Shown in pieces: positions 1 to 64,000 of a stretch of DNA of 64,000 bases (positions are counted from its first letter, which is position 1; every line of letters starts with the position of its first letter). Where the stretch lies: positions 99,872 through 163,871 of the forward strand of contig JAHQWL010000055.1 in the NCBI GenBank assembly GCA_029856155.1, in the 5' to 3' direction. Origin of the DNA: Promethearchaeia archaeon (GTDB lineage Archaea; Asgardarchaeota; Lokiarchaeia; Sigyniarchaeales; SOKP01). Both the position numbers and the translations under genes were made by a program. The notes beneath the pieces are model-generated. The model was not told the origin of the DNA. It worked only from the letters and a program-made list of their open reading frames with translations, and searched no databases.

Positions 1-390
1 TGTGTTATTACGTATTCCTACTATTTCTAATTCTTCAAACAACTTTCTTTCATCATTCATTCGCTTTTCTTGGCCCTTAAGGTCGTAGATGAAGGAGGAG
101 GCATGTGCTATTAATGCCCACTCAATAGCAACATGAAATCCAGGAAGTTCTAGGCATTCTTTCGATAATGATGCTCCTCCACTGACTTTTCTGTCGTGGA
201 TCATAAAGTGCCAACCTACTCTATCTCGTCCAGCTAAAAGACGTTTTGGTATATGTGTATATTCTTCACTGAATCCCCATTCAAATTTACTAAGATCTAA
301 CTTAGCTTGCTTGATGAGATTCACACCTGTTTTAGCAGCAAACTCACACCACTCTAAAGAACCGAACTCCCACTTTTCAAGTTCATTCAC
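1..390 (-). CDS. Hypothetical protein, runs off the window start (possibly SCP2-like fold)
   Basis: Not in ORF track. GTG at 390 preceded by GAGGAG; open frame of 130 codons to position 1 (MNELEKWEFGSLEWCEFAAKTG...). The N-terminal F-x-S-x-E-W resembles SCP2-like proteins. Confidence 0.7.
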   Translation of the reverse strand, partial: MNELEKWEFGSLEWCEFAAKTGVNLIKQAKLDLSKFEWGFSEEYTHIPKRLLAGRDRVGWHFMIHDRKVSGGASLSKECLELPGFHVAIEWALIAHASSFIYDLKGQEKRMNDERKLFEELEIVGIRNNT

Positions 391-565
391 ATTTTATCTC
401 CTCTTGATGGTTAAATCTTTTATTTGTTCTAATATTTCAGTATTGGTTTATTTAAAATAAAAATTTTAGGTTTCTATTGTAATAATACTAATATAATTCA
501 CAAATTTTTTCAAATATGATTAATAATCATTAATAACGGGATATTTTTAAAAATCGGTTCAAAAA

Positions 566-1432
566 ATGAAATTAAGGGATTATCATACACACAACAGACG
601 ATGTGGACATGCGTTAGGTGAAATTGAGGATTACATAAAAGCTGCGATTGATAAGGATCTTAAAGAAATAGGGATTTCAGATCATTTTCCATTAGGAGCG
701 GTAATTGATGACCCACAATTAGCAGAATTCATTAAAAAAGCGTCAATGGAAGTTGAGGAATTCCCTAGGTATATTAAAGAAATAAAAGGACTGAAAGAAA
801 AATATAAGGATAAAATAAGCATTCGAATATCCACAGAAGTTAATTTTTACACTCCTGGAAGAGCTTTATCTCGGCAAAAGGAGGTTCTTAAACCTTTTAT
901 GGATGATATGGATTATATAATTGGGGCGATACATGATATAAAATGGCATGAGTCTCCTGTAATCGTCATGTATCCCAATGAGGAAATTCTAAGAGAGTAT
1001 GGTGGAGACAAAATTATATTAGAATATTTTAACAAGTTGATAAAACTGGTAGATTCTAATTTTTTTGATGTAATTGCTCATTTTGATTTTTATCGTATTT
1101 TATTCCGTCCAAATAATCCCGAATATTCACAGTATTTATGGCAAAAGCTCTTGGATCTATTAGACAAGATTAAAAGTCGAGGATTGGCTATTGAGATTAA
1201 TACGTCGGGATTTCTTAAAAAACTTGGAAGTCAACATCCAGATGATGAAATTATTAAAGAAATAATTCAACGTAATATTCCTCTAGTGTTAGGTTCTGAT
1301 GCTCATAGACCAAAATATGTTGGATACATGTTTCAAGAAACTATAGAAAAGTTAAGAAAATTGGGTTTATCTCATTTATGTATATATGAAAAACGTGAGC
1401 AAAAATTAGAAAAAATTTTATATCTCTTTTAA
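566..1432 (+). CDS. PHP-family histidinol-phosphatase (HisJ family)
   Basis: DYHTH, SDH, AHFD, EINT and GSDAH PHP metal-binding motifs. Confidence 0.88.
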   Translation: MKLRDYHTHNRRCGHALGEIEDYIKAAIDKDLKEIGISDHFPLGAVIDDPQLAEFIKKASMEVEEFPRYIKEIKGLKEKYKDKISIRISTEVNFYTPGRALSRQKEVLKPFMDDMDYIIGAIHDIKWHESPVIVMYPNEEILREYGGDKIILEYFNKLIKLVDSNFFDVIAHFDFYRILFRPNNPEYSQYLWQKLLDLLDKIKSRGLAIEINTSGFLKKLGSQHPDDEIIKEIIQRNIPLVLGSDAHRPKYVGYMFQETIEKLRKLGLSHLCIYEKREQKLEKILYLF

Positions 1433-1612
1433 GAAAAGAAAATATTTTGATGTTATAAAATAATAGTCGTTACAACCGAATTCTCAATACAAAGTTTAAT
1501 TATCTTTAAGCAATTGAAAATGAATCATAAATTTAAAATTGAAATATATCTTTCAATTACATAAGTTAAATATACATATATAATTTAAAAAGTAAGTAAA
1601 AAAAAGGAGATT

Positions 1613-2530
1613 TTGTTGGAATTTGGAGCGCAAATATTAAATTATTTTAACACATGGGAAGAAATCCTTCCGACGATTAAGCATATAGATGCAGGACCGT
1701 GGAGTAGCCTGATGTTCTCAGATCATTTTCTACCACCCTATCCTGGAGCAAATCTGGAAGCTGAATCTGCTTTAGAGAGCTGGACCATGCTCACGGCGAC
1801 CGCTGCTGTTACAGAACGAGTGAGATTAGCGGTGCTTGTAACAGGCAATTTATTTCGTAATCCGGCATTACTTGCTAAAATGGCTTCCACTATAGACCAA
1901 ATCTCTAAAGGTCGGCTTATCCTAGCTATTGGTGCTGGTTGGTATGAACGAGAGCATGAGGCATTCGGTTGGAACTTTCCAGGAGTTAAGGAGAGGTGTG
2001 ATCGTCTTGAAGAGGCAGTAGAGCTGATAAAAATGCTGTTTACTGCTGATGGGCCAATAGATTACAATGGTCAGTATTATAAGCTTAATCAAGCATATTT
2101 TTCGCCTCCCTGTATACAGAAGCCACATATTCCAATCATGGTTGGAGGAAATGGAGAAAAAAGGACATTACGTACACTCGCTCGTTTCGGTGATATTGCT
2201 AATATTGATCTTAATAAACCTGGAACTCCAGAATTGTTTAGACATAAACTGGATGTGATTGAACGACATTGTGAAGAACTTGGTCGTGATCCATCTGAAA
2301 TTAAAAAAACTATGGTGACTCCATTACGAATTTTTGACGATGAAAAAGAAGCTGCCCAGTATCTTGAAAAACGTGGAAGAAAAACATGGTTATACGGTAC
2401 AGTTCCATATATAATTGAACGAGTTCAGCAATATATCGATGCTGGTGCCGAGGAGATCATATTTAGTGGTCTATCCACCGTTGAATGGGCTGAGCAAGTA
2501 GAAGACAAGATTTTTCCAGCGTTTAGCTGA
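1613..2530 (+). CDS. Luciferase-like (LLM) flavin/F420-dependent oxidoreductase
   Basis: FSDHF, RNPALLAKMASTIDQISKGRLILAIGAGW, PCIQKPHIPIMVGG; TTG start after AGGAGA. Confidence 0.9.
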   Translation: MLEFGAQILNYFNTWEEILPTIKHIDAGPWSSLMFSDHFLPPYPGANLEAESALESWTMLTATAAVTERVRLAVLVTGNLFRNPALLAKMASTIDQISKGRLILAIGAGWYEREHEAFGWNFPGVKERCDRLEEAVELIKMLFTADGPIDYNGQYYKLNQAYFSPPCIQKPHIPIMVGGNGEKRTLRTLARFGDIANIDLNKPGTPELFRHKLDVIERHCEELGRDPSEIKKTMVTPLRIFDDEKEAAQYLEKRGRKTWLYGTVPYIIERVQQYIDAGAEEIIFSGLSTVEWAEQVEDKIFPAFS

Positions 2531-2598
2531 GATTTTTTTATTTTTAAAAATAAGTTCCGTGTAGTATCTTCAAATGACCAGAAAACAAATATTGAGAA

Positions 2599-3504
2599 AT
2601 GAAAGGATTAATTTATGACATTCAAAGGTTTGCCATTCATGATGGTCCAGGAATTAGGACCTTAATTTACATGAAAGGATGCCCCCTTAGATGTTTATGG
2701 TGTTCTTCACCTCACACGCAAAAAAAGTCTCCAGAAATTCTCTATCTTGAGTCAAATTGTAAAGGATGCTTGAGCTGTGTTGAGGCGTGTCCAGAAAAAG
2801 CCATTAAACTTTCTGATAATGAGAAAATAACGATAGATAGAAACATTTGTAATACCTGTGGTCAGTGTGTTGAAACATGCCCTAACGACGCTTTAAGACT
2901 TGTAGGAAAACAAATAACGGTAGAAGAACTATTCCAAGATGTAATGAAGGACAATCCCTTTTACAGAAGGTCAAAAGGAGGGGTCACGGTAGGGGGCGGT
3001 GAACCTACTATGCAACATGAATTTGTCGCGAATTTTCTTAAGAAATGTAAGGAAACGTATATTCACGCAGCAATCGAAACCTGCGGATATGCAAAATGGG
3101 AAAGTTTGGAAAATATCCTCGATTATGTAGATCTCCTCTATTTTGACATTAAGCACATGGATTCAAACATCCACAAAAAAATTACGGGGATTTCAAACGA
3201 AATAATCTTAGAGAATGCAAGAAAAGCTTCTAAATTGAAACCACTTATAATCCGCATTCCTCTAATACCGGATATTAACGATTCTGAAGAAAATATTTTA
3301 AAAACGGCAGGGTTCGCTGCCGAATTAGGAGAAAATCTACTGTGGATTGAACTTCTACCTTACCACAAGTTTGGAATTGTTACTTATGAGCAACTTGGTC
3401 GAGAGTATGAACTCAAGGATGTTGAACCTCCGAGCGAAGAACACATGAAAAAATTAAAGGCGCTCGTTGAGTCCTGTGGTGTAAAGGCTCAAATAGGTGG
3501 ATAA
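2599..3504 (+). CDS. Glycyl-radical enzyme activating enzyme (radical SAM with ferredoxin insert)
   Basis: IQRFAIHDGPGIRT, KGCPLRCLWC, two CxxCxxCxxxCP motifs, GGGEP. Confidence 0.95.
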   Translation: MKGLIYDIQRFAIHDGPGIRTLIYMKGCPLRCLWCSSPHTQKKSPEILYLESNCKGCLSCVEACPEKAIKLSDNEKITIDRNICNTCGQCVETCPNDALRLVGKQITVEELFQDVMKDNPFYRRSKGGVTVGGGEPTMQHEFVANFLKKCKETYIHAAIETCGYAKWESLENILDYVDLLYFDIKHMDSNIHKKITGISNEIILENARKASKLKPLIIRIPLIPDINDSEENILKTAGFAAELGENLLWIELLPYHKFGIVTYEQLGREYELKDVEPPSEEHMKKLKALVESCGVKAQIGG

Positions 3505-3523
3505 TACCTCTTAAAAAATCCAT

Positions 3524-5611
3524 CTACATTTTTTCGACTCGACATAAAAGAGCTTTTGTTGATACTGAAGCTGTTATTGAATCCTTTGGGCCATCGTCTG
3601 TAATTTGATTAATGTTTAACTTTTCCCACCCATCTTCTCTTCCATACCAGAACCCGTGAGGTGTGTGAACAATTTTTGGATGTGTCTCCTCGAAGTACTT
3701 AACTTTAACCTCAACTTTACCTCTTGGTGAAACCAAATGAACCCACTCTCCGTCTTCAATTCCTAGACTTTTACATGTATCAGGATGTATTTCAAGTTCA
3801 GGATCCGGTGCGTTTTTCCTAAGAGATGGAATATTTCGAAATGAGGAATGATAATAGGACAAGATTCTCCTCCCTGTGGTTAATACAAGAGGGTATTTCT
3901 TCCATAGATCAGGGGTGCTAACAGGGCTTTCTGGTGGTTCCTTATACGCAGGAATAGGATTTAAACCCCATTCTTCAAAATACTTTGGACACAATCCAAT
4001 TTTACCCGATGGTGTATTAAACCTACCCCTTTTTTCATACAATTTGTATTTCATGGGAAGAGAAAATTTGCCGACTTTTTTAAATTCCTCAAATGTCATC
4101 CCAATAGGTTCTAAGCGATAATTGAGAGATTCTTCAACTGTCTGCCAATAGTCTTTGAGACCCATTTTTTTAGCGAGTTCAACTAAGATTTCTTTTTCGC
4201 AACGACACTCTGGAACGGGTTCTACAGCTTTCACTTGACAGAAAACATGGTTTTTCATGCTCAAATCTTCAATATCATCCCTTTCTGTCCAATGCGCTGC
4301 TGGAAGCACGACATCCGCCATTTGTGTGGTAGGTGTGTGGAAGTAATCCACGGAAAATAGAAATTCTAAAGCATTTAAAGCTTCCTTGACATGTTTAGAG
4401 TTAGCATATGCACACATGGGATTAGTAGCAAACAATCCAATGGTTTTAACAGGATACGGGTCTTCCTTAAGAATAGCATCCCATACTAATTCAGGAGTTA
4501 CTGACATTCCTGTGAAGCGTATCCCTGGAAATTTATCACGACCTATTTTTTTCTTTGCTTGTTCAGCTGATAACGCGATTTCATATTGATAGTCGCCCCC
4601 ATAACAACTCCGCGCTTTTGTTGGAGGTACATGACTTACATTTCCTCCTTTAATGTCTAAATTTCCGGTAATCGCGGCTAAAATGGTGAGTGAGCGTGTG
4701 AGATCGAAAACATTAATTGATTGGCAGGCACCACCAGGACCAGGACCCATCGCAGCAGGCTTAGTTGTAGCATAGGTGATCGCTGCCGCTTCTATCTCTT
4801 CAGATGGAATCCATGTTAATTCAGCAACACGGTCCAAATTGAATTCTGAGGCACGTTCCTTTAACTGGTCAAAACCTTCGGTCCATTTTTCTACGAATTC
4901 TTTATCGTATAGTTCATTTTCAATGATTACGTTTATGAAACAAAGAGCCAATGCTACATCAGTTCCAGGTCTAATGGCAAGCCAGTGATCTGCTTTGCGT
5001 GTATATGAATTACCTCTAGGATCAACAACAATGAGTTTAGCTCCTGCTTTTAAACCTTTTCTAATGAAATAATTATAAATTCCGGGGTATGATTTTTCAG
5101 GATTATGTGCCCACAACAATATGCATTTACTATTCCCATAGTCAGGATCGAGTATTCCAAATCCAGCGGTGAGAGAGCTTGCGAGGACAATAGGAGCACC
5201 GCTCATGTGACCAGCTGACATGAAATTAGGTGTCCCAAATAGACTCATAAAGCGGTAAATCCAAGGTGGCATGCCTCTTGTCGTGCCTTGACCAAATACG
5301 ACGGATTCAGCCCCCCATTTTTCTCGCGTTTCAAGGAGTTTTTTAGCTATAGTGTCAAGAGCTTTTTCCCAAGATACTTCCTCAAACTTTCCTTCTCCTC
5401 GTTTCCCAACTCTTATCAATGGTTTGGTCAGTCGTTCAGGATGATATATTATCTCCATACATGCCCTCCCTTTTGGGCACATATATCCATGGCTTATGGG
5501 ATGGTCCTTGTCTCCTTTTACTCCCACTATTTTTCCATCTTTTACTTCGAGAAGCACACCACAACGGGAGTGACAGTCAAAACAGATCGTTCGAACAGTT
5601 TTAGTACTCAT
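3524..5611 (-). CDS. Mo/W-bisPGD oxidoreductase, acetylene-hydratase-like branch
   Basis: CFDCHSRC...CPKG Fe-S motif, RLTKPLIRVGKRGEGKF, ADVVLPA, C-terminal MGD domain (HSSFRNIPSLR..PDPELEIHP); no Tat leader. Confidence 0.9.
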   Translation of the reverse strand: MSTKTVRTICFDCHSRCGVLLEVKDGKIVGVKGDKDHPISHGYMCPKGRACMEIIYHPERLTKPLIRVGKRGEGKFEEVSWEKALDTIAKKLLETREKWGAESVVFGQGTTRGMPPWIYRFMSLFGTPNFMSAGHMSGAPIVLASSLTAGFGILDPDYGNSKCILLWAHNPEKSYPGIYNYFIRKGLKAGAKLIVVDPRGNSYTRKADHWLAIRPGTDVALALCFINVIIENELYDKEFVEKWTEGFDQLKERASEFNLDRVAELTWIPSEEIEAAAITYATTKPAAMGPGPGGACQSINVFDLTRSLTILAAITGNLDIKGGNVSHVPPTKARSCYGGDYQYEIALSAEQAKKKIGRDKFPGIRFTGMSVTPELVWDAILKEDPYPVKTIGLFATNPMCAYANSKHVKEALNALEFLFSVDYFHTPTTQMADVVLPAAHWTERDDIEDLSMKNHVFCQVKAVEPVPECRCEKEILVELAKKMGLKDYWQTVEESLNYRLEPIGMTFEEFKKVGKFSLPMKYKLYEKRGRFNTPSGKIGLCPKYFEEWGLNPIPAYKEPPESPVSTPDLWKKYPLVLTTGRRILSYYHSSFRNIPSLRKNAPDPELEIHPDTCKSLGIEDGEWVHLVSPRGKVEVKVKYFEETHPKIVHTPHGFWYGREDGWEKLNINQITDDGPKDSITASVSTKALLCRVEKM

Positions 5612-5860
5612 ACCCTACTCAATTTTAGCAATTTTAACAATTTTAGTATTTATGAATATTTCTTTATTTATAATCTTTCAAATCAGAGATTGAAAATGTT
5701 AATATCTAATCTTTTCGCTTTCCCATAAAGATATTATAATAAAAAATATTAAAATCGGAATAAAATATACAGCATATATTTAAAAATTTCTAATCCCTAA
5801 TATAAACAGTAGTTAATTTTTTCATCCTTTTAAAATAATTTAGAAGAGAAGTTTCGAAAA

Positions 5861-8335
5861 ATGGTGCAGATTATAGAGAAAGCAGATAAATCGAAACCCG
5901 AATCTTTATTGGAAAGAGTATTAACTGTACAGCCAACTGAGAGAGTGGAGAGGCATAGGCAACGCTATATAGACCGTAAACTTGTATACTCGATTGATAG
6001 AGATCGTATTGAAGTGAGGGTTATGAAGGAAACAGAAGGTGAGCCGATGATAACTCGCAAAGCGAAGCTCTTTCAAACCATAGTTAGAGAGTTACCCATC
6101 GACATCTTTCCAGATGAGCTTTTAGTCGGTTGGTATGATCCTATACCAAACAACTGCCCTCTTCCTGTAAGAAGTGACCCTAATCTAGAAAATTATCTCG
6201 ATGTTATTAGTAGTCGAGAACGCAATCCAATTTTAATTACCCCAGAACAGATGAGAGAATTAAAAGAGGAAATTATTCCCTACTGGAAGGGGCAAGGCAA
6301 TTGGGAAAGAACACGCCATGATCCTGCTCATTACAAGCCAGTTCCTAAGGGATTTACTTTTGAAAGGTGGTATAATGAGAGTAGAACGATGGCATATTGG
6401 CATATTGGTCACTTCATTCCCAATAATGAAAAAGTATTGAAAAAGGGATTTTTGGGAATAAAGAAGGATGCTGAGGAAAGGTTGGGAAGGATCGATCGGA
6501 CCAATCCTGAAGAGGTCAAAAAAATACCCTTCCTTGAAGGTGTGATTATGGTTATGGAAGCCGCAGCTTCCATCGGTAAGCGTTTTGCTACCAGGGCAAG
6601 AGAATTAGCCGAAAAGGAAGTAGATTCTAAAAGGAAGGCTGAATTACTCAAAATAGCTGAAGTGTGCGATTGGGTACCCGCAAATCCCGCGAGAACATTC
6701 TACGAAGCGATACAATCAATCTGGTTTTCACATATCCTTCATTGGTGGGAAATCCGTGATGTGGCATCCATTAGTCCTGGAAGAATGGATCAGTATCTGT
6801 ATCCTTACTATGAAGCCGATATAAGAGAGGGGAGAATTACCAAAAATGAAGCACAGGAACTTATTGATTGCTTCCTTCTAAGACCTTCATGGTTTCTTTA
6901 TAGTTTAAACACCCCAAAAGGTTATCTTCTAACGGATACTGCCGGAATTGCACAGCATGTTGATGTAGGTGGTCTCAGATCAGATGGAACCGATGCTACT
7001 ACTGAACTTTCATACATGATTCTTGAGGGTATGATGCATACCAGATTAGTAGAACCTGATGTAGGAATCTTGCTTCACAGTAGAACACCTGAAGATCTCC
7101 TCATTAAGGCCTGTCAGCTTTGTGCACTTGGAACAGGTCATCCTGAATTTCTCAATCATGATAACTTTATTGTTAATCTCCTTGGCCGAGCGACATACGG
7201 TGGAGATTCACCAATAACACTGGAGATTGCCAGAAAGGCTAGTGCAATGGGCTGCGCTGAGCCATCTTTAGCTGGTATGGATTCTGGGTATTGTACCTCA
7301 GTTTATATCCCATTACTTCCAGGAGTCTTAATATCGGTGTTGACAAATGGAAGGAGGGGCTGGCTCGAAGGAATTACAGCTCCTAAAACCGGAGATCCTA
7401 ACAACTTCAAAAGCTTTGAAGAATTACGGGAAGCATTTAGAAAACAACTCGTCTGGGGATTTGATATGGAGACAATTGCCACCAATATTGGCGAGAGACT
7501 TATGGCCGAATACGACCCAACTATATATCAATCAGCACTCATAGAGGACTGCATTGAAAAAGGGTTATGCAGGGAAGAAGGTGGAGCTAGGTTTAATTTT
7601 GGGCCATTCGTATCATGTGTTGGTGTTACCGATGTCGGAGATTCCTTGGCCGCTATTAAAAAACTTGTGTTTGAAGAAAAAAAGATTACTATAGACCAGT
7701 TGGTCGATGCATTGGATAAGAATTTTGAAGGTTACGAAGACTTGCGCCAAATGTTGTTAAAAGTACCTAAATTTGGAAATGACAACGACTATGCCGATGA
7801 ACAAACAGCGTGGGTAATGCGCACTTTCGCTCAAGAAGCGATAAAACAAAAAAATACGCGTGGTGGTCGAAAAATACCGGTTCACATACCTTTAAGTAGC
7901 TATGTCAGAGCTGGTGCGGCTGTAGGAGCACTCCCTTCTGGAAGACTAGCCGAAGAACCGCTAGCAGATTCACTCGCGCCCACGAAAGGTAGCGATGTTA
8001 GTGGTCCTACTGCGGTTTTCAAGTCAGTAGGTAAGATCAACCATGCCGAGGTTTTCGCAGGAATTTCCTGCAATATGAGGCTAGATCCAGTGATGTTCAA
8101 GGAAGATTATGGCTTCAAAAGGTTTGCAGATCTAATGAGAGTTTTTGTCGACCAGAAAATACATCATATCCAGTTTAATGTAATTTCATCAGATACATTA
8201 AAGGCAGCCCAAAAAGAACCCGATAAATACAGGGATTTAATGGTGAGAGTAGCTGGGTATGTAGCTCGATTTGTTGAGCTGCCTGAGTCGGTACAAGATA
8301 GTATTATCGATCGAACGGTACATGGTTCATATTAA
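5861..8335 (+). CDS. Glycyl-radical enzyme (PFL2/eliminase class), substrate unknown
   Basis: C-terminal RVAGY glycyl motif, Cys loop GCAEP, SPGRMDQYLYPYY, KFGNDND. Confidence 0.95.
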   Translation: MVQIIEKADKSKPESLLERVLTVQPTERVERHRQRYIDRKLVYSIDRDRIEVRVMKETEGEPMITRKAKLFQTIVRELPIDIFPDELLVGWYDPIPNNCPLPVRSDPNLENYLDVISSRERNPILITPEQMRELKEEIIPYWKGQGNWERTRHDPAHYKPVPKGFTFERWYNESRTMAYWHIGHFIPNNEKVLKKGFLGIKKDAEERLGRIDRTNPEEVKKIPFLEGVIMVMEAAASIGKRFATRARELAEKEVDSKRKAELLKIAEVCDWVPANPARTFYEAIQSIWFSHILHWWEIRDVASISPGRMDQYLYPYYEADIREGRITKNEAQELIDCFLLRPSWFLYSLNTPKGYLLTDTAGIAQHVDVGGLRSDGTDATTELSYMILEGMMHTRLVEPDVGILLHSRTPEDLLIKACQLCALGTGHPEFLNHDNFIVNLLGRATYGGDSPITLEIARKASAMGCAEPSLAGMDSGYCTSVYIPLLPGVLISVLTNGRRGWLEGITAPKTGDPNNFKSFEELREAFRKQLVWGFDMETIATNIGERLMAEYDPTIYQSALIEDCIEKGLCREEGGARFNFGPFVSCVGVTDVGDSLAAIKKLVFEEKKITIDQLVDALDKNFEGYEDLRQMLLKVPKFGNDNDYADEQTAWVMRTFAQEAIKQKNTRGGRKIPVHIPLSSYVRAGAAVGALPSGRLAEEPLADSLAPTKGSDVSGPTAVFKSVGKINHAEVFAGISCNMRLDPVMFKEDYGFKRFADLMRVFVDQKIHHIQFNVISSDTLKAAQKEPDKYRDLMVRVAGYVARFVELPESVQDSIIDRTVHGSY

Positions 8336-8373
8336 TAATTGTTAATTTTAAAAATTTATTTCTTTTTTTAACT

Positions 8374-9285
8374 TTAGATAAATTCTGAGAGGATCTCATT
8401 ATTTAAACGCTTATATAGTTCCGCTTTGGATGGGACGCTCCCAAAAATGAGCTCTTCAACACCAACATCCAAATATTCTTGGATGCGATTGATAATAAAA
8501 GAGGTAGAGCCAGTTAACGTCCAATCTCCTCGTATTTTGCGATATCTTATTGCTTTTTTCTCGTCATTTTCTAGATGAATGGGCATATGTAAAGTCTTCT
8601 TTATTTCCTTTGGATCACGCCCAAATTCTTCACAGTGGCGCTCTAAGACTTCAATTTTACGTTTAAACATTTCGGGGGATCCTGGTGCGTTAAAATCAAG
8701 ATTACAAATATCTCCAAACCTTGCCAATGTTCTTAATGTTCGTTTTTCTCCGTTTCCTCCTATTAAAATCGGCATATGTGGTTTCTGCGTACAAGGCGGT
8801 GAAAAGTAAGCGTTTTTCAGCGTGTAATACTGTCCATTGTAACTAACTGGTCCTTCTGTTGTAAAGAGTAACTTGATCAGCTCTACTGCCTCTTCGAGAC
8901 GATCGCTTCGTTCTTTAGCACTTGGAAATTCCCAACCGAAGGCTTCATATTCTCGCTTATACCAACCGGCGCCAATTCCAAGGATAAACCGACCACCTGA
9001 AATTTGGTCCACGGTTGCCGCCATCTTTGCTAATAAGGCAGGATTGCGGTATGTATTGCCTGATACAAGAACACCTAATCGTAAGCGCTCTGTAACTGTA
9101 GCAGCTGCAGTTATAAGCGACCACCCCTCTAAAGCATCTTTATGCTCTACATTATCTCCAATTGGTGGAAAAAAATGGTCCGAGACCCAAAGACTGGACC
9201 ACGGTCCTGACTCTACAGTTTTAATTGTGGAAAGAATACTTTCCCATGAGGTCAAATAATTATTTATCTGGGCACCAAATTGCAT
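8374..9285 (-). CDS. Luciferase-like (LLM) flavin/F420-dependent oxidoreductase, paralog of 1613..2530
   Basis: WVSDHF, YRNPALLAKMAATVDQISGGRFILGIGAGW; collinear with the first LLM. Confidence 0.9.
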   Translation of the reverse strand: MQFGAQINNYLTSWESILSTIKTVESGPWSSLWVSDHFFPPIGDNVEHKDALEGWSLITAAATVTERLRLGVLVSGNTYRNPALLAKMAATVDQISGGRFILGIGAGWYKREYEAFGWEFPSAKERSDRLEEAVELIKLLFTTEGPVSYNGQYYTLKNAYFSPPCTQKPHMPILIGGNGEKRTLRTLARFGDICNLDFNAPGSPEMFKRKIEVLERHCEEFGRDPKEIKKTLHMPIHLENDEKKAIRYRKIRGDWTLTGSTSFIINRIQEYLDVGVEELIFGSVPSKAELYKRLNNEILSEFI

Positions 9286-9399
9286 TGATAATCCTCTTCT
9301 ATTACATAAAAGTTAATTCTTAAATTAGATTTTTTAAATAATAATAGTTTTTTTAAAATTTAATAGTTGTTTTATTGCTTTCAAGATTTATAATATTCA

Positions 9400-11079
9400 A
9401 TGTCAAAAAAAATACATGGTGGAGATATTTTAGTTAAATGTCTCCTTGAGGAGAATGTTAAATACTTGTTTGGGATTCCTGGTGGTCAACTCCTCCCAAT
9501 GTATGACGCAATTTATCAATGGGGTAGAGAAAAAGGAATTAGTACCGTATTATTTCGCCACGAACAAGTTGCAGCTCACGCAGCTGATGCTTATGCCCGA
9601 GTCACTAATACACCTGGGGTATGTTTTGGAACTGTAGGACCAGGAGCTTTGCACCTATTACCTGGAATAGGAGCTGCGTGGAGCGATAATGTTCCGGTAG
9701 TTGCTATAGTACCCCAGGTAAATGCACAATATGAAGATTCTTTCATTCTCCAAGGTAATTTAGATCAGATTGCATTGTTCAAACCAATTACTAAGTATCA
9801 AAAGTCGATTAGAAGAATAGAAGAAATTCCTGATGCTGTACATAAGATATTTCGAGAAGTAAGTAGTGGACGACCACAACCTGTGGTTTTGGAGGTTTTT
9901 TCGGATGCATTTTATGATAACATTGAAGAAGATCATTTATCTATCTTGCCTTCTAATCAATATCGAGCAATAAAAAAACCTGCTGTAGATATCTCTTTAA
10001 TAAAAGAATCTCTGGAATTACTAATATCAGCTAAAAAACCACTAATCGTATCTGGTGGCGGAGTTTTAAGAGCTGAAGCATGGAACGAGTTAAAGGAGCT
10101 TGCTGAATATTTACAAATACCCGTTATTACAAGCCTTGGAGGAACAGGATCTTTTTCGAATAAATCTAAATGTTTTCTTGGGGGTTTAAATTTGTTTTCA
10201 GTCCAAGCTACGGTAGGAGCAGATGTAGTATTAGCCCTTGGTGTTAAATTTTCATATACCTTAGCACTCGGAAAACCACCAGCTTGGGAGGATTCTCAAA
10301 AATTAATCCATGTTGATATAGATCCATCCATAATTGGAAGATCGAAACCAATAACATTGGGTATTGTAGCTGATTGCAAACAATATTTAACACAATTACT
10401 AACAGAACTAAAAAAAAGTATTCATGTTGAAAAAAGAGATTGGTTGGAAACTTTAGTCACCAATAAAAAAAAATATCACGCTACTTTTATAAAAAAAGCT
10501 AACACCAATGAAATTCCGATTACTCCTGTAAGAATGGTTAAAGAAGTTTATGAATTTATGGATGAGGATGCTATTTTAATCACCGATGGAGGAGACCTTA
10601 CTGTTTTTGCGGTAGAATCTATAAACTTATATAAGGATCGAAAACCCTTATCATACCTTCAAGCAATTGGGATGGGACACCTTGGTGTATCCGTAGGCTA
10701 CGGAATTGGGGCAAAGTTAGGAAAACCTGATAAACAGGTGATTGCTATCTGTGGAGATGGGAGCTTCATGATAAACATCCAAGATTTAGAAACAGCAGTC
10801 AGATTAGGATTGAAAAATTTAATTTTTATAATTGGGAACAATTCTTGCTGGGGAATGATTAAGAGTGACCAAGTTTTTAAATTTAATAATCGCTTTATTG
10901 ACGTAGACTTGCCTTATTGCAATTTCGGGAAAATAGCTGAATCCTTTGGATGCTACGGTGAGGAAGTTGTAGATCCTAATGAAATTAATCCTGCTTTAGA
11001 GCGTGCAAAAAATTCGGAAAAACCCGCGGTTATAGATGTTAAAATTAAATTTGAAAGCTCCAGTATGTCTGGAGGATAA
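9400..11079 (+). CDS. Thiamine-diphosphate enzyme (acetolactate synthase / 2-hydroxyacyl-CoA lyase superfamily)
   Basis: RHEQVAAHAADAYAR, TVGPG, GDGSF...NNSCWG ThDP motif. Confidence 0.9.
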   Translation: MSKKIHGGDILVKCLLEENVKYLFGIPGGQLLPMYDAIYQWGREKGISTVLFRHEQVAAHAADAYARVTNTPGVCFGTVGPGALHLLPGIGAAWSDNVPVVAIVPQVNAQYEDSFILQGNLDQIALFKPITKYQKSIRRIEEIPDAVHKIFREVSSGRPQPVVLEVFSDAFYDNIEEDHLSILPSNQYRAIKKPAVDISLIKESLELLISAKKPLIVSGGGVLRAEAWNELKELAEYLQIPVITSLGGTGSFSNKSKCFLGGLNLFSVQATVGADVVLALGVKFSYTLALGKPPAWEDSQKLIHVDIDPSIIGRSKPITLGIVADCKQYLTQLLTELKKSIHVEKRDWLETLVTNKKKYHATFIKKANTNEIPITPVRMVKEVYEFMDEDAILITDGGDLTVFAVESINLYKDRKPLSYLQAIGMGHLGVSVGYGIGAKLGKPDKQVIAICGDGSFMINIQDLETAVRLGLKNLIFIIGNNSCWGMIKSDQVFKFNNRFIDVDLPYCNFGKIAESFGCYGEEVVDPNEINPALERAKNSEKPAVIDVKIKFESSSMSGG

Positions 11080-11097
11080 TCGTTAAGTAATTAATTG

Positions 11098-12417
11098 TTA
11101 ATCAAATTTAAGAGAATACAAAATATCTCTTAAATTTTCAGAATAATAATTAGCGTTGGCATAAATGCTAATGACAATCCGATGATCATCTTTTTCAACC
11201 GAAAGATGGATGCTTATAATCTTAAAAATACCTGCGTATTTATATTCAATAACACTTTCATAAGCAGGTGTTCCGTCTCTTAAAGTTTTCGGTTCATTGG
11301 AAATAATATTTATATCTCTTGCTATATCCTTGATTCGTCCTGCAATTTGTTGGGCAGTTTCATCTAATGGTCGATCATGTATCGAAGATTTAATAACAGA
11401 AATCAAAAGATCAATACCAGGCTCTTTAGTGGCAATTAAGACCGGTTTATTCTCTGGAAAGTTCATTGGGTTTGGTTTCAATTCTATAAAACTTTCGGGG
11501 TAATATATGGAAAAAACAGGCGTATAGCTTTTAAAGATCTTCGATTTTTTTTCACTTTTTGCCTTAAATCCTTCATGCAATTCTAAAGTATCTTCACTAA
11601 TGCACTCAAACCGAGACTTTACCAATGGTATGTATTCTGGATGAGTTAAAACATAAAATATGTCGTTTTTAATTGCTTTAATCACTAATTCTGCCAAATA
11701 TTCTGGAGCCATTGCTCCCGCCAAGATTCTATTCATATTTTCCCTACTAATTTCTGATTGTTTAATCGTTTCTGCTGGTGGTTGCCAAACACCTGGTCGG
11801 TTTTGTCTAAATATATGTGTATTATTTATAATATTTGTATTAACACGCCCAGGACAAACTACAGATACGCCCACATTTGTATTAAAGCATTCTAAAGCCA
11901 AAGATTCAGAAATTGCGATTACAGCGGATTTAGATGTAGGATATGGTGAATTGTCACCTGAAAGTAATCCTGCCATTGATGAAGTATTAACAATATGGCA
12001 TGGTTCTTCACTTGTTAACATTCGATTTAAAAAATGTTGAATACCATAGATAACCCCAAAAACATTAACACCAAGAATCCAATTCCAATTTTCAAGTGTA
12101 ATTAAACTAATGCGCCCAGCTCCTCCGACCCCCGCATTGTTACAAAGTATATTTACGGACCCAAAACGTTCATAAGAAGCATCTGCTAATTGGGCCACCT
12201 GTTCTGGGTCACTCACATCTGTTATTTGAGTCATTACTTCAGTCCCGATTTCTTCAAGTTCTTTTGCTACCTTATCTAGATTTTCTTTATCGATGTCTGC
12301 TAGGACAATTTTCATCCCCCGTTTAGCAAAACCATAAGCAAGTCCACGCCCAATACCACTTGCCGCTCCCGTAATTACAGCAACCTTTCCTTTAAAATCT
12401 TTTATCATAATGTTCAC
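11098..12417 (-). CDS. SDR oxidoreductase with ~150-aa C-terminal extra domain (PsbP/DcrB-like)
   Basis: TGAASGIG, NNAG, YPTSK; the SDR ends near residue 280 and is followed by a beta-rich domain. Confidence 0.85.
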   Translation of the reverse strand: MNIMIKDFKGKVAVITGAASGIGRGLAYGFAKRGMKIVLADIDKENLDKVAKELEEIGTEVMTQITDVSDPEQVAQLADASYERFGSVNILCNNAGVGGAGRISLITLENWNWILGVNVFGVIYGIQHFLNRMLTSEEPCHIVNTSSMAGLLSGDNSPYPTSKSAVIAISESLALECFNTNVGVSVVCPGRVNTNIINNTHIFRQNRPGVWQPPAETIKQSEISRENMNRILAGAMAPEYLAELVIKAIKNDIFYVLTHPEYIPLVKSRFECISEDTLELHEGFKAKSEKKSKIFKSYTPVFSIYYPESFIELKPNPMNFPENKPVLIATKEPGIDLLISVIKSSIHDRPLDETAQQIAGRIKDIARDINIISNEPKTLRDGTPAYESVIEYKYAGIFKIISIHLSVEKDDHRIVISIYANANYYSENLRDILYSLKFD

Positions 12418-12561
12418 ATCAATTTATATTCGAAATTAGACCTTCTTTACTTAAAAGAAATTCATACTATGCTAATATGCCAAAGCTGTTAAATATAATA
12501 AAACTTAGTTACATATAATTTTCTATAAAAATCACTGATTATTATATATAAAAACTTAAAA

Positions 12562-13332
12562 GTGAAACATATGGAAGTATTAGATGGGAAAGTAGCCTTA
12601 ATAACTGGTGGCTCGAGTGGTATTGGGAAATGTATCGCTCTAACATATGCCAAAGCAGGAGCCAGTGTTGTGGTTGCAAGCCGAAAACAGGAGAATCTCG
12701 ATAAAGTAGTTGAAGAAATCAGAGCATTTGGGAGGGAATCGCTTGCTATATCTACTGATGTTAAGATTCCGGAACAGGTTGAAAATATGGTTAAACAAAC
12801 AGTAGATCATTTTGGACGACTTGATATAATGGTTAACAACGCTGGTAGGGGGATCCCGACTCAACCATTAGATATCTCTGTCAAAGAATGGAATCATGTC
12901 CTTGCTCTCAATCTCACGGGGGTTTTTCTTGGAAGTTTGGCTGCTGGTAAGGTAATGATTGAGCAGAAACAAGGTAAAATTATCAATATAGCCTCAACGG
13001 CGGGAGTTATAATGTCTCCGGGAATGATGCATTATTCTGTTGCAAAAGCAGGTGTCATCATGCTAACTAAAAATTTAGCAGCTTCATGGGCGGAGCATAA
13101 CATTAATGTAAATTGTATTGCTCCGGGGTTCACATTGACCGAAAGAATAATACAATGGGGGATATTAGCTCCTGAACAATATGATGATAGTACACCTCGA
13201 CTATTACGTCCTCCAGTTCCTAAAAATATCGCTGATCTGGCTCTTTTTCTCGCTTCGCCAGCGTCCGATCAAATAACCGGTGAACTTCTAATTATAAGGA
13301 GTCATTTTTCTTGGGATCGTGGATCCCAATAA
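12562..13332 (+). CDS. Classical SDR oxidoreductase
   Basis: TGGSSGIG, NNAG, YSVAK. Confidence 0.9.
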   Translation: MKHMEVLDGKVALITGGSSGIGKCIALTYAKAGASVVVASRKQENLDKVVEEIRAFGRESLAISTDVKIPEQVENMVKQTVDHFGRLDIMVNNAGRGIPTQPLDISVKEWNHVLALNLTGVFLGSLAAGKVMIEQKQGKIINIASTAGVIMSPGMMHYSVAKAGVIMLTKNLAASWAEHNINVNCIAPGFTLTERIIQWGILAPEQYDDSTPRLLRPPVPKNIADLALFLASPASDQITGELLIIRSHFSWDRGSQ

Positions 13333-13414
13333 ATATACAATATAAATTTATATTTAATGTGATTTTTTCTATAGTATCTTAATAAGAAAAAAGAAGTATT
13401 TAGGGAAAAACCCG

Positions 13415-14779
13415 ATGAAAGAAATAGATTTATTCGATAAGATTTATGGAGCTTGGACTGGAAAAGTTGCGGGAGGTACATTTGGGATGCCAGTTGAGGG
13501 AAGATCTCGCGTTGTCATTACTAACATGCACCCTCCTTTAGACGGATGGAGCAAGCATCATAAACAAGGTATAAATGATGATGAACAATATGAATTAATA
13601 ACTATATTAGCATTAGAAGAATTAAGTGATGATGAATTTGCGAATAAGTTTAAAGCGGGAACAATTTTGGAACCAGACTATCTTGGATCATATTGGTTGA
13701 AGTATTTACTCCCTCAGTATGTATTTACAGCAGAAAAAGCAGCGTATGATAACGCAAAAGATGGTGTCCCTTGGGAACATGCAGGTGATTACGTTTATGA
13801 GCATAAAGGTAAAGTCTATGGAAATGAGTATGCTGATTGGATTGGAGCACAAATGAAGGGAGAATTATATGGAATGTTACTCCCTGCATGGGGTTGGTAT
13901 GAAGATTCCAAAAATGATCTAGAATTATTAAAACCATGCTTAGATTTATCACTTCAAGATGCAATAATTGCTCATAGAGAGGTAGGAATTGTAGGGGAAT
14001 TATTCATCTCAGCCATTATTGCAGTAGCAATAGCACATAACCCATTTGAATATAAGGAAGAGATAAACTTCCCAAAGTCAGCAGTTCATAGATGGGATAA
14101 GGAAGAAGACGAGATTTCTGAAGGATTTAAGCAACAAGTTGACCAGGCGGGGATTTGTTCTGAAACTATAATCAGTGATATTAAACGCATTAAATCAGTC
14201 TTGCTAGAATATGCTTCTTTAAAAGATTCGATATCAACTGAAGACGTAGAAGTATATTATAGCTTTATTGATCCTATAATCGATACCTACCTCGATAATC
14301 CAGATTCAAGAGAGTGGGAAACCAATTTTTATGCTAAAACTAAAAAAGATTGGCAAAAAACTTTGGATGGTTTATGGTGGCTATTTGAAAGAAAAATGGT
14401 AAAAGATGCAATTTCCAGATTTAAAGATTTTCCAAGCATGCTCGAACGACGATTAAATTCCTTTAGTAAAAGTAAAGCTGTTCATACATTATTCAATAAT
14501 GGTGCAATTATTGTCGGTTTATTATATGGGGATGGAGATTTCATTCAGACGGTGCGTATTAGTACCTTATGTGGAGCTGATACCGATTGCAATGCTGGCA
14601 ACGCAGGAGCAATCATTGGTGCTTATTTAGGTCAGAAATTAATTCCATCATATGCGAAGCGTTTCATTCGCGGAGAAATAATACCTGGTCTTAAGGAATG
14701 GAAAGATAAATCAATATACAACCTTGCAGAGAGAACACTAACTCAAGCAGAACGTTTCAAGAGGTTTATGTCCCTTTAA
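13415..14779 (+). CDS. ADP-ribosylglycohydrolase family protein
   Basis: KIYGAWTGKVAG..GMPVEG, NDDE, WIGAQM, CGADTDCNAGNAGAIIG. Confidence 0.85.
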   Translation: MKEIDLFDKIYGAWTGKVAGGTFGMPVEGRSRVVITNMHPPLDGWSKHHKQGINDDEQYELITILALEELSDDEFANKFKAGTILEPDYLGSYWLKYLLPQYVFTAEKAAYDNAKDGVPWEHAGDYVYEHKGKVYGNEYADWIGAQMKGELYGMLLPAWGWYEDSKNDLELLKPCLDLSLQDAIIAHREVGIVGELFISAIIAVAIAHNPFEYKEEINFPKSAVHRWDKEEDEISEGFKQQVDQAGICSETIISDIKRIKSVLLEYASLKDSISTEDVEVYYSFIDPIIDTYLDNPDSREWETNFYAKTKKDWQKTLDGLWWLFERKMVKDAISRFKDFPSMLERRLNSFSKSKAVHTLFNNGAIIVGLLYGDGDFIQTVRISTLCGADTDCNAGNAGAIIGAYLGQKLIPSYAKRFIRGEIIPGLKEWKDKSIYNLAERTLTQAERFKRFMSL

Positions 14780-14831
14780 CATTCCGTAAATATTTATTTT
14801 CTAAATTCCTATAACTTTAAGAGAGAATAAT

Positions 14832-15824
14832 ATGTTGAAAAAAGACTGGCAATTGCATCACGTTTGTCTCGTTGTTAGGAACTGGAATAACGCTTTGGAT
14901 TATTATCAAAGTACAAGAATGGGGTTAAGTGTAGGTCCTCAAGCAATGTACATGGATTATCGGCATGGCGGACCCGCCGATATCTACGCTAATGATAAAG
15001 TTCCAAGGGTAAGTGGTGGTTCTGGACCAGGAAAACCTCTGAAAGTGGAATCAAAACAAGGAAGAAGAGAAAATAACTATAAGTTTATGGATAAAGACTG
15101 CCTAGTTGGGGATCTACTCCTTGAAATTGGGGAAAATCAAGGTATTCCATTAGAGGGAATTACCCACGTATGTTTCAATGTCCCAGATATCTACGCAGAA
15201 ACGGATAAACTGCTGAAAAAAGGCTGCGATCTCATGTGGAGTATTACTCAGGGTGATAATCTTTTGGAAAATCACATCGACACTCGTAAGTATGGTAACG
15301 TGGATATATCATTCAGACCTCCTGTACTCAAGCTTGAAAGAGCATGGTTAGATCATCATCTTTCGTATCCTTATCTAAAGGATTGGAAATTCCATGGAAT
15401 TGGTATTGGAGTTCGGGATCTTGATAAAGCAGTTGAATACTACGAGATGCTGGATATTATCGATTTTCAAAACGAAACTGATCTTGATGGCAATTCACTT
15501 GACTCAATTAACGTATCAAGCGAAACTATAGATTTAAATTTCAAGACGAGAGCCATTGTTGGTAAAATTGGTCCAATGGCTTTTGAGTTTATTCAACCTC
15601 TTGAAGGAAATTCTGTCTATCAAGAATCCCTTGACAGTAGAGGTGAAGGTGTTGCCGATCTTGCCTTTACAGTAGAGGATCTCGAGAAAGAAGCCGCAAC
15701 CATGATATATAGGGGCATCCCCGTAGTACTCAGCGGTAAACCTAAGAATGGTCCTGCCTTTGCTCGCTTTGATACTCGTAAAAATAGCGGTAATATCATG
15801 ATAAGACTGATCCAAAGAGAATAA
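14832..15824 (+). CDS. Tandem VOC-family (glyoxalase / methylmalonyl-CoA epimerase-like) protein
   Basis: Two repeats: LHHVCLVVRN...GITHVCFNV and FHGIGIGVRDLDKA...EFIQPLEG..RGEGVADLAFTVEDL. Confidence 0.75.
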   Translation: MLKKDWQLHHVCLVVRNWNNALDYYQSTRMGLSVGPQAMYMDYRHGGPADIYANDKVPRVSGGSGPGKPLKVESKQGRRENNYKFMDKDCLVGDLLLEIGENQGIPLEGITHVCFNVPDIYAETDKLLKKGCDLMWSITQGDNLLENHIDTRKYGNVDISFRPPVLKLERAWLDHHLSYPYLKDWKFHGIGIGVRDLDKAVEYYEMLDIIDFQNETDLDGNSLDSINVSSETIDLNFKTRAIVGKIGPMAFEFIQPLEGNSVYQESLDSRGEGVADLAFTVEDLEKEAATMIYRGIPVVLSGKPKNGPAFARFDTRKNSGNIMIRLIQRE

Positions 15825-15831
15825 TAGAAAA

Positions 15832-16545
15832 ATGGATACTGAAAAAATATGGAAAGAAGGTGAATGGACAATTGAAGCACGTCAGATAATTGATGGGCTT
15901 AAAGAGTTCCCTGACAATTCAAAAATAATCCTAATTTTAAGACATTCCCATCGAAATGAACCGACAGCATTAGAAAAAGCTCAAAAATTAAGATTAACAC
16001 CCCAAGGTCATACAATTGCTAAGAAGTTCGGCGAGAATTTACCTATTAATAGACCTATCAACATTTTCCACAGCATTATATGGCGATGCAAAGAAACGGC
16101 TCAAAATATTCATGAGGGATTTAAAAATATTGGCGGAACAAGTGAAATAAAGGGAGTACTTACAGCTCTCGCTGATGTTGGAATTACTAATAGGGAGTTT
16201 TTTTTGAATGAATTTAATAATTTTCCTGTACTTGACACCTTTTATCGATGGGTGGTTGGTCATTATGATCTTATTTATTGGAAACCGTTCATCGAGTATT
16301 GTCAATCAACTGCTCTCACTATTCTGGACCAAGTTAAAACCTCTCCTGAAAATGGGTTGAATATTTTTGTAACTCATGACTTTAATGTAATGGCTCTTAG
16401 ATTTGGATGGTTTGCGCTTCTACCAGACAAATGGGTGAAATTTCTAGGTGGATTTGCATTCACGATAGAAGAGGATCAAATCTTGCTTTTAGATTATGGC
16501 GAATTAAAACCAGTACCAATTCCATATTGGTGGAAAAAATCATGA
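15832..16545 (+). CDS. Histidine phosphatase superfamily protein
   Basis: ILRHS, LTPQG, RCKETA, FVTHD motifs. Confidence 0.85.
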   Translation: MDTEKIWKEGEWTIEARQIIDGLKEFPDNSKIILILRHSHRNEPTALEKAQKLRLTPQGHTIAKKFGENLPINRPINIFHSIIWRCKETAQNIHEGFKNIGGTSEIKGVLTALADVGITNREFFLNEFNNFPVLDTFYRWVVGHYDLIYWKPFIEYCQSTALTILDQVKTSPENGLNIFVTHDFNVMALRFGWFALLPDKWVKFLGGFAFTIEEDQILLLDYGELKPVPIPYWWKKS

Positions 16546-16583
16546 AAGCTCCAAATTGAAAAAGAAATTAAACTTTTGATAAA

Positions 16584-16616
16584 AATGCTGCATGAAATTT
16601 TTCTGCTAATTCATTC
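16584..16616. repeat. 33-nt exact dispersed copy of 30641..30673
   Basis: aatgctgcatgaaatttttctgctaattcattc occurs identically here (intergenic) and inside the crotonase gene 30124..30924. Confidence 0.9.
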
Positions 16617-16684
16617 CGAGACCGCAATTGATAAAAGAAAAACTTAATATATAAATCTAAAAAAAAATTTAAATTTAGATTTTT

Positions 16685-19234
16685 CTAATTACCAATCTCA
16701 ATATCACGACGCTGCATTTCTAAAAGGCGCTTATATTTACCGTTTGATGCTAAAAGTTCGTCATGATTCCCTTGTTCTATTATTCCTTTCTTATCAGCAC
16801 TCAATACAATAATATGATCAGCATTTTTAATTGTAGAAAGCCTATGAGCTATTATAATTGTAGTTCTGCCTTTTCTTGCCTTATTCAGAGCATCCTGGAT
16901 CAAAGTTTCAGTGTAGGGATCAACAGAAGAAGTCGCCTCGTCTAATATTAAGATTTTTGGGTCAGTAATCATAGCTCTAGCAAATGCTATTAATTGACGT
17001 TGACCAATTGATATATTAGATGCGTTTTCTTTAAGTTTAGTATCATATTTCTTATGTAATGCTTCAATAAAATTATGTAATCCAAGAAATTTCGAGACTT
17101 CAATCATTTTCTTCTCTTTTTCGTGTGATGGATTATCATAGGCATATAGTAAGTTTTCTTTAATCGTCCCAGTAAAGAGAAATGCATCTTGAGGCACTAA
17201 ACCAATCAAGTCTCTTAGATCCTTCTTGGTAATTTCACGAATATTAATACCGTCAAGTTTAATATTCCCTTTATTAACGTCATAAAACCGAGAAATCAAT
17301 TTTACTAGTGTGGTTTTCCCTGCTCCAGTTTCTCCAACAATAGCTATCGTCTTTCCTTTCTCAATTTCTAAATCCACATTTCTCAATACATAACCTTTAT
17401 TTTGTTCATGGCTAATTGATATTTTTTCTTCCTCGATAGCAGTTTGTACAACTTTATGGATTTGATTATAGACATCTTCAGGAATTTCTGTACTTGCTAG
17501 CATCCTAATCATTGATTTAGGCGACATTTGAGGCATCCATCCCATCATTCCCGAGCTTTCAGCCTGCATTCCACTGTCAGAAGACTGCTGAATAATAGCT
17601 TTATTCCTTAGACTCCTTTCCAGAAACTTAGACATTTGTAAGATTGCATCATGAGGAATAATAGATAAAGACCTAATAGTTGAGTCTTTTTCTTTACTAA
17701 AGGAATTAATATACTCTGGATGTTCATTTGAAATTTCGGTATTTGGTACTGCATATCCGAACTCTGCTAATGTTTTATCAATCATTTTAGGAATTTCTGC
17801 TGAGTCCCTACCCTTAATATTCATAAATAATTTCATTCTAATATTTTGGGGCATATTCATCCCATTCTTCACCATAAAGGAAGAATAAGGTTCAGGAAGG
17901 GATTTAAAGAACTCGATTAATTTTTTAAACATAGGATTATTTTGCATATCTTGGGGATTCATTCCTGTTCGGTGCCCCATTTTGGGAGTTATTTTTTTTG
18001 CTTCTGGTGAGTTTGATAATACTTTTTCTCCTCCAAGTTTAATTAAGTCATTCTCCTCCATTATATATCCAAAACTAATATCTTCAAATTGAATCTTACC
18101 TTGAAAATTTTCAATTTTTTTTGGGTTATCTACATCAGGTATCTCCACCTTCTCTTTCAACAAAGTATATATTCTGTCACTAGCTGCTAAAGATGAGGCT
18201 ATAATTTCTTGTATTCCCATTAACATCTTGAATGGTTGGAAAAATTGACCTAAAATTGTTATATACGCACTTAGAACTCCAACGGTCACAGAAATCCCAA
18301 AAATAGAAATATTACCCAAATAAGCAAATCCCGCTGCCAATAATACTCCTGCAGTGAGAATTGTTGTTACTAATGAAATTAATGGGAAAATTGTCGCCAT
18401 AAACTTTCTTATTTTTAAAATAGCATTATAATTAGCAGTATTTACTCTGTCAAACTCTGCTGAAGCCTTCCTTTCTTGGCCATAAGCCTGAATTACCTTT
18501 GCTCCTGCTACATTCTCTTGAATTGAGGAGGTAACACCTCCAATTGTTCTTCGAGACTCTTTAAATAGCTTTATTGCTACTCTTTTAAATAAATATGTGA
18601 AAGTGTAGAAGATTGGAAATATAATCATTGAAATTAGAGCTAAATAAATATTTAATATATACATTATTGCAATAGTAAGACCTACACTAACTAAACTATT
18701 AATAATTTGTACAAATTGGCCTCCTACTAGTTGATTAAGCAAAGTTACATCATTTGTTGTAACAGAAATTATATCACCAGATGCCCTTTTATCAAAATAA
18801 CTTAAAGACGTATCCTGTAATTTGAAGAAGAGGTCATTTCTTATGTCATATGTGACTCTTTGGGAGATTTTACCCATTCCAAACTGTGAATAGTAAGTAA
18901 TTGATGCCATTATTAAGAGTAAAGCAAAATAAAATGAACTCATGTTAATTATATATCGAGAATTTCCTCCAACTATACCTATATCAATAATACTTGCAGC
19001 GATTAATGGAGTTATTGAAGTAATCATGGTTCCAACTAATAACAATATAAAGAAAATTACAAATTTTAATCTAAATTGTTTGATGTAAGAAAAAAGCCAT
19101 TTCCAAAGCTCATTTCTTGGATGCGCTAGTTTAGTTTTTTCTGTATCCAATAAAAATCGAGGTTTTGCACTTGCACTTGGTTGGATTATCTCTTGTTCTT
19201 CTTTTTTATGATTATTATTATGATTATTATTCAA
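16685..19234 (-). CDS. ABC exporter TMD-NBD subunit (TM288-like half) with ~220-aa insertion in the NBD
   Basis: Six-TM domain, Walker A GETGAGKT, degenerate signature ISIGQ, Walker B ILILDE, AHRLS; TTG start after GGAGG. Confidence 0.92.
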   Translation of the reverse strand: MNNNHNNNHKKEEQEIIQPSASAKPRFLLDTEKTKLAHPRNELWKWLFSYIKQFRLKFVIFFILLLVGTMITSITPLIAASIIDIGIVGGNSRYIINMSSFYFALLLIMASITYYSQFGMGKISQRVTYDIRNDLFFKLQDTSLSYFDKRASGDIISVTTNDVTLLNQLVGGQFVQIINSLVSVGLTIAIMYILNIYLALISMIIFPIFYTFTYLFKRVAIKLFKESRRTIGGVTSSIQENVAGAKVIQAYGQERKASAEFDRVNTANYNAILKIRKFMATIFPLISLVTTILTAGVLLAAGFAYLGNISIFGISVTVGVLSAYITILGQFFQPFKMLMGIQEIIASSLAASDRIYTLLKEKVEIPDVDNPKKIENFQGKIQFEDISFGYIMEENDLIKLGGEKVLSNSPEAKKITPKMGHRTGMNPQDMQNNPMFKKLIEFFKSLPEPYSSFMVKNGMNMPQNIRMKLFMNIKGRDSAEIPKMIDKTLAEFGYAVPNTEISNEHPEYINSFSKEKDSTIRSLSIIPHDAILQMSKFLERSLRNKAIIQQSSDSGMQAESSGMMGWMPQMSPKSMIRMLASTEIPEDVYNQIHKVVQTAIEEEKISISHEQNKGYVLRNVDLEIEKGKTIAIVGETGAGKTTLVKLISRFYDVNKGNIKLDGINIREITKKDLRDLIGLVPQDAFLFTGTIKENLLYAYDNPSHEKEKKMIEVSKFLGLHNFIEALHKKYDTKLKENASNISIGQRQLIAFARAMITDPKILILDEATSSVDPYTETLIQDALNKARKGRTTIIIAHRLSTIKNADHIIVLSADKKGIIEQGNHDELLASNGKYKRLLEMQRRDIEIGN

Positions 19235-19246
19235 CTTTTAAACCTC

Positions 19247-20980
19247 CTAGGTTGAAATTTTAGATTTTTGTTTTTGTAATAAAGTTTCAAATATCTGTTT
19301 ATACAAAGCATTTGATTCTATCAAGTCATCATGAATCCCATAGCCCACTACTCTTCCGTGGTCGAGTATTAGAATTAGATCAGCATTGCGAATTGTAGAA
19401 ATGCGTTGTGTTATTATAATTGTAGTAGTATCTCTCATAACCTTTGTGAGGGCCTCTTGAATCCTGTATTCAGTCTCTACATCAACTGAACTTGTTGAAT
19501 CATCGAAAATTAATATTTTAGGCTTTATAATAAGAGCTCTTGCGATAGAAAGTCTTTGTTTTTGACCTCCTGAAAGTCTTGTACCCCTTTCTCCTACAAT
19601 TGAATCATAACCGTTGGGTAAGGATATTATAAAATCATGCAAATTTGCGATTTTCGCTGCATTTATTATCTCATCTTTGGTTGCATCTTCTTTACCATAA
19701 GCAATATTATCAGCAATACTTTTATTAAACAAATAAGTTTCTTGTGAAACAATGCCGATATTTCGGCGTAAATCTTTTAGTAAATAATTTTTAATATCTT
19801 TATCATCAATTTTTATACTACCTTCATTTACTTCATAAAATCGAGGTATTAAGTTAATAATTGTTGATTTACCGGATCCAGTTGTACCAAGTATAGCCAT
19901 AGTTTTCCCAACAGGCACTTTAAAAGATACATCTTTTAGGATTCGATTATCAGGAATATATCCAAAAGTCACATTTTCAAATTCAACCTCACCCTTAAAT
20001 AATTCTATTGGAATAGCATCAGGTAAATCATTAATCTCTGGAGATGAATCGAGAACCTCTCTAACTCTAGTCAATGCAGCATCAGCTTGTATATAAATAA
20101 GCATAATATTACCCAAAATCATCAATGGGAATCCGAGTGAAGCTATATAGGAATTTAAGGTTACTAAAGTCTGGAGATCCATTCTTCCCTCTATTACCCA
20201 TATTCCCCCTAAGAAGAAAGTAATAATAACCATGAATCCAATAATAACGTAGATTAAAGGCATATATAATGAATGATACCTAACTGATTCTACACTTGCA
20301 TTATAAAACCGCCTATTATCTTTCAGAAATTTTTGACGTTCTTTCTTTTGGGTATTAAACATTCGAACCACTTCAGCTCCAACTATATTTTCTCTAATAG
20401 TGTTCGTTAATTTTCCAAAACTTTCCCGAGTCTCAATGAAAATCGGTTTCAATTTCTTGGCTACATAATAAGATAAGCTAATTGATATTGTAAAAGCTGT
20501 TACTAAAAGGAAAGATAATTCAAGACTGAAAATTATAAATCCAACTGTAATTCCAATTAATTGTAATATTGATTGTATACCAAGTGCTAATCCAAAACCA
20601 AAAATTTGCTGCGTTTCCTCAATATCACTTGTTGCTCGGGATATTAATTGTCCAGTTTCAGTCTTATCAAAGTAAGAAAAAGACTGACGGTATATAGCAT
20701 TACTAATATCATTTCTTAAATGATATATTGCTTTCGAAGAAACTTCAGCACCTCTAAGTCGAGATGCTCTATTCGTAAGATATGCCAAACCAGCAAGTAT
20801 TATTATAGATAAGAAATCCATTATTAATTTTCTTGCATCGGTTAATCCTCCTACTAATCTTCCAATAAATATTGGGGTAGTGGTTGAAAGAATTGTAGAC
20901 AATGTTAGTAGTATAAATTGAATTATAAAATCCTTTCGAGATTTCAACCAATATTTTAATATCATTCGTGCTGAATTCAT
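19247..20980 (-). CDS. ABC exporter TMD-NBD subunit (TM287-like degenerate half)
   Basis: GTTGSGKS, LSGGQKQ, Walker B LIFDD (E to D), switch TQRIS (H to Q). Confidence 0.92.
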   Translation of the reverse strand: MNSARMILKYWLKSRKDFIIQFILLTLSTILSTTTPIFIGRLVGGLTDARKLIMDFLSIIILAGLAYLTNRASRLRGAEVSSKAIYHLRNDISNAIYRQSFSYFDKTETGQLISRATSDIEETQQIFGFGLALGIQSILQLIGITVGFIIFSLELSFLLVTAFTISISLSYYVAKKLKPIFIETRESFGKLTNTIRENIVGAEVVRMFNTQKKERQKFLKDNRRFYNASVESVRYHSLYMPLIYVIIGFMVIITFFLGGIWVIEGRMDLQTLVTLNSYIASLGFPLMILGNIMLIYIQADAALTRVREVLDSSPEINDLPDAIPIELFKGEVEFENVTFGYIPDNRILKDVSFKVPVGKTMAILGTTGSGKSTIINLIPRFYEVNEGSIKIDDKDIKNYLLKDLRRNIGIVSQETYLFNKSIADNIAYGKEDATKDEIINAAKIANLHDFIISLPNGYDSIVGERGTRLSGGQKQRLSIARALIIKPKILIFDDSTSSVDVETEYRIQEALTKVMRDTTTIIITQRISTIRNADLILILDHGRVVGYGIHDDLIESNALYKQIFETLLQKQKSKIST

Positions 20981-20995
20981 ATTTAATTCTCCTAG

Positions 20996-21076
20996 TTACT
21001 CTTTGCTACAGAAATTCATTGAGTTTAAATCATCATGGATGACAAACCTCTGAATGTCGTAAATAAATCCTTTCAT
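20996..21076 (-). pseudogene. 5' stub of a glycyl-radical activating enzyme paralog
   Basis: Reads MKGFIYDIQRFVIHD then diverges and stops; 51/56 nt identical to 2589..2644 including the upstream ATATTGAGAA. Confidence 0.85.
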
Positions 21077-21180
21077 TTCTCAATATCTATGTTCTGTACA
21101 TATGTGGATAAAATCTTGAATTTCTTTATTTAAATAAACAAAACGTTTAAATGTTAAGTGTTAAGTTGATTTTTAAGTTT

Positions 21181-21495
21181 TTAATGATTTTTGGGATGTA
21201 AAAACTTCAACCAATAAGATCCAAGATAGTTTGGTTCCAAAATTGTCCCGGCTTTTAACCTATTAGCAAAATCATCATCACTTAATGCTTCTAATGCTAA
21301 TAAAGATATCAATTCATATTGTTCATCATCATTTACAACTTGTCTATGATGCTTGCTCCATCCGCTTAAAGAAGGGTGCATATTAGTAATGACTTCGCGA
21401 CGTTTTCCTTCGACAGGCATCCCAAATGTGCCTCCTGCAATTTTTCCTGTCCAGCTACCCCAAATTTTTTGGAGCAAAAAATTTTTATCAACCAT
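21181..21495 (-). pseudogene. 3'-truncated paralog of ADP-ribosylglycohydrolase 13415..14779
   Basis: 104 aa collinear with the first ~100 aa of the intact gene (KIWGSWTGKIAGGTFGMPVEG...NDDEQYEL...LGSYWLK), then stops. Confidence 0.85.
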
Positions 21496-21632
21496 AATCT
21501 ATCCTAATTTTTTCTTTAATGCTTAATTTAAAAAACATAGTAAAGTCTTAAATTTATATTAAATTTTATAAATAGACATATTATATTAGGATTAATATTT
21601 ATTTAATTTTTTGGAAAACAGTAGAATTCAAC

Positions 21633-23825
21633 ATGAGCATAAATACCATACCTGATAAAATCCCTAAAAAATTCTTGATGAGATTAAAAAGAGGAAAGTA
21701 TGATGATACTATTCTTTTTGCTCTAGCGGTTTTTGGACCTCATAAAATTAAAGAACTCGTTAATGATGTAAGTGACTCTATTTCTGATAGGATGGATATG
21801 GAGTTATTTTATGAATGGGCAGACAAATTAAAGACTAATGGATTCATTGAAGATTATAAAAAAGATGATGACATCTATTTTAAAGCAACAGAGAAGGGTA
21901 AGGATGAATTATTATCGAGAGTAGAAAACACTTTTATGATACGGTATTTAAAAACGTTTTTTTCGCAGTGGCTAGGACCAATTGAACCTGAAAAAGAAAA
22001 TAAATCAAAATCACCGGATGTCTTAAAATATAGGGATATTATATTTGGTCTCTTATCTGTTTACTGGAGATTATGTGATTTCTTCATTACTATAATAAGA
22101 GGTGCAAAGATAGGACCAGATGAAGATATCTCACTTGGTACAAGTCTAGAATATAATGCAGAACAATATTCTGGTAATCCTGCTATTTATTATGAAGATG
22201 TTATGTATACATATAAAGAATTCAACGAATTAATTAATCAATACGCTAATTATCTTCTTTCTTTAGGTGTAATTAAAGGAGAAGTAATTAATATATTCGT
22301 GGAAAACAGACCTGAATTGTTATTTTTAATTGGAGCAATGTCAAAAATTGGTACTATAGGAGCATTAATTAATACAAGACAAAGATCGTCAACACTTCTG
22401 CAAAGCTTAAAACTAAATCCAGTAAAAATCTATATTATTGGAGAGGAACTTATTGAACCTTTTGAAGAAATAAAATCAGATTTGGGCTTAACTGGGAAGG
22501 AAAAACTCTTTTTTTTGAAGGATAAGGGGAAAATTGATATACCAGAAGATTTTGTTGATCTTAAAAAAGAGATTGAGGAAGAAAGTAAAGAAAATCCATC
22601 AACTAAAACAAAAATAAAGGGAAAAGATACCTATATTTATATTTTTACTTCTGGAACAACAGGACTTCCAAAAGCAGCACATATTCGGAACATGTATACG
22701 GCAAGCTCAATAAATACCTGGGGTAAAGCAGTATTACATATGACACCTGATGACATTATGTATATATCTCTTCCCTTGTTTCATAGTAACGCGCTCCATA
22801 TTGGATGGTCAGCCGCTATTAGAGGTGGATCAGCAATAGCTATTGCTCGAAGATTTAGTGTTCGAAATTTCTGGGAAGATATAAAAAAATTTAATACTAC
22901 ATGTTTTAATTATATCGGAGAAATCTGTCGCTATCTTTTTAATCAACCACCAAGTCCGGAGGATCGAAAACATAGAGTTTACAAGATTTGTGGGAATGGT
23001 CTTAGAGCTGAAATATGGAAAGAATTCAAAGAACGATTTGGTATAAGAGAAGTCTATGAACACTATGGAATGACTGAAATGTGGGGAATGTTTTGTAACT
23101 ATCTTAATTTAGATTGTACTATTGGATATAACGCTGCTCCATATGCTATTGTAAAGTATAACATTGAAAATAATGAACCTGAAAGAGATAAAAATGGTTT
23201 TTTACAAAGAGTTGAAGAGGGTCAAGCAGGACTATTGATTATACAAGCAGTGTCTGAATACATTTTTGCTGGTTATACGGATACAATAGCATCCAAGAAA
23301 AAATTATTATATGATGTATTTGAAAAGGGTGATGTTTGGATGAATGCAGGTGATATAGTACGGAATATTGGATATAAACATGCTCAATTTGTTGATAGAC
23401 TTGGTGATACATTTCGATGGAAAGGAGAGAATGTATCTACCACAGAAGTTGAGGAAGTAATCTCTTCTTTTGAATCAATTGACCACATTTCTGTGTATGG
23501 AGTTGAAATTCCAGGAACTGAAGGACGAGCAGGGATGGCATCAATACTAACAACTGTTAAACATGAAAAATTCGACTTTAATCCTTTTTTAAGAACAATG
23601 GAGAGTAATTTACCTAAATATGCTATCCCAATATTCATTCGATTCTTGTCTGAATTATCAACAACAAGCACATACAAAATCCAGAAATTTGACAAGAAGA
23701 AAATTGGTTTTGATATAAATAAAACCAGTGACCCTGTTTATGTATTATTGCCAGAAAGTCCAAATTATACACTTTTAACTCCTGAAATTTATGAAAGAAT
23801 TCTACAAATAAAATATAGATTTTAA
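21633..23825 (+). CDS. Long-chain acyl-CoA synthetase (FATP type) with N-terminal winged-helix-like extension
   Basis: YIFTSGTTGLPKAA, YIGEICRY, FVDRLGDTFRWKGENVST. Confidence 0.92.
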   Translation: MSINTIPDKIPKKFLMRLKRGKYDDTILFALAVFGPHKIKELVNDVSDSISDRMDMELFYEWADKLKTNGFIEDYKKDDDIYFKATEKGKDELLSRVENTFMIRYLKTFFSQWLGPIEPEKENKSKSPDVLKYRDIIFGLLSVYWRLCDFFITIIRGAKIGPDEDISLGTSLEYNAEQYSGNPAIYYEDVMYTYKEFNELINQYANYLLSLGVIKGEVINIFVENRPELLFLIGAMSKIGTIGALINTRQRSSTLLQSLKLNPVKIYIIGEELIEPFEEIKSDLGLTGKEKLFFLKDKGKIDIPEDFVDLKKEIEEESKENPSTKTKIKGKDTYIYIFTSGTTGLPKAAHIRNMYTASSINTWGKAVLHMTPDDIMYISLPLFHSNALHIGWSAAIRGGSAIAIARRFSVRNFWEDIKKFNTTCFNYIGEICRYLFNQPPSPEDRKHRVYKICGNGLRAEIWKEFKERFGIREVYEHYGMTEMWGMFCNYLNLDCTIGYNAAPYAIVKYNIENNEPERDKNGFLQRVEEGQAGLLIIQAVSEYIFAGYTDTIASKKKLLYDVFEKGDVWMNAGDIVRNIGYKHAQFVDRLGDTFRWKGENVSTTEVEEVISSFESIDHISVYGVEIPGTEGRAGMASILTTVKHEKFDFNPFLRTMESNLPKYAIPIFIRFLSELSTTSTYKIQKFDKKKIGFDINKTSDPVYVLLPESPNYTLLTPEIYERILQIKYRF

Positions 23826-24064
23826 AAAAGGAAATTACACACACAATCACAGCCCCAATCTTTCCTCAAAACTATCACGAGAACTATATGCCTTCGATTC
23901 AATTATGCGATGAATAAAGGATGTTCAGCTAGAATCGTTATAGTTTATACTATAGTTTTATGATGTTGGGAATGTGTATTCCGAAAGTTTGCGAGATTAG
24001 AAATTTTTATTAATTCCTGAAAGGTAAATTCAGAATCTGATTTCAATCAAAATTCCCTTGAAAG

Positions 24065-24979
24065 TTATGATTTAACCAGTCGATTAACGAGCAGATCCTT
24101 AAAAGCTTGAACATCTTTCCAAGTAATGGCGCATCGTATATTATTTCCTTTTTCACTTATCTTGGTAATCCCTTTCTTAGTAACTTTAATTTTTAAATCT
24201 TCAATATTTAGTAACTCTTCAGAGAATCCGAGGTAAATCGCCACCGTATCAAATAGGATCGACGTTTTTTTATCTTCAGTGATCAATTTGGTTAAACTTT
24301 TTTCCTTAGCCCATATCTTAAAATTTTCCTTGATTAATTTGACAATTGTATTATCACAATTCATAATACGTTCGAAATTATCACCCGATAACACGATATT
24401 TCCACACGTATCCAATGGAGTGATTGTTTTCTTCCATGGTGCCTGAAACACCTCTCTACACGATTGAATATCATGTTCCACGTTATATTCGGGGTATGGA
24501 GAAGGTGCACCTTTGTATCCAATTCGAATGCTTCCGTGCATTCCTACAAATCGAGCATTCTCTGTGATATTAGGATTCATTTTAAGTGCACCTGCCACGG
24601 TTCCTAAAGGCCCAATGGCAATAAGCGTTATAGAGTCAGGAGAGTCTATTATAGTGGAACAAAGTACCTCTATGCCGTTTTTATAGACAGATCCAGAGTA
24701 TTCGGATAATTTATAATCTTTAATCCAACTATACTGTTTTCCCTTTTTACGATTTTCTGAAGGACCAATCCCTATAGGAATATCCGTGCGCCCAGCAATC
24801 TCGAGAAATTTAGCGACAAGCTTGGCTTTTAGCACAGTATCGTCTGTTGTTGTTGTAATTAATTTAACATCGAATTCGGGACACTTCAATAAAAAGCCCA
24901 AAGCCCACGTGTCATCAATATCCTCCCCTATATCGGTGTCCAGAATTACTGGAATTTTTTTACTGCTTAAATTTCTCAC
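24065..24979 (-). CDS. Nucleoside hydrolase (IU-NH family)
   Basis: ILDTDIGEDIDD, LIAIGPL, EYNV, LFD motifs. Confidence 0.88.
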   Translation of the reverse strand: MRNLSSKKIPVILDTDIGEDIDDTWALGFLLKCPEFDVKLITTTTDDTVLKAKLVAKFLEIAGRTDIPIGIGPSENRKKGKQYSWIKDYKLSEYSGSVYKNGIEVLCSTIIDSPDSITLIAIGPLGTVAGALKMNPNITENARFVGMHGSIRIGYKGAPSPYPEYNVEHDIQSCREVFQAPWKKTITPLDTCGNIVLSGDNFERIMNCDNTIVKLIKENFKIWAKEKSLTKLITEDKKTSILFDTVAIYLGFSEELLNIEDLKIKVTKKGITKISEKGNNIRCAITWKDVQAFKDLLVNRLVKS

Positions 24980-25472
24980 CGCATCTTGTTTTCCTTTTCA
25001 TAATTAAATATTAATGCTAGTTTTAATAGGAATGTATTAAAAATTAAAAATTAAATGAAAATAGTGGTTAAGCGAGAATCATCAATACAAATAAATTTTA
25101 ATGAATCTATTGGAAAATGCATATCATTATCAGAATCAATAGTAATGGGGGCGTTCGAATAAAAACTCTTTTAATTTTAAACTATACCTCATAAAAACTC
25201 TTTTATTTTCTTTTTATTTATTTTCTTTTTTGCTTATTTAGCATTTCATTTTTTTATTCACAATTGATAATATTTTTGTCAATAGATCCAATTTGAAGAA
25301 ATAAAAATATGACTAATATGGCATTACCTTCCAATACTCATTCCCTTAACCTTATTTAAATTTATGAAGTAAATTTATCTTGAAAAATTGCTCACCATAA
25401 CAAAATGCGAGAAAAAAATGTGACTGCTTAAAAAAAATAAAAAGTAAATATCGGTTAATCAATCTTGGTTGT

Positions 25473-25964
25473 CTATATTTTAAAGTTCGTTTTCTTCAAC
25501 ATGTGAGTTATTTCGAATGACATAATAGCTTCCTTACTTAAATCTAAATTAACTTTACTGATAGTAAATAAAGATTTTAAGATTCCTCTATCATTGTATG
25601 TTTTTGATTCTTGCTTGTTAAGAATTTGTACTTCCACTTCCATGGTATCATCCACTCTTAGGGATGTTTTAAATTTAAGATTTTGGATTCCCAATAATGC
25701 TATTACTGTTCTCTCATATACCCCTAATTTCAAAAAAAGACCTATCGCTAAGGGGATAATGAACGGTCCAGGAAATACAGTAGTTTTATAGGGCATTTCT
25801 TTAGTGGCATAAATTTCGTCAAAGAACATGGATGAATTGAACCAACATAAATTACAAAAATCTAATAAATCTGATTCTCTTAAAGTCCTTCTAGAAGTTG
25901 TGAAAATATCTCCTTCATTGAATTCCTCAAAATATTTACCTCGAATTTCAGTTATCTTTTTCAC
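25473..25964 (-). CDS. MaoC/hot-dog fold dehydratase-like protein
   Basis: GKYFEEFNEGDIFTTSRRT...FDEIYA..., typical single hot-dog length; the catalytic D/H motif looks degenerate. Confidence 0.75.
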   Translation of the reverse strand: MKKITEIRGKYFEEFNEGDIFTTSRRTLRESDLLDFCNLCWFNSSMFFDEIYATKEMPYKTTVFPGPFIIPLAIGLFLKLGVYERTVIALLGIQNLKFKTSLRVDDTMEVEVQILNKQESKTYNDRGILKSLFTISKVNLDLSKEAIMSFEITHMLKKTNFKI

Positions 25965-26352
25965 CTTTATAAAAGATTTTACATTAAATTAATAAGAATT
26001 CCACACAAAAAATAACTTTTTTGAATTTAAAATTCACTTTATAGGTTGAAATGAATGAAGCAATTTGTTAATAAGATTTGAAATTACCAAATTTAATTAT
26101 TTACTATGAAAAAGGATTAAATTTTCAACTTTTTTATGTATAAATAAGAGCAGAATCTATGCTTCTCTAATTTTAAATACTAACAGAATATTGAATTATT
26201 ACTTCAATAATACATCCATTCAGATGGATTTACTGAGTTTTAATAAATGAATTATAATTCTTGAATTATCTTAGCAAACTTATAATTTGATATTTCATTG
26301 AACTTTTTAATTAAATTTTAATCATTTCTAATAATAATAAAAATTGATTTAA

Positions 26353-27573
26353 ATGATTGGAACTATACAATTTGAGGATTTAGATTTAAATTTTGGATAT
26401 TCTTGTATGCCCGATAGATTATATTATTATTCAGAAGAAGAAAATGAATTCCGTATGGATGTGCGTAAATGGTGCGAAGAGAATATACAACCCGTTACTG
26501 ATAAGATTGATAAGGAGAGAAATACAAAATTAGCTGTGGAAACTCTACGAAAAATGAAACCATATCTAAATATAGTAATTCCTGAAGAAGCTGGGGGATT
26601 AGGTAAAGGAATAGTTTATCGTACGATTTTTGGTGAAGAGTTATCTGCTTTTAATTATTCCATCGGAACTATATTTGGCGCTTCCTCTTGTTTATTTACT
26701 GGACCTATCATTGAGTATGGGACTTCTGAACAAAAAAAGAAATATCTTACAGGTATTGCTGATGGTACAAAAATTGGGGCAATAGGGATAACAGAACCTA
26801 CAGGAGGTTCTGATGCTATAGGAGGAATGAATTTAAGAGCCAGAAAACAGGGAGATTACTATATATTAAATGGAGAAAAAAGATTTATAACTAATGGAAG
26901 TGTTGCAGACTACATTTGTCTATATGCGGTTACTAATGACCAAGTTAATAGACATCAAGGTATTTCAGCTTTCATCTTTGAGACAGAGACACCTGGATTT
27001 GAGGTTATCAAAGATTATAATCATATGGGCCGTAGAGGAATGCCAAATTCTCATCTCCGATTTGATAATTGTAAAGTACCTGTCGAAAATTTACTCTATA
27101 AGGAAAATGAAGGAGTTGAGGTATTGATGTTTGGACTTGATGGTGAGAGAACATTTACAGCATCTCAATATATTGGTTTAGCTAGAAGTGCATTCGAAGT
27201 TGCATATAAGTATGCTCATAGGAGGATTCAATTTAAAAAACCAATTTACTCATTTGAAGGAATTTCATTTAAACTTAGTGAGATGTACATGGATATAGAA
27301 TTAAATAGGATTGCAATGGCACAAATAGCCCGAATGCTCGACGATGGACATTACTGTAGAGCATCAGTTGCTGCTGTTAAAGCTAAACTTGCAGATGCTA
27401 CTGTTAAAATTACCCAAGATGCTATTCAGATTGTTGGTGGTATAGGTTATTCTGAAGAATATCCCTTAGAACGCTATTACAGAGATGCAAAAATAGGGCA
27501 AATTGCAGCAGGTTCAACTGAAATAATGAAGTATTTAATCTCAAGAGAAATGATAAGAATGTGGGGTAAATAA
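26353..27573 (+). CDS. Acyl-CoA dehydrogenase (isovaleryl-CoA-DH-like catalytic arrangement)
   Basis: ITEPTGGSD, NGEKRFITNG, LDGER, GGIGYSEEYPLERYYRDAK..IAAGS. Confidence 0.93.
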   Translation: MIGTIQFEDLDLNFGYSCMPDRLYYYSEEENEFRMDVRKWCEENIQPVTDKIDKERNTKLAVETLRKMKPYLNIVIPEEAGGLGKGIVYRTIFGEELSAFNYSIGTIFGASSCLFTGPIIEYGTSEQKKKYLTGIADGTKIGAIGITEPTGGSDAIGGMNLRARKQGDYYILNGEKRFITNGSVADYICLYAVTNDQVNRHQGISAFIFETETPGFEVIKDYNHMGRRGMPNSHLRFDNCKVPVENLLYKENEGVEVLMFGLDGERTFTASQYIGLARSAFEVAYKYAHRRIQFKKPIYSFEGISFKLSEMYMDIELNRIAMAQIARMLDDGHYCRASVAAVKAKLADATVKITQDAIQIVGGIGYSEEYPLERYYRDAKIGQIAAGSTEIMKYLISREMIRMWGK

Positions 27574-27577
27574 AGCT

Positions 27578-28369
27578 ATGGGAAATAAAATTACTTTAGA
27601 CATTAGAGATAACATTGCTACTATAAAATTAATGGATCCGGAAAAATTAAATCCACTAAACAAAGAAACTGGGAAAGAATTATATGAAACTTTAGAAAAT
27701 CTTAAGGATAATAATGAAGTGAGATGTTTAATAATTACAGGTTCAGGCAGAGCTTTTTCTACTGGAGGGGACATAAAACAATTTAAATCAAGTATTGAAA
27801 ATGGTACACCAAGTCAGGTTATGGAGGAAACATTGAGTAGTCTGTATATGATTGCGAAAACCTTGCGACTTTATCCAAAACCAGTAATAGCAGCCGTGAA
27901 TGGATGGGCTGTTGGTGCAGGAATGAATCTTGCTTTATCATGTGACTTTATTATAGCGTCAGAAAAAGCAAAATTTAGACAATCATTTAGTAAACTTGGT
28001 TTAATACCTGGATTTGCTGGAACAATCCTACTCAGTCGCCAACTTACATGGCAGCAAGCTACTCAAATGGCATTTTTTGGCGATACGTACACTTCTGAAG
28101 AAATGTCTAAACTTGGCTTTATAAATGAAATTACTTCTCATGAAAATTTAGATGAAGTTACTTTGAAATGGGCCCAACGACTCGCTAGAGGGCCAACATT
28201 GGCATATGCTAGAACTAAGAAATTATTCTTTGACTCTCTAAGCACCCCGCTTGATATCCATCTCGAAAATGAAAAACAAATGCAAGTGAAATCTGCTGAA
28301 ACCGAAGATTATAAGATAGGTGTTTTTGCTTTAATTGAAAAAAAAGAACCTGATTTTGTGGGTAAATAA
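27578..28369 (+). CDS. Enoyl-CoA hydratase/isomerase (crotonase) family, PaaG-like
   Basis: AFSTGGD, PVIAAVNGWAVGAG, C-terminal EKKEPDFVGK. Confidence 0.9.
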   Translation: MGNKITLDIRDNIATIKLMDPEKLNPLNKETGKELYETLENLKDNNEVRCLIITGSGRAFSTGGDIKQFKSSIENGTPSQVMEETLSSLYMIAKTLRLYPKPVIAAVNGWAVGAGMNLALSCDFIIASEKAKFRQSFSKLGLIPGFAGTILLSRQLTWQQATQMAFFGDTYTSEEMSKLGFINEITSHENLDEVTLKWAQRLARGPTLAYARTKKLFFDSLSTPLDIHLENEKQMQVKSAETEDYKIGVFALIEKKEPDFVGK

Positions 28370-28430
28370 GAACAGTCATTAAAAAAAGAATTTTTCCTAT
28401 TTTTACTCAATTTTATAATCGATATTTGAT

Positions 28431-29597
28431 TTATTCCTTTTTATAACTCTTTTCAATTAAATAGCTTATATCATCAAAGTTTGCTAATTTTGGATGAAGC
28501 GAATAGTTTCGGAGTTTTAATGTATCGTTAATTATTGCATTAAAAATGTCTTTTGACACTGCTTTATCTTCAAGACTAATCCATAACCCTATATCTTTCA
28601 AAAAGGATTCAATTTCATCACAACATTTTTCAGCAGCAACTTCATTGGATACCTTTTCTAATTCAGAGTTGAACAAGCGCCCAACAACAGCATATTTATC
28701 AATGGCATCTCTCCAACTCCAACGATTTATTTCAGGGTAGACTATTGCGAGGCTTTCACCATGATTGATACCGGAAGTATTCCCTCCAATAGCCATAGCG
28801 ACTCCATGCGGGAGCGTAGTCCCAACATTCGAAATACATAAACCACCTAGTGTTGCTGCAAATGAAAGAGCTTCTCTTGCTTCCTTATTAGTTCCATCCT
28901 TATACGCAATCGGGAGATACTTGATTATCTTTTTTAAAGCATCCAGAGCGTATAGATCTACAAATACTGATGAATTTATATTGATAAAGGGTTCAAATGA
29001 GTGAGAAAATGCATCAAAACCTGTTGTTGCGGTGATATGAGAAGGAACTGTCATTGTAAGTTCAGGATCAACAAGAGCAATCCTAGGAGTAATACTCCAA
29101 TCAGCCAAGGCTGATTTTGTTTTATCCTTGGCACTTTTTATAACGGCCATATTTGTAACTTCTGATCCTGTACCACCAGTTGTTGGCACTGCAATGATTG
29201 GAAGGGTTTTCTTACCATCGATACGCTTTTGACCTAATCTGTAATCCCAAACATCTCCTTCATGAGTAGCTCCAACAGCTATAGCTTTAGCAGCATCAAT
29301 AGTCGAACCACCTCCTACGCCTAAAATTACATCTACATTATTATCTAAAGCTATCTTAGAGCCAACGTTTGCACATTCATCGGTTGGCTCTGGAATTGCA
29401 CCTTCATAATGAATTATATCTACTCCTGACTCTTCACATAATTTTTTTACTTTTTTAAATAGTTCTTCCATTGCGGGAAAGGGTTTTACAGTAACTAATA
29501 AACACATCTTACCATTTCTTCTTACATTTTTCCCAATCTCATTTATACGATCCCAACCAAAATTAATTCGTGTTGGGTGAAAATAATTAAATCTCAT
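28431..29597 (-). CDS. Iron-containing alcohol dehydrogenase
   Basis: GGGSTIDAAK, PTTGGTGSEVT, metal ligands DAFSH / LPH / NHG. Confidence 0.92.
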   Translation of the reverse strand: MRFNYFHPTRINFGWDRINEIGKNVRRNGKMCLLVTVKPFPAMEELFKKVKKLCEESGVDIIHYEGAIPEPTDECANVGSKIALDNNVDVILGVGGGSTIDAAKAIAVGATHEGDVWDYRLGQKRIDGKKTLPIIAVPTTGGTGSEVTNMAVIKSAKDKTKSALADWSITPRIALVDPELTMTVPSHITATTGFDAFSHSFEPFININSSVFVDLYALDALKKIIKYLPIAYKDGTNKEAREALSFAATLGGLCISNVGTTLPHGVAMAIGGNTSGINHGESLAIVYPEINRWSWRDAIDKYAVVGRLFNSELEKVSNEVAAEKCCDEIESFLKDIGLWISLEDKAVSKDIFNAIINDTLKLRNYSLHPKLANFDDISYLIEKSYKKE

Positions 29598-29660
29598 CTT
29601 ATTTCATCAATTTTAGTTTTTTTATAATTAAAGAACAATAATATTAAAAAATTCCTTCTA

Positions 29661-30056
29661 GATACAATTATTTATGATGATGTTAATCCTAAGGTATTGT
29701 ATTCTCTAGAAAATCTAGGAGGTGATTTACAAATTGCCACTAAGAAAGCAGAATCAGTCATCCCTATAGCCACTCTATTAGAAAAATATTCATTCATTCA
29801 AAAAATTAAAGGAGAAGTGCAGATCGAAGCATTGAAAGAACTAACTACGAAGAAAGGAGAGCAGACTTTTTTACTGGCTTTAGTTTTGAATGATGATTTT
29901 GATTCGGTCAAGCTTAACATATGGGGAATGGACGCTGTTGAAATTTTAGGTATAATAGAGGATGGATGTTTCATAATGATATCTAATCTTTCCGTAAAAA
30001 TTAATACTTACACTCAATAAAAGGAGTTATTTTTTACGAAAAAATCAAAGCTTCAA
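29661..30056 (+). pseudogene. OB-fold (RPA/SSB-like) C-terminal fragment with internal stop
   Basis: KELTTKKGEQTFLLALVLNDDFDSVKLNIWG is OB-fold-like; the frame continues past TAA at 30018-30020 as KELFFTKKSKLQ; no convincing start. Confidence 0.6.
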
Positions 30057-30123
30057 TATTTTATTATAGTTTGCTTAAAATACAAGATCCTTTAAAATTA
30101 AAAAGAATAAAATAAATTTTTTA

Positions 30124-30924
30124 TTAATTTCCTTTAAAGTTAGGATTTCTTTTCTCAAAAAAAGCTTTAAGACCTTCTTGAAAATCATTAGTACCTGCAC
30201 ACTCTACAATATTTTTAATCTCTGTCTTTATTTGCATGTCAAAATCATTTGAAAATGAAGTTTCAATCATATAACGAGCTTTTTTGAATGCAATAGGAGC
30301 AACTTCACTCAATTTTTTGCCAATCTTTTTTGCTTCACTCAAAAGTGTATCAATAGAATCATACACTCGTGATACAAAATTGAAGTGTAAAGCTTCCTCA
30401 GCTGATAAAATTCTATTTGTAAGAATCATATCATTACTAAGTGTCAGTCCTACAATCTTAGGTAAATGATAAGTTAGACTACTATTAGGAGAAAGGCCTA
30501 TACCCGTGAATGCACTCCCAAATTTTGCATTTATGGAGCATATACGTAAATTACAGGTACTCGCTATACCTAAACCCGCTCCAAAACATGCACCATTAAT
30601 AACTGCTACTGTAGGAATATTTATCGTTTTTAATATTTTCAATGCTGCATGAAATTTTTCTGCTAATTCATTCATGTAAACACTTGGATCTTTTGCATTT
30701 TTAAAAGCGCTGACATCTCCACCGACACAAAATGCTTTCCCTTTTCCAGTAATTAAGATTGCCTTGATTTCATGATTTTTACTTATATACAGTAAGGAAG
30801 AATGTAGATCTTCTGCTAATTGCATATTTGATGAATTCAAACTATCTGGTCTGTTTAAGTAAAGAATAACATATTGTTCTATTTTCTCTAAAATTATTGT
30901 ATCATACTCAGGCATCATTATCAA
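30124..30924 (-). CDS. Enoyl-CoA hydratase/isomerase family, PaaG-like
   Basis: LNRPDSLN, AFCVGGD, INGACFGAG, FFEKRNPNFKG. Confidence 0.9.
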   Translation of the reverse strand: MIMMPEYDTIILEKIEQYVILYLNRPDSLNSSNMQLAEDLHSSLLYISKNHEIKAILITGKGKAFCVGGDVSAFKNAKDPSVYMNELAEKFHAALKILKTINIPTVAVINGACFGAGLGIASTCNLRICSINAKFGSAFTGIGLSPNSSLTYHLPKIVGLTLSNDMILTNRILSAEEALHFNFVSRVYDSIDTLLSEAKKIGKKLSEVAPIAFKKARYMIETSFSNDFDMQIKTEIKNIVECAGTNDFQEGLKAFFEKRNPNFKGN

Positions 30925-31111
30925 ATTTTAAACTTAAGTTAATAATTTATATTTTAGGGCAATGTATTTAAATTAAGCAGTTTGAGAAATTGTAAAATAA
31001 AATTAGGTAATGCATCCTGCTCGGAATCTTGAGATTCATTGAAATAAGCTATATAAGTAAGATTGAATTTAACTATCTATTATTGCAATAAAATAAAAAT
31101 ATGGGTTTCAT

Positions 31112-32974
31112 ATGGTAAATGGATATACTGGAAATATTTTGAGAGTTAATTTATCAAATGAAAAAATCTCAATTGAAAGCCTTGACGAGATTTTCTGCCG
31201 AAGATATATTGGTGGAGAAGGTTTTGTAGCTTATTACCTTTTAAAGGAATTGAAAGCAGGAATTAACCCCTTAGGTCCTGAAAATAAACTAATTTTTGCT
31301 ACTGGTCCTTTTACTATATTTGTCATACCCGGAACAGGTAGAAACAGCGTTGGAGCAAAATCTCCTTTAACAAGTGGATTTGGTGTTGCTGAAGTTGGTG
31401 GTCATTGGGGGGCTGAGTTAAAACACGCTGGATTTGATGCTATTATAGTAGAAGGAAAAGCAAAAAATCCCGTCTATTTATGGATAAACGATGGAGTAGC
31501 AGAGTTAAAGGATGCAACTCATCTTTGGGGAAAAATAACTGGAGAATCGCAGGAGATTATCCATAAAGAGTTAGGAGATAATTTGATTCGCGTTGCACAA
31601 ATCGGACCAGGAGGAGAGCGATTAGTACGCTATGCATGTATTATTAATGATTTAAGAAATGCTGCTGGTCGCACTGGAATGGGTGCTGTAATGGGATCTA
31701 AGAAATTGAAAGCTATAGCTGTAAGGGGGAATCAAAAACAGGAAGTAGCAGATAAAGATAGATTGAGAGCGTTATTGAAATTATTCAATGAAAATATTCA
31801 GCAAAGAAATGCAGGATATTTTGAATTTGGTACAGGAGGAGATTATATGGAAGAATCTGCATCATCTGGTAATCTATCATTTCGAAATTTCAGGGATGGT
31901 GGATTTACAAATGCAAAAGCATTAGAGCCTAGGACCATTAAAGAGACACTAGGGCTTGAGAAGGATGGATGTTATGCTTGTTCTATTCGTTGTAAAAAGG
32001 TTATCAAAATCGGAGATCCTTGGAATGTTGATTCAATATATGGAGGACCTGAATATGAAACTTTAGGTGCTTTAGGGTCTAATTGTGGAGTCGATGATGT
32101 GGCAGCAGTATGTAAAGCCAATGAAATTTGTAACAAATATTCATTAGACACGATTTCAACTGGGATTTCTGTTGGTTTCGCAATGGAGTGTTATGAAAGA
32201 GGAATTTTAACAGATAAAGATACTGATGGTATTAAATTAAATTTTGGTAACGCTGAAGTAATGGTTCAAATGGTTAAAATGATTGGTAAACGCGAGGGAT
32301 TAGGTGACATATTAGCAGAAGGTGTTAAACGAGCTAGTGATAAATTAAAAAATGGATCAGACAAATTCGCTATGCATGTAAAGGGGGTTGAGATTCCTAT
32401 GCATGAACCTCGCCTTAAAAAGGGAATGGGTCTTGGTTATGCTATTTCACCTACAGGTGCAGAACATATGACAAATTTGGATGATTATACAGTTGCTCAT
32501 AGTAGGGTTATGGCATATCATGGTCCTATAGGAATTTTAGAACCTTTAGAGTTGGATGATTTAAGTCCAAAGAAGGTACGAGCAGTAGTTTATTACACTA
32601 ATTGGCGTTATTTATTTAACGCGCTATTGATGTGCTATTTTGTCTTTTGGCGTTATAATCATATTACTGAAATGGTAAAAGCGGTAACTGGTTGGAATAC
32701 TTCAATATGGGAATTAATGAAAGCAGGAGAAAGGATTTCAACTATGACAAGAGTTTTTAATATTAGGGAAGGATTTACCAAAAATGATGATTGGTTACCT
32801 GAGAGATTTTTCGAACCACATACTTCAGGAGCTCTTTCTGAGACTGCAATTGCACCGGACAAACTTAAAAATGCGATAAATACATATTATACAATGATGG
32901 GTTGGGATGAGAATGGCACCCCTACTCAAGCTAAACTTGAAGAATTGGATATAGATTGGGTTGTAAATCCTTAA
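31112..32974 (+). CDS. aor: Tungsten aldehyde:ferredoxin oxidoreductase family
   Basis: AKSPLT, AAGRTGMGAVMGSKKLKAI, CYACSIRC, GPEYET, LDTISTG. Confidence 0.92.
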   Translation: MVNGYTGNILRVNLSNEKISIESLDEIFCRRYIGGEGFVAYYLLKELKAGINPLGPENKLIFATGPFTIFVIPGTGRNSVGAKSPLTSGFGVAEVGGHWGAELKHAGFDAIIVEGKAKNPVYLWINDGVAELKDATHLWGKITGESQEIIHKELGDNLIRVAQIGPGGERLVRYACIINDLRNAAGRTGMGAVMGSKKLKAIAVRGNQKQEVADKDRLRALLKLFNENIQQRNAGYFEFGTGGDYMEESASSGNLSFRNFRDGGFTNAKALEPRTIKETLGLEKDGCYACSIRCKKVIKIGDPWNVDSIYGGPEYETLGALGSNCGVDDVAAVCKANEICNKYSLDTISTGISVGFAMECYERGILTDKDTDGIKLNFGNAEVMVQMVKMIGKREGLGDILAEGVKRASDKLKNGSDKFAMHVKGVEIPMHEPRLKKGMGLGYAISPTGAEHMTNLDDYTVAHSRVMAYHGPIGILEPLELDDLSPKKVRAVVYYTNWRYLFNALLMCYFVFWRYNHITEMVKAVTGWNTSIWELMKAGERISTMTRVFNIREGFTKNDDWLPERFFEPHTSGALSETAIAPDKLKNAINTYYTMMGWDENGTPTQAKLEELDIDWVVNP

Positions 32975-33000
32975 AAAACTAGTTTTTGTTATATTTTTCT

Positions 33001-33051
33001 CATCATTATTCTATTACTTATTTCCACATCTCCAATGGTTATAGGTTGAAA
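33001..33051 (-). pseudogene. 17-codon fragment of an Old Yellow Enzyme N-terminus
   Basis: Minus strand reads FQPITIGDVEISNRIMM, matching the OYE consensus (L)FxPIxIGxxxIxNRIxM. Confidence 0.6.
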
Positions 33052-33064
33052 TTTAAACAATCAA

Positions 33065-33249
33065 ATGACCATAAATACCATAACTGATAAACTTCCAAAA
33101 AAATTCTTAATGAGATTAAAAAGAGGAAAATATTACAACATCAAAAAAACAAACAATCCTATTTATGTTTATCTCCAAGAAGCACTAAATATACACTTCT
33201 CACAGAAAGTATTTATGAAAACATTCTAAATAAAAAATATAGATTTTAA
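33065..33249 (+). pseudogene. Internally deleted miniature paralog of acyl-CoA synthetase 21633..23825
   Basis: MTINTITDKLPKKFLMRLKRGKY (N-terminus) joined to NIKKTNNPIYVYL / YTLLTESIYENILNKKYRF* (C-terminus, one frameshift). Confidence 0.9.
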
Positions 33250-33254
33250 AATTA

Positions 33255-34142
33255 ATGGTAATAATTATGCCTTGGATATTAAGTGAAGGAAAGTTCAATA
33301 ATAATACTTATTTATTTGATTCATTTCAATGTGATACCGAGTATAGTATGGGGTACTATATTTTGCAGGGAACTAAAAAGAGAGCGCTTATTGACACATC
33401 AGGACCTATAGAAGCAGAAAGATTTGCAAAAAGGATTAAAAATCTGGATCTAATACCTGATATCCTCATATTAACGCATTCACATTGGGATCATGCTGGT
33501 GGAACCACAGTTTTTCAAAAAAAATTTCCAAATATTGAAGTATTTGCAGCAAAACCTGCCATAGAATCGTTAAAAAACAATTCAAAATATAATGAAGCCT
33601 ACTCAGAAGTAGTTTCAGATTTAGATCCTGTTGAAAATATTATTCCGGTAAAACAGGGAGATACAATTGATCTAGGCGGAATCGAATTGTTAATTTATGA
33701 AACTCCTGGTCATACTAATTGTAGTATTTCAATATTAGAGCAAAAGAACAAAATATTGTTTACAGGGGATGCTTTAGGGTATACATGGGAGCATTTTGTT
33801 ATATTACCACCAATTATGCCTCCTGAGTTTTCTCAAGAGAAATTATTATCTACTTTTGAAAAAGTGCAAAAAATCGATTGTTCAGTAATTGCATGTGCTC
33901 ATTATGGTTTATTAACTGAAGATTTAGCCAAATTTTTTCCCAAATATACTGAGTTATGCTATATTTTCTGGAGAGATTTTTTTATTTCATCTTTTGAGAA
34001 AAATATTACAACAGAAAAAGTAGTTGATAATTTTATTGACAAATTACATGAATTGAATATATATGATCCAGGGGGGAAGATAACATTTAAAATGGTTGGT
34101 GGTTGGATGATTAAAGGTTTAAAATCAACAGGTTTGATTTAA
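33255..34142 (+). CDS. MBL-fold metallo-hydrolase
   Basis: THSHWDHAGG, TPGHT, FTGD, AHYG. Confidence 0.9.
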   Translation: MVIIMPWILSEGKFNNNTYLFDSFQCDTEYSMGYYILQGTKKRALIDTSGPIEAERFAKRIKNLDLIPDILILTHSHWDHAGGTTVFQKKFPNIEVFAAKPAIESLKNNSKYNEAYSEVVSDLDPVENIIPVKQGDTIDLGGIELLIYETPGHTNCSISILEQKNKILFTGDALGYTWEHFVILPPIMPPEFSQEKLLSTFEKVQKIDCSVIACAHYGLLTEDLAKFFPKYTELCYIFWRDFFISSFEKNITTEKVVDNFIDKLHELNIYDPGGKITFKMVGGWMIKGLKSTGLI

Positions 34143-34230
34143 TCTTTATTAAACCTTATAATAAAAGATTCTTTAATGTATAATGTATATTTATATAAAA
34201 TATTTATAATAATAATTGAAGATGAAATAA

Positions 34231-35406
34231 ATGGTAAATGTCAAGAATATTGTTATGCTTGGTTTTGGCGATATGGGCAAAGGTATAGCCCAAGTATGCT
34301 TGATGGCAGGTTATAGTGTCACAGCGGTTGATATTAGTGATGATCTTATTCAAAAAGGTTTGGAATACATAAAAACAGGATTTGAGAAATTAGAATCAAA
34401 AGCTAAGTTGCCTGAAGGTTCCGGCGCTAAAGATTTTTTAGTGAAATTAAAAACTTCAAAGGATCTCATTGAAGTTGTTAAGGATGCCGATTTAGTAATT
34501 GAAGCAGTTGTAGAAAAATTAGATGTAAAACAAAAACTTTGCAAAGATGTCATTGAAAACTCTCCAGATCACTGCATCTTTGCTTCCAACACATCAACAA
34601 TGAGTATAACTGAGATCGCAGAAAATTGTAGCAAACCTGAAAATGTAATAGGAATGCATTTCTTTAATCCAGCACCTTTAATGAGATTAATTGAAGTAAT
34701 AAGGGGTGATAAAACTTCTGATGAATCCATGAATATTGGCATTGAAGTTTCTAAATCATTGCCTTGCTTAAGGGGAGAAAGATATGTAGCTCGTGTACTG
34801 AAAGATCGTCCGGGTTTTATTGTAAATCGTGTACTTTCACCTGGTAGTATTTATATCAATCACATTATTGATTTAGCATATGAGAAAGGAATTCCTTGGG
34901 AACAGGTAGACGCTGATCTTTCTGGCGAAAATGCTCCGATGTCCACATTAACTTTATCAGATTTTACAGGACGTGATATCGCTTATCATGGACAACTCTA
35001 TTATAGTGAGAAACTTTCCCCTGATTATAAACCTGGTAAAGTTTTAACTATGCAAATGGAACAAGGAGATCTAGGGAAAAAAGCGGGAAAAGGTTTTTAT
35101 GATTGGTCAAAGGGACGACCTCAACCCGATCTCTCAAAAAAGGCAGGAATTGTGAATCGTGAGATTTTTGTAGCAATTAATGCAAATGAAGGATGTAGAA
35201 TCCTCGAAGAAGGGGTTGTAACAAGTTGGAAAGTTATAGACGATTCTATCTTGGCAGGTATGAATTTCCCAGGTCCAATGGAATATGCTTCAAAGAATTT
35301 TAAAAGACTAACTGTTCTCCTAGAAGAAACTTCCGAAAAATTAGGTAAATCATATCTTAAACCCTGTGATTTATTTAAATCTGGAAAATTTGTAGATATG
35401 GTATAA
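34231..35406 (+). CDS. 3-hydroxyacyl-CoA dehydrogenase with duplicated C-terminal domain
   Basis: GFGDMGKGIA, IEAVVE, SNTST, GMHFFNP, PGFIVNR, GKGFY. Confidence 0.93.
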   Translation: MVNVKNIVMLGFGDMGKGIAQVCLMAGYSVTAVDISDDLIQKGLEYIKTGFEKLESKAKLPEGSGAKDFLVKLKTSKDLIEVVKDADLVIEAVVEKLDVKQKLCKDVIENSPDHCIFASNTSTMSITEIAENCSKPENVIGMHFFNPAPLMRLIEVIRGDKTSDESMNIGIEVSKSLPCLRGERYVARVLKDRPGFIVNRVLSPGSIYINHIIDLAYEKGIPWEQVDADLSGENAPMSTLTLSDFTGRDIAYHGQLYYSEKLSPDYKPGKVLTMQMEQGDLGKKAGKGFYDWSKGRPQPDLSKKAGIVNREIFVAINANEGCRILEEGVVTSWKVIDDSILAGMNFPGPMEYASKNFKRLTVLLEETSEKLGKSYLKPCDLFKSGKFVDMV

Positions 35407-35448
35407 TAAAAAAAACCTTTATAATCTAATATGGGGAAGTGAATATAA

Positions 35449-36246
35449 GTGGATTATAAGTATATTATAGTTGAAAAGAAAGAGCATCTGACAATTGTAC
35501 GTCTTAATAGACCAGAAGTAAGAAATGCTATCAATCCGTACGTAAGCCTCGAGTTAGAAGATGCATTTCATGAGTTTGAAAATGATTCAAAAGCATGGAT
35601 TGCTATTGTAACAGGAGTAGGTGATAAAGCATTTTCTGCAGGATTTGATCTAAAATGGGGTGCCACTAGTACTATTAAAGAACAAGAAGAAGCTTTTAGT
35701 AAGCTTAAATATAAAGCTATTACGGGAGGTCTAACATTCAACCCAAATATTACTAAACCAGTCATCGCTGCTGTAAATGGTTTTGCTTTTGGTGGTGGAT
35801 TTGAACTTGCATTAGGCTGTGATCTAATTATTGCCGCTGAACATGCGTTTTTCTCCTTGCCTGAACCATTAGTAGGTCGCGTTCCTACTGAAGGAGGCGT
35901 ACATCGTTTAGTAAGATATCTCCCATATCATTTAGCAATGGAAATTCTCTTTACGCATAAGCGGATTTCTGCTAAAGAAGGAGTTGAACTTGGTTTTGTA
36001 AATAAAGTGGTGCCATTAGACCAATTGATGACTGAAGCTGAGAAAATAGCTAACGTTATTATGGAAGGTTCACCATTAGCTATTCGAGCGATCAAACAAA
36101 TGGCAAATGATGGTCTTGAAACAACATTGAGAAAAGCTATTAACACAATTTTTCCTCTTTATGCGAAATTTATGCGATCTCACGATTTTATTGAAGGTCC
36201 AAAAGCCTTCTCTGAGAAAAGAAAACCAATTTGGAAAGGAGAGTAG
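35449..36246 (+). CDS. Enoyl-CoA hydratase (both catalytic Glu present)
   Basis: AFSAGFDL, GGGFELA, LPEPLVG. Confidence 0.92.
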   Translation: MDYKYIIVEKKEHLTIVRLNRPEVRNAINPYVSLELEDAFHEFENDSKAWIAIVTGVGDKAFSAGFDLKWGATSTIKEQEEAFSKLKYKAITGGLTFNPNITKPVIAAVNGFAFGGGFELALGCDLIIAAEHAFFSLPEPLVGRVPTEGGVHRLVRYLPYHLAMEILFTHKRISAKEGVELGFVNKVVPLDQLMTEAEKIANVIMEGSPLAIRAIKQMANDGLETTLRKAINTIFPLYAKFMRSHDFIEGPKAFSEKRKPIWKGE

Positions 36247-36268
36247 TATAGAAAATTATAATTTTTTT

Positions 36269-37939
36269 TTATTTTTCTCGAATCGGTATATATAGATCAA
36301 GTTCAGAAGTATCAGAATCTTTCTGAAATCTCTGATCATACCATTCAAATTCGGGAGCAAACGGTACACGTTCATATCTAGAATTGTTAGGAAGCCATTC
36401 TCCATAGATAAAATCAAAAGTTTCTCCTAAATTGTCTAGTTTCCCCAGATGAGTGAATACAGCATATTTTTGAGCAGGAAATTTTTCTATGATGAGTTCT
36501 TCGGGTATAATTTCGACTTTAAGTATTTCTTGTGCTACAATATAACGATCTTCGCCCTTTTTAAGCAGTTCCTTAGAACTTAAACTTATCCCTAATCCAT
36601 GAGAACCATCTCTATTTTGCACTTTATAAATAATCTCATAGAATTTTGCCCACATTTGAGGCACGTTCCGTTTTTCTCTTTTACCAACGTCTTCGATTCC
36701 CACTATCTGAAAAGCTTCTTTTTCTACAATTTTAGGACCTCTTATGAAAAGTTTAAAAACCTTCGAGAATTCTTGACCTTCTCCTAAAACTAAATGTACT
36801 TTTTCTAATTCATAAGGAATATTAATCTCCTGAGGACATTTCTCAAGACACTCACCACATTGAACACATAGAGCAGCATTTCCATTATTTCTGCTTTCAT
36901 TTAGTTCTTCCTTAGTTTTTGCAAAATAATCATAATATTTAATAAACTCTTCACGATTTTCTACCCAAAGGAGTTCATTTAACATTCCAAAATTTTTTGG
37001 TATATTTACACCTGATGGACAAGGTTGACAATAGTAGCAAAGGGTACAAGGTATTAAGGACTTAGTTTTGAATCGGATTGCCATATCAGAGATAATATTT
37101 AATTCTTCTGGACTAAGAGAATTAATTCCTGATTTATTTGCACTTTCTATATTTTCTATTACGTGATCTAATGTACTCATTCCAGATAGAGCAACTGAGA
37201 CTCCGGGATGGTTCCATACGTATTGTAGTGCCCAACTTGCTGCTGACCTTTTAATAGGTGCATTCTCTATAATATTTTCAATTTCTTTTGTTGTTTTTGT
37301 TAGAAATCCTCCTTTAATAGGTTCCATTACTACGATTGCTATACCCTTACTTGCTGCATATTCTAAACCTTTTGTTGTTGCTTGTGTATTATGATCAACA
37401 AAATTCCATTGAATTTGAGTCATATCCCAATTATAAAAATCAATGATTTCTTTAAATACATCATAAGAGTCATGGAAGGAAAATCCTATATGTCTAATTT
37501 TTCCTGCAGTCTTCGCCTCTTCCATTTTCTCTATAAATTCATATTTTTTAACTAATTCAAAAGTTCGTTTGCTTAGGCCGTGGAATAAATAGATGTCTAG
37601 ATAATTAGTCTGTAATTTCTCCAATTGAGTGTTAAGGTAATTATCAAAATCTTCCCTTTTAGTTACTCTCCAAATTGGAAGTTTGGTGACCAACTTAATT
37701 TTTTCACGGTACCCGTCCTTTAATGCTTTACCAACTATGATTTCACTAGTTTCATTATGATACGGAAAAGCTGTATCAAAATAATTTACACCATTATCAA
37801 TAGCATATCTAATCATTTTTATAGCTACTTCTTCATCAATCACTTCATTTCCATTTTCTTTCTTAGTAGGAAGTCTCATACATCCAAAGCCTAATACTGA
37901 TACGTCCCAATCTAATGATCCCATTTTTCGATATTTCAT
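36269..37939 (-). CDS. Aldo/keto reductase with 4Fe-4S dicluster and C-terminal GyrI-like domain
   Basis: LGFGCMRLP, GVNYFDTA, CTLCYYCQPCP, CVQCGECLEKCP; tail YAVFTHLG...FIYGEWLP...FEWYD...LYIPI. Confidence 0.88.
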   Translation of the reverse strand: MKYRKMGSLDWDVSVLGFGCMRLPTKKENGNEVIDEEVAIKMIRYAIDNGVNYFDTAFPYHNETSEIIVGKALKDGYREKIKLVTKLPIWRVTKREDFDNYLNTQLEKLQTNYLDIYLFHGLSKRTFELVKKYEFIEKMEEAKTAGKIRHIGFSFHDSYDVFKEIIDFYNWDMTQIQWNFVDHNTQATTKGLEYAASKGIAIVVMEPIKGGFLTKTTKEIENIIENAPIKRSAASWALQYVWNHPGVSVALSGMSTLDHVIENIESANKSGINSLSPEELNIISDMAIRFKTKSLIPCTLCYYCQPCPSGVNIPKNFGMLNELLWVENREEFIKYYDYFAKTKEELNESRNNGNAALCVQCGECLEKCPQEINIPYELEKVHLVLGEGQEFSKVFKLFIRGPKIVEKEAFQIVGIEDVGKREKRNVPQMWAKFYEIIYKVQNRDGSHGLGISLSSKELLKKGEDRYIVAQEILKVEIIPEELIIEKFPAQKYAVFTHLGKLDNLGETFDFIYGEWLPNNSRYERVPFAPEFEWYDQRFQKDSDTSELDLYIPIREK

Positions 37940-38057
37940 TTTTTCTTTTTTATTTCTTTTTTTTTTTTTATATATAAACTTAATATACGTATTATATTTA
38001 TAGTTTCGAAGATTTATAATAGATAAGAATTAAGATTGATAAACAGGTAATTATGAA

Positions 38058-39089
38058 ATGATTGAAACGAGTATTACTAAAATGTTTGGGATAAAATACC
38101 CAATATTTAGCGCCCCAATGGGACCATTTTTCACGCGTGATTTAGCATTAGCAGTATGTGAAGCTGGTGGATTGGGAGTATTATCAAATGTTAATATTGT
38201 GGGGACTGATCCTGTTAAGGAACATGTTGCAAGTATAGAATATATGATTGAACACACAGATAAACCATTTGGGCTTAACATTCTTACTTCTCGCAATAAT
38301 GTTGGAGTTCGAGAAATGGTAAGAAAATTGCCACAAATTGTTCTGAAGAATCCTAAAATGAGGGATCAATGTAAATATTGGCTTACTTCAGCAGGTTCTT
38401 CAAAATTTCTCCCAGGCTCTAAATATTTCCAAGAATTAAGGGAAAATTCGGAAGTTAAGCATTTTCATGTAGCACCTGCCGTATGGTTAGCACAGAAATG
38501 CGTGGATGCTGGTGTAGATGGGATAGTGGTTACTGGCACTGAAGGAGGTGGTCATCAATCTTATGAAAGAGTTTCAACACTCGTATTGCTACAACAGGTT
38601 AATAAAGTTTTTCCTAATTTACCCAAAATAGCATGTGGAGGATTTGCTACAGGAGAGGGACTGAGTGCAGCACTTTCCTTAGGCGCAGGAGCTATAGCTA
38701 TGGGTTCTCGATTTATTGCTTCAAGACAAAGTGAATTTCATGAAAAATATAAAGCATTAGTTCCACCAGGGATACCGCAAAATACTGGGCTTTACACTGG
38801 AGCATTTGGTCCTATTCGTTTGTACAAAAATGAATATGCTCTACGACATCCTGCACCCGGTTCTAAAGAGGAGATGATAGCTTATGAACAATCTATAAGC
38901 CCTGAACAAAGAGCCCATGATTTAGGGGCTTATGATAGGGTTTATAACGGAGATATTGAAACTGGCGCCGTATTACTAGGTCAATCAATTGGTATTATTG
39001 ATAGTATTGACGATGTCAATGATATTATTGAAAGAATAATGAAGGAAGCAGAAAATGCAATTCGAAATAATTATTCTTTATTAAAATAA
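38058..39089 (+). CDS. Nitronate monooxygenase / FabK-like FMN enzyme
   Basis: FGIKYPIFSAPMG, EAGGLG, EGGGH, ACGG, MGSRF, GQSIG. Confidence 0.88.
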   Translation: MIETSITKMFGIKYPIFSAPMGPFFTRDLALAVCEAGGLGVLSNVNIVGTDPVKEHVASIEYMIEHTDKPFGLNILTSRNNVGVREMVRKLPQIVLKNPKMRDQCKYWLTSAGSSKFLPGSKYFQELRENSEVKHFHVAPAVWLAQKCVDAGVDGIVVTGTEGGGHQSYERVSTLVLLQQVNKVFPNLPKIACGGFATGEGLSAALSLGAGAIAMGSRFIASRQSEFHEKYKALVPPGIPQNTGLYTGAFGPIRLYKNEYALRHPAPGSKEEMIAYEQSISPEQRAHDLGAYDRVYNGDIETGAVLLGQSIGIIDSIDDVNDIIERIMKEAENAIRNNYSLLK

Positions 39090-39128
39090 CAAATAAAGTA
39101 AATTAAATTATATAGAGAATGATAAAAA

Positions 39129-40271
39129 TTGAAAGAAACACTAGATAAAAACCTATATAACAAATATAAAAAAGTAACTCAAGCAATAAATAGTGCTGGG
39201 GGTACTCCATTTGCGGTTAATGATATACTAATTTCGATTGTTAAGCATATCACATCTGAAGAAGATTTAGATTTCATTCTGGTTTTCAAAAAACAAAAGT
39301 CTCAAACAATGGAACAACTAAAGTTAAGTAGCAATTTAACTGAGGAAGAAATTTTAAAAAAAGTTAAAAAATTAGCGAAGAAGGGACTTATTTTTAATCA
39401 ACCAAACCGACAAGGAGTATTGGTCTTTAGATTAATGCCATTTATAAATGTGGGTGTTTTTGAATATACATTTATGAAAAAGCTCGAATATACTAATGAA
39501 GAGAAAGAAATAGCTGACCTATTTGCAAAGTTATTCAAAGAATCAAGAGAACTGTGGGTCTCGAATTATGATATCCTTGACAGCTACTTAGAAAGGATGC
39601 AACCAATAGATAGAACAATTCCTTTTACTGAAAATAAAGAAACTGGAAAGGAAATTAATATCACTATTAATAAAGAATTAGAAGTGCCTGAACAGAAGAT
39701 ACTACCTACTCAAAGAGTAGAAGAATTAGTAGAGAAGTTTGATGAGATTGCAGTTGGGCACTGTTTTTGTCGTCACCATAAAGATCTATTAGGAAAATCT
39801 TGTAAACAAACTGATATAAGGGAAAACTGTTTTACTTTTGGTAAATCTGCACGATATACATCTGAACAGGGATTTAGTAGACTAATATCAAAAGATGAGG
39901 CCTTGAAGATTCTAAAACAATCTGAGCACGATGGATTGGTCCATAAAGCATTTCATCCCCATTTTGACATAAAAAGAGATGAGACCAGTATTTGCAATTG
40001 TTGTACCTGTTGTTGCGGAAATTTTGGAAATCCTACCGTTAATGCAACTAATTATTTCGCTCAGGTTAATCAAGATCTTTGTGTAGGATGTGGAACTTGT
40101 GTTGAAAAATGTTCTACTAGTTCTATGCAGTTGAATGAAGAGGGGAAGGCTGAAAGAATTGGAGAATATTGTATAGGATGTGGAGTATGTGCATATTTTT
40201 GTCCAGAAAATGCCATATCCCTAGTTGAAGATAAGAGAATAGTGAGAATATTACCTCCTCGCCCAACTTAA
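39129..40271 (+). CDS. Cys-rich 4Fe-4S binding protein with N-terminal helical/wHTH-like region
   Basis: CFCR, ICNCCTCCC, CVGCGTCVEKC, CIGCGVCAYFCP. Confidence 0.8.
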   Translation: MKETLDKNLYNKYKKVTQAINSAGGTPFAVNDILISIVKHITSEEDLDFILVFKKQKSQTMEQLKLSSNLTEEEILKKVKKLAKKGLIFNQPNRQGVLVFRLMPFINVGVFEYTFMKKLEYTNEEKEIADLFAKLFKESRELWVSNYDILDSYLERMQPIDRTIPFTENKETGKEINITINKELEVPEQKILPTQRVEELVEKFDEIAVGHCFCRHHKDLLGKSCKQTDIRENCFTFGKSARYTSEQGFSRLISKDEALKILKQSEHDGLVHKAFHPHFDIKRDETSICNCCTCCCGNFGNPTVNATNYFAQVNQDLCVGCGTCVEKCSTSSMQLNEEGKAERIGEYCIGCGVCAYFCPENAISLVEDKRIVRILPPRPT

Positions 40272-40425
40272 AATAACACTTTTTTTTTAATTTTTTATTT
40301 TATTAATCATACGATTTTTTCAAATATACATATTATATTTAAGTTATTGATAATTAATATGATTAGGCAAAATTGATATTAAGCTTGAAATTAATATAAT
40401 TATATCAGACTCTATATAAAAACTA

Positions 40426-41145
40426 ATGGAGAAATTTATGAGCGAGAAATCAAGTAAAAAACAAACTCGAAGTCGCTCTCCTGAAAAAAAAGCAGCTCAA
40501 TTTGAACAAATTTTAGAAGCAGGAAAAAATTTATTCTTGGAAAAAGGAAGAGATGGGTTTAGCTTGCGGGGGTTAGCTAAAATTCTTGGAATGAATCAGA
40601 ATAATCTGTACAATTATGTTGAGAGTAAAAGAGAACTGTGGATAGCTATTCGAAATAAATTTTTTAAACAATATAGGGATGAAAATATTGAAATTATGAA
40701 AGTTCACGATGGACCTACAACTGATCTTTTAATGAAAATCTTTAGTAACTTTTTAGAGTTTGCTGGTAAGGATTTTGGTGCTTTTAGCATGATGCATCTC
40801 ACAGAATCTCCCCCTTCTGACAAGATAGGACCTTTCGAAAAAGAATATCAGGAATTTAATTATTTAAGAGGGACAGCTAGAGTTGTACAAAATGCAATTG
40901 AAGCAAAAGAAATTAAGCAATCTAATCCGGGATTGATAACTTTCTTTACTTATAGTTTAATATTAGGTGCAGCTATAGTAGAACGAAATATGAGGTTGCT
41001 TGAGCAAAACCCTGATTTTGAAGGAGATTATGTCAGTGAAATCTTAACATTTAAGCAAACTGATTTTGGCAGTACAGAATTTCGTAATTATGTTGTAGAA
41101 AAATTAGAATTAATTTTAAAAAACTCAAATTTAGATAAAAAATAA
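40426..41145 (+). CDS. TetR/AcrR family transcriptional regulator
   Basis: ILEAGKNLFLEKGRDGFSLRGLAKILGMNQNNLYNYVESKREL HTH. Confidence 0.9.
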   Translation: MEKFMSEKSSKKQTRSRSPEKKAAQFEQILEAGKNLFLEKGRDGFSLRGLAKILGMNQNNLYNYVESKRELWIAIRNKFFKQYRDENIEIMKVHDGPTTDLLMKIFSNFLEFAGKDFGAFSMMHLTESPPSDKIGPFEKEYQEFNYLRGTARVVQNAIEAKEIKQSNPGLITFFTYSLILGAAIVERNMRLLEQNPDFEGDYVSEILTFKQTDFGSTEFRNYVVEKLELILKNSNLDKK

Positions 41146-41455
41146 AAAAGAAGAATGGATTTTTTTTGATTATTCTTTTGGATATAATAACATCCTCTTT
41201 ATCTTAAATAATTTAAAATAAAACACTTGGATTTCTTAAGAAAATTGTACTTTTATTTTCTACCATAATTTCACTCCTCTATTTTGTAAATTAAAGTGAT
41301 TATGAAATATCTATACTTTTTTGTATATAAAATTGAATAGTTATGACACATTTGTAGTTTTTTCTGCCAATTTAATGACATCTATATAGATTTCACAATT
41401 TTATTTATTAATAAATGAAATTTTATTTTAAAATACTTAATTTTTTAGTGATAAG

Positions 41456-42583
41456 ATGGTAAATAAAGAAGTTTGGGAAAAAGTAGTTCTTCAGCAGCTT
41501 GAATTACCAAATCAAGTGAATATACCAAACAGAATTTGGCGAGCTGCTACTTGGATGGGTATGGCAAATCCTGATGGGACAGTAAATGATACTGTAATAG
41601 ATACTTATAGTAAAATTAAAGCGGGTTTAGTATTTACCGGTTTTCAATATGTCTCTCCCGAAGGGAAATCTCTTATCGGCCAACTTTCAAACTCGAAACC
41701 AGAAGATCTCCCAGGTTTAAAACGCCTAGCTGATGCAATACATTCAACAGGAAGTTTGGCTGGAGCTCAATTGGTTCATTGTGGCGGGGCAGCTAATCCG
41801 AGATTTTGTCATGGAGATGTATCCTTTGGACCTAGTGATGGAGAATTTCGAATCCCTACAGGGGGGATAAAAAAAGTTAAAGCTATGACCATAGAACAGA
41901 TCGAAAGTGTAACACAAGACTACGTTGAAGCAGCGAAACGCGCAGTAGATGCTGGATTTGATGTGATCAATGTTCATGGCGCTCATGGGTACCAACTTTG
42001 GCAATTTTTTGACCCTAATACAAATAAACGACCTAAGGATGATCCATACAATAGCACATCTTTAGAAGGGCGCTCTAAAGCTCTGATTGAGGTGATATTG
42101 GCGATAAAAAAAGTTGTAGATGTACCGATTTTTGTAAAAGTAAATTCAAGCTCATCTGGGACGAAACCAGAAGAGGTTGGAGAACTAGTAAAGAAAATTG
42201 CTCACGCTGGAGCACATCTCGTGATTATAAGTGGTTCAAGATCAACTCAGAATCCTAAAGAAGTAGGTGAAGCATACTTTTTAGAAAAAGCTATGAAAAT
42301 TAAAGAGATTACGGGGGATACTGATATTTTATTTGCATTAGTTGGGGGAATTCGGACACCTAAAACAATAGTGAGGTTACTTTCGGGTAATGGAAGCAAA
42401 AAAGCAAGGTTTGATGCGATCGAGCTTTGTCGCCCATTCATATGTGAACCAGCTCTTATCGATCGTTGGAATTTGGAAACAAAAATGGGAAACCAAAACC
42501 CCGCAAGATGTATATCATGTATGGGATGTTTTGAACCCGCATTTTCCGGAAGCGGAACTCAATGTACGTCCTTTAAGGATTAA
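41456..42583 (+). CDS. NADH:flavin oxidoreductase (Old Yellow Enzyme family)
   Basis: NRIWRAAT, QLVHCG, AGFDVINVHGAHGY, RPFICEP, CISCMGC. Confidence 0.9.
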   Translation: MVNKEVWEKVVLQQLELPNQVNIPNRIWRAATWMGMANPDGTVNDTVIDTYSKIKAGLVFTGFQYVSPEGKSLIGQLSNSKPEDLPGLKRLADAIHSTGSLAGAQLVHCGGAANPRFCHGDVSFGPSDGEFRIPTGGIKKVKAMTIEQIESVTQDYVEAAKRAVDAGFDVINVHGAHGYQLWQFFDPNTNKRPKDDPYNSTSLEGRSKALIEVILAIKKVVDVPIFVKVNSSSSGTKPEEVGELVKKIAHAGAHLVIISGSRSTQNPKEVGEAYFLEKAMKIKEITGDTDILFALVGGIRTPKTIVRLLSGNGSKKARFDAIELCRPFICEPALIDRWNLETKMGNQNPARCISCMGCFEPAFSGSGTQCTSFKD

Positions 42584-42667
42584 AAATCATAAAGAAAAAT
42601 TAAAAAACATTATTTAAATATACATAACACATTAATCTATCTGAATTAAAAAAATTAATAATCTTAA

Positions 42668-43621
42668 GTGAAAAATATGGGAATGTTAGATGGAAAGGTT
42701 GCTATAATTACTGGAGCAGGTCGTGGTGTAGGGCGTGAAGAAGCCTTAGCTATGGCTAAAGCTGGTTGTAATTTAGTTATTAATGATATTGGTGGGGGTT
42801 CGAGTGATTTAGAGCAAGAAACAAGAATTGCAGAAGGGGTAGTTGAGGAGTGTAAAAAACTAGGAATTAAAGCCGTGGCAAATTATGATTCAGTTGTTGA
42901 TTTCAATAAGGCAAAGGGCATGTTAGATCAAGCAATTTCGGAATTTGGGAAATTACATATTGTTGTAAATAATGCGGGTGTATTACGGGATAGGATGATT
43001 TTCAATATGACAGAAGCGGAATTTGATACAGTTATTGCTGTGCATTTAAAGGGTACTTTTAATTTAACCAGACACGCTGCTGAATATTTTAGAGAAAAGG
43101 GAAAGGAAGATCCTAGCTTAAAAAATTTTGGAAGAATCATTAATACTGCTTCCGATTCTGGCTTATACGGAAATGTAGGTCAATCTAATTATGGTGCTGC
43201 TAAATCAGGTATTGCAACTTTCACTTTAATTGTATCTCGAGAATTAGCCAAATACGCAACTGTTAATTGTGTTGTTCCTAGTGCTAGAACTCGAATGACA
43301 ACTGATTTAACACCAAAAATGGTTGAATGGATGAATACGAAAACTGATGATGGATTTGACATATTTAATCCTTCACATTTTGCTCCATTGGTGGTATACC
43401 TTGCTTCTGATGCAGCTAGTAAAATAAATGGGGAGATATTTAGAGCAATCGGTGATAAAGTTTGGGTTTATAGTGGATGGCGCGCCGTTAATAAAATATC
43501 TAATAACTGGAAACCATTCACTCCTGAACAACTAGCCGAAAGGGTCGAATCAGAATTAATGAAGGATTTACCTGATAAAAGAGAAGGTGCCATCACCCCC
43601 AAAGAAATATTCAATCAATGA
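42668..43621 (+). CDS. SDR, MFE-2/(3R)-hydroxyacyl-CoA dehydrogenase-like
   Basis: TGAGRGVGR, INDIGG, NNAGVLRD, GNVGQSNYGAAK, ARTRMT. Confidence 0.88.
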   Translation: MKNMGMLDGKVAIITGAGRGVGREEALAMAKAGCNLVINDIGGGSSDLEQETRIAEGVVEECKKLGIKAVANYDSVVDFNKAKGMLDQAISEFGKLHIVVNNAGVLRDRMIFNMTEAEFDTVIAVHLKGTFNLTRHAAEYFREKGKEDPSLKNFGRIINTASDSGLYGNVGQSNYGAAKSGIATFTLIVSRELAKYATVNCVVPSARTRMTTDLTPKMVEWMNTKTDDGFDIFNPSHFAPLVVYLASDAASKINGEIFRAIGDKVWVYSGWRAVNKISNNWKPFTPEQLAERVESELMKDLPDKREGAITPKEIFNQ

Positions 43622-43649
43622 TATTTAATATTTTTTTATTATTTTAAAA

Positions 43650-44504
43650 ATGTTAGGAGGGATGAAAATGCCAAAAATAAATTTGGATGCTATAGGTCAA
43701 ACTAAAGAAAGTGTTTTTGAATATAATTGGAAAGATGTAGTACTTTATGCTCTAGGGATAGGAGCACAACCAGAAGAATTACCATTTCTATATGAACGGA
43801 ATCCTGGAGGTGTGAAAGTATTCCCAAGCTATGCGGTTATTGCAGGAGATGGAGCTGCTCCATTAGAAAAGCTTGGGAGAATCGATTTTTCTCGATATAT
43901 TCATGGGGAGCAGTACATAAAACTTTACAGCCCATTTCCATCACAGGGAAAAATTAGAAGAAAAGGAACAATAACTCATATCTTTGATAAGGGAAAGAGT
44001 GCTGTAATTCATTCACTAAGACAGGGCTATACAGAAAAGGGTGAGCATATATTTGATGCAAAATGGGTACATGTCTATCTAGATGCGGGAGGATTTGGTG
44101 GGGATCCAGGGCCAAAATCTGCACCTATAAATCCACCAGAGGGAGTTGACCCCGATTTCAGTATTTCATATAAAATATCAGAAAATCAAGCCGCTATCTA
44201 TAGACTTAGTGGTGATTTTAATCCTTTACATATAGATCCTGAATTTGCTAGTCGAAGTGGTAGGTTTAGAGCGCCAATCCTCCACGGGTTATGTACATAT
44301 GGATTCACAGCTCGTGCAATATTGTATGGAGTATGTGATGGTGAAATCTCACGATTTAAAGAGTTTAGTGCAAGATTTTCCTCACCAGTTTACCCAGGCG
44401 ATACACTTACAACAGAAGGTTGGAAAGAGAAAGATAAATATATTATTCAAGCTCGTACCGGACAAAACATTGTCATTAGTAATAGTTATGCAGTAATAGA
44501 ATAA
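43650..44504 (+). CDS. (R)-specific enoyl-CoA hydratase 2 (double hot-dog, MFE-2 hydratase-like)
   Basis: LYALGIGA, IHGEQY, hydratase-2 motif YRLSGDFNPLHIDP, PILHGLCTYG. Confidence 0.92.
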   Translation: MLGGMKMPKINLDAIGQTKESVFEYNWKDVVLYALGIGAQPEELPFLYERNPGGVKVFPSYAVIAGDGAAPLEKLGRIDFSRYIHGEQYIKLYSPFPSQGKIRRKGTITHIFDKGKSAVIHSLRQGYTEKGEHIFDAKWVHVYLDAGGFGGDPGPKSAPINPPEGVDPDFSISYKISENQAAIYRLSGDFNPLHIDPEFASRSGRFRAPILHGLCTYGFTARAILYGVCDGEISRFKEFSARFSSPVYPGDTLTTEGWKEKDKYIIQARTGQNIVISNSYAVIE

Positions 44505-44572
44505 GTATGGCTTATTTCTATGCCAATTATAATTTCTAAGTAAAAAAATAAATATATAATGGAAACGTAATT

Positions 44573-45351
44573 ATGACAGAGCAAATTTCAACTAAGATTG
44601 AAAATAGAGTATATCATATAATATTAAACAGACCAGAGAAAAAAATACGTTAATAAAAGCTATGTATAGTAGTATGGCTGATGCATTTGTAGAAGCAGAG
44701 AACAACAAAAACATAAGGGTAATACTAATATACGGTAATGGAGACTCATTTTGTGCTGGGAATGATTTAAAAGACTTTCATGATATAGATTATTTCTCTA
44801 GTACTGAAGAACAATCTTCAGTATATTTTATGTCATGTTTAATGAAATCCAAAAAACCAATAATTGCAGCCGTACATGGCTATGCTATTGGAATTGGAAC
44901 TACATTGTTGTTACAGTGTGATTTACTTTATGCAGCTGAAGATGCGAAATTTCAATTTCCATTTACAAATTTAGGATTAGTACCTGAATTCGGATCGACA
45001 TTTAATCTCCCAGAATTAGTTGGAAAGTTTCGTGCTGCTGAGCTATTATTTTTCGGCGATTTCTTTACAGCAGAAGAAGCACATGAAATGGGAATGGTAA
45101 ATAAAGTATTCCCAAAAAATGAGTTGATTGATAAAGCTATAACGATTGCAGAACAACTGGCAGAACGACCACCAATAGCTTTGAGATCAACAAAAGAATT
45201 AATGAAAAAATATCATAAAGGAATTTTAGAGAAACTAATGCCTGAGGAAGGTGCAGAATTTGTAAGGAGACAAGTATCTTCTGAGGCACAAGAAGCATTT
45301 GCAGCTTTTTTGAAGGTAGAAAGCCGGATTTCTCGAAATTATAATAATTAG
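44573..45351 (+). pseudogene. Enoyl-CoA delta-isomerase-like crotonase with two single-base frameshifts (pseudogene or sequencing error)
   Basis: Likely true start at 44573 (MTEQISTKIENRVYHIILNRPEKK) shifts in A7 at 44639-44645; T6 at 45306-45311 hides the consensus end FFEGRKPDFSKL*; core has FCAGND, GIGTTLL, VPEFGS. Confidence 0.8.
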
Positions 45352-45404
45352 AGTATACTAAGATATAAAAATAAAGATATAAGTAATTAAAAAGAGACGA
45401 TATT

Positions 45405-47654
45405 ATGGAAACTCAAGACGATAAACGTGAAGTTGATGAAGTTAAGTTTGTAAGGACAACATCAGCATTCGATTGTGGCGGACGATGTCCCCTTAAATTT
45501 CATGTAAAAAATGGTAAAATTATACGTGTTGAGGGCGATGATCTAGTTGATGAGGAAAATCAACTTAGAACCTGTGTAAAATGTCGTGCTCTTCGAAAAC
45601 AGATTTATCATCCAGAGAGGTTAAAATATCCATTGAAACGAGTAGGACCAAAAGGAGAGGGTAAGTTTGAACGCATTTCATGGGATGAAGCTTTGGATGA
45701 GATAGCTGAAAAACTCAAATATACGAAAGAAAAATACAGAAATGAAGCTATATTCCTTCCACAGAGTGGTGGATATATTGGTGCTTATCATCATCCTATA
45801 CTCGCTATGATGAGATTATTTACACATTTTGGTGGTTTCTCCACACATCATGGAAATGTTTCCTCTGAAGGCGCTGTTTGGGCTACCCAGGTTCAATATG
45901 GCTCTCCATTTGTAGGTCATAGCCGGGAAGACATGCTAAATTCAAAATTAATCATATTATGGGGTTGGGATCCAGCGAGAATGAACTCAGGAACAGATGC
46001 TCTGTACAACCTTGTTAAAGCTCACGAGAAAGGTGCTAAAGTTATAAGTATTAATCCTAGATACACAGATACAGATGTTGTTGTAGCAGATAAATGGATA
46101 CCTATTATACCTGGGACCGATGTGGCAATGATGGTTGCCATGGCTAATGTAATGATAAAAGAAAATCTCTATGATCAAGCATTCTTGGATAAATATACTG
46201 TTGGATTTGATAAATTCAAGGAATATGTAATGGGACAAGAGGATGGGGTTGAGAAAACACCCGAATGGGCAGAAAAGATCTGTAAGGTGCCCGCAGAAAC
46301 GATCAAAGAACTAGCTCTTGAATATGCCACCACTAACCCCACTGCGTTAATGGACTGTCAAGGACCGGCACGTAGTGCAATGGGGGGGCAGTATAATAGA
46401 GCTGCTATGACATTAACAGCAATGACTGGTAATGTTGGACGAAAAGGGGGTGCGGCTTGCGGAGGATTAATGGGTATTCCAATTGCTCATATGTTTTTTG
46501 GACCGATGATTCTACCTCCAAGTCGGAATCCAGTGGAAGAAAATCATCCTAAAAGAATATCAGTGAGAGGATCTGTGAACTTAAATCATCGCTTACGCAC
46601 AAGAGTTCATACTAATAAGATGTTTGATCAAATTTTAGAAGGGAAGAAAGGGGGTTATCCATACGACATCAAGTTTGGATGGTTTTGTGGCAATGATTTT
46701 TTAAATCAGTTGGGTAATTCTAATCGTAATGCAGAAGCATTAAAAAAACTTGAATATATGGTTAGTGTTGAACTATTCATGACACCAACAGCTAGATATG
46801 CGGATATAATATTACCAACCACTAGCATAGCAGAAAGATCGGATTTTACTCGTCCATGGCCATCTGGGCCATATTTTGGATACATGAATAAAGCCATTGA
46901 ACCAATAGGAGAGTGTAAGCATGATATAACCATTGCTGAGGAACTCGCAGAAAGATTAGGTATTGAAGATTTTAAACATTACGATGAGGAAAAACAATTA
47001 AAGAGGTTTTGGAGGGGTACAACAGATATTAAAAACCAGATTACCGATTATGAAAAATATAAAGAAGATGGAATATGGAGAGTGAAATTAGATGAACCTT
47101 ATGTAGCGTTTAAAAAACAAATTGAAGACCTTGAAAACAATCCTTTTAAAACACCCTCGGGAAAGATTGAGATCTTTTCCCAACGAGTGGCTGATATTGA
47201 CGATCCTAATTTACCCCCAATTCCTAAGTATCTAAGCACTTGGGAGGATAGATTTGATCCATTGATTGAAAAATATCCATTACAAATGCTTTCTCCGCAC
47301 CCTAAGAATAAAGTTCATTCCGATTTATATCACGTTGAATGGCTTAAAGAAGTTGATCCTCATAGGTGTTGGATTAATTCCGCTGATGCTGAGCCCAGAG
47401 GTATTAAAACAGGAGATTTAATATATGTTTATAATGATCGAGGGATTTTATCAATTGAAGCATGGGTTACAGAGCGAATTATCCCAGGAGTAATTATCAT
47501 ACATGAAGGAGCATGGTATACACCTGATGAGGAAGGTATTGATAGAGGTGGAAATCCGAATACTTTGACTAAAAATGCTCACGCTCCTGATGGGGCTTCT
47601 TGCTTAAAGACATGTCTTGTTCAAGTAAGTAAAGAAAAACGGAAGGTGAAATAA
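45405..47654 (+). CDS. DMSO-reductase-family Mo-bisPGD catalytic subunit (DmsA-like), no Tat signal
   Basis: SAFDCGGRC...C, RLKYPLKRVG, GNVSSEG (Ser-ligand loop), TPTARYADIILP, GAWY...DRGG. Confidence 0.9.
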   Translation: METQDDKREVDEVKFVRTTSAFDCGGRCPLKFHVKNGKIIRVEGDDLVDEENQLRTCVKCRALRKQIYHPERLKYPLKRVGPKGEGKFERISWDEALDEIAEKLKYTKEKYRNEAIFLPQSGGYIGAYHHPILAMMRLFTHFGGFSTHHGNVSSEGAVWATQVQYGSPFVGHSREDMLNSKLIILWGWDPARMNSGTDALYNLVKAHEKGAKVISINPRYTDTDVVVADKWIPIIPGTDVAMMVAMANVMIKENLYDQAFLDKYTVGFDKFKEYVMGQEDGVEKTPEWAEKICKVPAETIKELALEYATTNPTALMDCQGPARSAMGGQYNRAAMTLTAMTGNVGRKGGAACGGLMGIPIAHMFFGPMILPPSRNPVEENHPKRISVRGSVNLNHRLRTRVHTNKMFDQILEGKKGGYPYDIKFGWFCGNDFLNQLGNSNRNAEALKKLEYMVSVELFMTPTARYADIILPTTSIAERSDFTRPWPSGPYFGYMNKAIEPIGECKHDITIAEELAERLGIEDFKHYDEEKQLKRFWRGTTDIKNQITDYEKYKEDGIWRVKLDEPYVAFKKQIEDLENNPFKTPSGKIEIFSQRVADIDDPNLPPIPKYLSTWEDRFDPLIEKYPLQMLSPHPKNKVHSDLYHVEWLKEVDPHRCWINSADAEPRGIKTGDLIYVYNDRGILSIEAWVTERIIPGVIIIHEGAWYTPDEEGIDRGGNPNTLTKNAHAPDGASCLKTCLVQVSKEKRKVK

Positions 47655-47655
47655 A

Positions 47656-48216
47656 ATGCAGATTGGTTTCTATTTTGATCAAACTCGATGTACTGGATGT
47701 GCTGCATGCATGGTAGCCTGCAAAGATTGGAATGATATTCCAGCAGGACCAGAATTTTGGATGAAAATACTTTATAATGAAGAAGGAAAGACTCCAAACG
47801 TTTTTGTAAGTTATTTAGTAAGATCGTGTTATCATTGTGAAGACCCCGTTTGTATCCCCGTTTGCCCTGTCAATGCCATAACAAAAAGAGAAGAAGATGG
47901 AATAGTCATTGTAGATAGTAATAAATGTCTAGGCAACGAGGAATGTGATTCTAAATGCTTAAAAGCATGCCCTTATGGTGCACCCCAATTTGGACCCGAA
48001 AAAGGTGCTAAGATGCGAAAATGCACTTTTTGTTTAGATAGGACCCTAGAGAATAAAATACCCGTTTGTGTTCAAACCTGCCGACCAAGAGCTCTCTATG
48101 TGGGTAATTTAGAAGAACTCAAAGAAAAATATGGAAATATTCGGGAAGCGGATAATTTTAAATACTCAGATCGTACTAAACCGGCTATTATTTTTAAACC
48201 AAAAAAGAAAAATTAA
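47656..48216 (+). CDS. DmsB-like 4Fe-4S electron transfer subunit
   Basis: GFYFDQTRCTGCAACMVACKDWN, CYHCEDPVCIPVCP, ACPYGAPQF, KCTFC. Confidence 0.92.
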   Translation: MQIGFYFDQTRCTGCAACMVACKDWNDIPAGPEFWMKILYNEEGKTPNVFVSYLVRSCYHCEDPVCIPVCPVNAITKREEDGIVIVDSNKCLGNEECDSKCLKACPYGAPQFGPEKGAKMRKCTFCLDRTLENKIPVCVQTCRPRALYVGNLEELKEKYGNIREADNFKYSDRTKPAIIFKPKKKN

Positions 48217-48348
48217 AATTCAAATAGATTCATTTTTTTTATCATTTTATTCAGAAATGCTTATAAAATCTCAGTAAATCTTTAAAATAAAACACTTATC
48301 GTAATTAGATGTTTAATGAAAATTGGTATTCATCATATATAAATCTAG

Positions 48349-48383
48349 ATAAATAGACTATGTATATATAAATAGACTACGTA
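48349..48383. repeat. Tandem 16-nt direct repeat upstream of the PfkB gene
   Basis: ataaatagactatgta (48349-48364) and ataaatagactacgta (48368-48383), one mismatch, 19-nt period. Confidence 0.6.
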
Positions 48384-48540
48384 AACATCGAATTCTTACC
48401 ATTAAATTATACGCTTTTGAGGACATTTTGTCAAAGTTTTTTTGAAAAAATAAGATTAATAATAAACATACGAGAATATTTATATCAAATCATTTTTTTA
48501 ATGTTTTTTAGAATTGAACTAATGATGGCCTGGATTATAT

Positions 48541-49485
48541 ATGGTTGATGTTATAGCAATTGGAGAATTACTCATAGATATGATTGCGGATAAGCCAGGA
48601 ACACCTTTAGAGGAACAAATTACTTTTAATCGGTTTGCTGGAGGTGCTCCTGCTAATTTTGCAGTTGGAGTCCAACGATTAGGCATTTCATCAGGCATGA
48701 TAACAAAGGTTGGTAATGATTTCTTTGGTCATTTTTTAATTAACAAGCTCAAAAAAGCTCAAGTTGATATAAGCCAAATAAAATTGTCAGATGAGTATAA
48801 AACTGCATTAGCGTTTGTAGGATTAGATGAAAAAATGACTCCGAGTTTTTCATTTTATCGATCTCCTTGTGCAGATATCATGTTAAAGGAGGAAGAAATT
48901 GATGAGGATTACATTAAATCCGCTAAATTACTAATGTGTGGAACAGTATCAATGGCTGATGAGCCTGCTCGTAGTGCCATTTTTAAGGCAATTGAATATG
49001 CCAAGAAACATGGTTTACAAGTAGCATGTGATCCAAATCTTCGCGATAATTTATGGCATTTTAAGGATCCAAGAGAACATATTTTTAGGGTTTTAAAAGA
49101 CACGGATATTTTTTTACCCTCTCTTTCTGAAGCAGAATTTATTACAGGAGAAAAAGGAGAAAAGGCAATTGAAGCGGTATTGGAATTAGGGCCTTCCATT
49201 ATTGGTATTACTCATGGGGCGGAAGGATCAACTCTATTAACCAAAGATGGAAAATTCTCAGCTTCTTCCTATAAAGTTGATGTAGTGGACACAACTGGAG
49301 CAGGTGATGCATATGCTGCGGGCTTAATTACGGGATTGCTAACAAACATACCTTTAGAGAAAATTCCTTATTTTGCAAACGCGGTTTCAGCTCTAAAAAT
49401 AACACGAAAAGGTGCTATGAATATCCCTAGTCGTTTAGAAGTTGAAAGTTTTATGAAATCTTACAAAACTCTAAACAATAATTGA
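48541..49485 (+). CDS. PfkB-family carbohydrate kinase (fructokinase-like)
   Basis: IGELLID, GGAPANFA, DPNLR, VDTTGAGDAY. Confidence 0.92.
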   Translation: MVDVIAIGELLIDMIADKPGTPLEEQITFNRFAGGAPANFAVGVQRLGISSGMITKVGNDFFGHFLINKLKKAQVDISQIKLSDEYKTALAFVGLDEKMTPSFSFYRSPCADIMLKEEEIDEDYIKSAKLLMCGTVSMADEPARSAIFKAIEYAKKHGLQVACDPNLRDNLWHFKDPREHIFRVLKDTDIFLPSLSEAEFITGEKGEKAIEAVLELGPSIIGITHGAEGSTLLTKDGKFSASSYKVDVVDTTGAGDAYAAGLITGLLTNIPLEKIPYFANAVSALKITRKGAMNIPSRLEVESFMKSYKTLNNN

Positions 49486-49495
49486 AAGGAAGACA

Positions 49496-49678
49496 ATGTT
49501 AGCAAATAAGGATCAGATAAAAGAGCGAGTAATTAGGATTGAAAAACAATATTTGAATTTCCCCGTTAGGCAGGGTGCCAGTAGACGGTTGATAAGACTC
49601 GTTATCGATAGTAAAATTATACGTGAGTTTGTTTTAATTCTTCAAATTTTTTTTTATTTAATTCATAAAGGCTTATGA
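49496..49678 (+). pseudogene. 5' remnant resembling the N-terminal domain of GH32 levanase/fructofuranosidase
   Basis: IRIEKQYLNFPVRQGASRRLIRLVIDSKIIREF resembles the N-terminus of some GH32 proteins (from recall); AAGGAAG RBS; the frame decays into AT-rich sequence. Confidence 0.55.
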
Positions 49679-49812
49679 AGTCTCGGTTAATCATTTTACT
49701 ATAAAAAAGAAAATAAAAAATTTTAGTCTTAAATTACTTTTCAGAAACCGATTTATCTAAATCAGGAGTAATCATTTTTGTGGTATTTTTCTCATTGAAT
49801 TTCACTCTACTC

Positions 49813-51294
49813 TTATTTATTATTTAACTCATCATCAATTCCAGCTATTTTTTTAACCATCGTTTTTCTGGATTCAATATCATATTGGGTGGTAATAGCT
49901 ATCTCCTCCATAACAGGGCTTCCTCCTCCATGATAATTTCCAAAAAGAGAAATTCCACTACTTGCAGAACACAAACTATCACCTACATACCGCCAGAATT
50001 GTGCGGCATTTTCAGGCGCGATCTTTGGATTTCTAGTAATATATTTATATAATTGATCCCTGAGTTTTGAGTTCATAAAATCTTTTTCATGGGGAAAAGT
50101 CGCTGGAATGCCTCCACAAAGATCAACAATTATCTCAGCTTCGCGAAATACACTTTCTCCTGATATACATCTGCCAACATTGCAATAAATTGAATCTGGA
50201 ATATAGCTACCTGGGCCATAAGGAATAAATCCTACCCCAGGCATATAGACTTCTGATTTCCCTAAATCTGAAGCAGTGTACCCAGCAGCATATCCAAGTT
50301 CAGTTATAAGGATTAATTCTGCTAATTTATGCCTAAAATGGGAAGCCCTTGCGAAGTTATTATACTCAGCTGCTAACGCAGCAGTCCCAACTGTTAAATC
50401 TCCAATTGCTGGTTTACACCCCGAGTAACTATGGCGGTGAAAGAGACCAAAAAGTAGAGCAAGGGCACCACCATGCTGGTGTTCACCACACAAAAATACT
50501 CTTTCCCAAGGAACGAATACATCGTCAAAAATTATATATGAATCCGTGCCTCCTGGTGTAAAACCACGTGGAAAATGTTCTCTTTTTCGGAGATTGTGAA
50601 CTGTCACCACGTGGGTTACTCCTTCATAATCTGCAGGTACAGCAAATGAAACAGCATAATCTTTATCTTCTGGCCGTAATGCCCTCGTAGGCATAACTAG
50701 AAGTTCGTCTGAAACTGATGCTTCCGAGATATTAAGCTTACAGCCTCTAACTATAATTCCATCCTTCTTTTTTTCAACAACATGGACATACATATCAGGA
50801 TCCGCTTGATCAGCAGGACGTTTGATTCGATCGCCTTTTACATCAGTTTGAGCGCCAGCTGCTACTAAATCTTCTTGTTGAAATCTTAAAAGCCATTTTT
50901 TAAAATTTTCATGGTAATGAGACTCTCCATTATTTAGTTTATCAGCCTCATATGAAACATTGTATATCGCATTTGCTGCATCGCAACCCATGCAACGTTG
51001 AATGCATCCACCAACTTTTTGGCATAATTTCCGTACCATGTCTTGCTTTTTATGAAGATCATCGGTACTATGATTAATATGCGTAAATCGATTAATGATC
51101 TCACCTGTAAGATGAGATTTTACTTGTATTAAATCTTTGTATTCAGGATCATTGAAAGCATCGAAAGTAGTTCCTATCGTATTAAAACAATCCGTATGAA
51201 GATCATCTAACCTATCGAATTCTTTTCCATCGTAATACAGATTTGGTTTCATCCGACCTAAATCTTTAATGTACTGTTCTTTTGTTCTAACCAT
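49813..51294 (-). CDS. abfD: 4-hydroxybutyryl-CoA dehydratase / vinylacetyl-CoA isomerase family
   Basis: CIQRC and HRHSYSGCK (3 Cys + His cluster ligands of AbfD), TDVKGDR, HGGGSP. Confidence 0.82.
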   Translation of the reverse strand: MVRTKEQYIKDLGRMKPNLYYDGKEFDRLDDLHTDCFNTIGTTFDAFNDPEYKDLIQVKSHLTGEIINRFTHINHSTDDLHKKQDMVRKLCQKVGGCIQRCMGCDAANAIYNVSYEADKLNNGESHYHENFKKWLLRFQQEDLVAAGAQTDVKGDRIKRPADQADPDMYVHVVEKKKDGIIVRGCKLNISEASVSDELLVMPTRALRPEDKDYAVSFAVPADYEGVTHVVTVHNLRKREHFPRGFTPGGTDSYIIFDDVFVPWERVFLCGEHQHGGALALLFGLFHRHSYSGCKPAIGDLTVGTAALAAEYNNFARASHFRHKLAELILITELGYAAGYTASDLGKSEVYMPGVGFIPYGPGSYIPDSIYCNVGRCISGESVFREAEIIVDLCGGIPATFPHEKDFMNSKLRDQLYKYITRNPKIAPENAAQFWRYVGDSLCSASSGISLFGNYHGGGSPVMEEIAITTQYDIESRKTMVKKIAGIDDELNNK

Positions 51295-51392
51295 TTCTCA
51301 TCAATTTTTTTAAAAAGTTTTTTTATAAATTTCTTAGTTAAATAGTTTATGTATATTTATAACACTTTAATTTTAATATATTTCTCTTTTTT

Positions 51393-51967
51393 TTAAAAAT
51401 AAAAATGATAATATAAAAAAAGGTTATTCAAACTTGCTTGAGATATTAAAACTGCTATAAACACCTCACCCTCAATGCCAATTCCCGTATGAGAAATTGA
51501 ACCATCGATTTCTGCATAATACTTAGCAAGATTTGGGCACCCCGGTGTTAACAATCCCCAAATATTAGCTCTCATTTGAGCACCTATAAAATCAAAATAG
51601 AAATTGTTTAGGGTTCCAGATTGAGGAGGTTTAATACCCGCTTTAAGATTATTTAGAGCTATCTTTTCTGCTGTAAATACATAATCTTCTCTATTAAGGA
51701 GATTTACCCATTCGAGAGCGACTTGTTCAGCTTTTATATCAATACCATATTTTTCTAATGCTAGTAAAGCAATAATCTCATACATTTCATTATCATTAAC
51801 ATGATTAAGATCTATTGGTTCGGGATAATTAGTGGTAATACCATATTTATTTTTAATGTCCTCATAAGATTTCAATTCAACAGGGACACCTACGTAATCC
51901 CCGGCAACCGACCTATCCATGAACCCAAAACCTTATTATAATAATCAATATTACTAATTTCTTTCAT
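51393..51967 (-). pseudogene. ADP-ribosylglycohydrolase pseudogene (frameshift plus 3' truncation)
   Basis: ATG at 51967 gives MKEISNIDYYNKVLGSWIGR; a one-base loss at 51908-51909 shifts into VAGDYVGVPVE...NDNEMYE...FIGAQMRA; ends after LISQA with no DTDCN motif. Confidence 0.85.
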
Positions 51968-52098
51968 TTTTGAATAATACTCGAGAATTAATTGAAAACA
52001 AAATAATAAATGAAATATGTATATTTAATAAATAATTCTTAATTAAATAGATTATTACGCTACTTAAAAAAAATTAATGGATAAGGAGAGAGTATAGT

Positions 52099-53151
52099 AT
52101 GGTTTTAGAGACAAATTTAACTAAAATGTTAGGAATTAAGCATCCCATTGTTGCAGCTCCTATGGGTCCATTCTATACAACTGAATTGACAATTGCTGTT
52201 TCAGAAGCTGGAGGACTAGGTGTGCTAAGTCATAGTGCCCTATTGAGCGATTATATGAGCGGAAAGAATCCAGTAAATATTATGAAGGAAAATATGCTTA
52301 AAGTTGTAGAGCATACGGATAAACCTTTTGGTTTTAATATAAGAACATCTCGAAGAGAAACTCATGCACTACAGTTTGTCAAAGATATTCCAAAGTTTAT
52401 AATGGAAAATCAAAGATTGAAAGAGCAGTGTCTTTATGCGATCACGAGTGCTGGTTCTTCAAGAACATTAGAACAATCAAAATCTTTTCAAAAATTAAAG
52501 GAAAGTGGTTCAAATATTAAACACTTTCATGTAGCCCCCGCATTATGGCTTGCAGATAAATGTGTTGCATCTAAGGTTGATGGATTGGTAGTAACTGGTG
52601 GAGAAGGTGGAGGACATCAATCTTATGAGAAAATTAGCACTTTAGTTCTACTTCAACAAGTTATGGAAAAATATCCAGATTTTCCCGTAATAGCATGTGG
52701 AGGTTTTGCTACGGGTGAAGGACTTGCAGCTGCTTTAGCTATAGGTGCAGGAGCTATTGCAATGGGTTCTAGATTTATTGCATCTAAAGAAAGTGAATTT
52801 AGTGAAACGTATAAAGGGGTAGTTCCTTCTGCAAAAGCTCAAGATACAGTATTAGTAACTGGCGCACTAGGACCAATAAGGCTCTGGAAAAATGAATATT
52901 CTTTGCATCATGGGCTTGTATCAGATAAAGACGCAAAGATGGCTGAAGAAGCAGCTATGTCTCAGGAAGATATAATAGAAGAAGGAAGAGCCTATGAAGC
53001 CGCATACTTAGGAGATATTAATTCAGGAGCGGTTTTATTAGGGCAGAGCATAGGTGTTATTAAAAGTTTAGAATCTGTAAAAGAAATTATAGAAGATATT
53101 GTCCAAGAAGCGGAAAAACGCTTAAAAAATGCTCATAGCTACATTAAGTAG
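52099..53151 (+). CDS. Nitronate monooxygenase / FabK-like FMN enzyme, paralog of 38058..39089
   Basis: LGIKHPIVAAPMG, EGGGHQSYE, ACGGFATGEG, MGSRF. Confidence 0.88.
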   Translation: MVLETNLTKMLGIKHPIVAAPMGPFYTTELTIAVSEAGGLGVLSHSALLSDYMSGKNPVNIMKENMLKVVEHTDKPFGFNIRTSRRETHALQFVKDIPKFIMENQRLKEQCLYAITSAGSSRTLEQSKSFQKLKESGSNIKHFHVAPALWLADKCVASKVDGLVVTGGEGGGHQSYEKISTLVLLQQVMEKYPDFPVIACGGFATGEGLAAALAIGAGAIAMGSRFIASKESEFSETYKGVVPSAKAQDTVLVTGALGPIRLWKNEYSLHHGLVSDKDAKMAEEAAMSQEDIIEEGRAYEAAYLGDINSGAVLLGQSIGVIKSLESVKEIIEDIVQEAEKRLKNAHSYIK

Positions 53152-53160
53152 ACCAAAGTC

Positions 53161-53193
53161 AAGTTTTTTTTCTTTTCTATTTTATATTTTTTT
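53161..53193 (+). terminator. T-rich archaeal-type intrinsic terminator candidate
   Basis: Several oligo-T tracts just after the stop of 52099..53151. Confidence 0.45.
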
Positions 53194-53409
53194 CAACAAA
53201 TTTCACATAATTATTATTTCTTTCATTTAAGTTTCTTAAAGTCTTAAGAGCTAGATTTTTAACAGTATATTTGTTCCCATAATTTCTAGTTCGGTATCTA
53301 TCTTAAAGTTCTAATGAAAAATGTTTTTCTTTGACCAATAATTTAAGACTTTTCAAATATTATAAATAAGTAGTATAATCGTATAGTTAAAAAAAAAAAT
53401 ATAATCTCA

Positions 53410-54483
53410 TTGGTGATAAAGATTAAACCCATTAATAAATTCAAAATTTTTAAATCCGACGCTGCTCCCTTTTTCTTTTATATAGAAATCTTCCCTCCAG
53501 ATCTTTCAATGTTCAAATCACCACAAATAAGAACTCTATTAGATTCAATACAAACGAATCCTATTATGCCATTACCTATGAGGGTGGATCGTGTATTTAA
53601 TGGTGAACAATCAGTTTTAATTCGTCCAAGAGAACCAATATCTTTGTTAGTTATGGATGATATTAATGCAATAATCAATCCTGCCGCTTTTCTTCAATTC
53701 GGGATAGAAAAATTGCTATATTTTACTGAAGTTCGCGCTTTTGAAAAGCTTTTTCCTTCATTGAACATAGAAAAAGTAAAAAAATGGTGGGATTCAACAA
53801 AGTTTCTTTATTCAAAACTCTTACGTCTTGAAGAGGATTTTTCAGCATTCATAAAAGCTTATATTCATACCATGGTGAAAGCTAAACTTAATGAAGAAGA
53901 TTTAGTTAGTGAAGCAATAAAATATTGTCAAATAGTATCAGATTCGTGTAATAAGAGAATAAAAGAAAATTCAATATTGATAGAAAAACCAAATCATGAA
54001 ATTAAAGTTAGTATGTATAAAGAAAAAGTAGCAAAATATTATAAAAAATTTAAAAAAGTAGAAGAAGTTCAATATCATCCAGAACTTGTAGATATCGATG
54101 TTTTTGACCTTTCTGAGAGAGGTTTTAACACCGATATAAATAATCATAACTCAATTTTAGATGAATTGAGACCAAGCGTAATAAAATATATTCCGCTTCT
54201 TTTCTATGACGATTTACTTGAGTGTATGCTCCAAAATTTGAAAAAATTAGATGATGGAGAGGAAAATTTATTAGATCCTTCATTAGTATTAGATACCAAC
54301 GTAATAATTCTACAAAAATCAGAAGATTTAGAAAATCTGAAAATCCAAAATTATTCTTGGTTTAGTACTTTTGATACTATAAATTTAGAATCAATTGTTC
54401 AATCAATAGCAACTACTAAGTATCAATTTTTTAAATCATATGCTGAACATGATAAACGAGTACCCAAATTTCCTAATTCTTAA
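53410..54483 (+). CDS. Hypothetical protein
   Basis: 357-codon ORF with typical composition and no recognised motif. Confidence 0.75.
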   Translation: MVIKIKPINKFKIFKSDAAPFFFYIEIFPPDLSMFKSPQIRTLLDSIQTNPIMPLPMRVDRVFNGEQSVLIRPREPISLLVMDDINAIINPAAFLQFGIEKLLYFTEVRAFEKLFPSLNIEKVKKWWDSTKFLYSKLLRLEEDFSAFIKAYIHTMVKAKLNEEDLVSEAIKYCQIVSDSCNKRIKENSILIEKPNHEIKVSMYKEKVAKYYKKFKKVEEVQYHPELVDIDVFDLSERGFNTDINNHNSILDELRPSVIKYIPLLFYDDLLECMLQNLKKLDDGEENLLDPSLVLDTNVIILQKSEDLENLKIQNYSWFSTFDTINLESIVQSIATTKYQFFKSYAEHDKRVPKFPNS

Positions 54484-54595
54484 AGTAGTTTTAGTGCTAA
54501 TTATTAATATTTAACTAGTTAATAAATAATATTAAAAAATAGGATTAGCTATCTTTATTTTAAGGATATATAAGAAGAACCTTACAAATGAGTCA

Positions 54596-55735
54596 ATGCT
54601 TTATAAAAAAGAAAGACCCGCTATTTTAATGCTTAAAGATGGTCGATATTTTCAAGGGATTGGTATTGGGGCGACGAAAATTGTTTCAGGAGAACTTGTT
54701 TTTAATACTATGACTGGTGCGGGTTACCTTGAGACTCTAACAGATCCATCGTATTGGGGTCAAATTGTCGTTATGACTCACCCTCTCATAGGAAATTATG
54801 GAGTTCCTCCATGGGAAAAGGATAAATTCGGCATTACTAAATATTTTGAATCAGATTCTATAAAAGTAACGGGTTATGTTGTAAATGAGTGTTGTAAACA
54901 TCCAAGCCATTATCAAAGCGTTAAAAATCTTGATGAATTTTTAACTGAGCATAACATTCCTGGTATTGAATGGATTGATACTCGGGTAGTTACAACAATC
55001 ATACGTGAGGAAGGTGTCCAAGTAGGAGCGTTAGCAGTATATGATTTAGGAGAGAAGCCAAATATTGAAGAATTAAAACAATTTGCTTCTAAAGCAGAAG
55101 ACCCGAATTTCCGAAATCTTGCAAGTGAAGTATCAACTAAAGATGTTATAATTCATAAACCATCGAACCCTATTGGTAAAGTAGTTCTATTAGATATGGG
55201 AGTTAAACTGAATATTTTGCGTAATCTCGTCAATAGGGGTCTAGAAGTTATTATAGTTCCATATAATTATACTTACGAGCAGATTATGTCTTATAATCCC
55301 GATGGTGTTTTCATATCGAATGGTCCCGGTGATCCAGCAATATGTAAAAGCGCAATCGAGGTAAGTAGAAAACTTATTGAAAAGAGCATCCCTACTATGG
55401 GAATATGTTTAGGAAATCAGATTTTAGCATTGGGAGCTGGAGGAGCTTCTTATAAACTTAAATATGGACACCGGGGTGGTAATAAGACTGTTTTTAATAC
55501 TGAATCACAAAAATGTTATATTACTTCTCAGAACCATGGTTTTTGTGTAAAAAACTTTGAGAAAGGTGGATTTAAAGAAATTCTGAGAAATATAGATGAT
55601 GAATCTAATGAAGGTATTGAACATAAATCTAAACCGATTTTTGCTGTTCAATTTCATCCAGAGGCGTGTCCGGGGCCTCTTGACTCATTATATTTGTTTG
55701 ATAAATTCGTAGAAAACATGGGGTTGAGTTCCTAA
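54596..55735 (+). CDS. carA: Carbamoyl-phosphate synthase small subunit
   Basis: GELVFNT, LTDPSY, SNGPGDP, GICLG, HPE catalytic triad. Confidence 0.97.
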   Translation: MLYKKERPAILMLKDGRYFQGIGIGATKIVSGELVFNTMTGAGYLETLTDPSYWGQIVVMTHPLIGNYGVPPWEKDKFGITKYFESDSIKVTGYVVNECCKHPSHYQSVKNLDEFLTEHNIPGIEWIDTRVVTTIIREEGVQVGALAVYDLGEKPNIEELKQFASKAEDPNFRNLASEVSTKDVIIHKPSNPIGKVVLLDMGVKLNILRNLVNRGLEVIIVPYNYTYEQIMSYNPDGVFISNGPGDPAICKSAIEVSRKLIEKSIPTMGICLGNQILALGAGGASYKLKYGHRGGNKTVFNTESQKCYITSQNHGFCVKNFEKGGFKEILRNIDDESNEGIEHKSKPIFAVQFHPEACPGPLDSLYLFDKFVENMGLSS

Positions 55736-58700
55736 TGCCATTAGATAAAACTATCAAAAAAGCTCTTGTTTTAGGGAGTGGAGGCATCAGGATAGGCCAA
55801 GCAGGCGAATTTGATTATAGTGGTTCTCAAGTACTCAAGGCACTTAAGGAAGAAGGTATAAAGACAATCTTAATCAACCCTAATATTGCAACTATTCAAA
55901 CTGATCCTCAATTATCGGATAGGGTTTATTTATTACCGATTAATGTGGATTATGTAGAAGAAATAATCAAAAAAGAGAAACCTGATGGGATTTTGTTAGC
56001 GTTCGGAGGTCAAACTGCCTTAAATGTAGGTGTTGAATTGAATGAATTGGGAATTCTTAAGAAGTATAATGTACGGGTTTTAGGAACTCCTATAGAAGCT
56101 ATCGAAGCTACTGAAGATAGAGACCTTTTTGTACAAGCTATGGATGCTTCAGGGGTTAAAGTATGTAAGAGTAGAGCTGTGTCCTCATATAGCGATGCAC
56201 TTAAAGCAGCAAAGGAAATAGGGTTTCCTTGTATGATTCGAGTAGCCTATACCTTAGGTGGTCGAGGATCTGGCATATGCAGCAATATGCGAGAATTTGA
56301 AAAAATGGCAAAGAAAGGACTTGCTCAATCACGAATAAACCAGATATTAATTGAAGAGAGTATATGGGGTTGGAAGGAGATTGAATATGAAGTAGTAAGG
56401 GATGCAGAAGACAATTGTTTTATAAATTGTAACATGGAAAATTTTGACCCCGTTGGAATACATACAGGGGAATCTATTGTAGTTGCCCCCAGTCAAACCT
56501 TAACAAATGAAGAATATCAAATGTTACGTTCAGCTTCTATCCGTGTTATAAGAAATCTGGGAATTATTGGCGAGTGCAATATCCAATATGGGTTAGATCC
56601 ATTTTCAAAAGAATTTAGGGCAATAGAAGTAAATGCACGCCTCTCTCGGTCTTCTGCGTTAGCGTCAAAAGCTACAGGTTATCCATTGGCATATATCGCA
56701 GCAAAATTAGCCATTGGTTATACCTTACCCGAGCTTAAAAATAAAATAACAGGCATTACAACAGCATGTTTTGAGCCTGCTCTTGATTATCTCGTATTAA
56801 AGATACCTAGATGGGATTTGACTAAATTCCAAAGAGTTGATAGAAAAATTGGCTCTCAAATGAAATCTGTGGGCGAAGTAATGTCTATTGGGCGAACATT
56901 TGAGGAAGTTCTTCAAAAAGCATTGAGAATGTTAGATATTGGGGTGAAGGGATTAGTTGGGAATGAAATTGAACCAATTGAAGATATTAATGAATTAAAA
57001 TTTTCCTTAGCTAATCCGACAGATTTACGAGTCTTTAGAATCGTCGAAGCGATAAAACAGGGAATCTCTATTGATGAAATCTATCAATTATCACGAGTTG
57101 ATAAATGGTTTCTATATAAAATCAAAAACATTATTGATATTGAAAAAGAATTAGAAACTATAGATTTTTTAGAAACTAGCGATGAAGATAAACATTATTG
57201 GTTTGAACGAGCAAAACGATTTGGTTTCTCAGATGGACAAATAGCAAAAATAATGGGATTAGATGTAATCAAAATAAGACAAATATTAAAGAGAAAGTAT
57301 CAAATAAAACCCTATGTAAAAAGAATTGATACATTAGCAGCAGAATGGCCTGCTATTACAAACTATCTTTATATGACCTACGCCGCATCTGAGCATGACA
57401 TTGACTTTGAGCAAGAAAATAAACAAAATCTAAAAAAAATTGTAGTATTAGGATCGGGAACTTATCGCATTGGAGCATCTGTAGAATTTGATTGGGGTTC
57501 AGTGAATTGTCTCTGGGGTTTAAAGAAGTTAGGGGTTGACCAAGCAATTATGATCAATTATAATCCAGAAACGGTCTCCACTGACTATGATACCTCAGAT
57601 AAACTTTACTTTGAAGAATTATCCGGAGAACGTGTGCTAGACATCGTTGAACTTGAAAAACCGAATGGAGTAGTTGTGTCTGTTGGAGGTCAAATCGCCC
57701 AAAATCTTGCTGCTAAATTCTCAAAGTATTCGGAATTCTTCAGAAAAGTGAATTTAAATATATTGGGAACACATGGAAGCAGGATTGATATGGCAGAAGA
57801 CCGATCAAAGTTTAGTAGCCTATTAGATCAATTGGAAATAAAACAACCTCAATGGAGCATGTTAATAAATAAGGAAGAAGCACTTAAATTTGCAAAAGAG
57901 GTTGGATATCCTGTGTTAGTTCGTCCATCATATGTTTTAAGTGGTGCAGCTATGAGAGTATCTTATGATGAAAAGACATTAAAAGATACTCTTGATCTAG
58001 CAGCAGCAGTTTCTCAAGAATTTCCCGTGGTAATCACTAAATTCTTTACGGGAGTAAGAGAAATTGAAGCTGATGGAGTATGTGATGGATCTAAGGTTTT
58101 TATAGGAGCAATAGTGGAACATATAGAAAACGCAGGAGTTCATAGTGGCGATGCTACAATGTCAATTCCTCCACAAACGGTTTCTGACAGGGTTATTGAA
58201 ACAATTGAGAAAAACACCAGAGAAATTGCATTAGCATTAAAAGTTAGAGGTCCTTTTAATGTACAATATCTTGTTAAAGATGAAGAAGTATTTGTAATCG
58301 AGTGCAACCTAAGATCTAGTCGTAGTATGCCTTATGTATCAAAAACCAGAGGTATTAATTTAATGAGACTTGCAGCTGAAGTGTTTATGGGGGCTAAGAT
58401 ACCTCAACGAATAATGGAATTACCGTATGGAAAATTTGTATCAATAAAAGCTCCAATGTTTTCATTCATGCGTCTTGATAAAGCTGACCCTGTTTTAGGT
58501 GTTGAGATGGCATCTACAGGAGAGGTAGCATGTATCGGTGAAGACTTTTCGGATGCTCTAATAAAATCACTTGAAGCTGCAGAAATGAACATTCCAATCC
58601 AAGGAGGTAATGTTTTAATTTCTATAGGTGGTACAGAATTAAAACAACAAGTGATTCCTTTAGCGAAGAAACTTAGAGATTTAGGATTTACTATTTTTGC

Positions 58701-59049
58701 AACCGAGGATACTGCTATCGCATTAAAAAATAATGGAATTTATGCAGTTAAACTCTATAAAATCCATGAATATGGCTTGGAACCAAATATCATGGGATGT
58801 CTACAAAATGGAGCTATTGACTTGGTGATAAACATTCCTCTCCCCACTACTATAGAGGATAAATTCAGAACTATAATGGAAGATGAATATAAGATCAGAA
58901 GAATGGCGGTAGATTATAATATTCCTGTAATTATTAACTTACAACTTGCTAAAGCTTTAATAAATGCAATAGAAAAAATTCGGAGAAAGGAAGTTGAGAT
59001 AAAATCACTTAATGAGTACCATCAAACATTAAAAGAAATATATTGGTAG
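55735..59049 (+). CDS. carB: Carbamoyl-phosphate synthase large subunit
   Basis: GSGGIRIGQAGEFDYSGSQ, two ATP-grasp halves, MGS domain; TAATG overlap with carA. Confidence 0.98.
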   Translation: MPLDKTIKKALVLGSGGIRIGQAGEFDYSGSQVLKALKEEGIKTILINPNIATIQTDPQLSDRVYLLPINVDYVEEIIKKEKPDGILLAFGGQTALNVGVELNELGILKKYNVRVLGTPIEAIEATEDRDLFVQAMDASGVKVCKSRAVSSYSDALKAAKEIGFPCMIRVAYTLGGRGSGICSNMREFEKMAKKGLAQSRINQILIEESIWGWKEIEYEVVRDAEDNCFINCNMENFDPVGIHTGESIVVAPSQTLTNEEYQMLRSASIRVIRNLGIIGECNIQYGLDPFSKEFRAIEVNARLSRSSALASKATGYPLAYIAAKLAIGYTLPELKNKITGITTACFEPALDYLVLKIPRWDLTKFQRVDRKIGSQMKSVGEVMSIGRTFEEVLQKALRMLDIGVKGLVGNEIEPIEDINELKFSLANPTDLRVFRIVEAIKQGISIDEIYQLSRVDKWFLYKIKNIIDIEKELETIDFLETSDEDKHYWFERAKRFGFSDGQIAKIMGLDVIKIRQILKRKYQIKPYVKRIDTLAAEWPAITNYLYMTYAASEHDIDFEQENKQNLKKIVVLGSGTYRIGASVEFDWGSVNCLWGLKKLGVDQAIMINYNPETVSTDYDTSDKLYFEELSGERVLDIVELEKPNGVVVSVGGQIAQNLAAKFSKYSEFFRKVNLNILGTHGSRIDMAEDRSKFSSLLDQLEIKQPQWSMLINKEEALKFAKEVGYPVLVRPSYVLSGAAMRVSYDEKTLKDTLDLAAAVSQEFPVVITKFFTGVREIEADGVCDGSKVFIGAIVEHIENAGVHSGDATMSIPPQTVSDRVIETIEKNTREIALALKVRGPFNVQYLVKDEEVFVIECNLRSSRSMPYVSKTRGINLMRLAAEVFMGAKIPQRIMELPYGKFVSIKAPMFSFMRLDKADPVLGVEMASTGEVACIGEDFSDALIKSLEAAEMNIPIQGGNVLISIGGTELKQQVIPLAKKLRDLGFTIFATEDTAIALKNNGIYAVKLYKIHEYGLEPNIMGCLQNGAIDLVINIPLPTTIEDKFRTIMEDEYKIRRMAVDYNIPVIINLQLAKALINAIEKIRRKEVEIKSLNEYHQTLKEIYW

Positions 59050-59232
59050 TTCAACTTATAATTTAAGATATTTCATATTATTGCCTCACCTATACACATG
59101 TGAAAAATCCTTATGACTATTCAATCATTAATAGAAATCTTGAAAAATACTAAAAAATAAAATACAATTTATTATAGCATTTGATAAACGGTAAGAAAAG
59201 AAAAAGTATACTAATACATAGGTGTTAAATAG

Positions 59233-59514
59233 ATTTACTATCGTGGATATATTTTAATTCGGCTAAAAATCATTGGTACTCAATGGAAAGTCACAGAAAA
59301 ATTAAAAGGTTTGAAATCTCGAGATCAACGTGAAAATTGGCAGATTACCTATGTAACACCAATATATGGTGGGTGGGATTTGTTGGTTGAGTGTAAATTT
59401 ATCAATCTTGAGGATTTAGATCAAATAGTTTCATTTTGTAGAACTGACTTAGAACTATCTCAATGGATAGAGGCAACAACTACACTAATTAGCACAAAAA
59501 AGAATTATGAATAG
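59233..59514 (+). CDS. Stand-alone Lrp/AsnC ligand-binding (RAM) domain protein, probable ATT start
   Basis: Frame is open from ATT 59233 (directly after in-frame TAG): YYRGYILIRL...VTPIYGGWDLLVEC...IEATTTLI; AGGTG RBS upstream. Confidence 0.75.
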   Translation: MYYRGYILIRLKIIGTQWKVTEKLKGLKSRDQRENWQITYVTPIYGGWDLLVECKFINLEDLDQIVSFCRTDLELSQWIEATTTLISTKKNYE

Positions 59515-59555
59515 TTAGATAATCGTAAAATCGCAAAAAGAAATTAATTTCTTAT

Positions 59556-59696
59556 TTATTTTGTAAGATTTCTTCGCATAAGTAAGTGATATTGCTTAGG
59601 TTGGATTTGTAACTCCTCATTTAACCAGATCTGTAACTTTACGTCCTCAAATAATTCCTCTAACCTTACATCATACGCAATTTCTTCATCCGACAC
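59556..59696 (-). CDS. Candidate 46-aa small protein
   Basis: GTG start, MSDEEIAYDVRLEELFEDVKLQIWLNEELQIQPKQYHLLMRRNLTK*; coding-like composition within an AT-rich gap. Confidence 0.45.
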   Translation of the reverse strand: MSDEEIAYDVRLEELFEDVKLQIWLNEELQIQPKQYHLLMRRNLTK

Positions 59697-59816
59697 AATT
59701 ATCTAATAAAACTAAAAATATTTAAATTCATGGTTAATAATTCATAACGTTTTACCAATATTATTAATCGGTTAATATACCTCTCTAATTTTTGTGTACA
59801 AATAGTTATAACAAAA

Positions 59817-60311
59817 TTATAGAAAGAATTCCATGAAGATTTCATCATCATATTGATTATCGATTTTAACTTGATGAGTCAATATTCCTTTTTGAATAAA
59901 CCCAAAATTACTGTAAAAAGCTATTGCTCCAGCATTACTTGCCCTTACATATATGACTATCTTTTCATAATTATGTTTTCGTGCAAAATTGAAAGAATAT
60001 TCGGTTAATTTACTTCCAATCTTTTTCTTTCGCCACATAGGAAGTAGAAACGTACCCATAACTCCAACATGATCAAATTAATCTGAATATTTTGCCCATT
60101 TATCTAATGATTGGAATCCAATGATTTGGTCTTCAATTTCCACCACAAAAATACCCTCCCTATCAGAAAGAGAAGAAATATATTCTCGCTCTTGCTCAGT
60201 AGTGAAAGGCTTACTAACAGCTGTGTATCTTCTTTCCGAGCAAATAACTCTCCAAATAGCGGATATTTCTTCTGCATCATGAGCAATCGCTTTTCTAATC
60301 GAAATTTCCAT
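59817..60311 (-). pseudogene. GNAT N-acetyltransferase interrupted by an in-frame TAA
   Basis: ORFs 60078..60311 and 59817..60059 share a frame: KWAKYSD*FDHVGVMGTFLLPMWRKKKIG...NAGAIAFYSNFGF. Confidence 0.85.
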
Positions 60312-60454
60312 AGAAAAATTTCACCAATTTGGGTTGTATATTAATTAATTCCAATAATTTATAATTTAAATATATAAAATCTATTAATAATCAATCATAT
60401 CAAGATTAAGAACACGAGAATTATAATTTTTACTAAAGAACTGTTGATAGAATA

Positions 60455-62293
60455 ATGAAAAAAAGCAAAGTGAATCCTATCAATACCCATTATGTAGAAT
60501 TTTCACCAGGAAAAGATCCCTTTGAAAATGCACGGCAGAAAGGATCAAGAAGCTGGATATTATCCCATATTTTTCATGGATCTAATAAATTTTTTATGAT
60601 TATTGTGCTTTTTACTACTATTCTTGCTGCTAATTTATCCTCAACAATTCTAGTTGTTATAGGAAATGCTATAACAGACTTTTTAATCGGTAAACAATCG
60701 AGTTTACTATTTTATACAACTATTATATTATTATTAAGTATTGGAACTCCTATATTGCGTTTAGTAAATTATATGCTACGAGAAGTTATAGCGCAAAGGT
60801 TAGAAAGAGATTGTCGAAAAGAATTTTATTCTAATCTCCTTGGTAAAAGCCAATCATTTCATGATCAGCAAAAAATTGGAGAATTAATGGCTCGTGCTAC
60901 AGATGATGTTCGGACAATGAATTTTTTAATCAGTCCTGCAATATCCTTAATTTTTGAGTCATTTACCGCTTTAATAATCCCACTTTTTTATATTATTGCT
61001 TTTTATCCTTCACAATTGATTTTAACTCCATTAATTTTTTCAATTTTATTTTATTTTTCTCTAAAATCATATATTAGAAAAATTGGACCAGTAACAGGAA
61101 AATTACGTCGTTTTTATGGGATGATGAATGCAACATTAAATGAAGCGCTTACTGGAATTGAAGTTGTTAAAGCAACTGCCCAAGAAACTAGAGAAAGTCA
61201 AAAATATTTTGAAAATGCTAACGATTACCGAAAGGCTTATGTTGAACAAGGAGATATTGAAGCAAAATATCTCCCTATCCTGATTTTAGCTTTAACAATT
61301 ACAGGTGGTCTAATACATGCTATAATCCTTAATTATATGGGTCTGATTAATATTGGCCAAATAATTGGGTATATAGGCTTAATAGCATTATTACGTTTCC
61401 CCACATTTATCTCTATTTTTGTTTTTGCAATCATAAGGCTTGCAGTTTCAAGTGCTCAGAGATTACTTGAATTTATGAATAAAAAAACGGAAATTGATGA
61501 AAATATTGAGGGTTATATAAAAGAAATTAAAGGATCTATTAAATTCGAAAATGTGACTTTTAGTTATCCAGGAGCTGAAAAACCAGTATTAAAAAATATA
61601 AGTTTTGAAGTTAAACCGAGCCAAACTTTAGCAATAGTAGGAACTACAGGATCAGGTAAAACAACGTTAACAAAATTAATTTCACGATTATATGATGTTA
61701 ATGAGGGGAGAATTCTAATTGATAATGTTGATATCCGTAATTATGCTTTAAAATCATTAAGAAATCAAATTTCCTATGTAGATCAAGATGTATTCTTATT
61801 CTCTACAACTATTTTTGAAAATATATCATTTGGTCGTACAGGTTCGATTGAGCAAGTGATCGAAGTAGCAAGAGAAGCTCAAGCACACGATTTTATCACG
61901 GATTTACCAAATCAATATTATTCCGAAGTTGGAGAGAGAGGTGTTCAATTAAGCGGAGGTGAAAGACAAAGAATTGCTATTGCTCGTGCCTTTCTTGTAA
62001 ACCCTAAGGTTTTAATATTAGATGATTCTACTTCAGCAATAGATTCTAATACAGAGGATAAAATTCAGAGAGCAATTCGAAACATCCTTAAAAACAGGAC
62101 AACAATTCTTATAACACACCGTTTAAGTCAAATAAGATGGGCTGATTTAATAATTGTATTGAAAAAGGGTGAGATAGTCGCAAAAGGGACTCATGAAGAA
62201 TTATTAAAGACTTCAGAAGAATATCAACGTATTTTTATTAAAAAATTTGATGTTGAAATTGACACACTAATTAAAAAATGCGAGGAGGTTTAA
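60455..62293 (+). CDS. ABC exporter TMD-NBD subunit (degenerate Walker B half)
   Basis: GTTGSGKT, LSGGERQ, LILDDST, THRLS. Confidence 0.92.
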   Translation: MKKSKVNPINTHYVEFSPGKDPFENARQKGSRSWILSHIFHGSNKFFMIIVLFTTILAANLSSTILVVIGNAITDFLIGKQSSLLFYTTIILLLSIGTPILRLVNYMLREVIAQRLERDCRKEFYSNLLGKSQSFHDQQKIGELMARATDDVRTMNFLISPAISLIFESFTALIIPLFYIIAFYPSQLILTPLIFSILFYFSLKSYIRKIGPVTGKLRRFYGMMNATLNEALTGIEVVKATAQETRESQKYFENANDYRKAYVEQGDIEAKYLPILILALTITGGLIHAIILNYMGLINIGQIIGYIGLIALLRFPTFISIFVFAIIRLAVSSAQRLLEFMNKKTEIDENIEGYIKEIKGSIKFENVTFSYPGAEKPVLKNISFEVKPSQTLAIVGTTGSGKTTLTKLISRLYDVNEGRILIDNVDIRNYALKSLRNQISYVDQDVFLFSTTIFENISFGRTGSIEQVIEVAREAQAHDFITDLPNQYYSEVGERGVQLSGGERQRIAIARAFLVNPKVLILDDSTSAIDSNTEDKIQRAIRNILKNRTTILITHRLSQIRWADLIIVLKKGEIVAKGTHEELLKTSEEYQRIFIKKFDVEIDTLIKKCEEV

Positions 62294-62297
62294 GAGA

Positions 62298-64000
62298 ATG
62301 GCATATGGGTGGAATCTGGAAGCGGAGGAATATGATAGAGAATTCTCTGATAGAGCATTATTAAAGCGGATTATTTCCTATTTCCGACCATACAAACGTT
62401 CAATGACAATCGTTATTTTATTTATAACAATCTCATCTATTACTTCTGCTTTTGTCCCAGTTTTAACCAGTGTAATTATTAATAATTTAGAAACAAATCG
62501 AAACATATTCTACATATTCGCTGTAATAATTCTTATTCTTATTTTTAATCTATTGAATTATGTTTTTAATTATTTTCAGCAACGACATGCTTTTCGAGTT
62601 ATAGGAGGTGTTGTTTTAGATCTGAGAAAAAATGCAACAGATGCAGTTTTAAATCATGATCTTTCTTTTTTTGATAGAAATCCAACCGGTAAGGTAGTTA
62701 GCAGAGTAAATTCAGACAGTGAGACTTTCGGAACAACTGTCGATTTGTCTATTCAATTAATATCATCAGTCTTGATTGTGTTCTTCTTAATTATTATAAT
62801 GTTCTTTATAAATATTCTACTAACATTAGCAATAATCATTGCAGTTCCAACATTTTTTGTGCTAGCACTATCATTTCGAAAAATAGCTAGAAAAAAAACG
62901 TTATTGGGCCAAAGAGCTTTAGCATCTGTTAATGATTTTGTTAAGGAAAGTTTTTCTGGCATTCAAATAGCTAAAACATTTCGTCAAGAAGAAAAATTAT
63001 ATGAAAAGTTCAATAAAGTAAACGATACTTCTTATAAGGTTAATTTAAGAAGAGCCTTTATATTGAATGCCATCTTCCCTTCCTTAGGAATAATACAAGG
63101 AATTGTATTAACTTTATTAGTACTTCTTGGTGGTAGTAACGTTTTAGGAGGAACGATAAGTGCTGGAGAACTTAATCTCTTCCTTCAAGGCGTTAATTAT
63201 TTATTTTTTCCTTTATTAACGATTGCATCTTTTTGGCCCACCTTTCAAGCGGGAATGGCTGCTTCTGAGCGTATTTTTTCTTTAATAGATACAATACCAT
63301 TGGTAATTCAAAATGATAATATTAAGCCTTCTAGATTAAAGGGGAATATAGAAATTAGAAACTTAATATTCCACTATGAAAAAAATAAAAATGTTTTTGA
63401 TAATTTTAGTTTATCGATTAAGTCCGGAGAATCCATTGCAATTGTTGGACATACTGGGGCTGGAAAATCTAGTTTAGCTAAATTATTAGCGAGATTCTAT
63501 GAATTTCAGGGAGGAGATATTTTAGTAGATGGTATAAGCATCAGAAATTATGATCTTAAAGAATATCGCAGACAAATTGGAATTATTCCTCAAACACCAT
63601 TTCTTTTTGCAGATTCAATCGAAAATAATATAAAATATTGTTGTATAGACGCGAATAAAGATGATGTCTATAATTCATTAAATGTGACCAGTGGGTCTGA
63701 TTGGATTGAAGATTTATCAAAGGGTTTAGAAACCGATACTGGCGAAAGGGGTAGTCGTCTTTCAATGGGACAACGACAACTAGTAGTTTTTGCTCGCGTT
63801 CTATTAGAAGATCCTGCCATTCTTATATTAGATGAGGCTACTGCTTCAGTGGATCCCTTCACAGAGACTCGAATACAAGATGCATTACAAAAGACAATAG
63901 AAGGACGTACATCGATTATCATTGCGCATCGTCTTTGGACAGTTCGCCATGTTGATAGGATTATTGTATTCGATCATGGAAAGATTGTAGAAGAAGGAAA
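62298..64000 (+). CDS. ABC exporter TMD-NBD partner subunit, runs off the window end
   Basis: Not in ORF track. ATG 62298 after GAGGAGG; MAYGWNLEAEEYDR...GHTGAGKS...LSMGQRQ...LILDEATASVD...AHRLW. Confidence 0.92.
   Translation, partial: MAYGWNLEAEEYDREFSDRALLKRIISYFRPYKRSMTIVILFITISSITSAFVPVLTSVIINNLETNRNIFYIFAVIILILIFNLLNYVFNYFQQRHAFRVIGGVVLDLRKNATDAVLNHDLSFFDRNPTGKVVSRVNSDSETFGTTVDLSIQLISSVLIVFFLIIIMFFINILLTLAIIIAVPTFFVLALSFRKIARKKTLLGQRALASVNDFVKESFSGIQIAKTFRQEEKLYEKFNKVNDTSYKVNLRRAFILNAIFPSLGIIQGIVLTLLVLLGGSNVLGGTISAGELNLFLQGVNYLFFPLLTIASFWPTFQAGMAASERIFSLIDTIPLVIQNDNIKPSRLKGNIEIRNLIFHYEKNKNVFDNFSLSIKSGESIAIVGHTGAGKSSLAKLLARFYEFQGGDILVDGISIRNYDLKEYRRQIGIIPQTPFLFADSIENNIKYCCIDANKDDVYNSLNVTSGSDWIEDLSKGLETDTGERGSRLSMGQRQLVVFARVLLEDPAILILDEATASVDPFTETRIQDALQKTIEGRTSIIIAHRLWTVRHVDRIIVFDHGKIVEEG

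Follow-up and report, generated by a model that had tools for sequence, protein, structure and literature searches.

A recurrent, laterally transferred gene module around an uncharacterised glycyl-radical enzyme in a marine-sediment Lokiarchaeial genome, probably serving an anaerobic breakdown route

The stretch of DNA analysed here (64,000 nucleotides, referred to below as the window) belongs to an Asgard (Lokiarchaeia) MAG from marine sediment and carries near its left end a glycyl-radical enzyme (GRE) gene and a Mo/W enzyme gene bracketed by two genes for luciferase-like oxidoreductases (LLMs), which raises the question of whether these neighbours form one catabolic unit or a chance patchwork. 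A sequence-only reading had taken six genes between positions 1613 and 11079 for a co-regulated, possibly horizontally acquired pathway. Our own answer, held with somewhat better than even confidence, is that several genes here make up one laterally mobile module for anaerobic catabolism, centred on an uncharacterised GRE and operating through the mechanism proposed below; the breakdown route is probably an undescribed one. The analysis documents which genes are present, their active-site residues, how the grouping recurs, F420 biosynthesis genes in the host and lateral transfer of the cassette; it puts forward candidate catalytic roles and a candidate type of substrate.

The ORF list bears out exactly the order and strands that had been claimed. 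LLM1 (1613..2530, + strand) and LLM2 (8374..9285, −) both match the F420-class luciferase-like model TIGR03560 and Bac_luciferase, and they are indeed paralogs, 62% identical, the next-best copy in the genome reaching 31%. Between them lie the radical SAM GRE activase (2599..3504, +; TIGR02494 score 362 against a cut-off of 174), with a CX3CX2C motif (CPLRCLWC) and two ferredoxin-like Cys motifs, the Mo/W enzyme (3524..5611, −; Pfam Molybdop_Fe4S4, Molybdopterin and Molydop_binding) and the GRE (5861..8335, +; Pfam PFL-like and Gly_radical domains), of eliminase type and assigned to an uncharacterised clade, while the ThDP enzyme (9400..11079, +), with N, M and C TPP domains of the acetolactate-synthase superfamily, follows LLM2. 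The divergent Mo–GRE intergenic region, estimated at about 250 bp, measures 249 bp (5612..5860), and alignment of 10 loci sharing the window's gene order (architecture A) reveals invariant A/T-rich blocks in it, including one containing TTTAAAAATTT about 60-70 bp upstream of the GRE start; these conserved blocks may represent promoters. Further to the right are a long SDR of 439 aa (11098..12417, −; adh_short at residues 11-199 plus a C-terminal extension), a classical short-chain dehydrogenase of 256 aa, SDR2 (12562..13332, +; Pfam adh_short), a peripheral ADP-ribosylglycohydrolase-family protein of 454 aa (13415..14779, +; Pfam ADP_ribosyl_GH), a two-domain VOC protein of glyoxalase fold (14832..15824, +; Pfam Glyoxalase_4 and Glyoxalase) and a peripheral protein of 237 aa with a weak histidine-phosphatase fold (15832..16545, +; His_Phos_1 below cut-off). 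A PHP-domain phosphatase of the HisJ family (566..1432, +; Pfam PHP, TIGR01856 166 against a cut-off of 90) is peripheral on the left. Further along the window come an AOR (31112-32974), an Fe-ADH and genes of beta-oxidation; the AOR, ADH and acyl-CoA genes, which the sequence-only reading had suggested as possible recipients of carbonyls from the cassette, are 12-25 kb away from it.

The strongest argument for a unit is that the association recurs. Where a metagenome locus encodes a Mo-enzyme ortholog of 80% identity or more, an LLM is present as well in 15 of 17 cases and a GRE in 10 of 17, in several gene orders, whereas neither LLM nor GRE was found at any of the 63 loci whose Mo homolog is at most 64% identical. 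Close GRE homologs keep their neighbours as well, so that the claim of a recurrent unit, as opposed to a random patchwork, holds. Architecture A is represented by L006, L007, L009, L011, L055-L060, L075, L079, L089 and L091, many of which are close relatives and hence not independent observations. Architecture B combines LLM, GRE, VOC and SDR2 genes without any Mo enzyme; architecture C (L041) has the order SDR2, GRE', VOC, Mo, GRE, with VOC directly 5′ of Mo and VOC-Mo-GRE codirectional; architecture D (L053, L064, L083) reads SDR2, GRE', LLM2, Mo, LLM1, PHP, VOC; and architecture E (L061, L062) reads LLM1, GRE, Mo, sulfatase, SDR2, GRE', VOC. Two GRE types, GC[AN]EP and GCYEP, come with one common accessory set, and the recurrent core, as judged from these neighbourhoods, is the GRE (or its GCYEP paralog), the Mo enzyme, both LLMs, the 256-aa SDR and the two-domain VOC protein. 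This redraws the proposed cassette: the GRE, Mo enzyme and LLMs of the six-gene unit do recur, but the activase (ortholog identity 71-86%) adjoins the module in the window's order only, and the limits 1613-11079 leave out two core members, SDR2 and VOC. The ThDP enzyme recurs mainly within architecture A and is also seen at L042, where a 69% ortholog adjoins a 71% Mo homolog and no GRE accompanies them. Since architecture B has a GRE without Mo, and L042 has Mo and ThDP with no GRE in view, not every part appears obligatory. Known GRE clusters had been said not to be built from such partners, and the literature searched indeed yielded no description of such a gene cluster.

SDR2 is the most widely conserved partner of the GRE, with orthologs (76-87%) in architectures A to E and a 61% ortholog adjoining a 64% GRE in a Dehalococcoidia MAG; VOC orthologs (64-78%) span the same five architectures. 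LLM1 orthologs (69-79%) occur in architectures A, D and E, and LLM2 orthologs are 83-91% identical. The long SDR is kept at 78-86% in architecture A only, where the ADP-ribosylglycohydrolase gene is also found, its position in relatives being upstream of LLM1. Among the peripheral genes, orthologs of the histidine-phosphatase-fold protein (75-83%) occur in L001, L007, L009 and L061, and a PHP ortholog (72-75%) adjoins an LLM1-type gene in L053 and L083.

Horizontal acquisition, which had been suspected from a block that looked GC-rich by eye, is upheld by composition, patchy distribution and a DNA identity that greatly exceeds the genomic background. The GC content of 1613-16545 is 0.379, compared with 0.327 elsewhere in the window and 0.300 genome-wide, and GC3 of LLM1, activase, Mo, GRE, LLM2, SDR2 and VOC ranks at the 97th-99.5th percentile among the 1519 genome ORFs that are 300 aa or longer; it is ordinary in the six other GRE paralogs of the host. 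Near-orthologs of the GRE occur in only 4 of 161 genomes of the class. The cassette DNA matches the genome of another genus at 86.6% over 7.8 kb and 89% over 3.1 kb (blastn), while sampled proteins of that genome (n = 132) have a median identity of 66%, none reaching 90%; DNA identity of 87-89% over such a protein background implies that the cassette was laterally transferred, and to judge from these sequences the module is laterally mobile among marine-sediment Lokiarchaeia. At 21032..21477 (−), blastn and tblastn detected the remnants of a second left end of the cassette, comprising ADP-ribosylglycohydrolase residues 6-101 and activase residues 1-15.

The GRE carries the glycine motif RVAGY and the cysteine loop GCAEP, and its key residues are C465-A-E467, H184 (equivalent to His164 of glycerol dehydratase, GD), S303 (GD Ser282) and G799. 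Its placement outside the characterised classes is confirmed, its score lying below every NCBIfam equivalog cut-off and class-specific residues being replaced. According to a 2026 GRE review (PMC13450708), the CXE motif is common to all C-O-cleaving eliminases, and in GD it is His164 that protonates the leaving hydroxyl. With the C-x-E loop and the His164 equivalent retained, the GRE is best read as an uncharacterised eliminase-type clade with a putative role as a C-O-cleaving 1,2-eliminase.

For the Mo/W enzyme the earlier label "acetylene-hydratase-like" stands as far as overall similarity goes, the best PDB match being acetylene hydratase 2e7z (1.6e-108, full length), and fails at two defining active-site positions: Ser137 aligns with the metal ligand Cys141, and His14 with the catalytic Asp13. 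Ser and His are kept in 120 of 120 homologs compared (at least 59% identity), and by this alignment the enzyme belongs to a separate Ser-type subfamily that is widespread, with members in Desulfobacterota, Asgard archaea and other uncultured anaerobes. It has no twin-arginine (Tat) leader, and the surrounding ORFs include no gene for a partner subunit. With 87-94% identity it surpasses every other protein of the module in conservation, the activase and LLM1 included, which indicates strong constraint. The host MAG (97% complete) shows no MoaA, MoaC, MoaE or MoeA, although MoaC and MoeA are each present in 39 of 53 congeners; this leaves the host's way of maturing the Mo enzyme unaccounted for and counts against our preferred reading.

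The LLMs are F420-class by family model, LLM2 scoring 245.3 bits and LLM1 232.4 bits against the TIGR03560 cut-off of 231.4, a margin of only 1 bit for LLM1, and the suggested search for F420 biosynthesis found cofG, cofH, cofD and cofE in the host, each over its cut-off. The ThDP enzyme stays below all NCBIfam cut-offs (400 bits at best, the cut-offs starting at 538).

From this content a mechanism can be proposed. By family membership, the activase would put the glycyl radical on G799 of the GRE, whereupon C465 would take hydrogen from a hydroxyl-bearing carbon, E467 would deprotonate that hydroxyl and H184 would protonate the adjacent leaving group, with a carbonyl compound as the product. 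The two LLMs and the SDR may make or use alcohol and ketone groups on a common carbon skeleton. The Ser-ligated, cytoplasmic, partner-less Mo/W enzyme could carry out a further C-O step, hydration or reductive dehydroxylation, on the model of the acetylene hydratase/catechol dehydroxylase branch and presumably in no respiratory role. The VOC protein might isomerise or cleave an alpha-hydroxy-carbonyl intermediate, and the ThDP enzyme, in the window's gene order, might break the C-C bond beside a carbonyl. The substrate is probably, on slight indications, a neutral hydroxylated compound, a diol or polyol derived from carbohydrate or from ether/ester lipid. Flanking genes give conflicting signals here: sulfatase, GH32, fucosidase and an Opp-type importer point one way, and a long-chain acyl-CoA ligase, beta-oxidation genes and possible esterases of the beta-lactamase-fold and COesterase families another. 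This conflict, like the alternating strands with at least 7 transcription units, which make co-regulation no more than a possibility, weighs against the proposal. Taken together, the sequence-only reading survives in part, with its recurrent unit, horizontal acquisition, F420 genes and GRE class, and gives way on the acetylene-hydratase label and the six-gene core.

The genes could instead be co-inherited neighbours in a recombination-prone catabolic island that share no pathway, the true units being GRE+SDR+LLM and Mo+ThDP. Architecture B, L042 (Mo and ThDP with no GRE within 8 kb), the alternation of strands and the frequent rearrangement shown by relics and scars all speak for such an arrangement; we nevertheless consider it unlikely, given the 15 of 17 loci at which close Mo orthologs stand beside GRE or LLM in several orders, against none of 63 for distant homologs, and the codirectional VOC-Mo-GRE genes of L041. 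The same gene set kept through repeated reshuffling argues for selection on the set.

Within a common pathway, the module might serve a polyphenol/aromatic route, in which the Mo enzyme would be a small soluble reductase of catechol-dehydroxylase type, F420H2-dependent LLMs and the SDR would reduce and dearomatise the ring, the GRE and its paralog would strip ring hydroxyls and the ThDP enzyme would open a cyclic 1,2-dione. VOC folds commonly bind catechols, and GC[AN]EP and GCYEP GREs with one accessory set fit stepwise removal of several hydroxyls; no GRE eliminase that works on a reduced aromatic ring is known to us, however, and the glycoside hydrolases, sulfatases and acyl-CoA ligase of the flanks do not suggest aromatics. 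No characterised enzymes are closer to acetylene hydratase than the catechol dehydroxylases, whose Gordonibacter type is small, Tat-less and soluble (PMC7028382), and our enzyme finds its best PDB match in acetylene hydratase while having other residues at the hydratase positions, but the small 4Fe-4S partner gene of the Gordonibacter enzymes is absent from the module, and on balance this route, too, seems improbable. A genuine acetylene hydratase supplying acetaldehyde is hardly a credible identity for the Mo/W enzyme: similarity to 2e7z extends over the full length and the layout is common to both (cytoplasmic single subunit, one 4Fe-4S site, Lys48 equivalent), and yet Cys141 and Asp13 are exchanged in the query and in every homolog compared. 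Scarcely better are the chances of an alkyl- or benzylsuccinate synthase activating hydrocarbons, as proposed for Hermodarchaeota. Asgard GREs have been so annotated (PMC8163825) because they share 29-38% identity with AssA, BssA and A. fulgidus PflD, and the surroundings of our GRE include a long-chain acyl-CoA ligase and genes of beta-oxidation; however, MasD (4.6e-90) and BSS alpha (1e-82) are far weaker PDB matches than the eliminases (1e-145 to 1e-130), the eliminase Glu and the His164 equivalent are kept, and no small-subunit genes were noticed beside the GRE in the ORF list.

Returning to the module as a C-O-cleaving route, its parts resemble several known systems incompletely. Acetylene hydratase of Syntrophotalea acetylenica (2E7Z) shares with the Mo enzyme its cytoplasmic single-subunit layout, N-terminal 4Fe-4S site and Lys48, and differs in the Cys141/Asp13 pair. 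Gordonibacter catechol dehydroxylases (Dodh, Cldh, Hcdh type), which fall in acetylene hydratase's branch of the bis-MGD family, are predicted soluble, act on C-O bonds of an organic compound and have homologs in environmental anaerobes and archaea (PMC7028382); their genes adjoin one for a small 4Fe-4S protein (PMC7028382) that the module lacks, the comparison being by description only. The solved structures closest to LLM2 include those of F420-dependent alcohol dehydrogenase (Adf, 1rhc; 2.4e-21) and F420-dependent glucose-6-phosphate dehydrogenase (FGD; 7.5e-19), which share the LLM fold and are only distantly related. A. fulgidus PflD (2F3O) is a weaker match to the GRE (1.1e-113) than the bacterial eliminases; it and the Hermodarchaeota "Ass/Bss" GREs are archaeal PFL-like proteins of unsettled function (PMC13450708, PMC8163825) for which, unlike our GRE, no Mo or LLM partners are described. 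CutC, HypD and the isethionate and DHPS lyases IslA/HpsG have the C-x-E loop in common with the query (PDB E-values 1e-145 to 1e-123), which scores about half of the cut-offs of their equivalog models; Asp216 of CutC (choline TMA-lyase) is replaced by His, Asp278 of HypD (hydroxyproline dehydratase) by Ala, and Arg189 and Gln193 of IslA (isethionate lyase) by Trp and His, leaving at the positions compared no Asp or Arg where these enzymes bind charged groups. The B12-independent glycerol/propanediol dehydratases (1R8W, 5I2A) share the fold, the RVxG motif, a single catalytic Cys in the C-x-E loop, the His164 and Ser282 equivalents and a dedicated activase with extra Fe-S motifs. Set against this likeness, His281 is replaced by Ala and Asp447 by Thr, the PFL2/glycerol-dehydratase subfamily score is 548.6, below the cut-off of 678.2, and, unlike these dehydratases, the GRE of the present module resides in an archaeal host, without microcompartment genes and in the company of a Mo enzyme and F420-type LLMs.

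The six open reading frames that the sequence-only reading had placed at the core of the cassette were found at exactly the positions it had proposed, and their family attribution was confirmed by Pfam and NCBIfam. Downstream of a PHP phosphatase gene (566-1432), the block comprises a first luciferase-like oxidoreductase, LLM1 (1613-2530, plus strand), an activase of glycyl radical enzymes (GREs) (2599-3504, plus strand), a three-domain Mo/W-bisPGD protein, hereafter Mo enzyme (3524-5611, minus strand), the GRE itself (5861-8335, plus strand), the second luciferase-like oxidoreductase LLM2 (8374-9285, minus strand) and a ThDP enzyme of the acetolactate-synthase superfamily (9400-11079, plus strand). 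Further downstream follow a long SDR (11098-12417, minus strand), a classical SDR, designated SDR2 (12562-13332, plus strand), a gene of the ADP-ribosylglycohydrolase family, a two-domain VOC protein (14832-15824) and, after it, a weak match to the histidine-phosphatase fold. The genes for Mo enzyme and GRE diverge across 249 bp, and neighbors within the cassette face toward or away from each other across gaps of 18-144 bp, implying at least seven transcription units. The Rfam scan of positions 1-24000 gave no RNA family at E <= 0.1, and the tRNA scan of the window detected no tRNA gene as a possible mark of an integration site.

The association of these genes, which the sequence-only reading had made dependent on the neighborhoods of the closest GRE homologs, withstands this comparison: homologs with 83-94% identity keep their neighbors in full order, namely LLM1, activase, Mo enzyme, GRE, LLM2, ThDP enzyme, long SDR and SDR2 (architecture A). 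Loci of this type include many close kin and are not independent counts; differing gene orders provide stronger evidence for the association than the number of such loci. Rearranged orders were observed at homologous loci of other genomes and metagenomes (L-numbers). Several of the loci derive from marine sediment of the sulfate-methane transition zone. Architecture B (L001, L008 and L012) combines LLM, GRE (75-78%), VOC and SDR2 without Mo enzyme, activase and ThDP enzyme, while architecture C (L041) presents SDR2, a second GRE paralog type, GRE' (52%), VOC, Mo enzyme (81%) and GRE (80%), the VOC, Mo and GRE genes being co-directional. In architecture D (L053, L064 and L083) SDR2 and GRE' (51%) are followed by an LLM2-type gene, Mo enzyme (83%), an LLM1-type gene, PHP and VOC, architecture E (L061 and L062) is composed of LLM1, GRE (80%), Mo enzyme (87%), sulfatase, SDR2, GRE' and VOC, and one additional order (L063) consists of GRE, GRE', LLM2 and Mo enzyme. 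Scanning of metagenomes with the Mo protein as query revealed orthologs of at least 80% identity at 17 loci, where within the available flank LLM genes accompany 15 and GRE genes 10 of them, versus none of 63 loci with Mo homologs of at most 64% identity having either LLM or GRE. Likewise, no GRE was found near the 62% Mo homologs of the host's own genus or near the copy of Desulfosudis oleivorans; at L054 (P0127 context) the Mo gene stands at the contig start, so that only its downstream side is visible. Since the rearranged orders keep the same orthologs and most loci with Mo enzyme of at least 80% identity carry LLM or GRE, the recurrent core consists of GRE or GRE' (GCYEP/KVAGY), Mo enzyme, LLMs of both types, SDR2 and VOC. 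Three other genes, those for the activase, the long SDR and the ADP-ribosylglycohydrolase-family protein, occur in architecture A alone. VOC and Mo genes pair up only inside the module (L041), which is not a general trait of this Mo subfamily, as no VOC ortholog adjoins the 52-64% Mo homologs. Elsewhere, a 64% GRE adjoins a 61% SDR2 ortholog in a Dehalococcoidia MAG, and a 69% ThDP ortholog accompanies a 71% Mo homolog without GRE in view (L042, a contig of GCA_030605085.1), which is possibly a Mo-ThDP sub-module; the same contig also encodes a second ThDP enzyme, an MFS transporter, a GH63-like protein, a Zn-ADH and FAD/CCG oxidase components. A 556-aa fusion of aldo-keto reductase, 4Fe-4S dicluster and GyrI-like/Cass2 effector-binding domain is encoded in the window (36269-37939), and the same fusion also occurs near the GRE of L001 (14115-15785).

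The GRE bears both superfamily domains (PF02901, 6.2e-170; PF01228, 2.4e-28), the C-terminal motif RVAGY with the glycine at G799, in agreement with the superfamily pattern RVxG[FWY], and a single catalytic cysteine in the C-x-E arrangement of eliminases (C465-A-E467, within the GCAEP loop). Alignment to solved structures places its H184, invariant across 110 aligned homologs, at the position of the general-acid His164 of glycerol dehydratase (GD) and His160 of HypD. According to a 2026 review of GREs, CXE is kept by all C-O-cleaving eliminases, and GD uses Glu435 to take the proton from the C1 hydroxyl and His164 to protonate the hydroxyl that leaves (PMC13450708). With the CXE loop and the His164 equivalent retained, the enzyme thus has the pair of catalytic residues found in dehydratase-type eliminases. 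The activase encoded in the cassette exceeds the threshold of its model by far (TIGR02494, 362 versus the cut-off 174.35) and combines the radical SAM motif CX3CX2C (CPLRCLWC) with two additional ferredoxin-like motifs.

Attribution of this GRE to any of the characterized classes was weighed by the substrate-specific residues and by NCBIfam equivalog models, every one of which, including those for HpsG, HypD and CutC, is matched at about half of its cut-off. Glycerol or propanediol dehydratase shares with it a serine (S303 at GD Ser282), but the diol-binding His281 and Asp447 are replaced by A302 and T479, and TIGR01774 yields 548.6 against the cut-off 678.2. For the hydroxyproline dehydratase HypD, the histidine in common is offset by Ala302 in place of the amine-binding Asp278 (NF043068, 530 versus 1100); for the choline TMA-lyase CutC, the same histidine takes the place of trimethylammonium-binding Asp216 (TIGR04394, 507.6 versus 1050); and for the sulfonate-cleaving IslA/IseG and HpsG, Trp180 and His184 occupy the positions of sulfonate-binding Arg189 and Gln193 (NF048011, 548 versus 1000). 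Sulfonate, amine and quaternary-amine substrates were rejected, as the enzyme lacks the residues with which IslA, HypD and CutC bind them. These comparisons place the enzyme outside the characterized classes: as judged by alignment, it has the dehydratase-type catalytic pair but not the substrate-specific residues of any eliminase class compared. Neither acidic nor basic residues occupy the positions that bind charged groups in CutC, HypD and IslA, and this limited set of compared positions suggests a neutral substrate. Homologs that are at least 76% identical form a clade with the fingerprint [WFY]-H-A-[SA]-C-[AN]-E-[CT]-T-[YH]; among relatives at 53-60% identity, the pocket is highly variable (GCHE, GCHH, GCNE, GCIE and GCLE) around the invariant histidine, and the relatives constitute a large, diversified radiation without assigned function. 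GRE', a second subfamily recognizable by its GCYEP loop and the glycine motif KVAGY and 51-54% identical, is in many cases a neighbor of the window-type GRE and has accessory genes in common with it, and up to five or more GRE paralogs form arrays on single Asgard contigs (L002, 3860-22457; also L041, L061 and L063).

The Mo enzyme, with domains PF04879, PF00384 and PF01568 and the predicted 4Fe-4S cysteines C10, C13, C17 and C45, is assigned to the Mo/W-bisPGD (MopB/DMSO reductase) superfamily, its metal and cofactor being predicted. The designation "acetylene-hydratase-like" given by the sequence-only reading holds for its closest solved relative, acetylene hydratase (2e7z, 1.6e-108), but not for the active site: the tungsten ligand Cys141 is replaced by Ser137 in the query and in 120 of 120 homologs, and His14 (motif CFDCHSRC) substitutes for the water-activating Asp13 next to the cluster cysteine, so that identification as acetylene hydratase was rejected. 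Both residues are kept in all 120 homologs (at least 59% identity), whose hosts are Desulfobacterota, including D. oleivorans, Spirochaetota, Thor- and Hodarchaeota, and by these signatures the Ser-type enzymes are a subfamily separate from acetylene hydratase. The protein has no twin-arginine leader, and no Fe-S or membrane partner was found among its neighbors by Pfam analysis of window ORFs. Two other MopB-family enzymes are encoded nearby, one in the window (45405-47654, 749 aa, 30% identical to that of the cassette) and one upstream on the same contig (C55:74867-76951).

Both LLMs surpass the cut-off of the F420-class model TIGR03560 (231.4 bits), LLM2 with 245.3 bits and LLM1 marginally with 232.4 bits, and neither has another close copy in the host genome. 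The search for F420 biosynthesis suggested by the sequence-only reading revealed cofG (368 bits), cofH (457), cofD (311) and cofE (273) in the host, each above its curated cut-off, making it plausible that LLM1 and LLM2 are F420-dependent oxidoreductases there. Some 7 kb separate the cofG-cofH pair from a further pair of GRE and activase genes in the host genome (G000:C44:64560-66669 and 73341-76262). The ThDP enzyme stays below every equivalog cut-off, best scores of 399.9 versus 866 and 399.6 versus 538 excluding the acetolactate synthase large subunit, and can be placed at the level of the superfamily only.

The host, a 97% complete 4.10-Mb assembly with 30% GC, belongs to a Lokiarchaeia-type class represented by 161 species genomes and encodes seven GRE paralogs and four activases; its six other GREs are at most 35% identical to that of the window. 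GRE relatives of 72-95% identity come from MAGs of Promethearchaeota and Hodarchaeales, those of 58-65% from Dehalococcoidia and Desulfobacterota. Within the class near-orthologs occur in only 4 of 161 genomes, two of them (94% and 83%) in another genus, while in the sole congener the copy is 78% identical and stands in architecture B. Mo orthologs of at least 90% are limited among class genomes to the host and the genome with the 94% GRE. Between these two the cassette DNA aligns in one stretch of 7.8 kb with 86.6% identity and in another of 3.1 kb with 89%, against a median best-hit protein identity to the host of 66%, with none reaching 90%, for 132 ORFs sampled from 18 other contigs of that genome. 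Together with the patchy spread and the GC3 outlier, this contrast upholds the horizontal acquisition surmised earlier. By GC3 the core genes rank in the top 1-3% of the host's long ORFs; their GC3 is raised in other Asgard hosts as well, which fits a putative origin at higher GC, gene-specific codon bias being the rival account of the same values. A general trait of the host's GREs was rejected on account of the ordinary GC3 of the six paralogs. Before the acyl-CoA ligase gene, the gap 20981-21632 preserves on the minus strand pieces of two genes, that of the ADP-ribosylglycohydrolase (residues 6-101, at 76% identity and free of stops) and that of the activase (residues 1-15). They are what is left of another copy of the left end of the cassette, and such a scar means that the region has undergone rearrangement. 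In relatives the acyl-CoA ligase directly follows the phosphatase-fold gene, and in the window the two are separated by a pair of ABC exporter genes (16685-20980). Supply of the Mo enzyme's cofactor is less straightforward: the 97%-complete MAG has no MoaA above the cut-off, and MoaC, MoaE and MoeA_N all escaped detection, yet it encodes five MopB-family proteins and an AOR. In congeners one cluster holds MoaC and two MoeA genes. MoaC and MoeA each occur in 39 of 53 genomes, and 13 of 53, some rated 100% complete, have neither. Either the segment is missing from the MAG through an assembly gap, or part of the genus is auxotrophic and obtains the cofactor by scavenging.

Genes of the flanks point to different types of substrate. 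Glycans or polar compounds are indicated by Opp-type ABC importers (L006, L007, L008, L041 and L061), sulfatases (L041, L054 and L061) and GH32, GH29 and GH63-like genes (L008, L001 and L042), versus lipids or esters by beta-lactamase-fold genes (L001, L008, L041 and L061) and a COesterase-family gene (L001), both of which may encode esterases, and by a long-chain acyl-CoA ligase above the equivalog cut-off in the window, L007 and L061; the window additionally contains AOR, Fe-ADH and beta-oxidation genes. Among the beta-oxidation-type genes lies that of a 493-aa HpaB-family protein (49813-51294), and 4-hydroxybutyryl-CoA dehydratase is a member of this family. Our sole commitment is that the module would act on a neutral hydroxylated compound, with carbohydrate- or lipid-derived diols or polyols ranked over polyphenols as candidates. 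A bolder and rather doubtful reading would make this the first GRE pathway of archaea whose partners can be defined. One or two GRE paralogs would carry out a radical dehydration, coupled to a new Ser-ligated Mo/W enzyme cleaving C-O bonds and to F420-dependent redox steps; Lokiarchaeia would exchange the module laterally and employ it to free some refractory compound of the sediment from its hydroxyl or ether groups. If so, GRE, Mo enzyme and LLMs would each catalyze a reaction new to its own family. The module bears on the diet of Asgard archaea in marine sediments and on the spread of capabilities between lineages, and having few parts it can be expressed and tested in vitro.

Literature searches for GREs in conjunction with F420 or LLM, molybdopterin, SDR, thiamine, or Asgard/Lokiarchaeota yielded no description of such a cluster, in line with the initial statement that known GRE clusters lack these partners. 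In published work Asgard GREs are annotated as alkyl- or benzylsuccinate synthases (PMC8163825). This annotation rests on weak similarity and, for the present clade, is probably not favored, since PDB matches to MasD (4.6e-90) and BSS alpha (1e-82) are weaker than those to eliminases (1e-145). Catechol dehydroxylases, which also belong to the acetylene hydratase branch, are set beside the Mo enzyme by published description only, those of Gordonibacter being small, Tat-less and soluble (PMC7028382); the module gives functional context to the large Ser-type part of this acetylene-hydratase-like branch, which has no assigned reaction. PFL-like GREs of known function are all bacterial and archaeal ones constitute an open gap (PMC13450708), for which the module offers a concrete target with defined partners.
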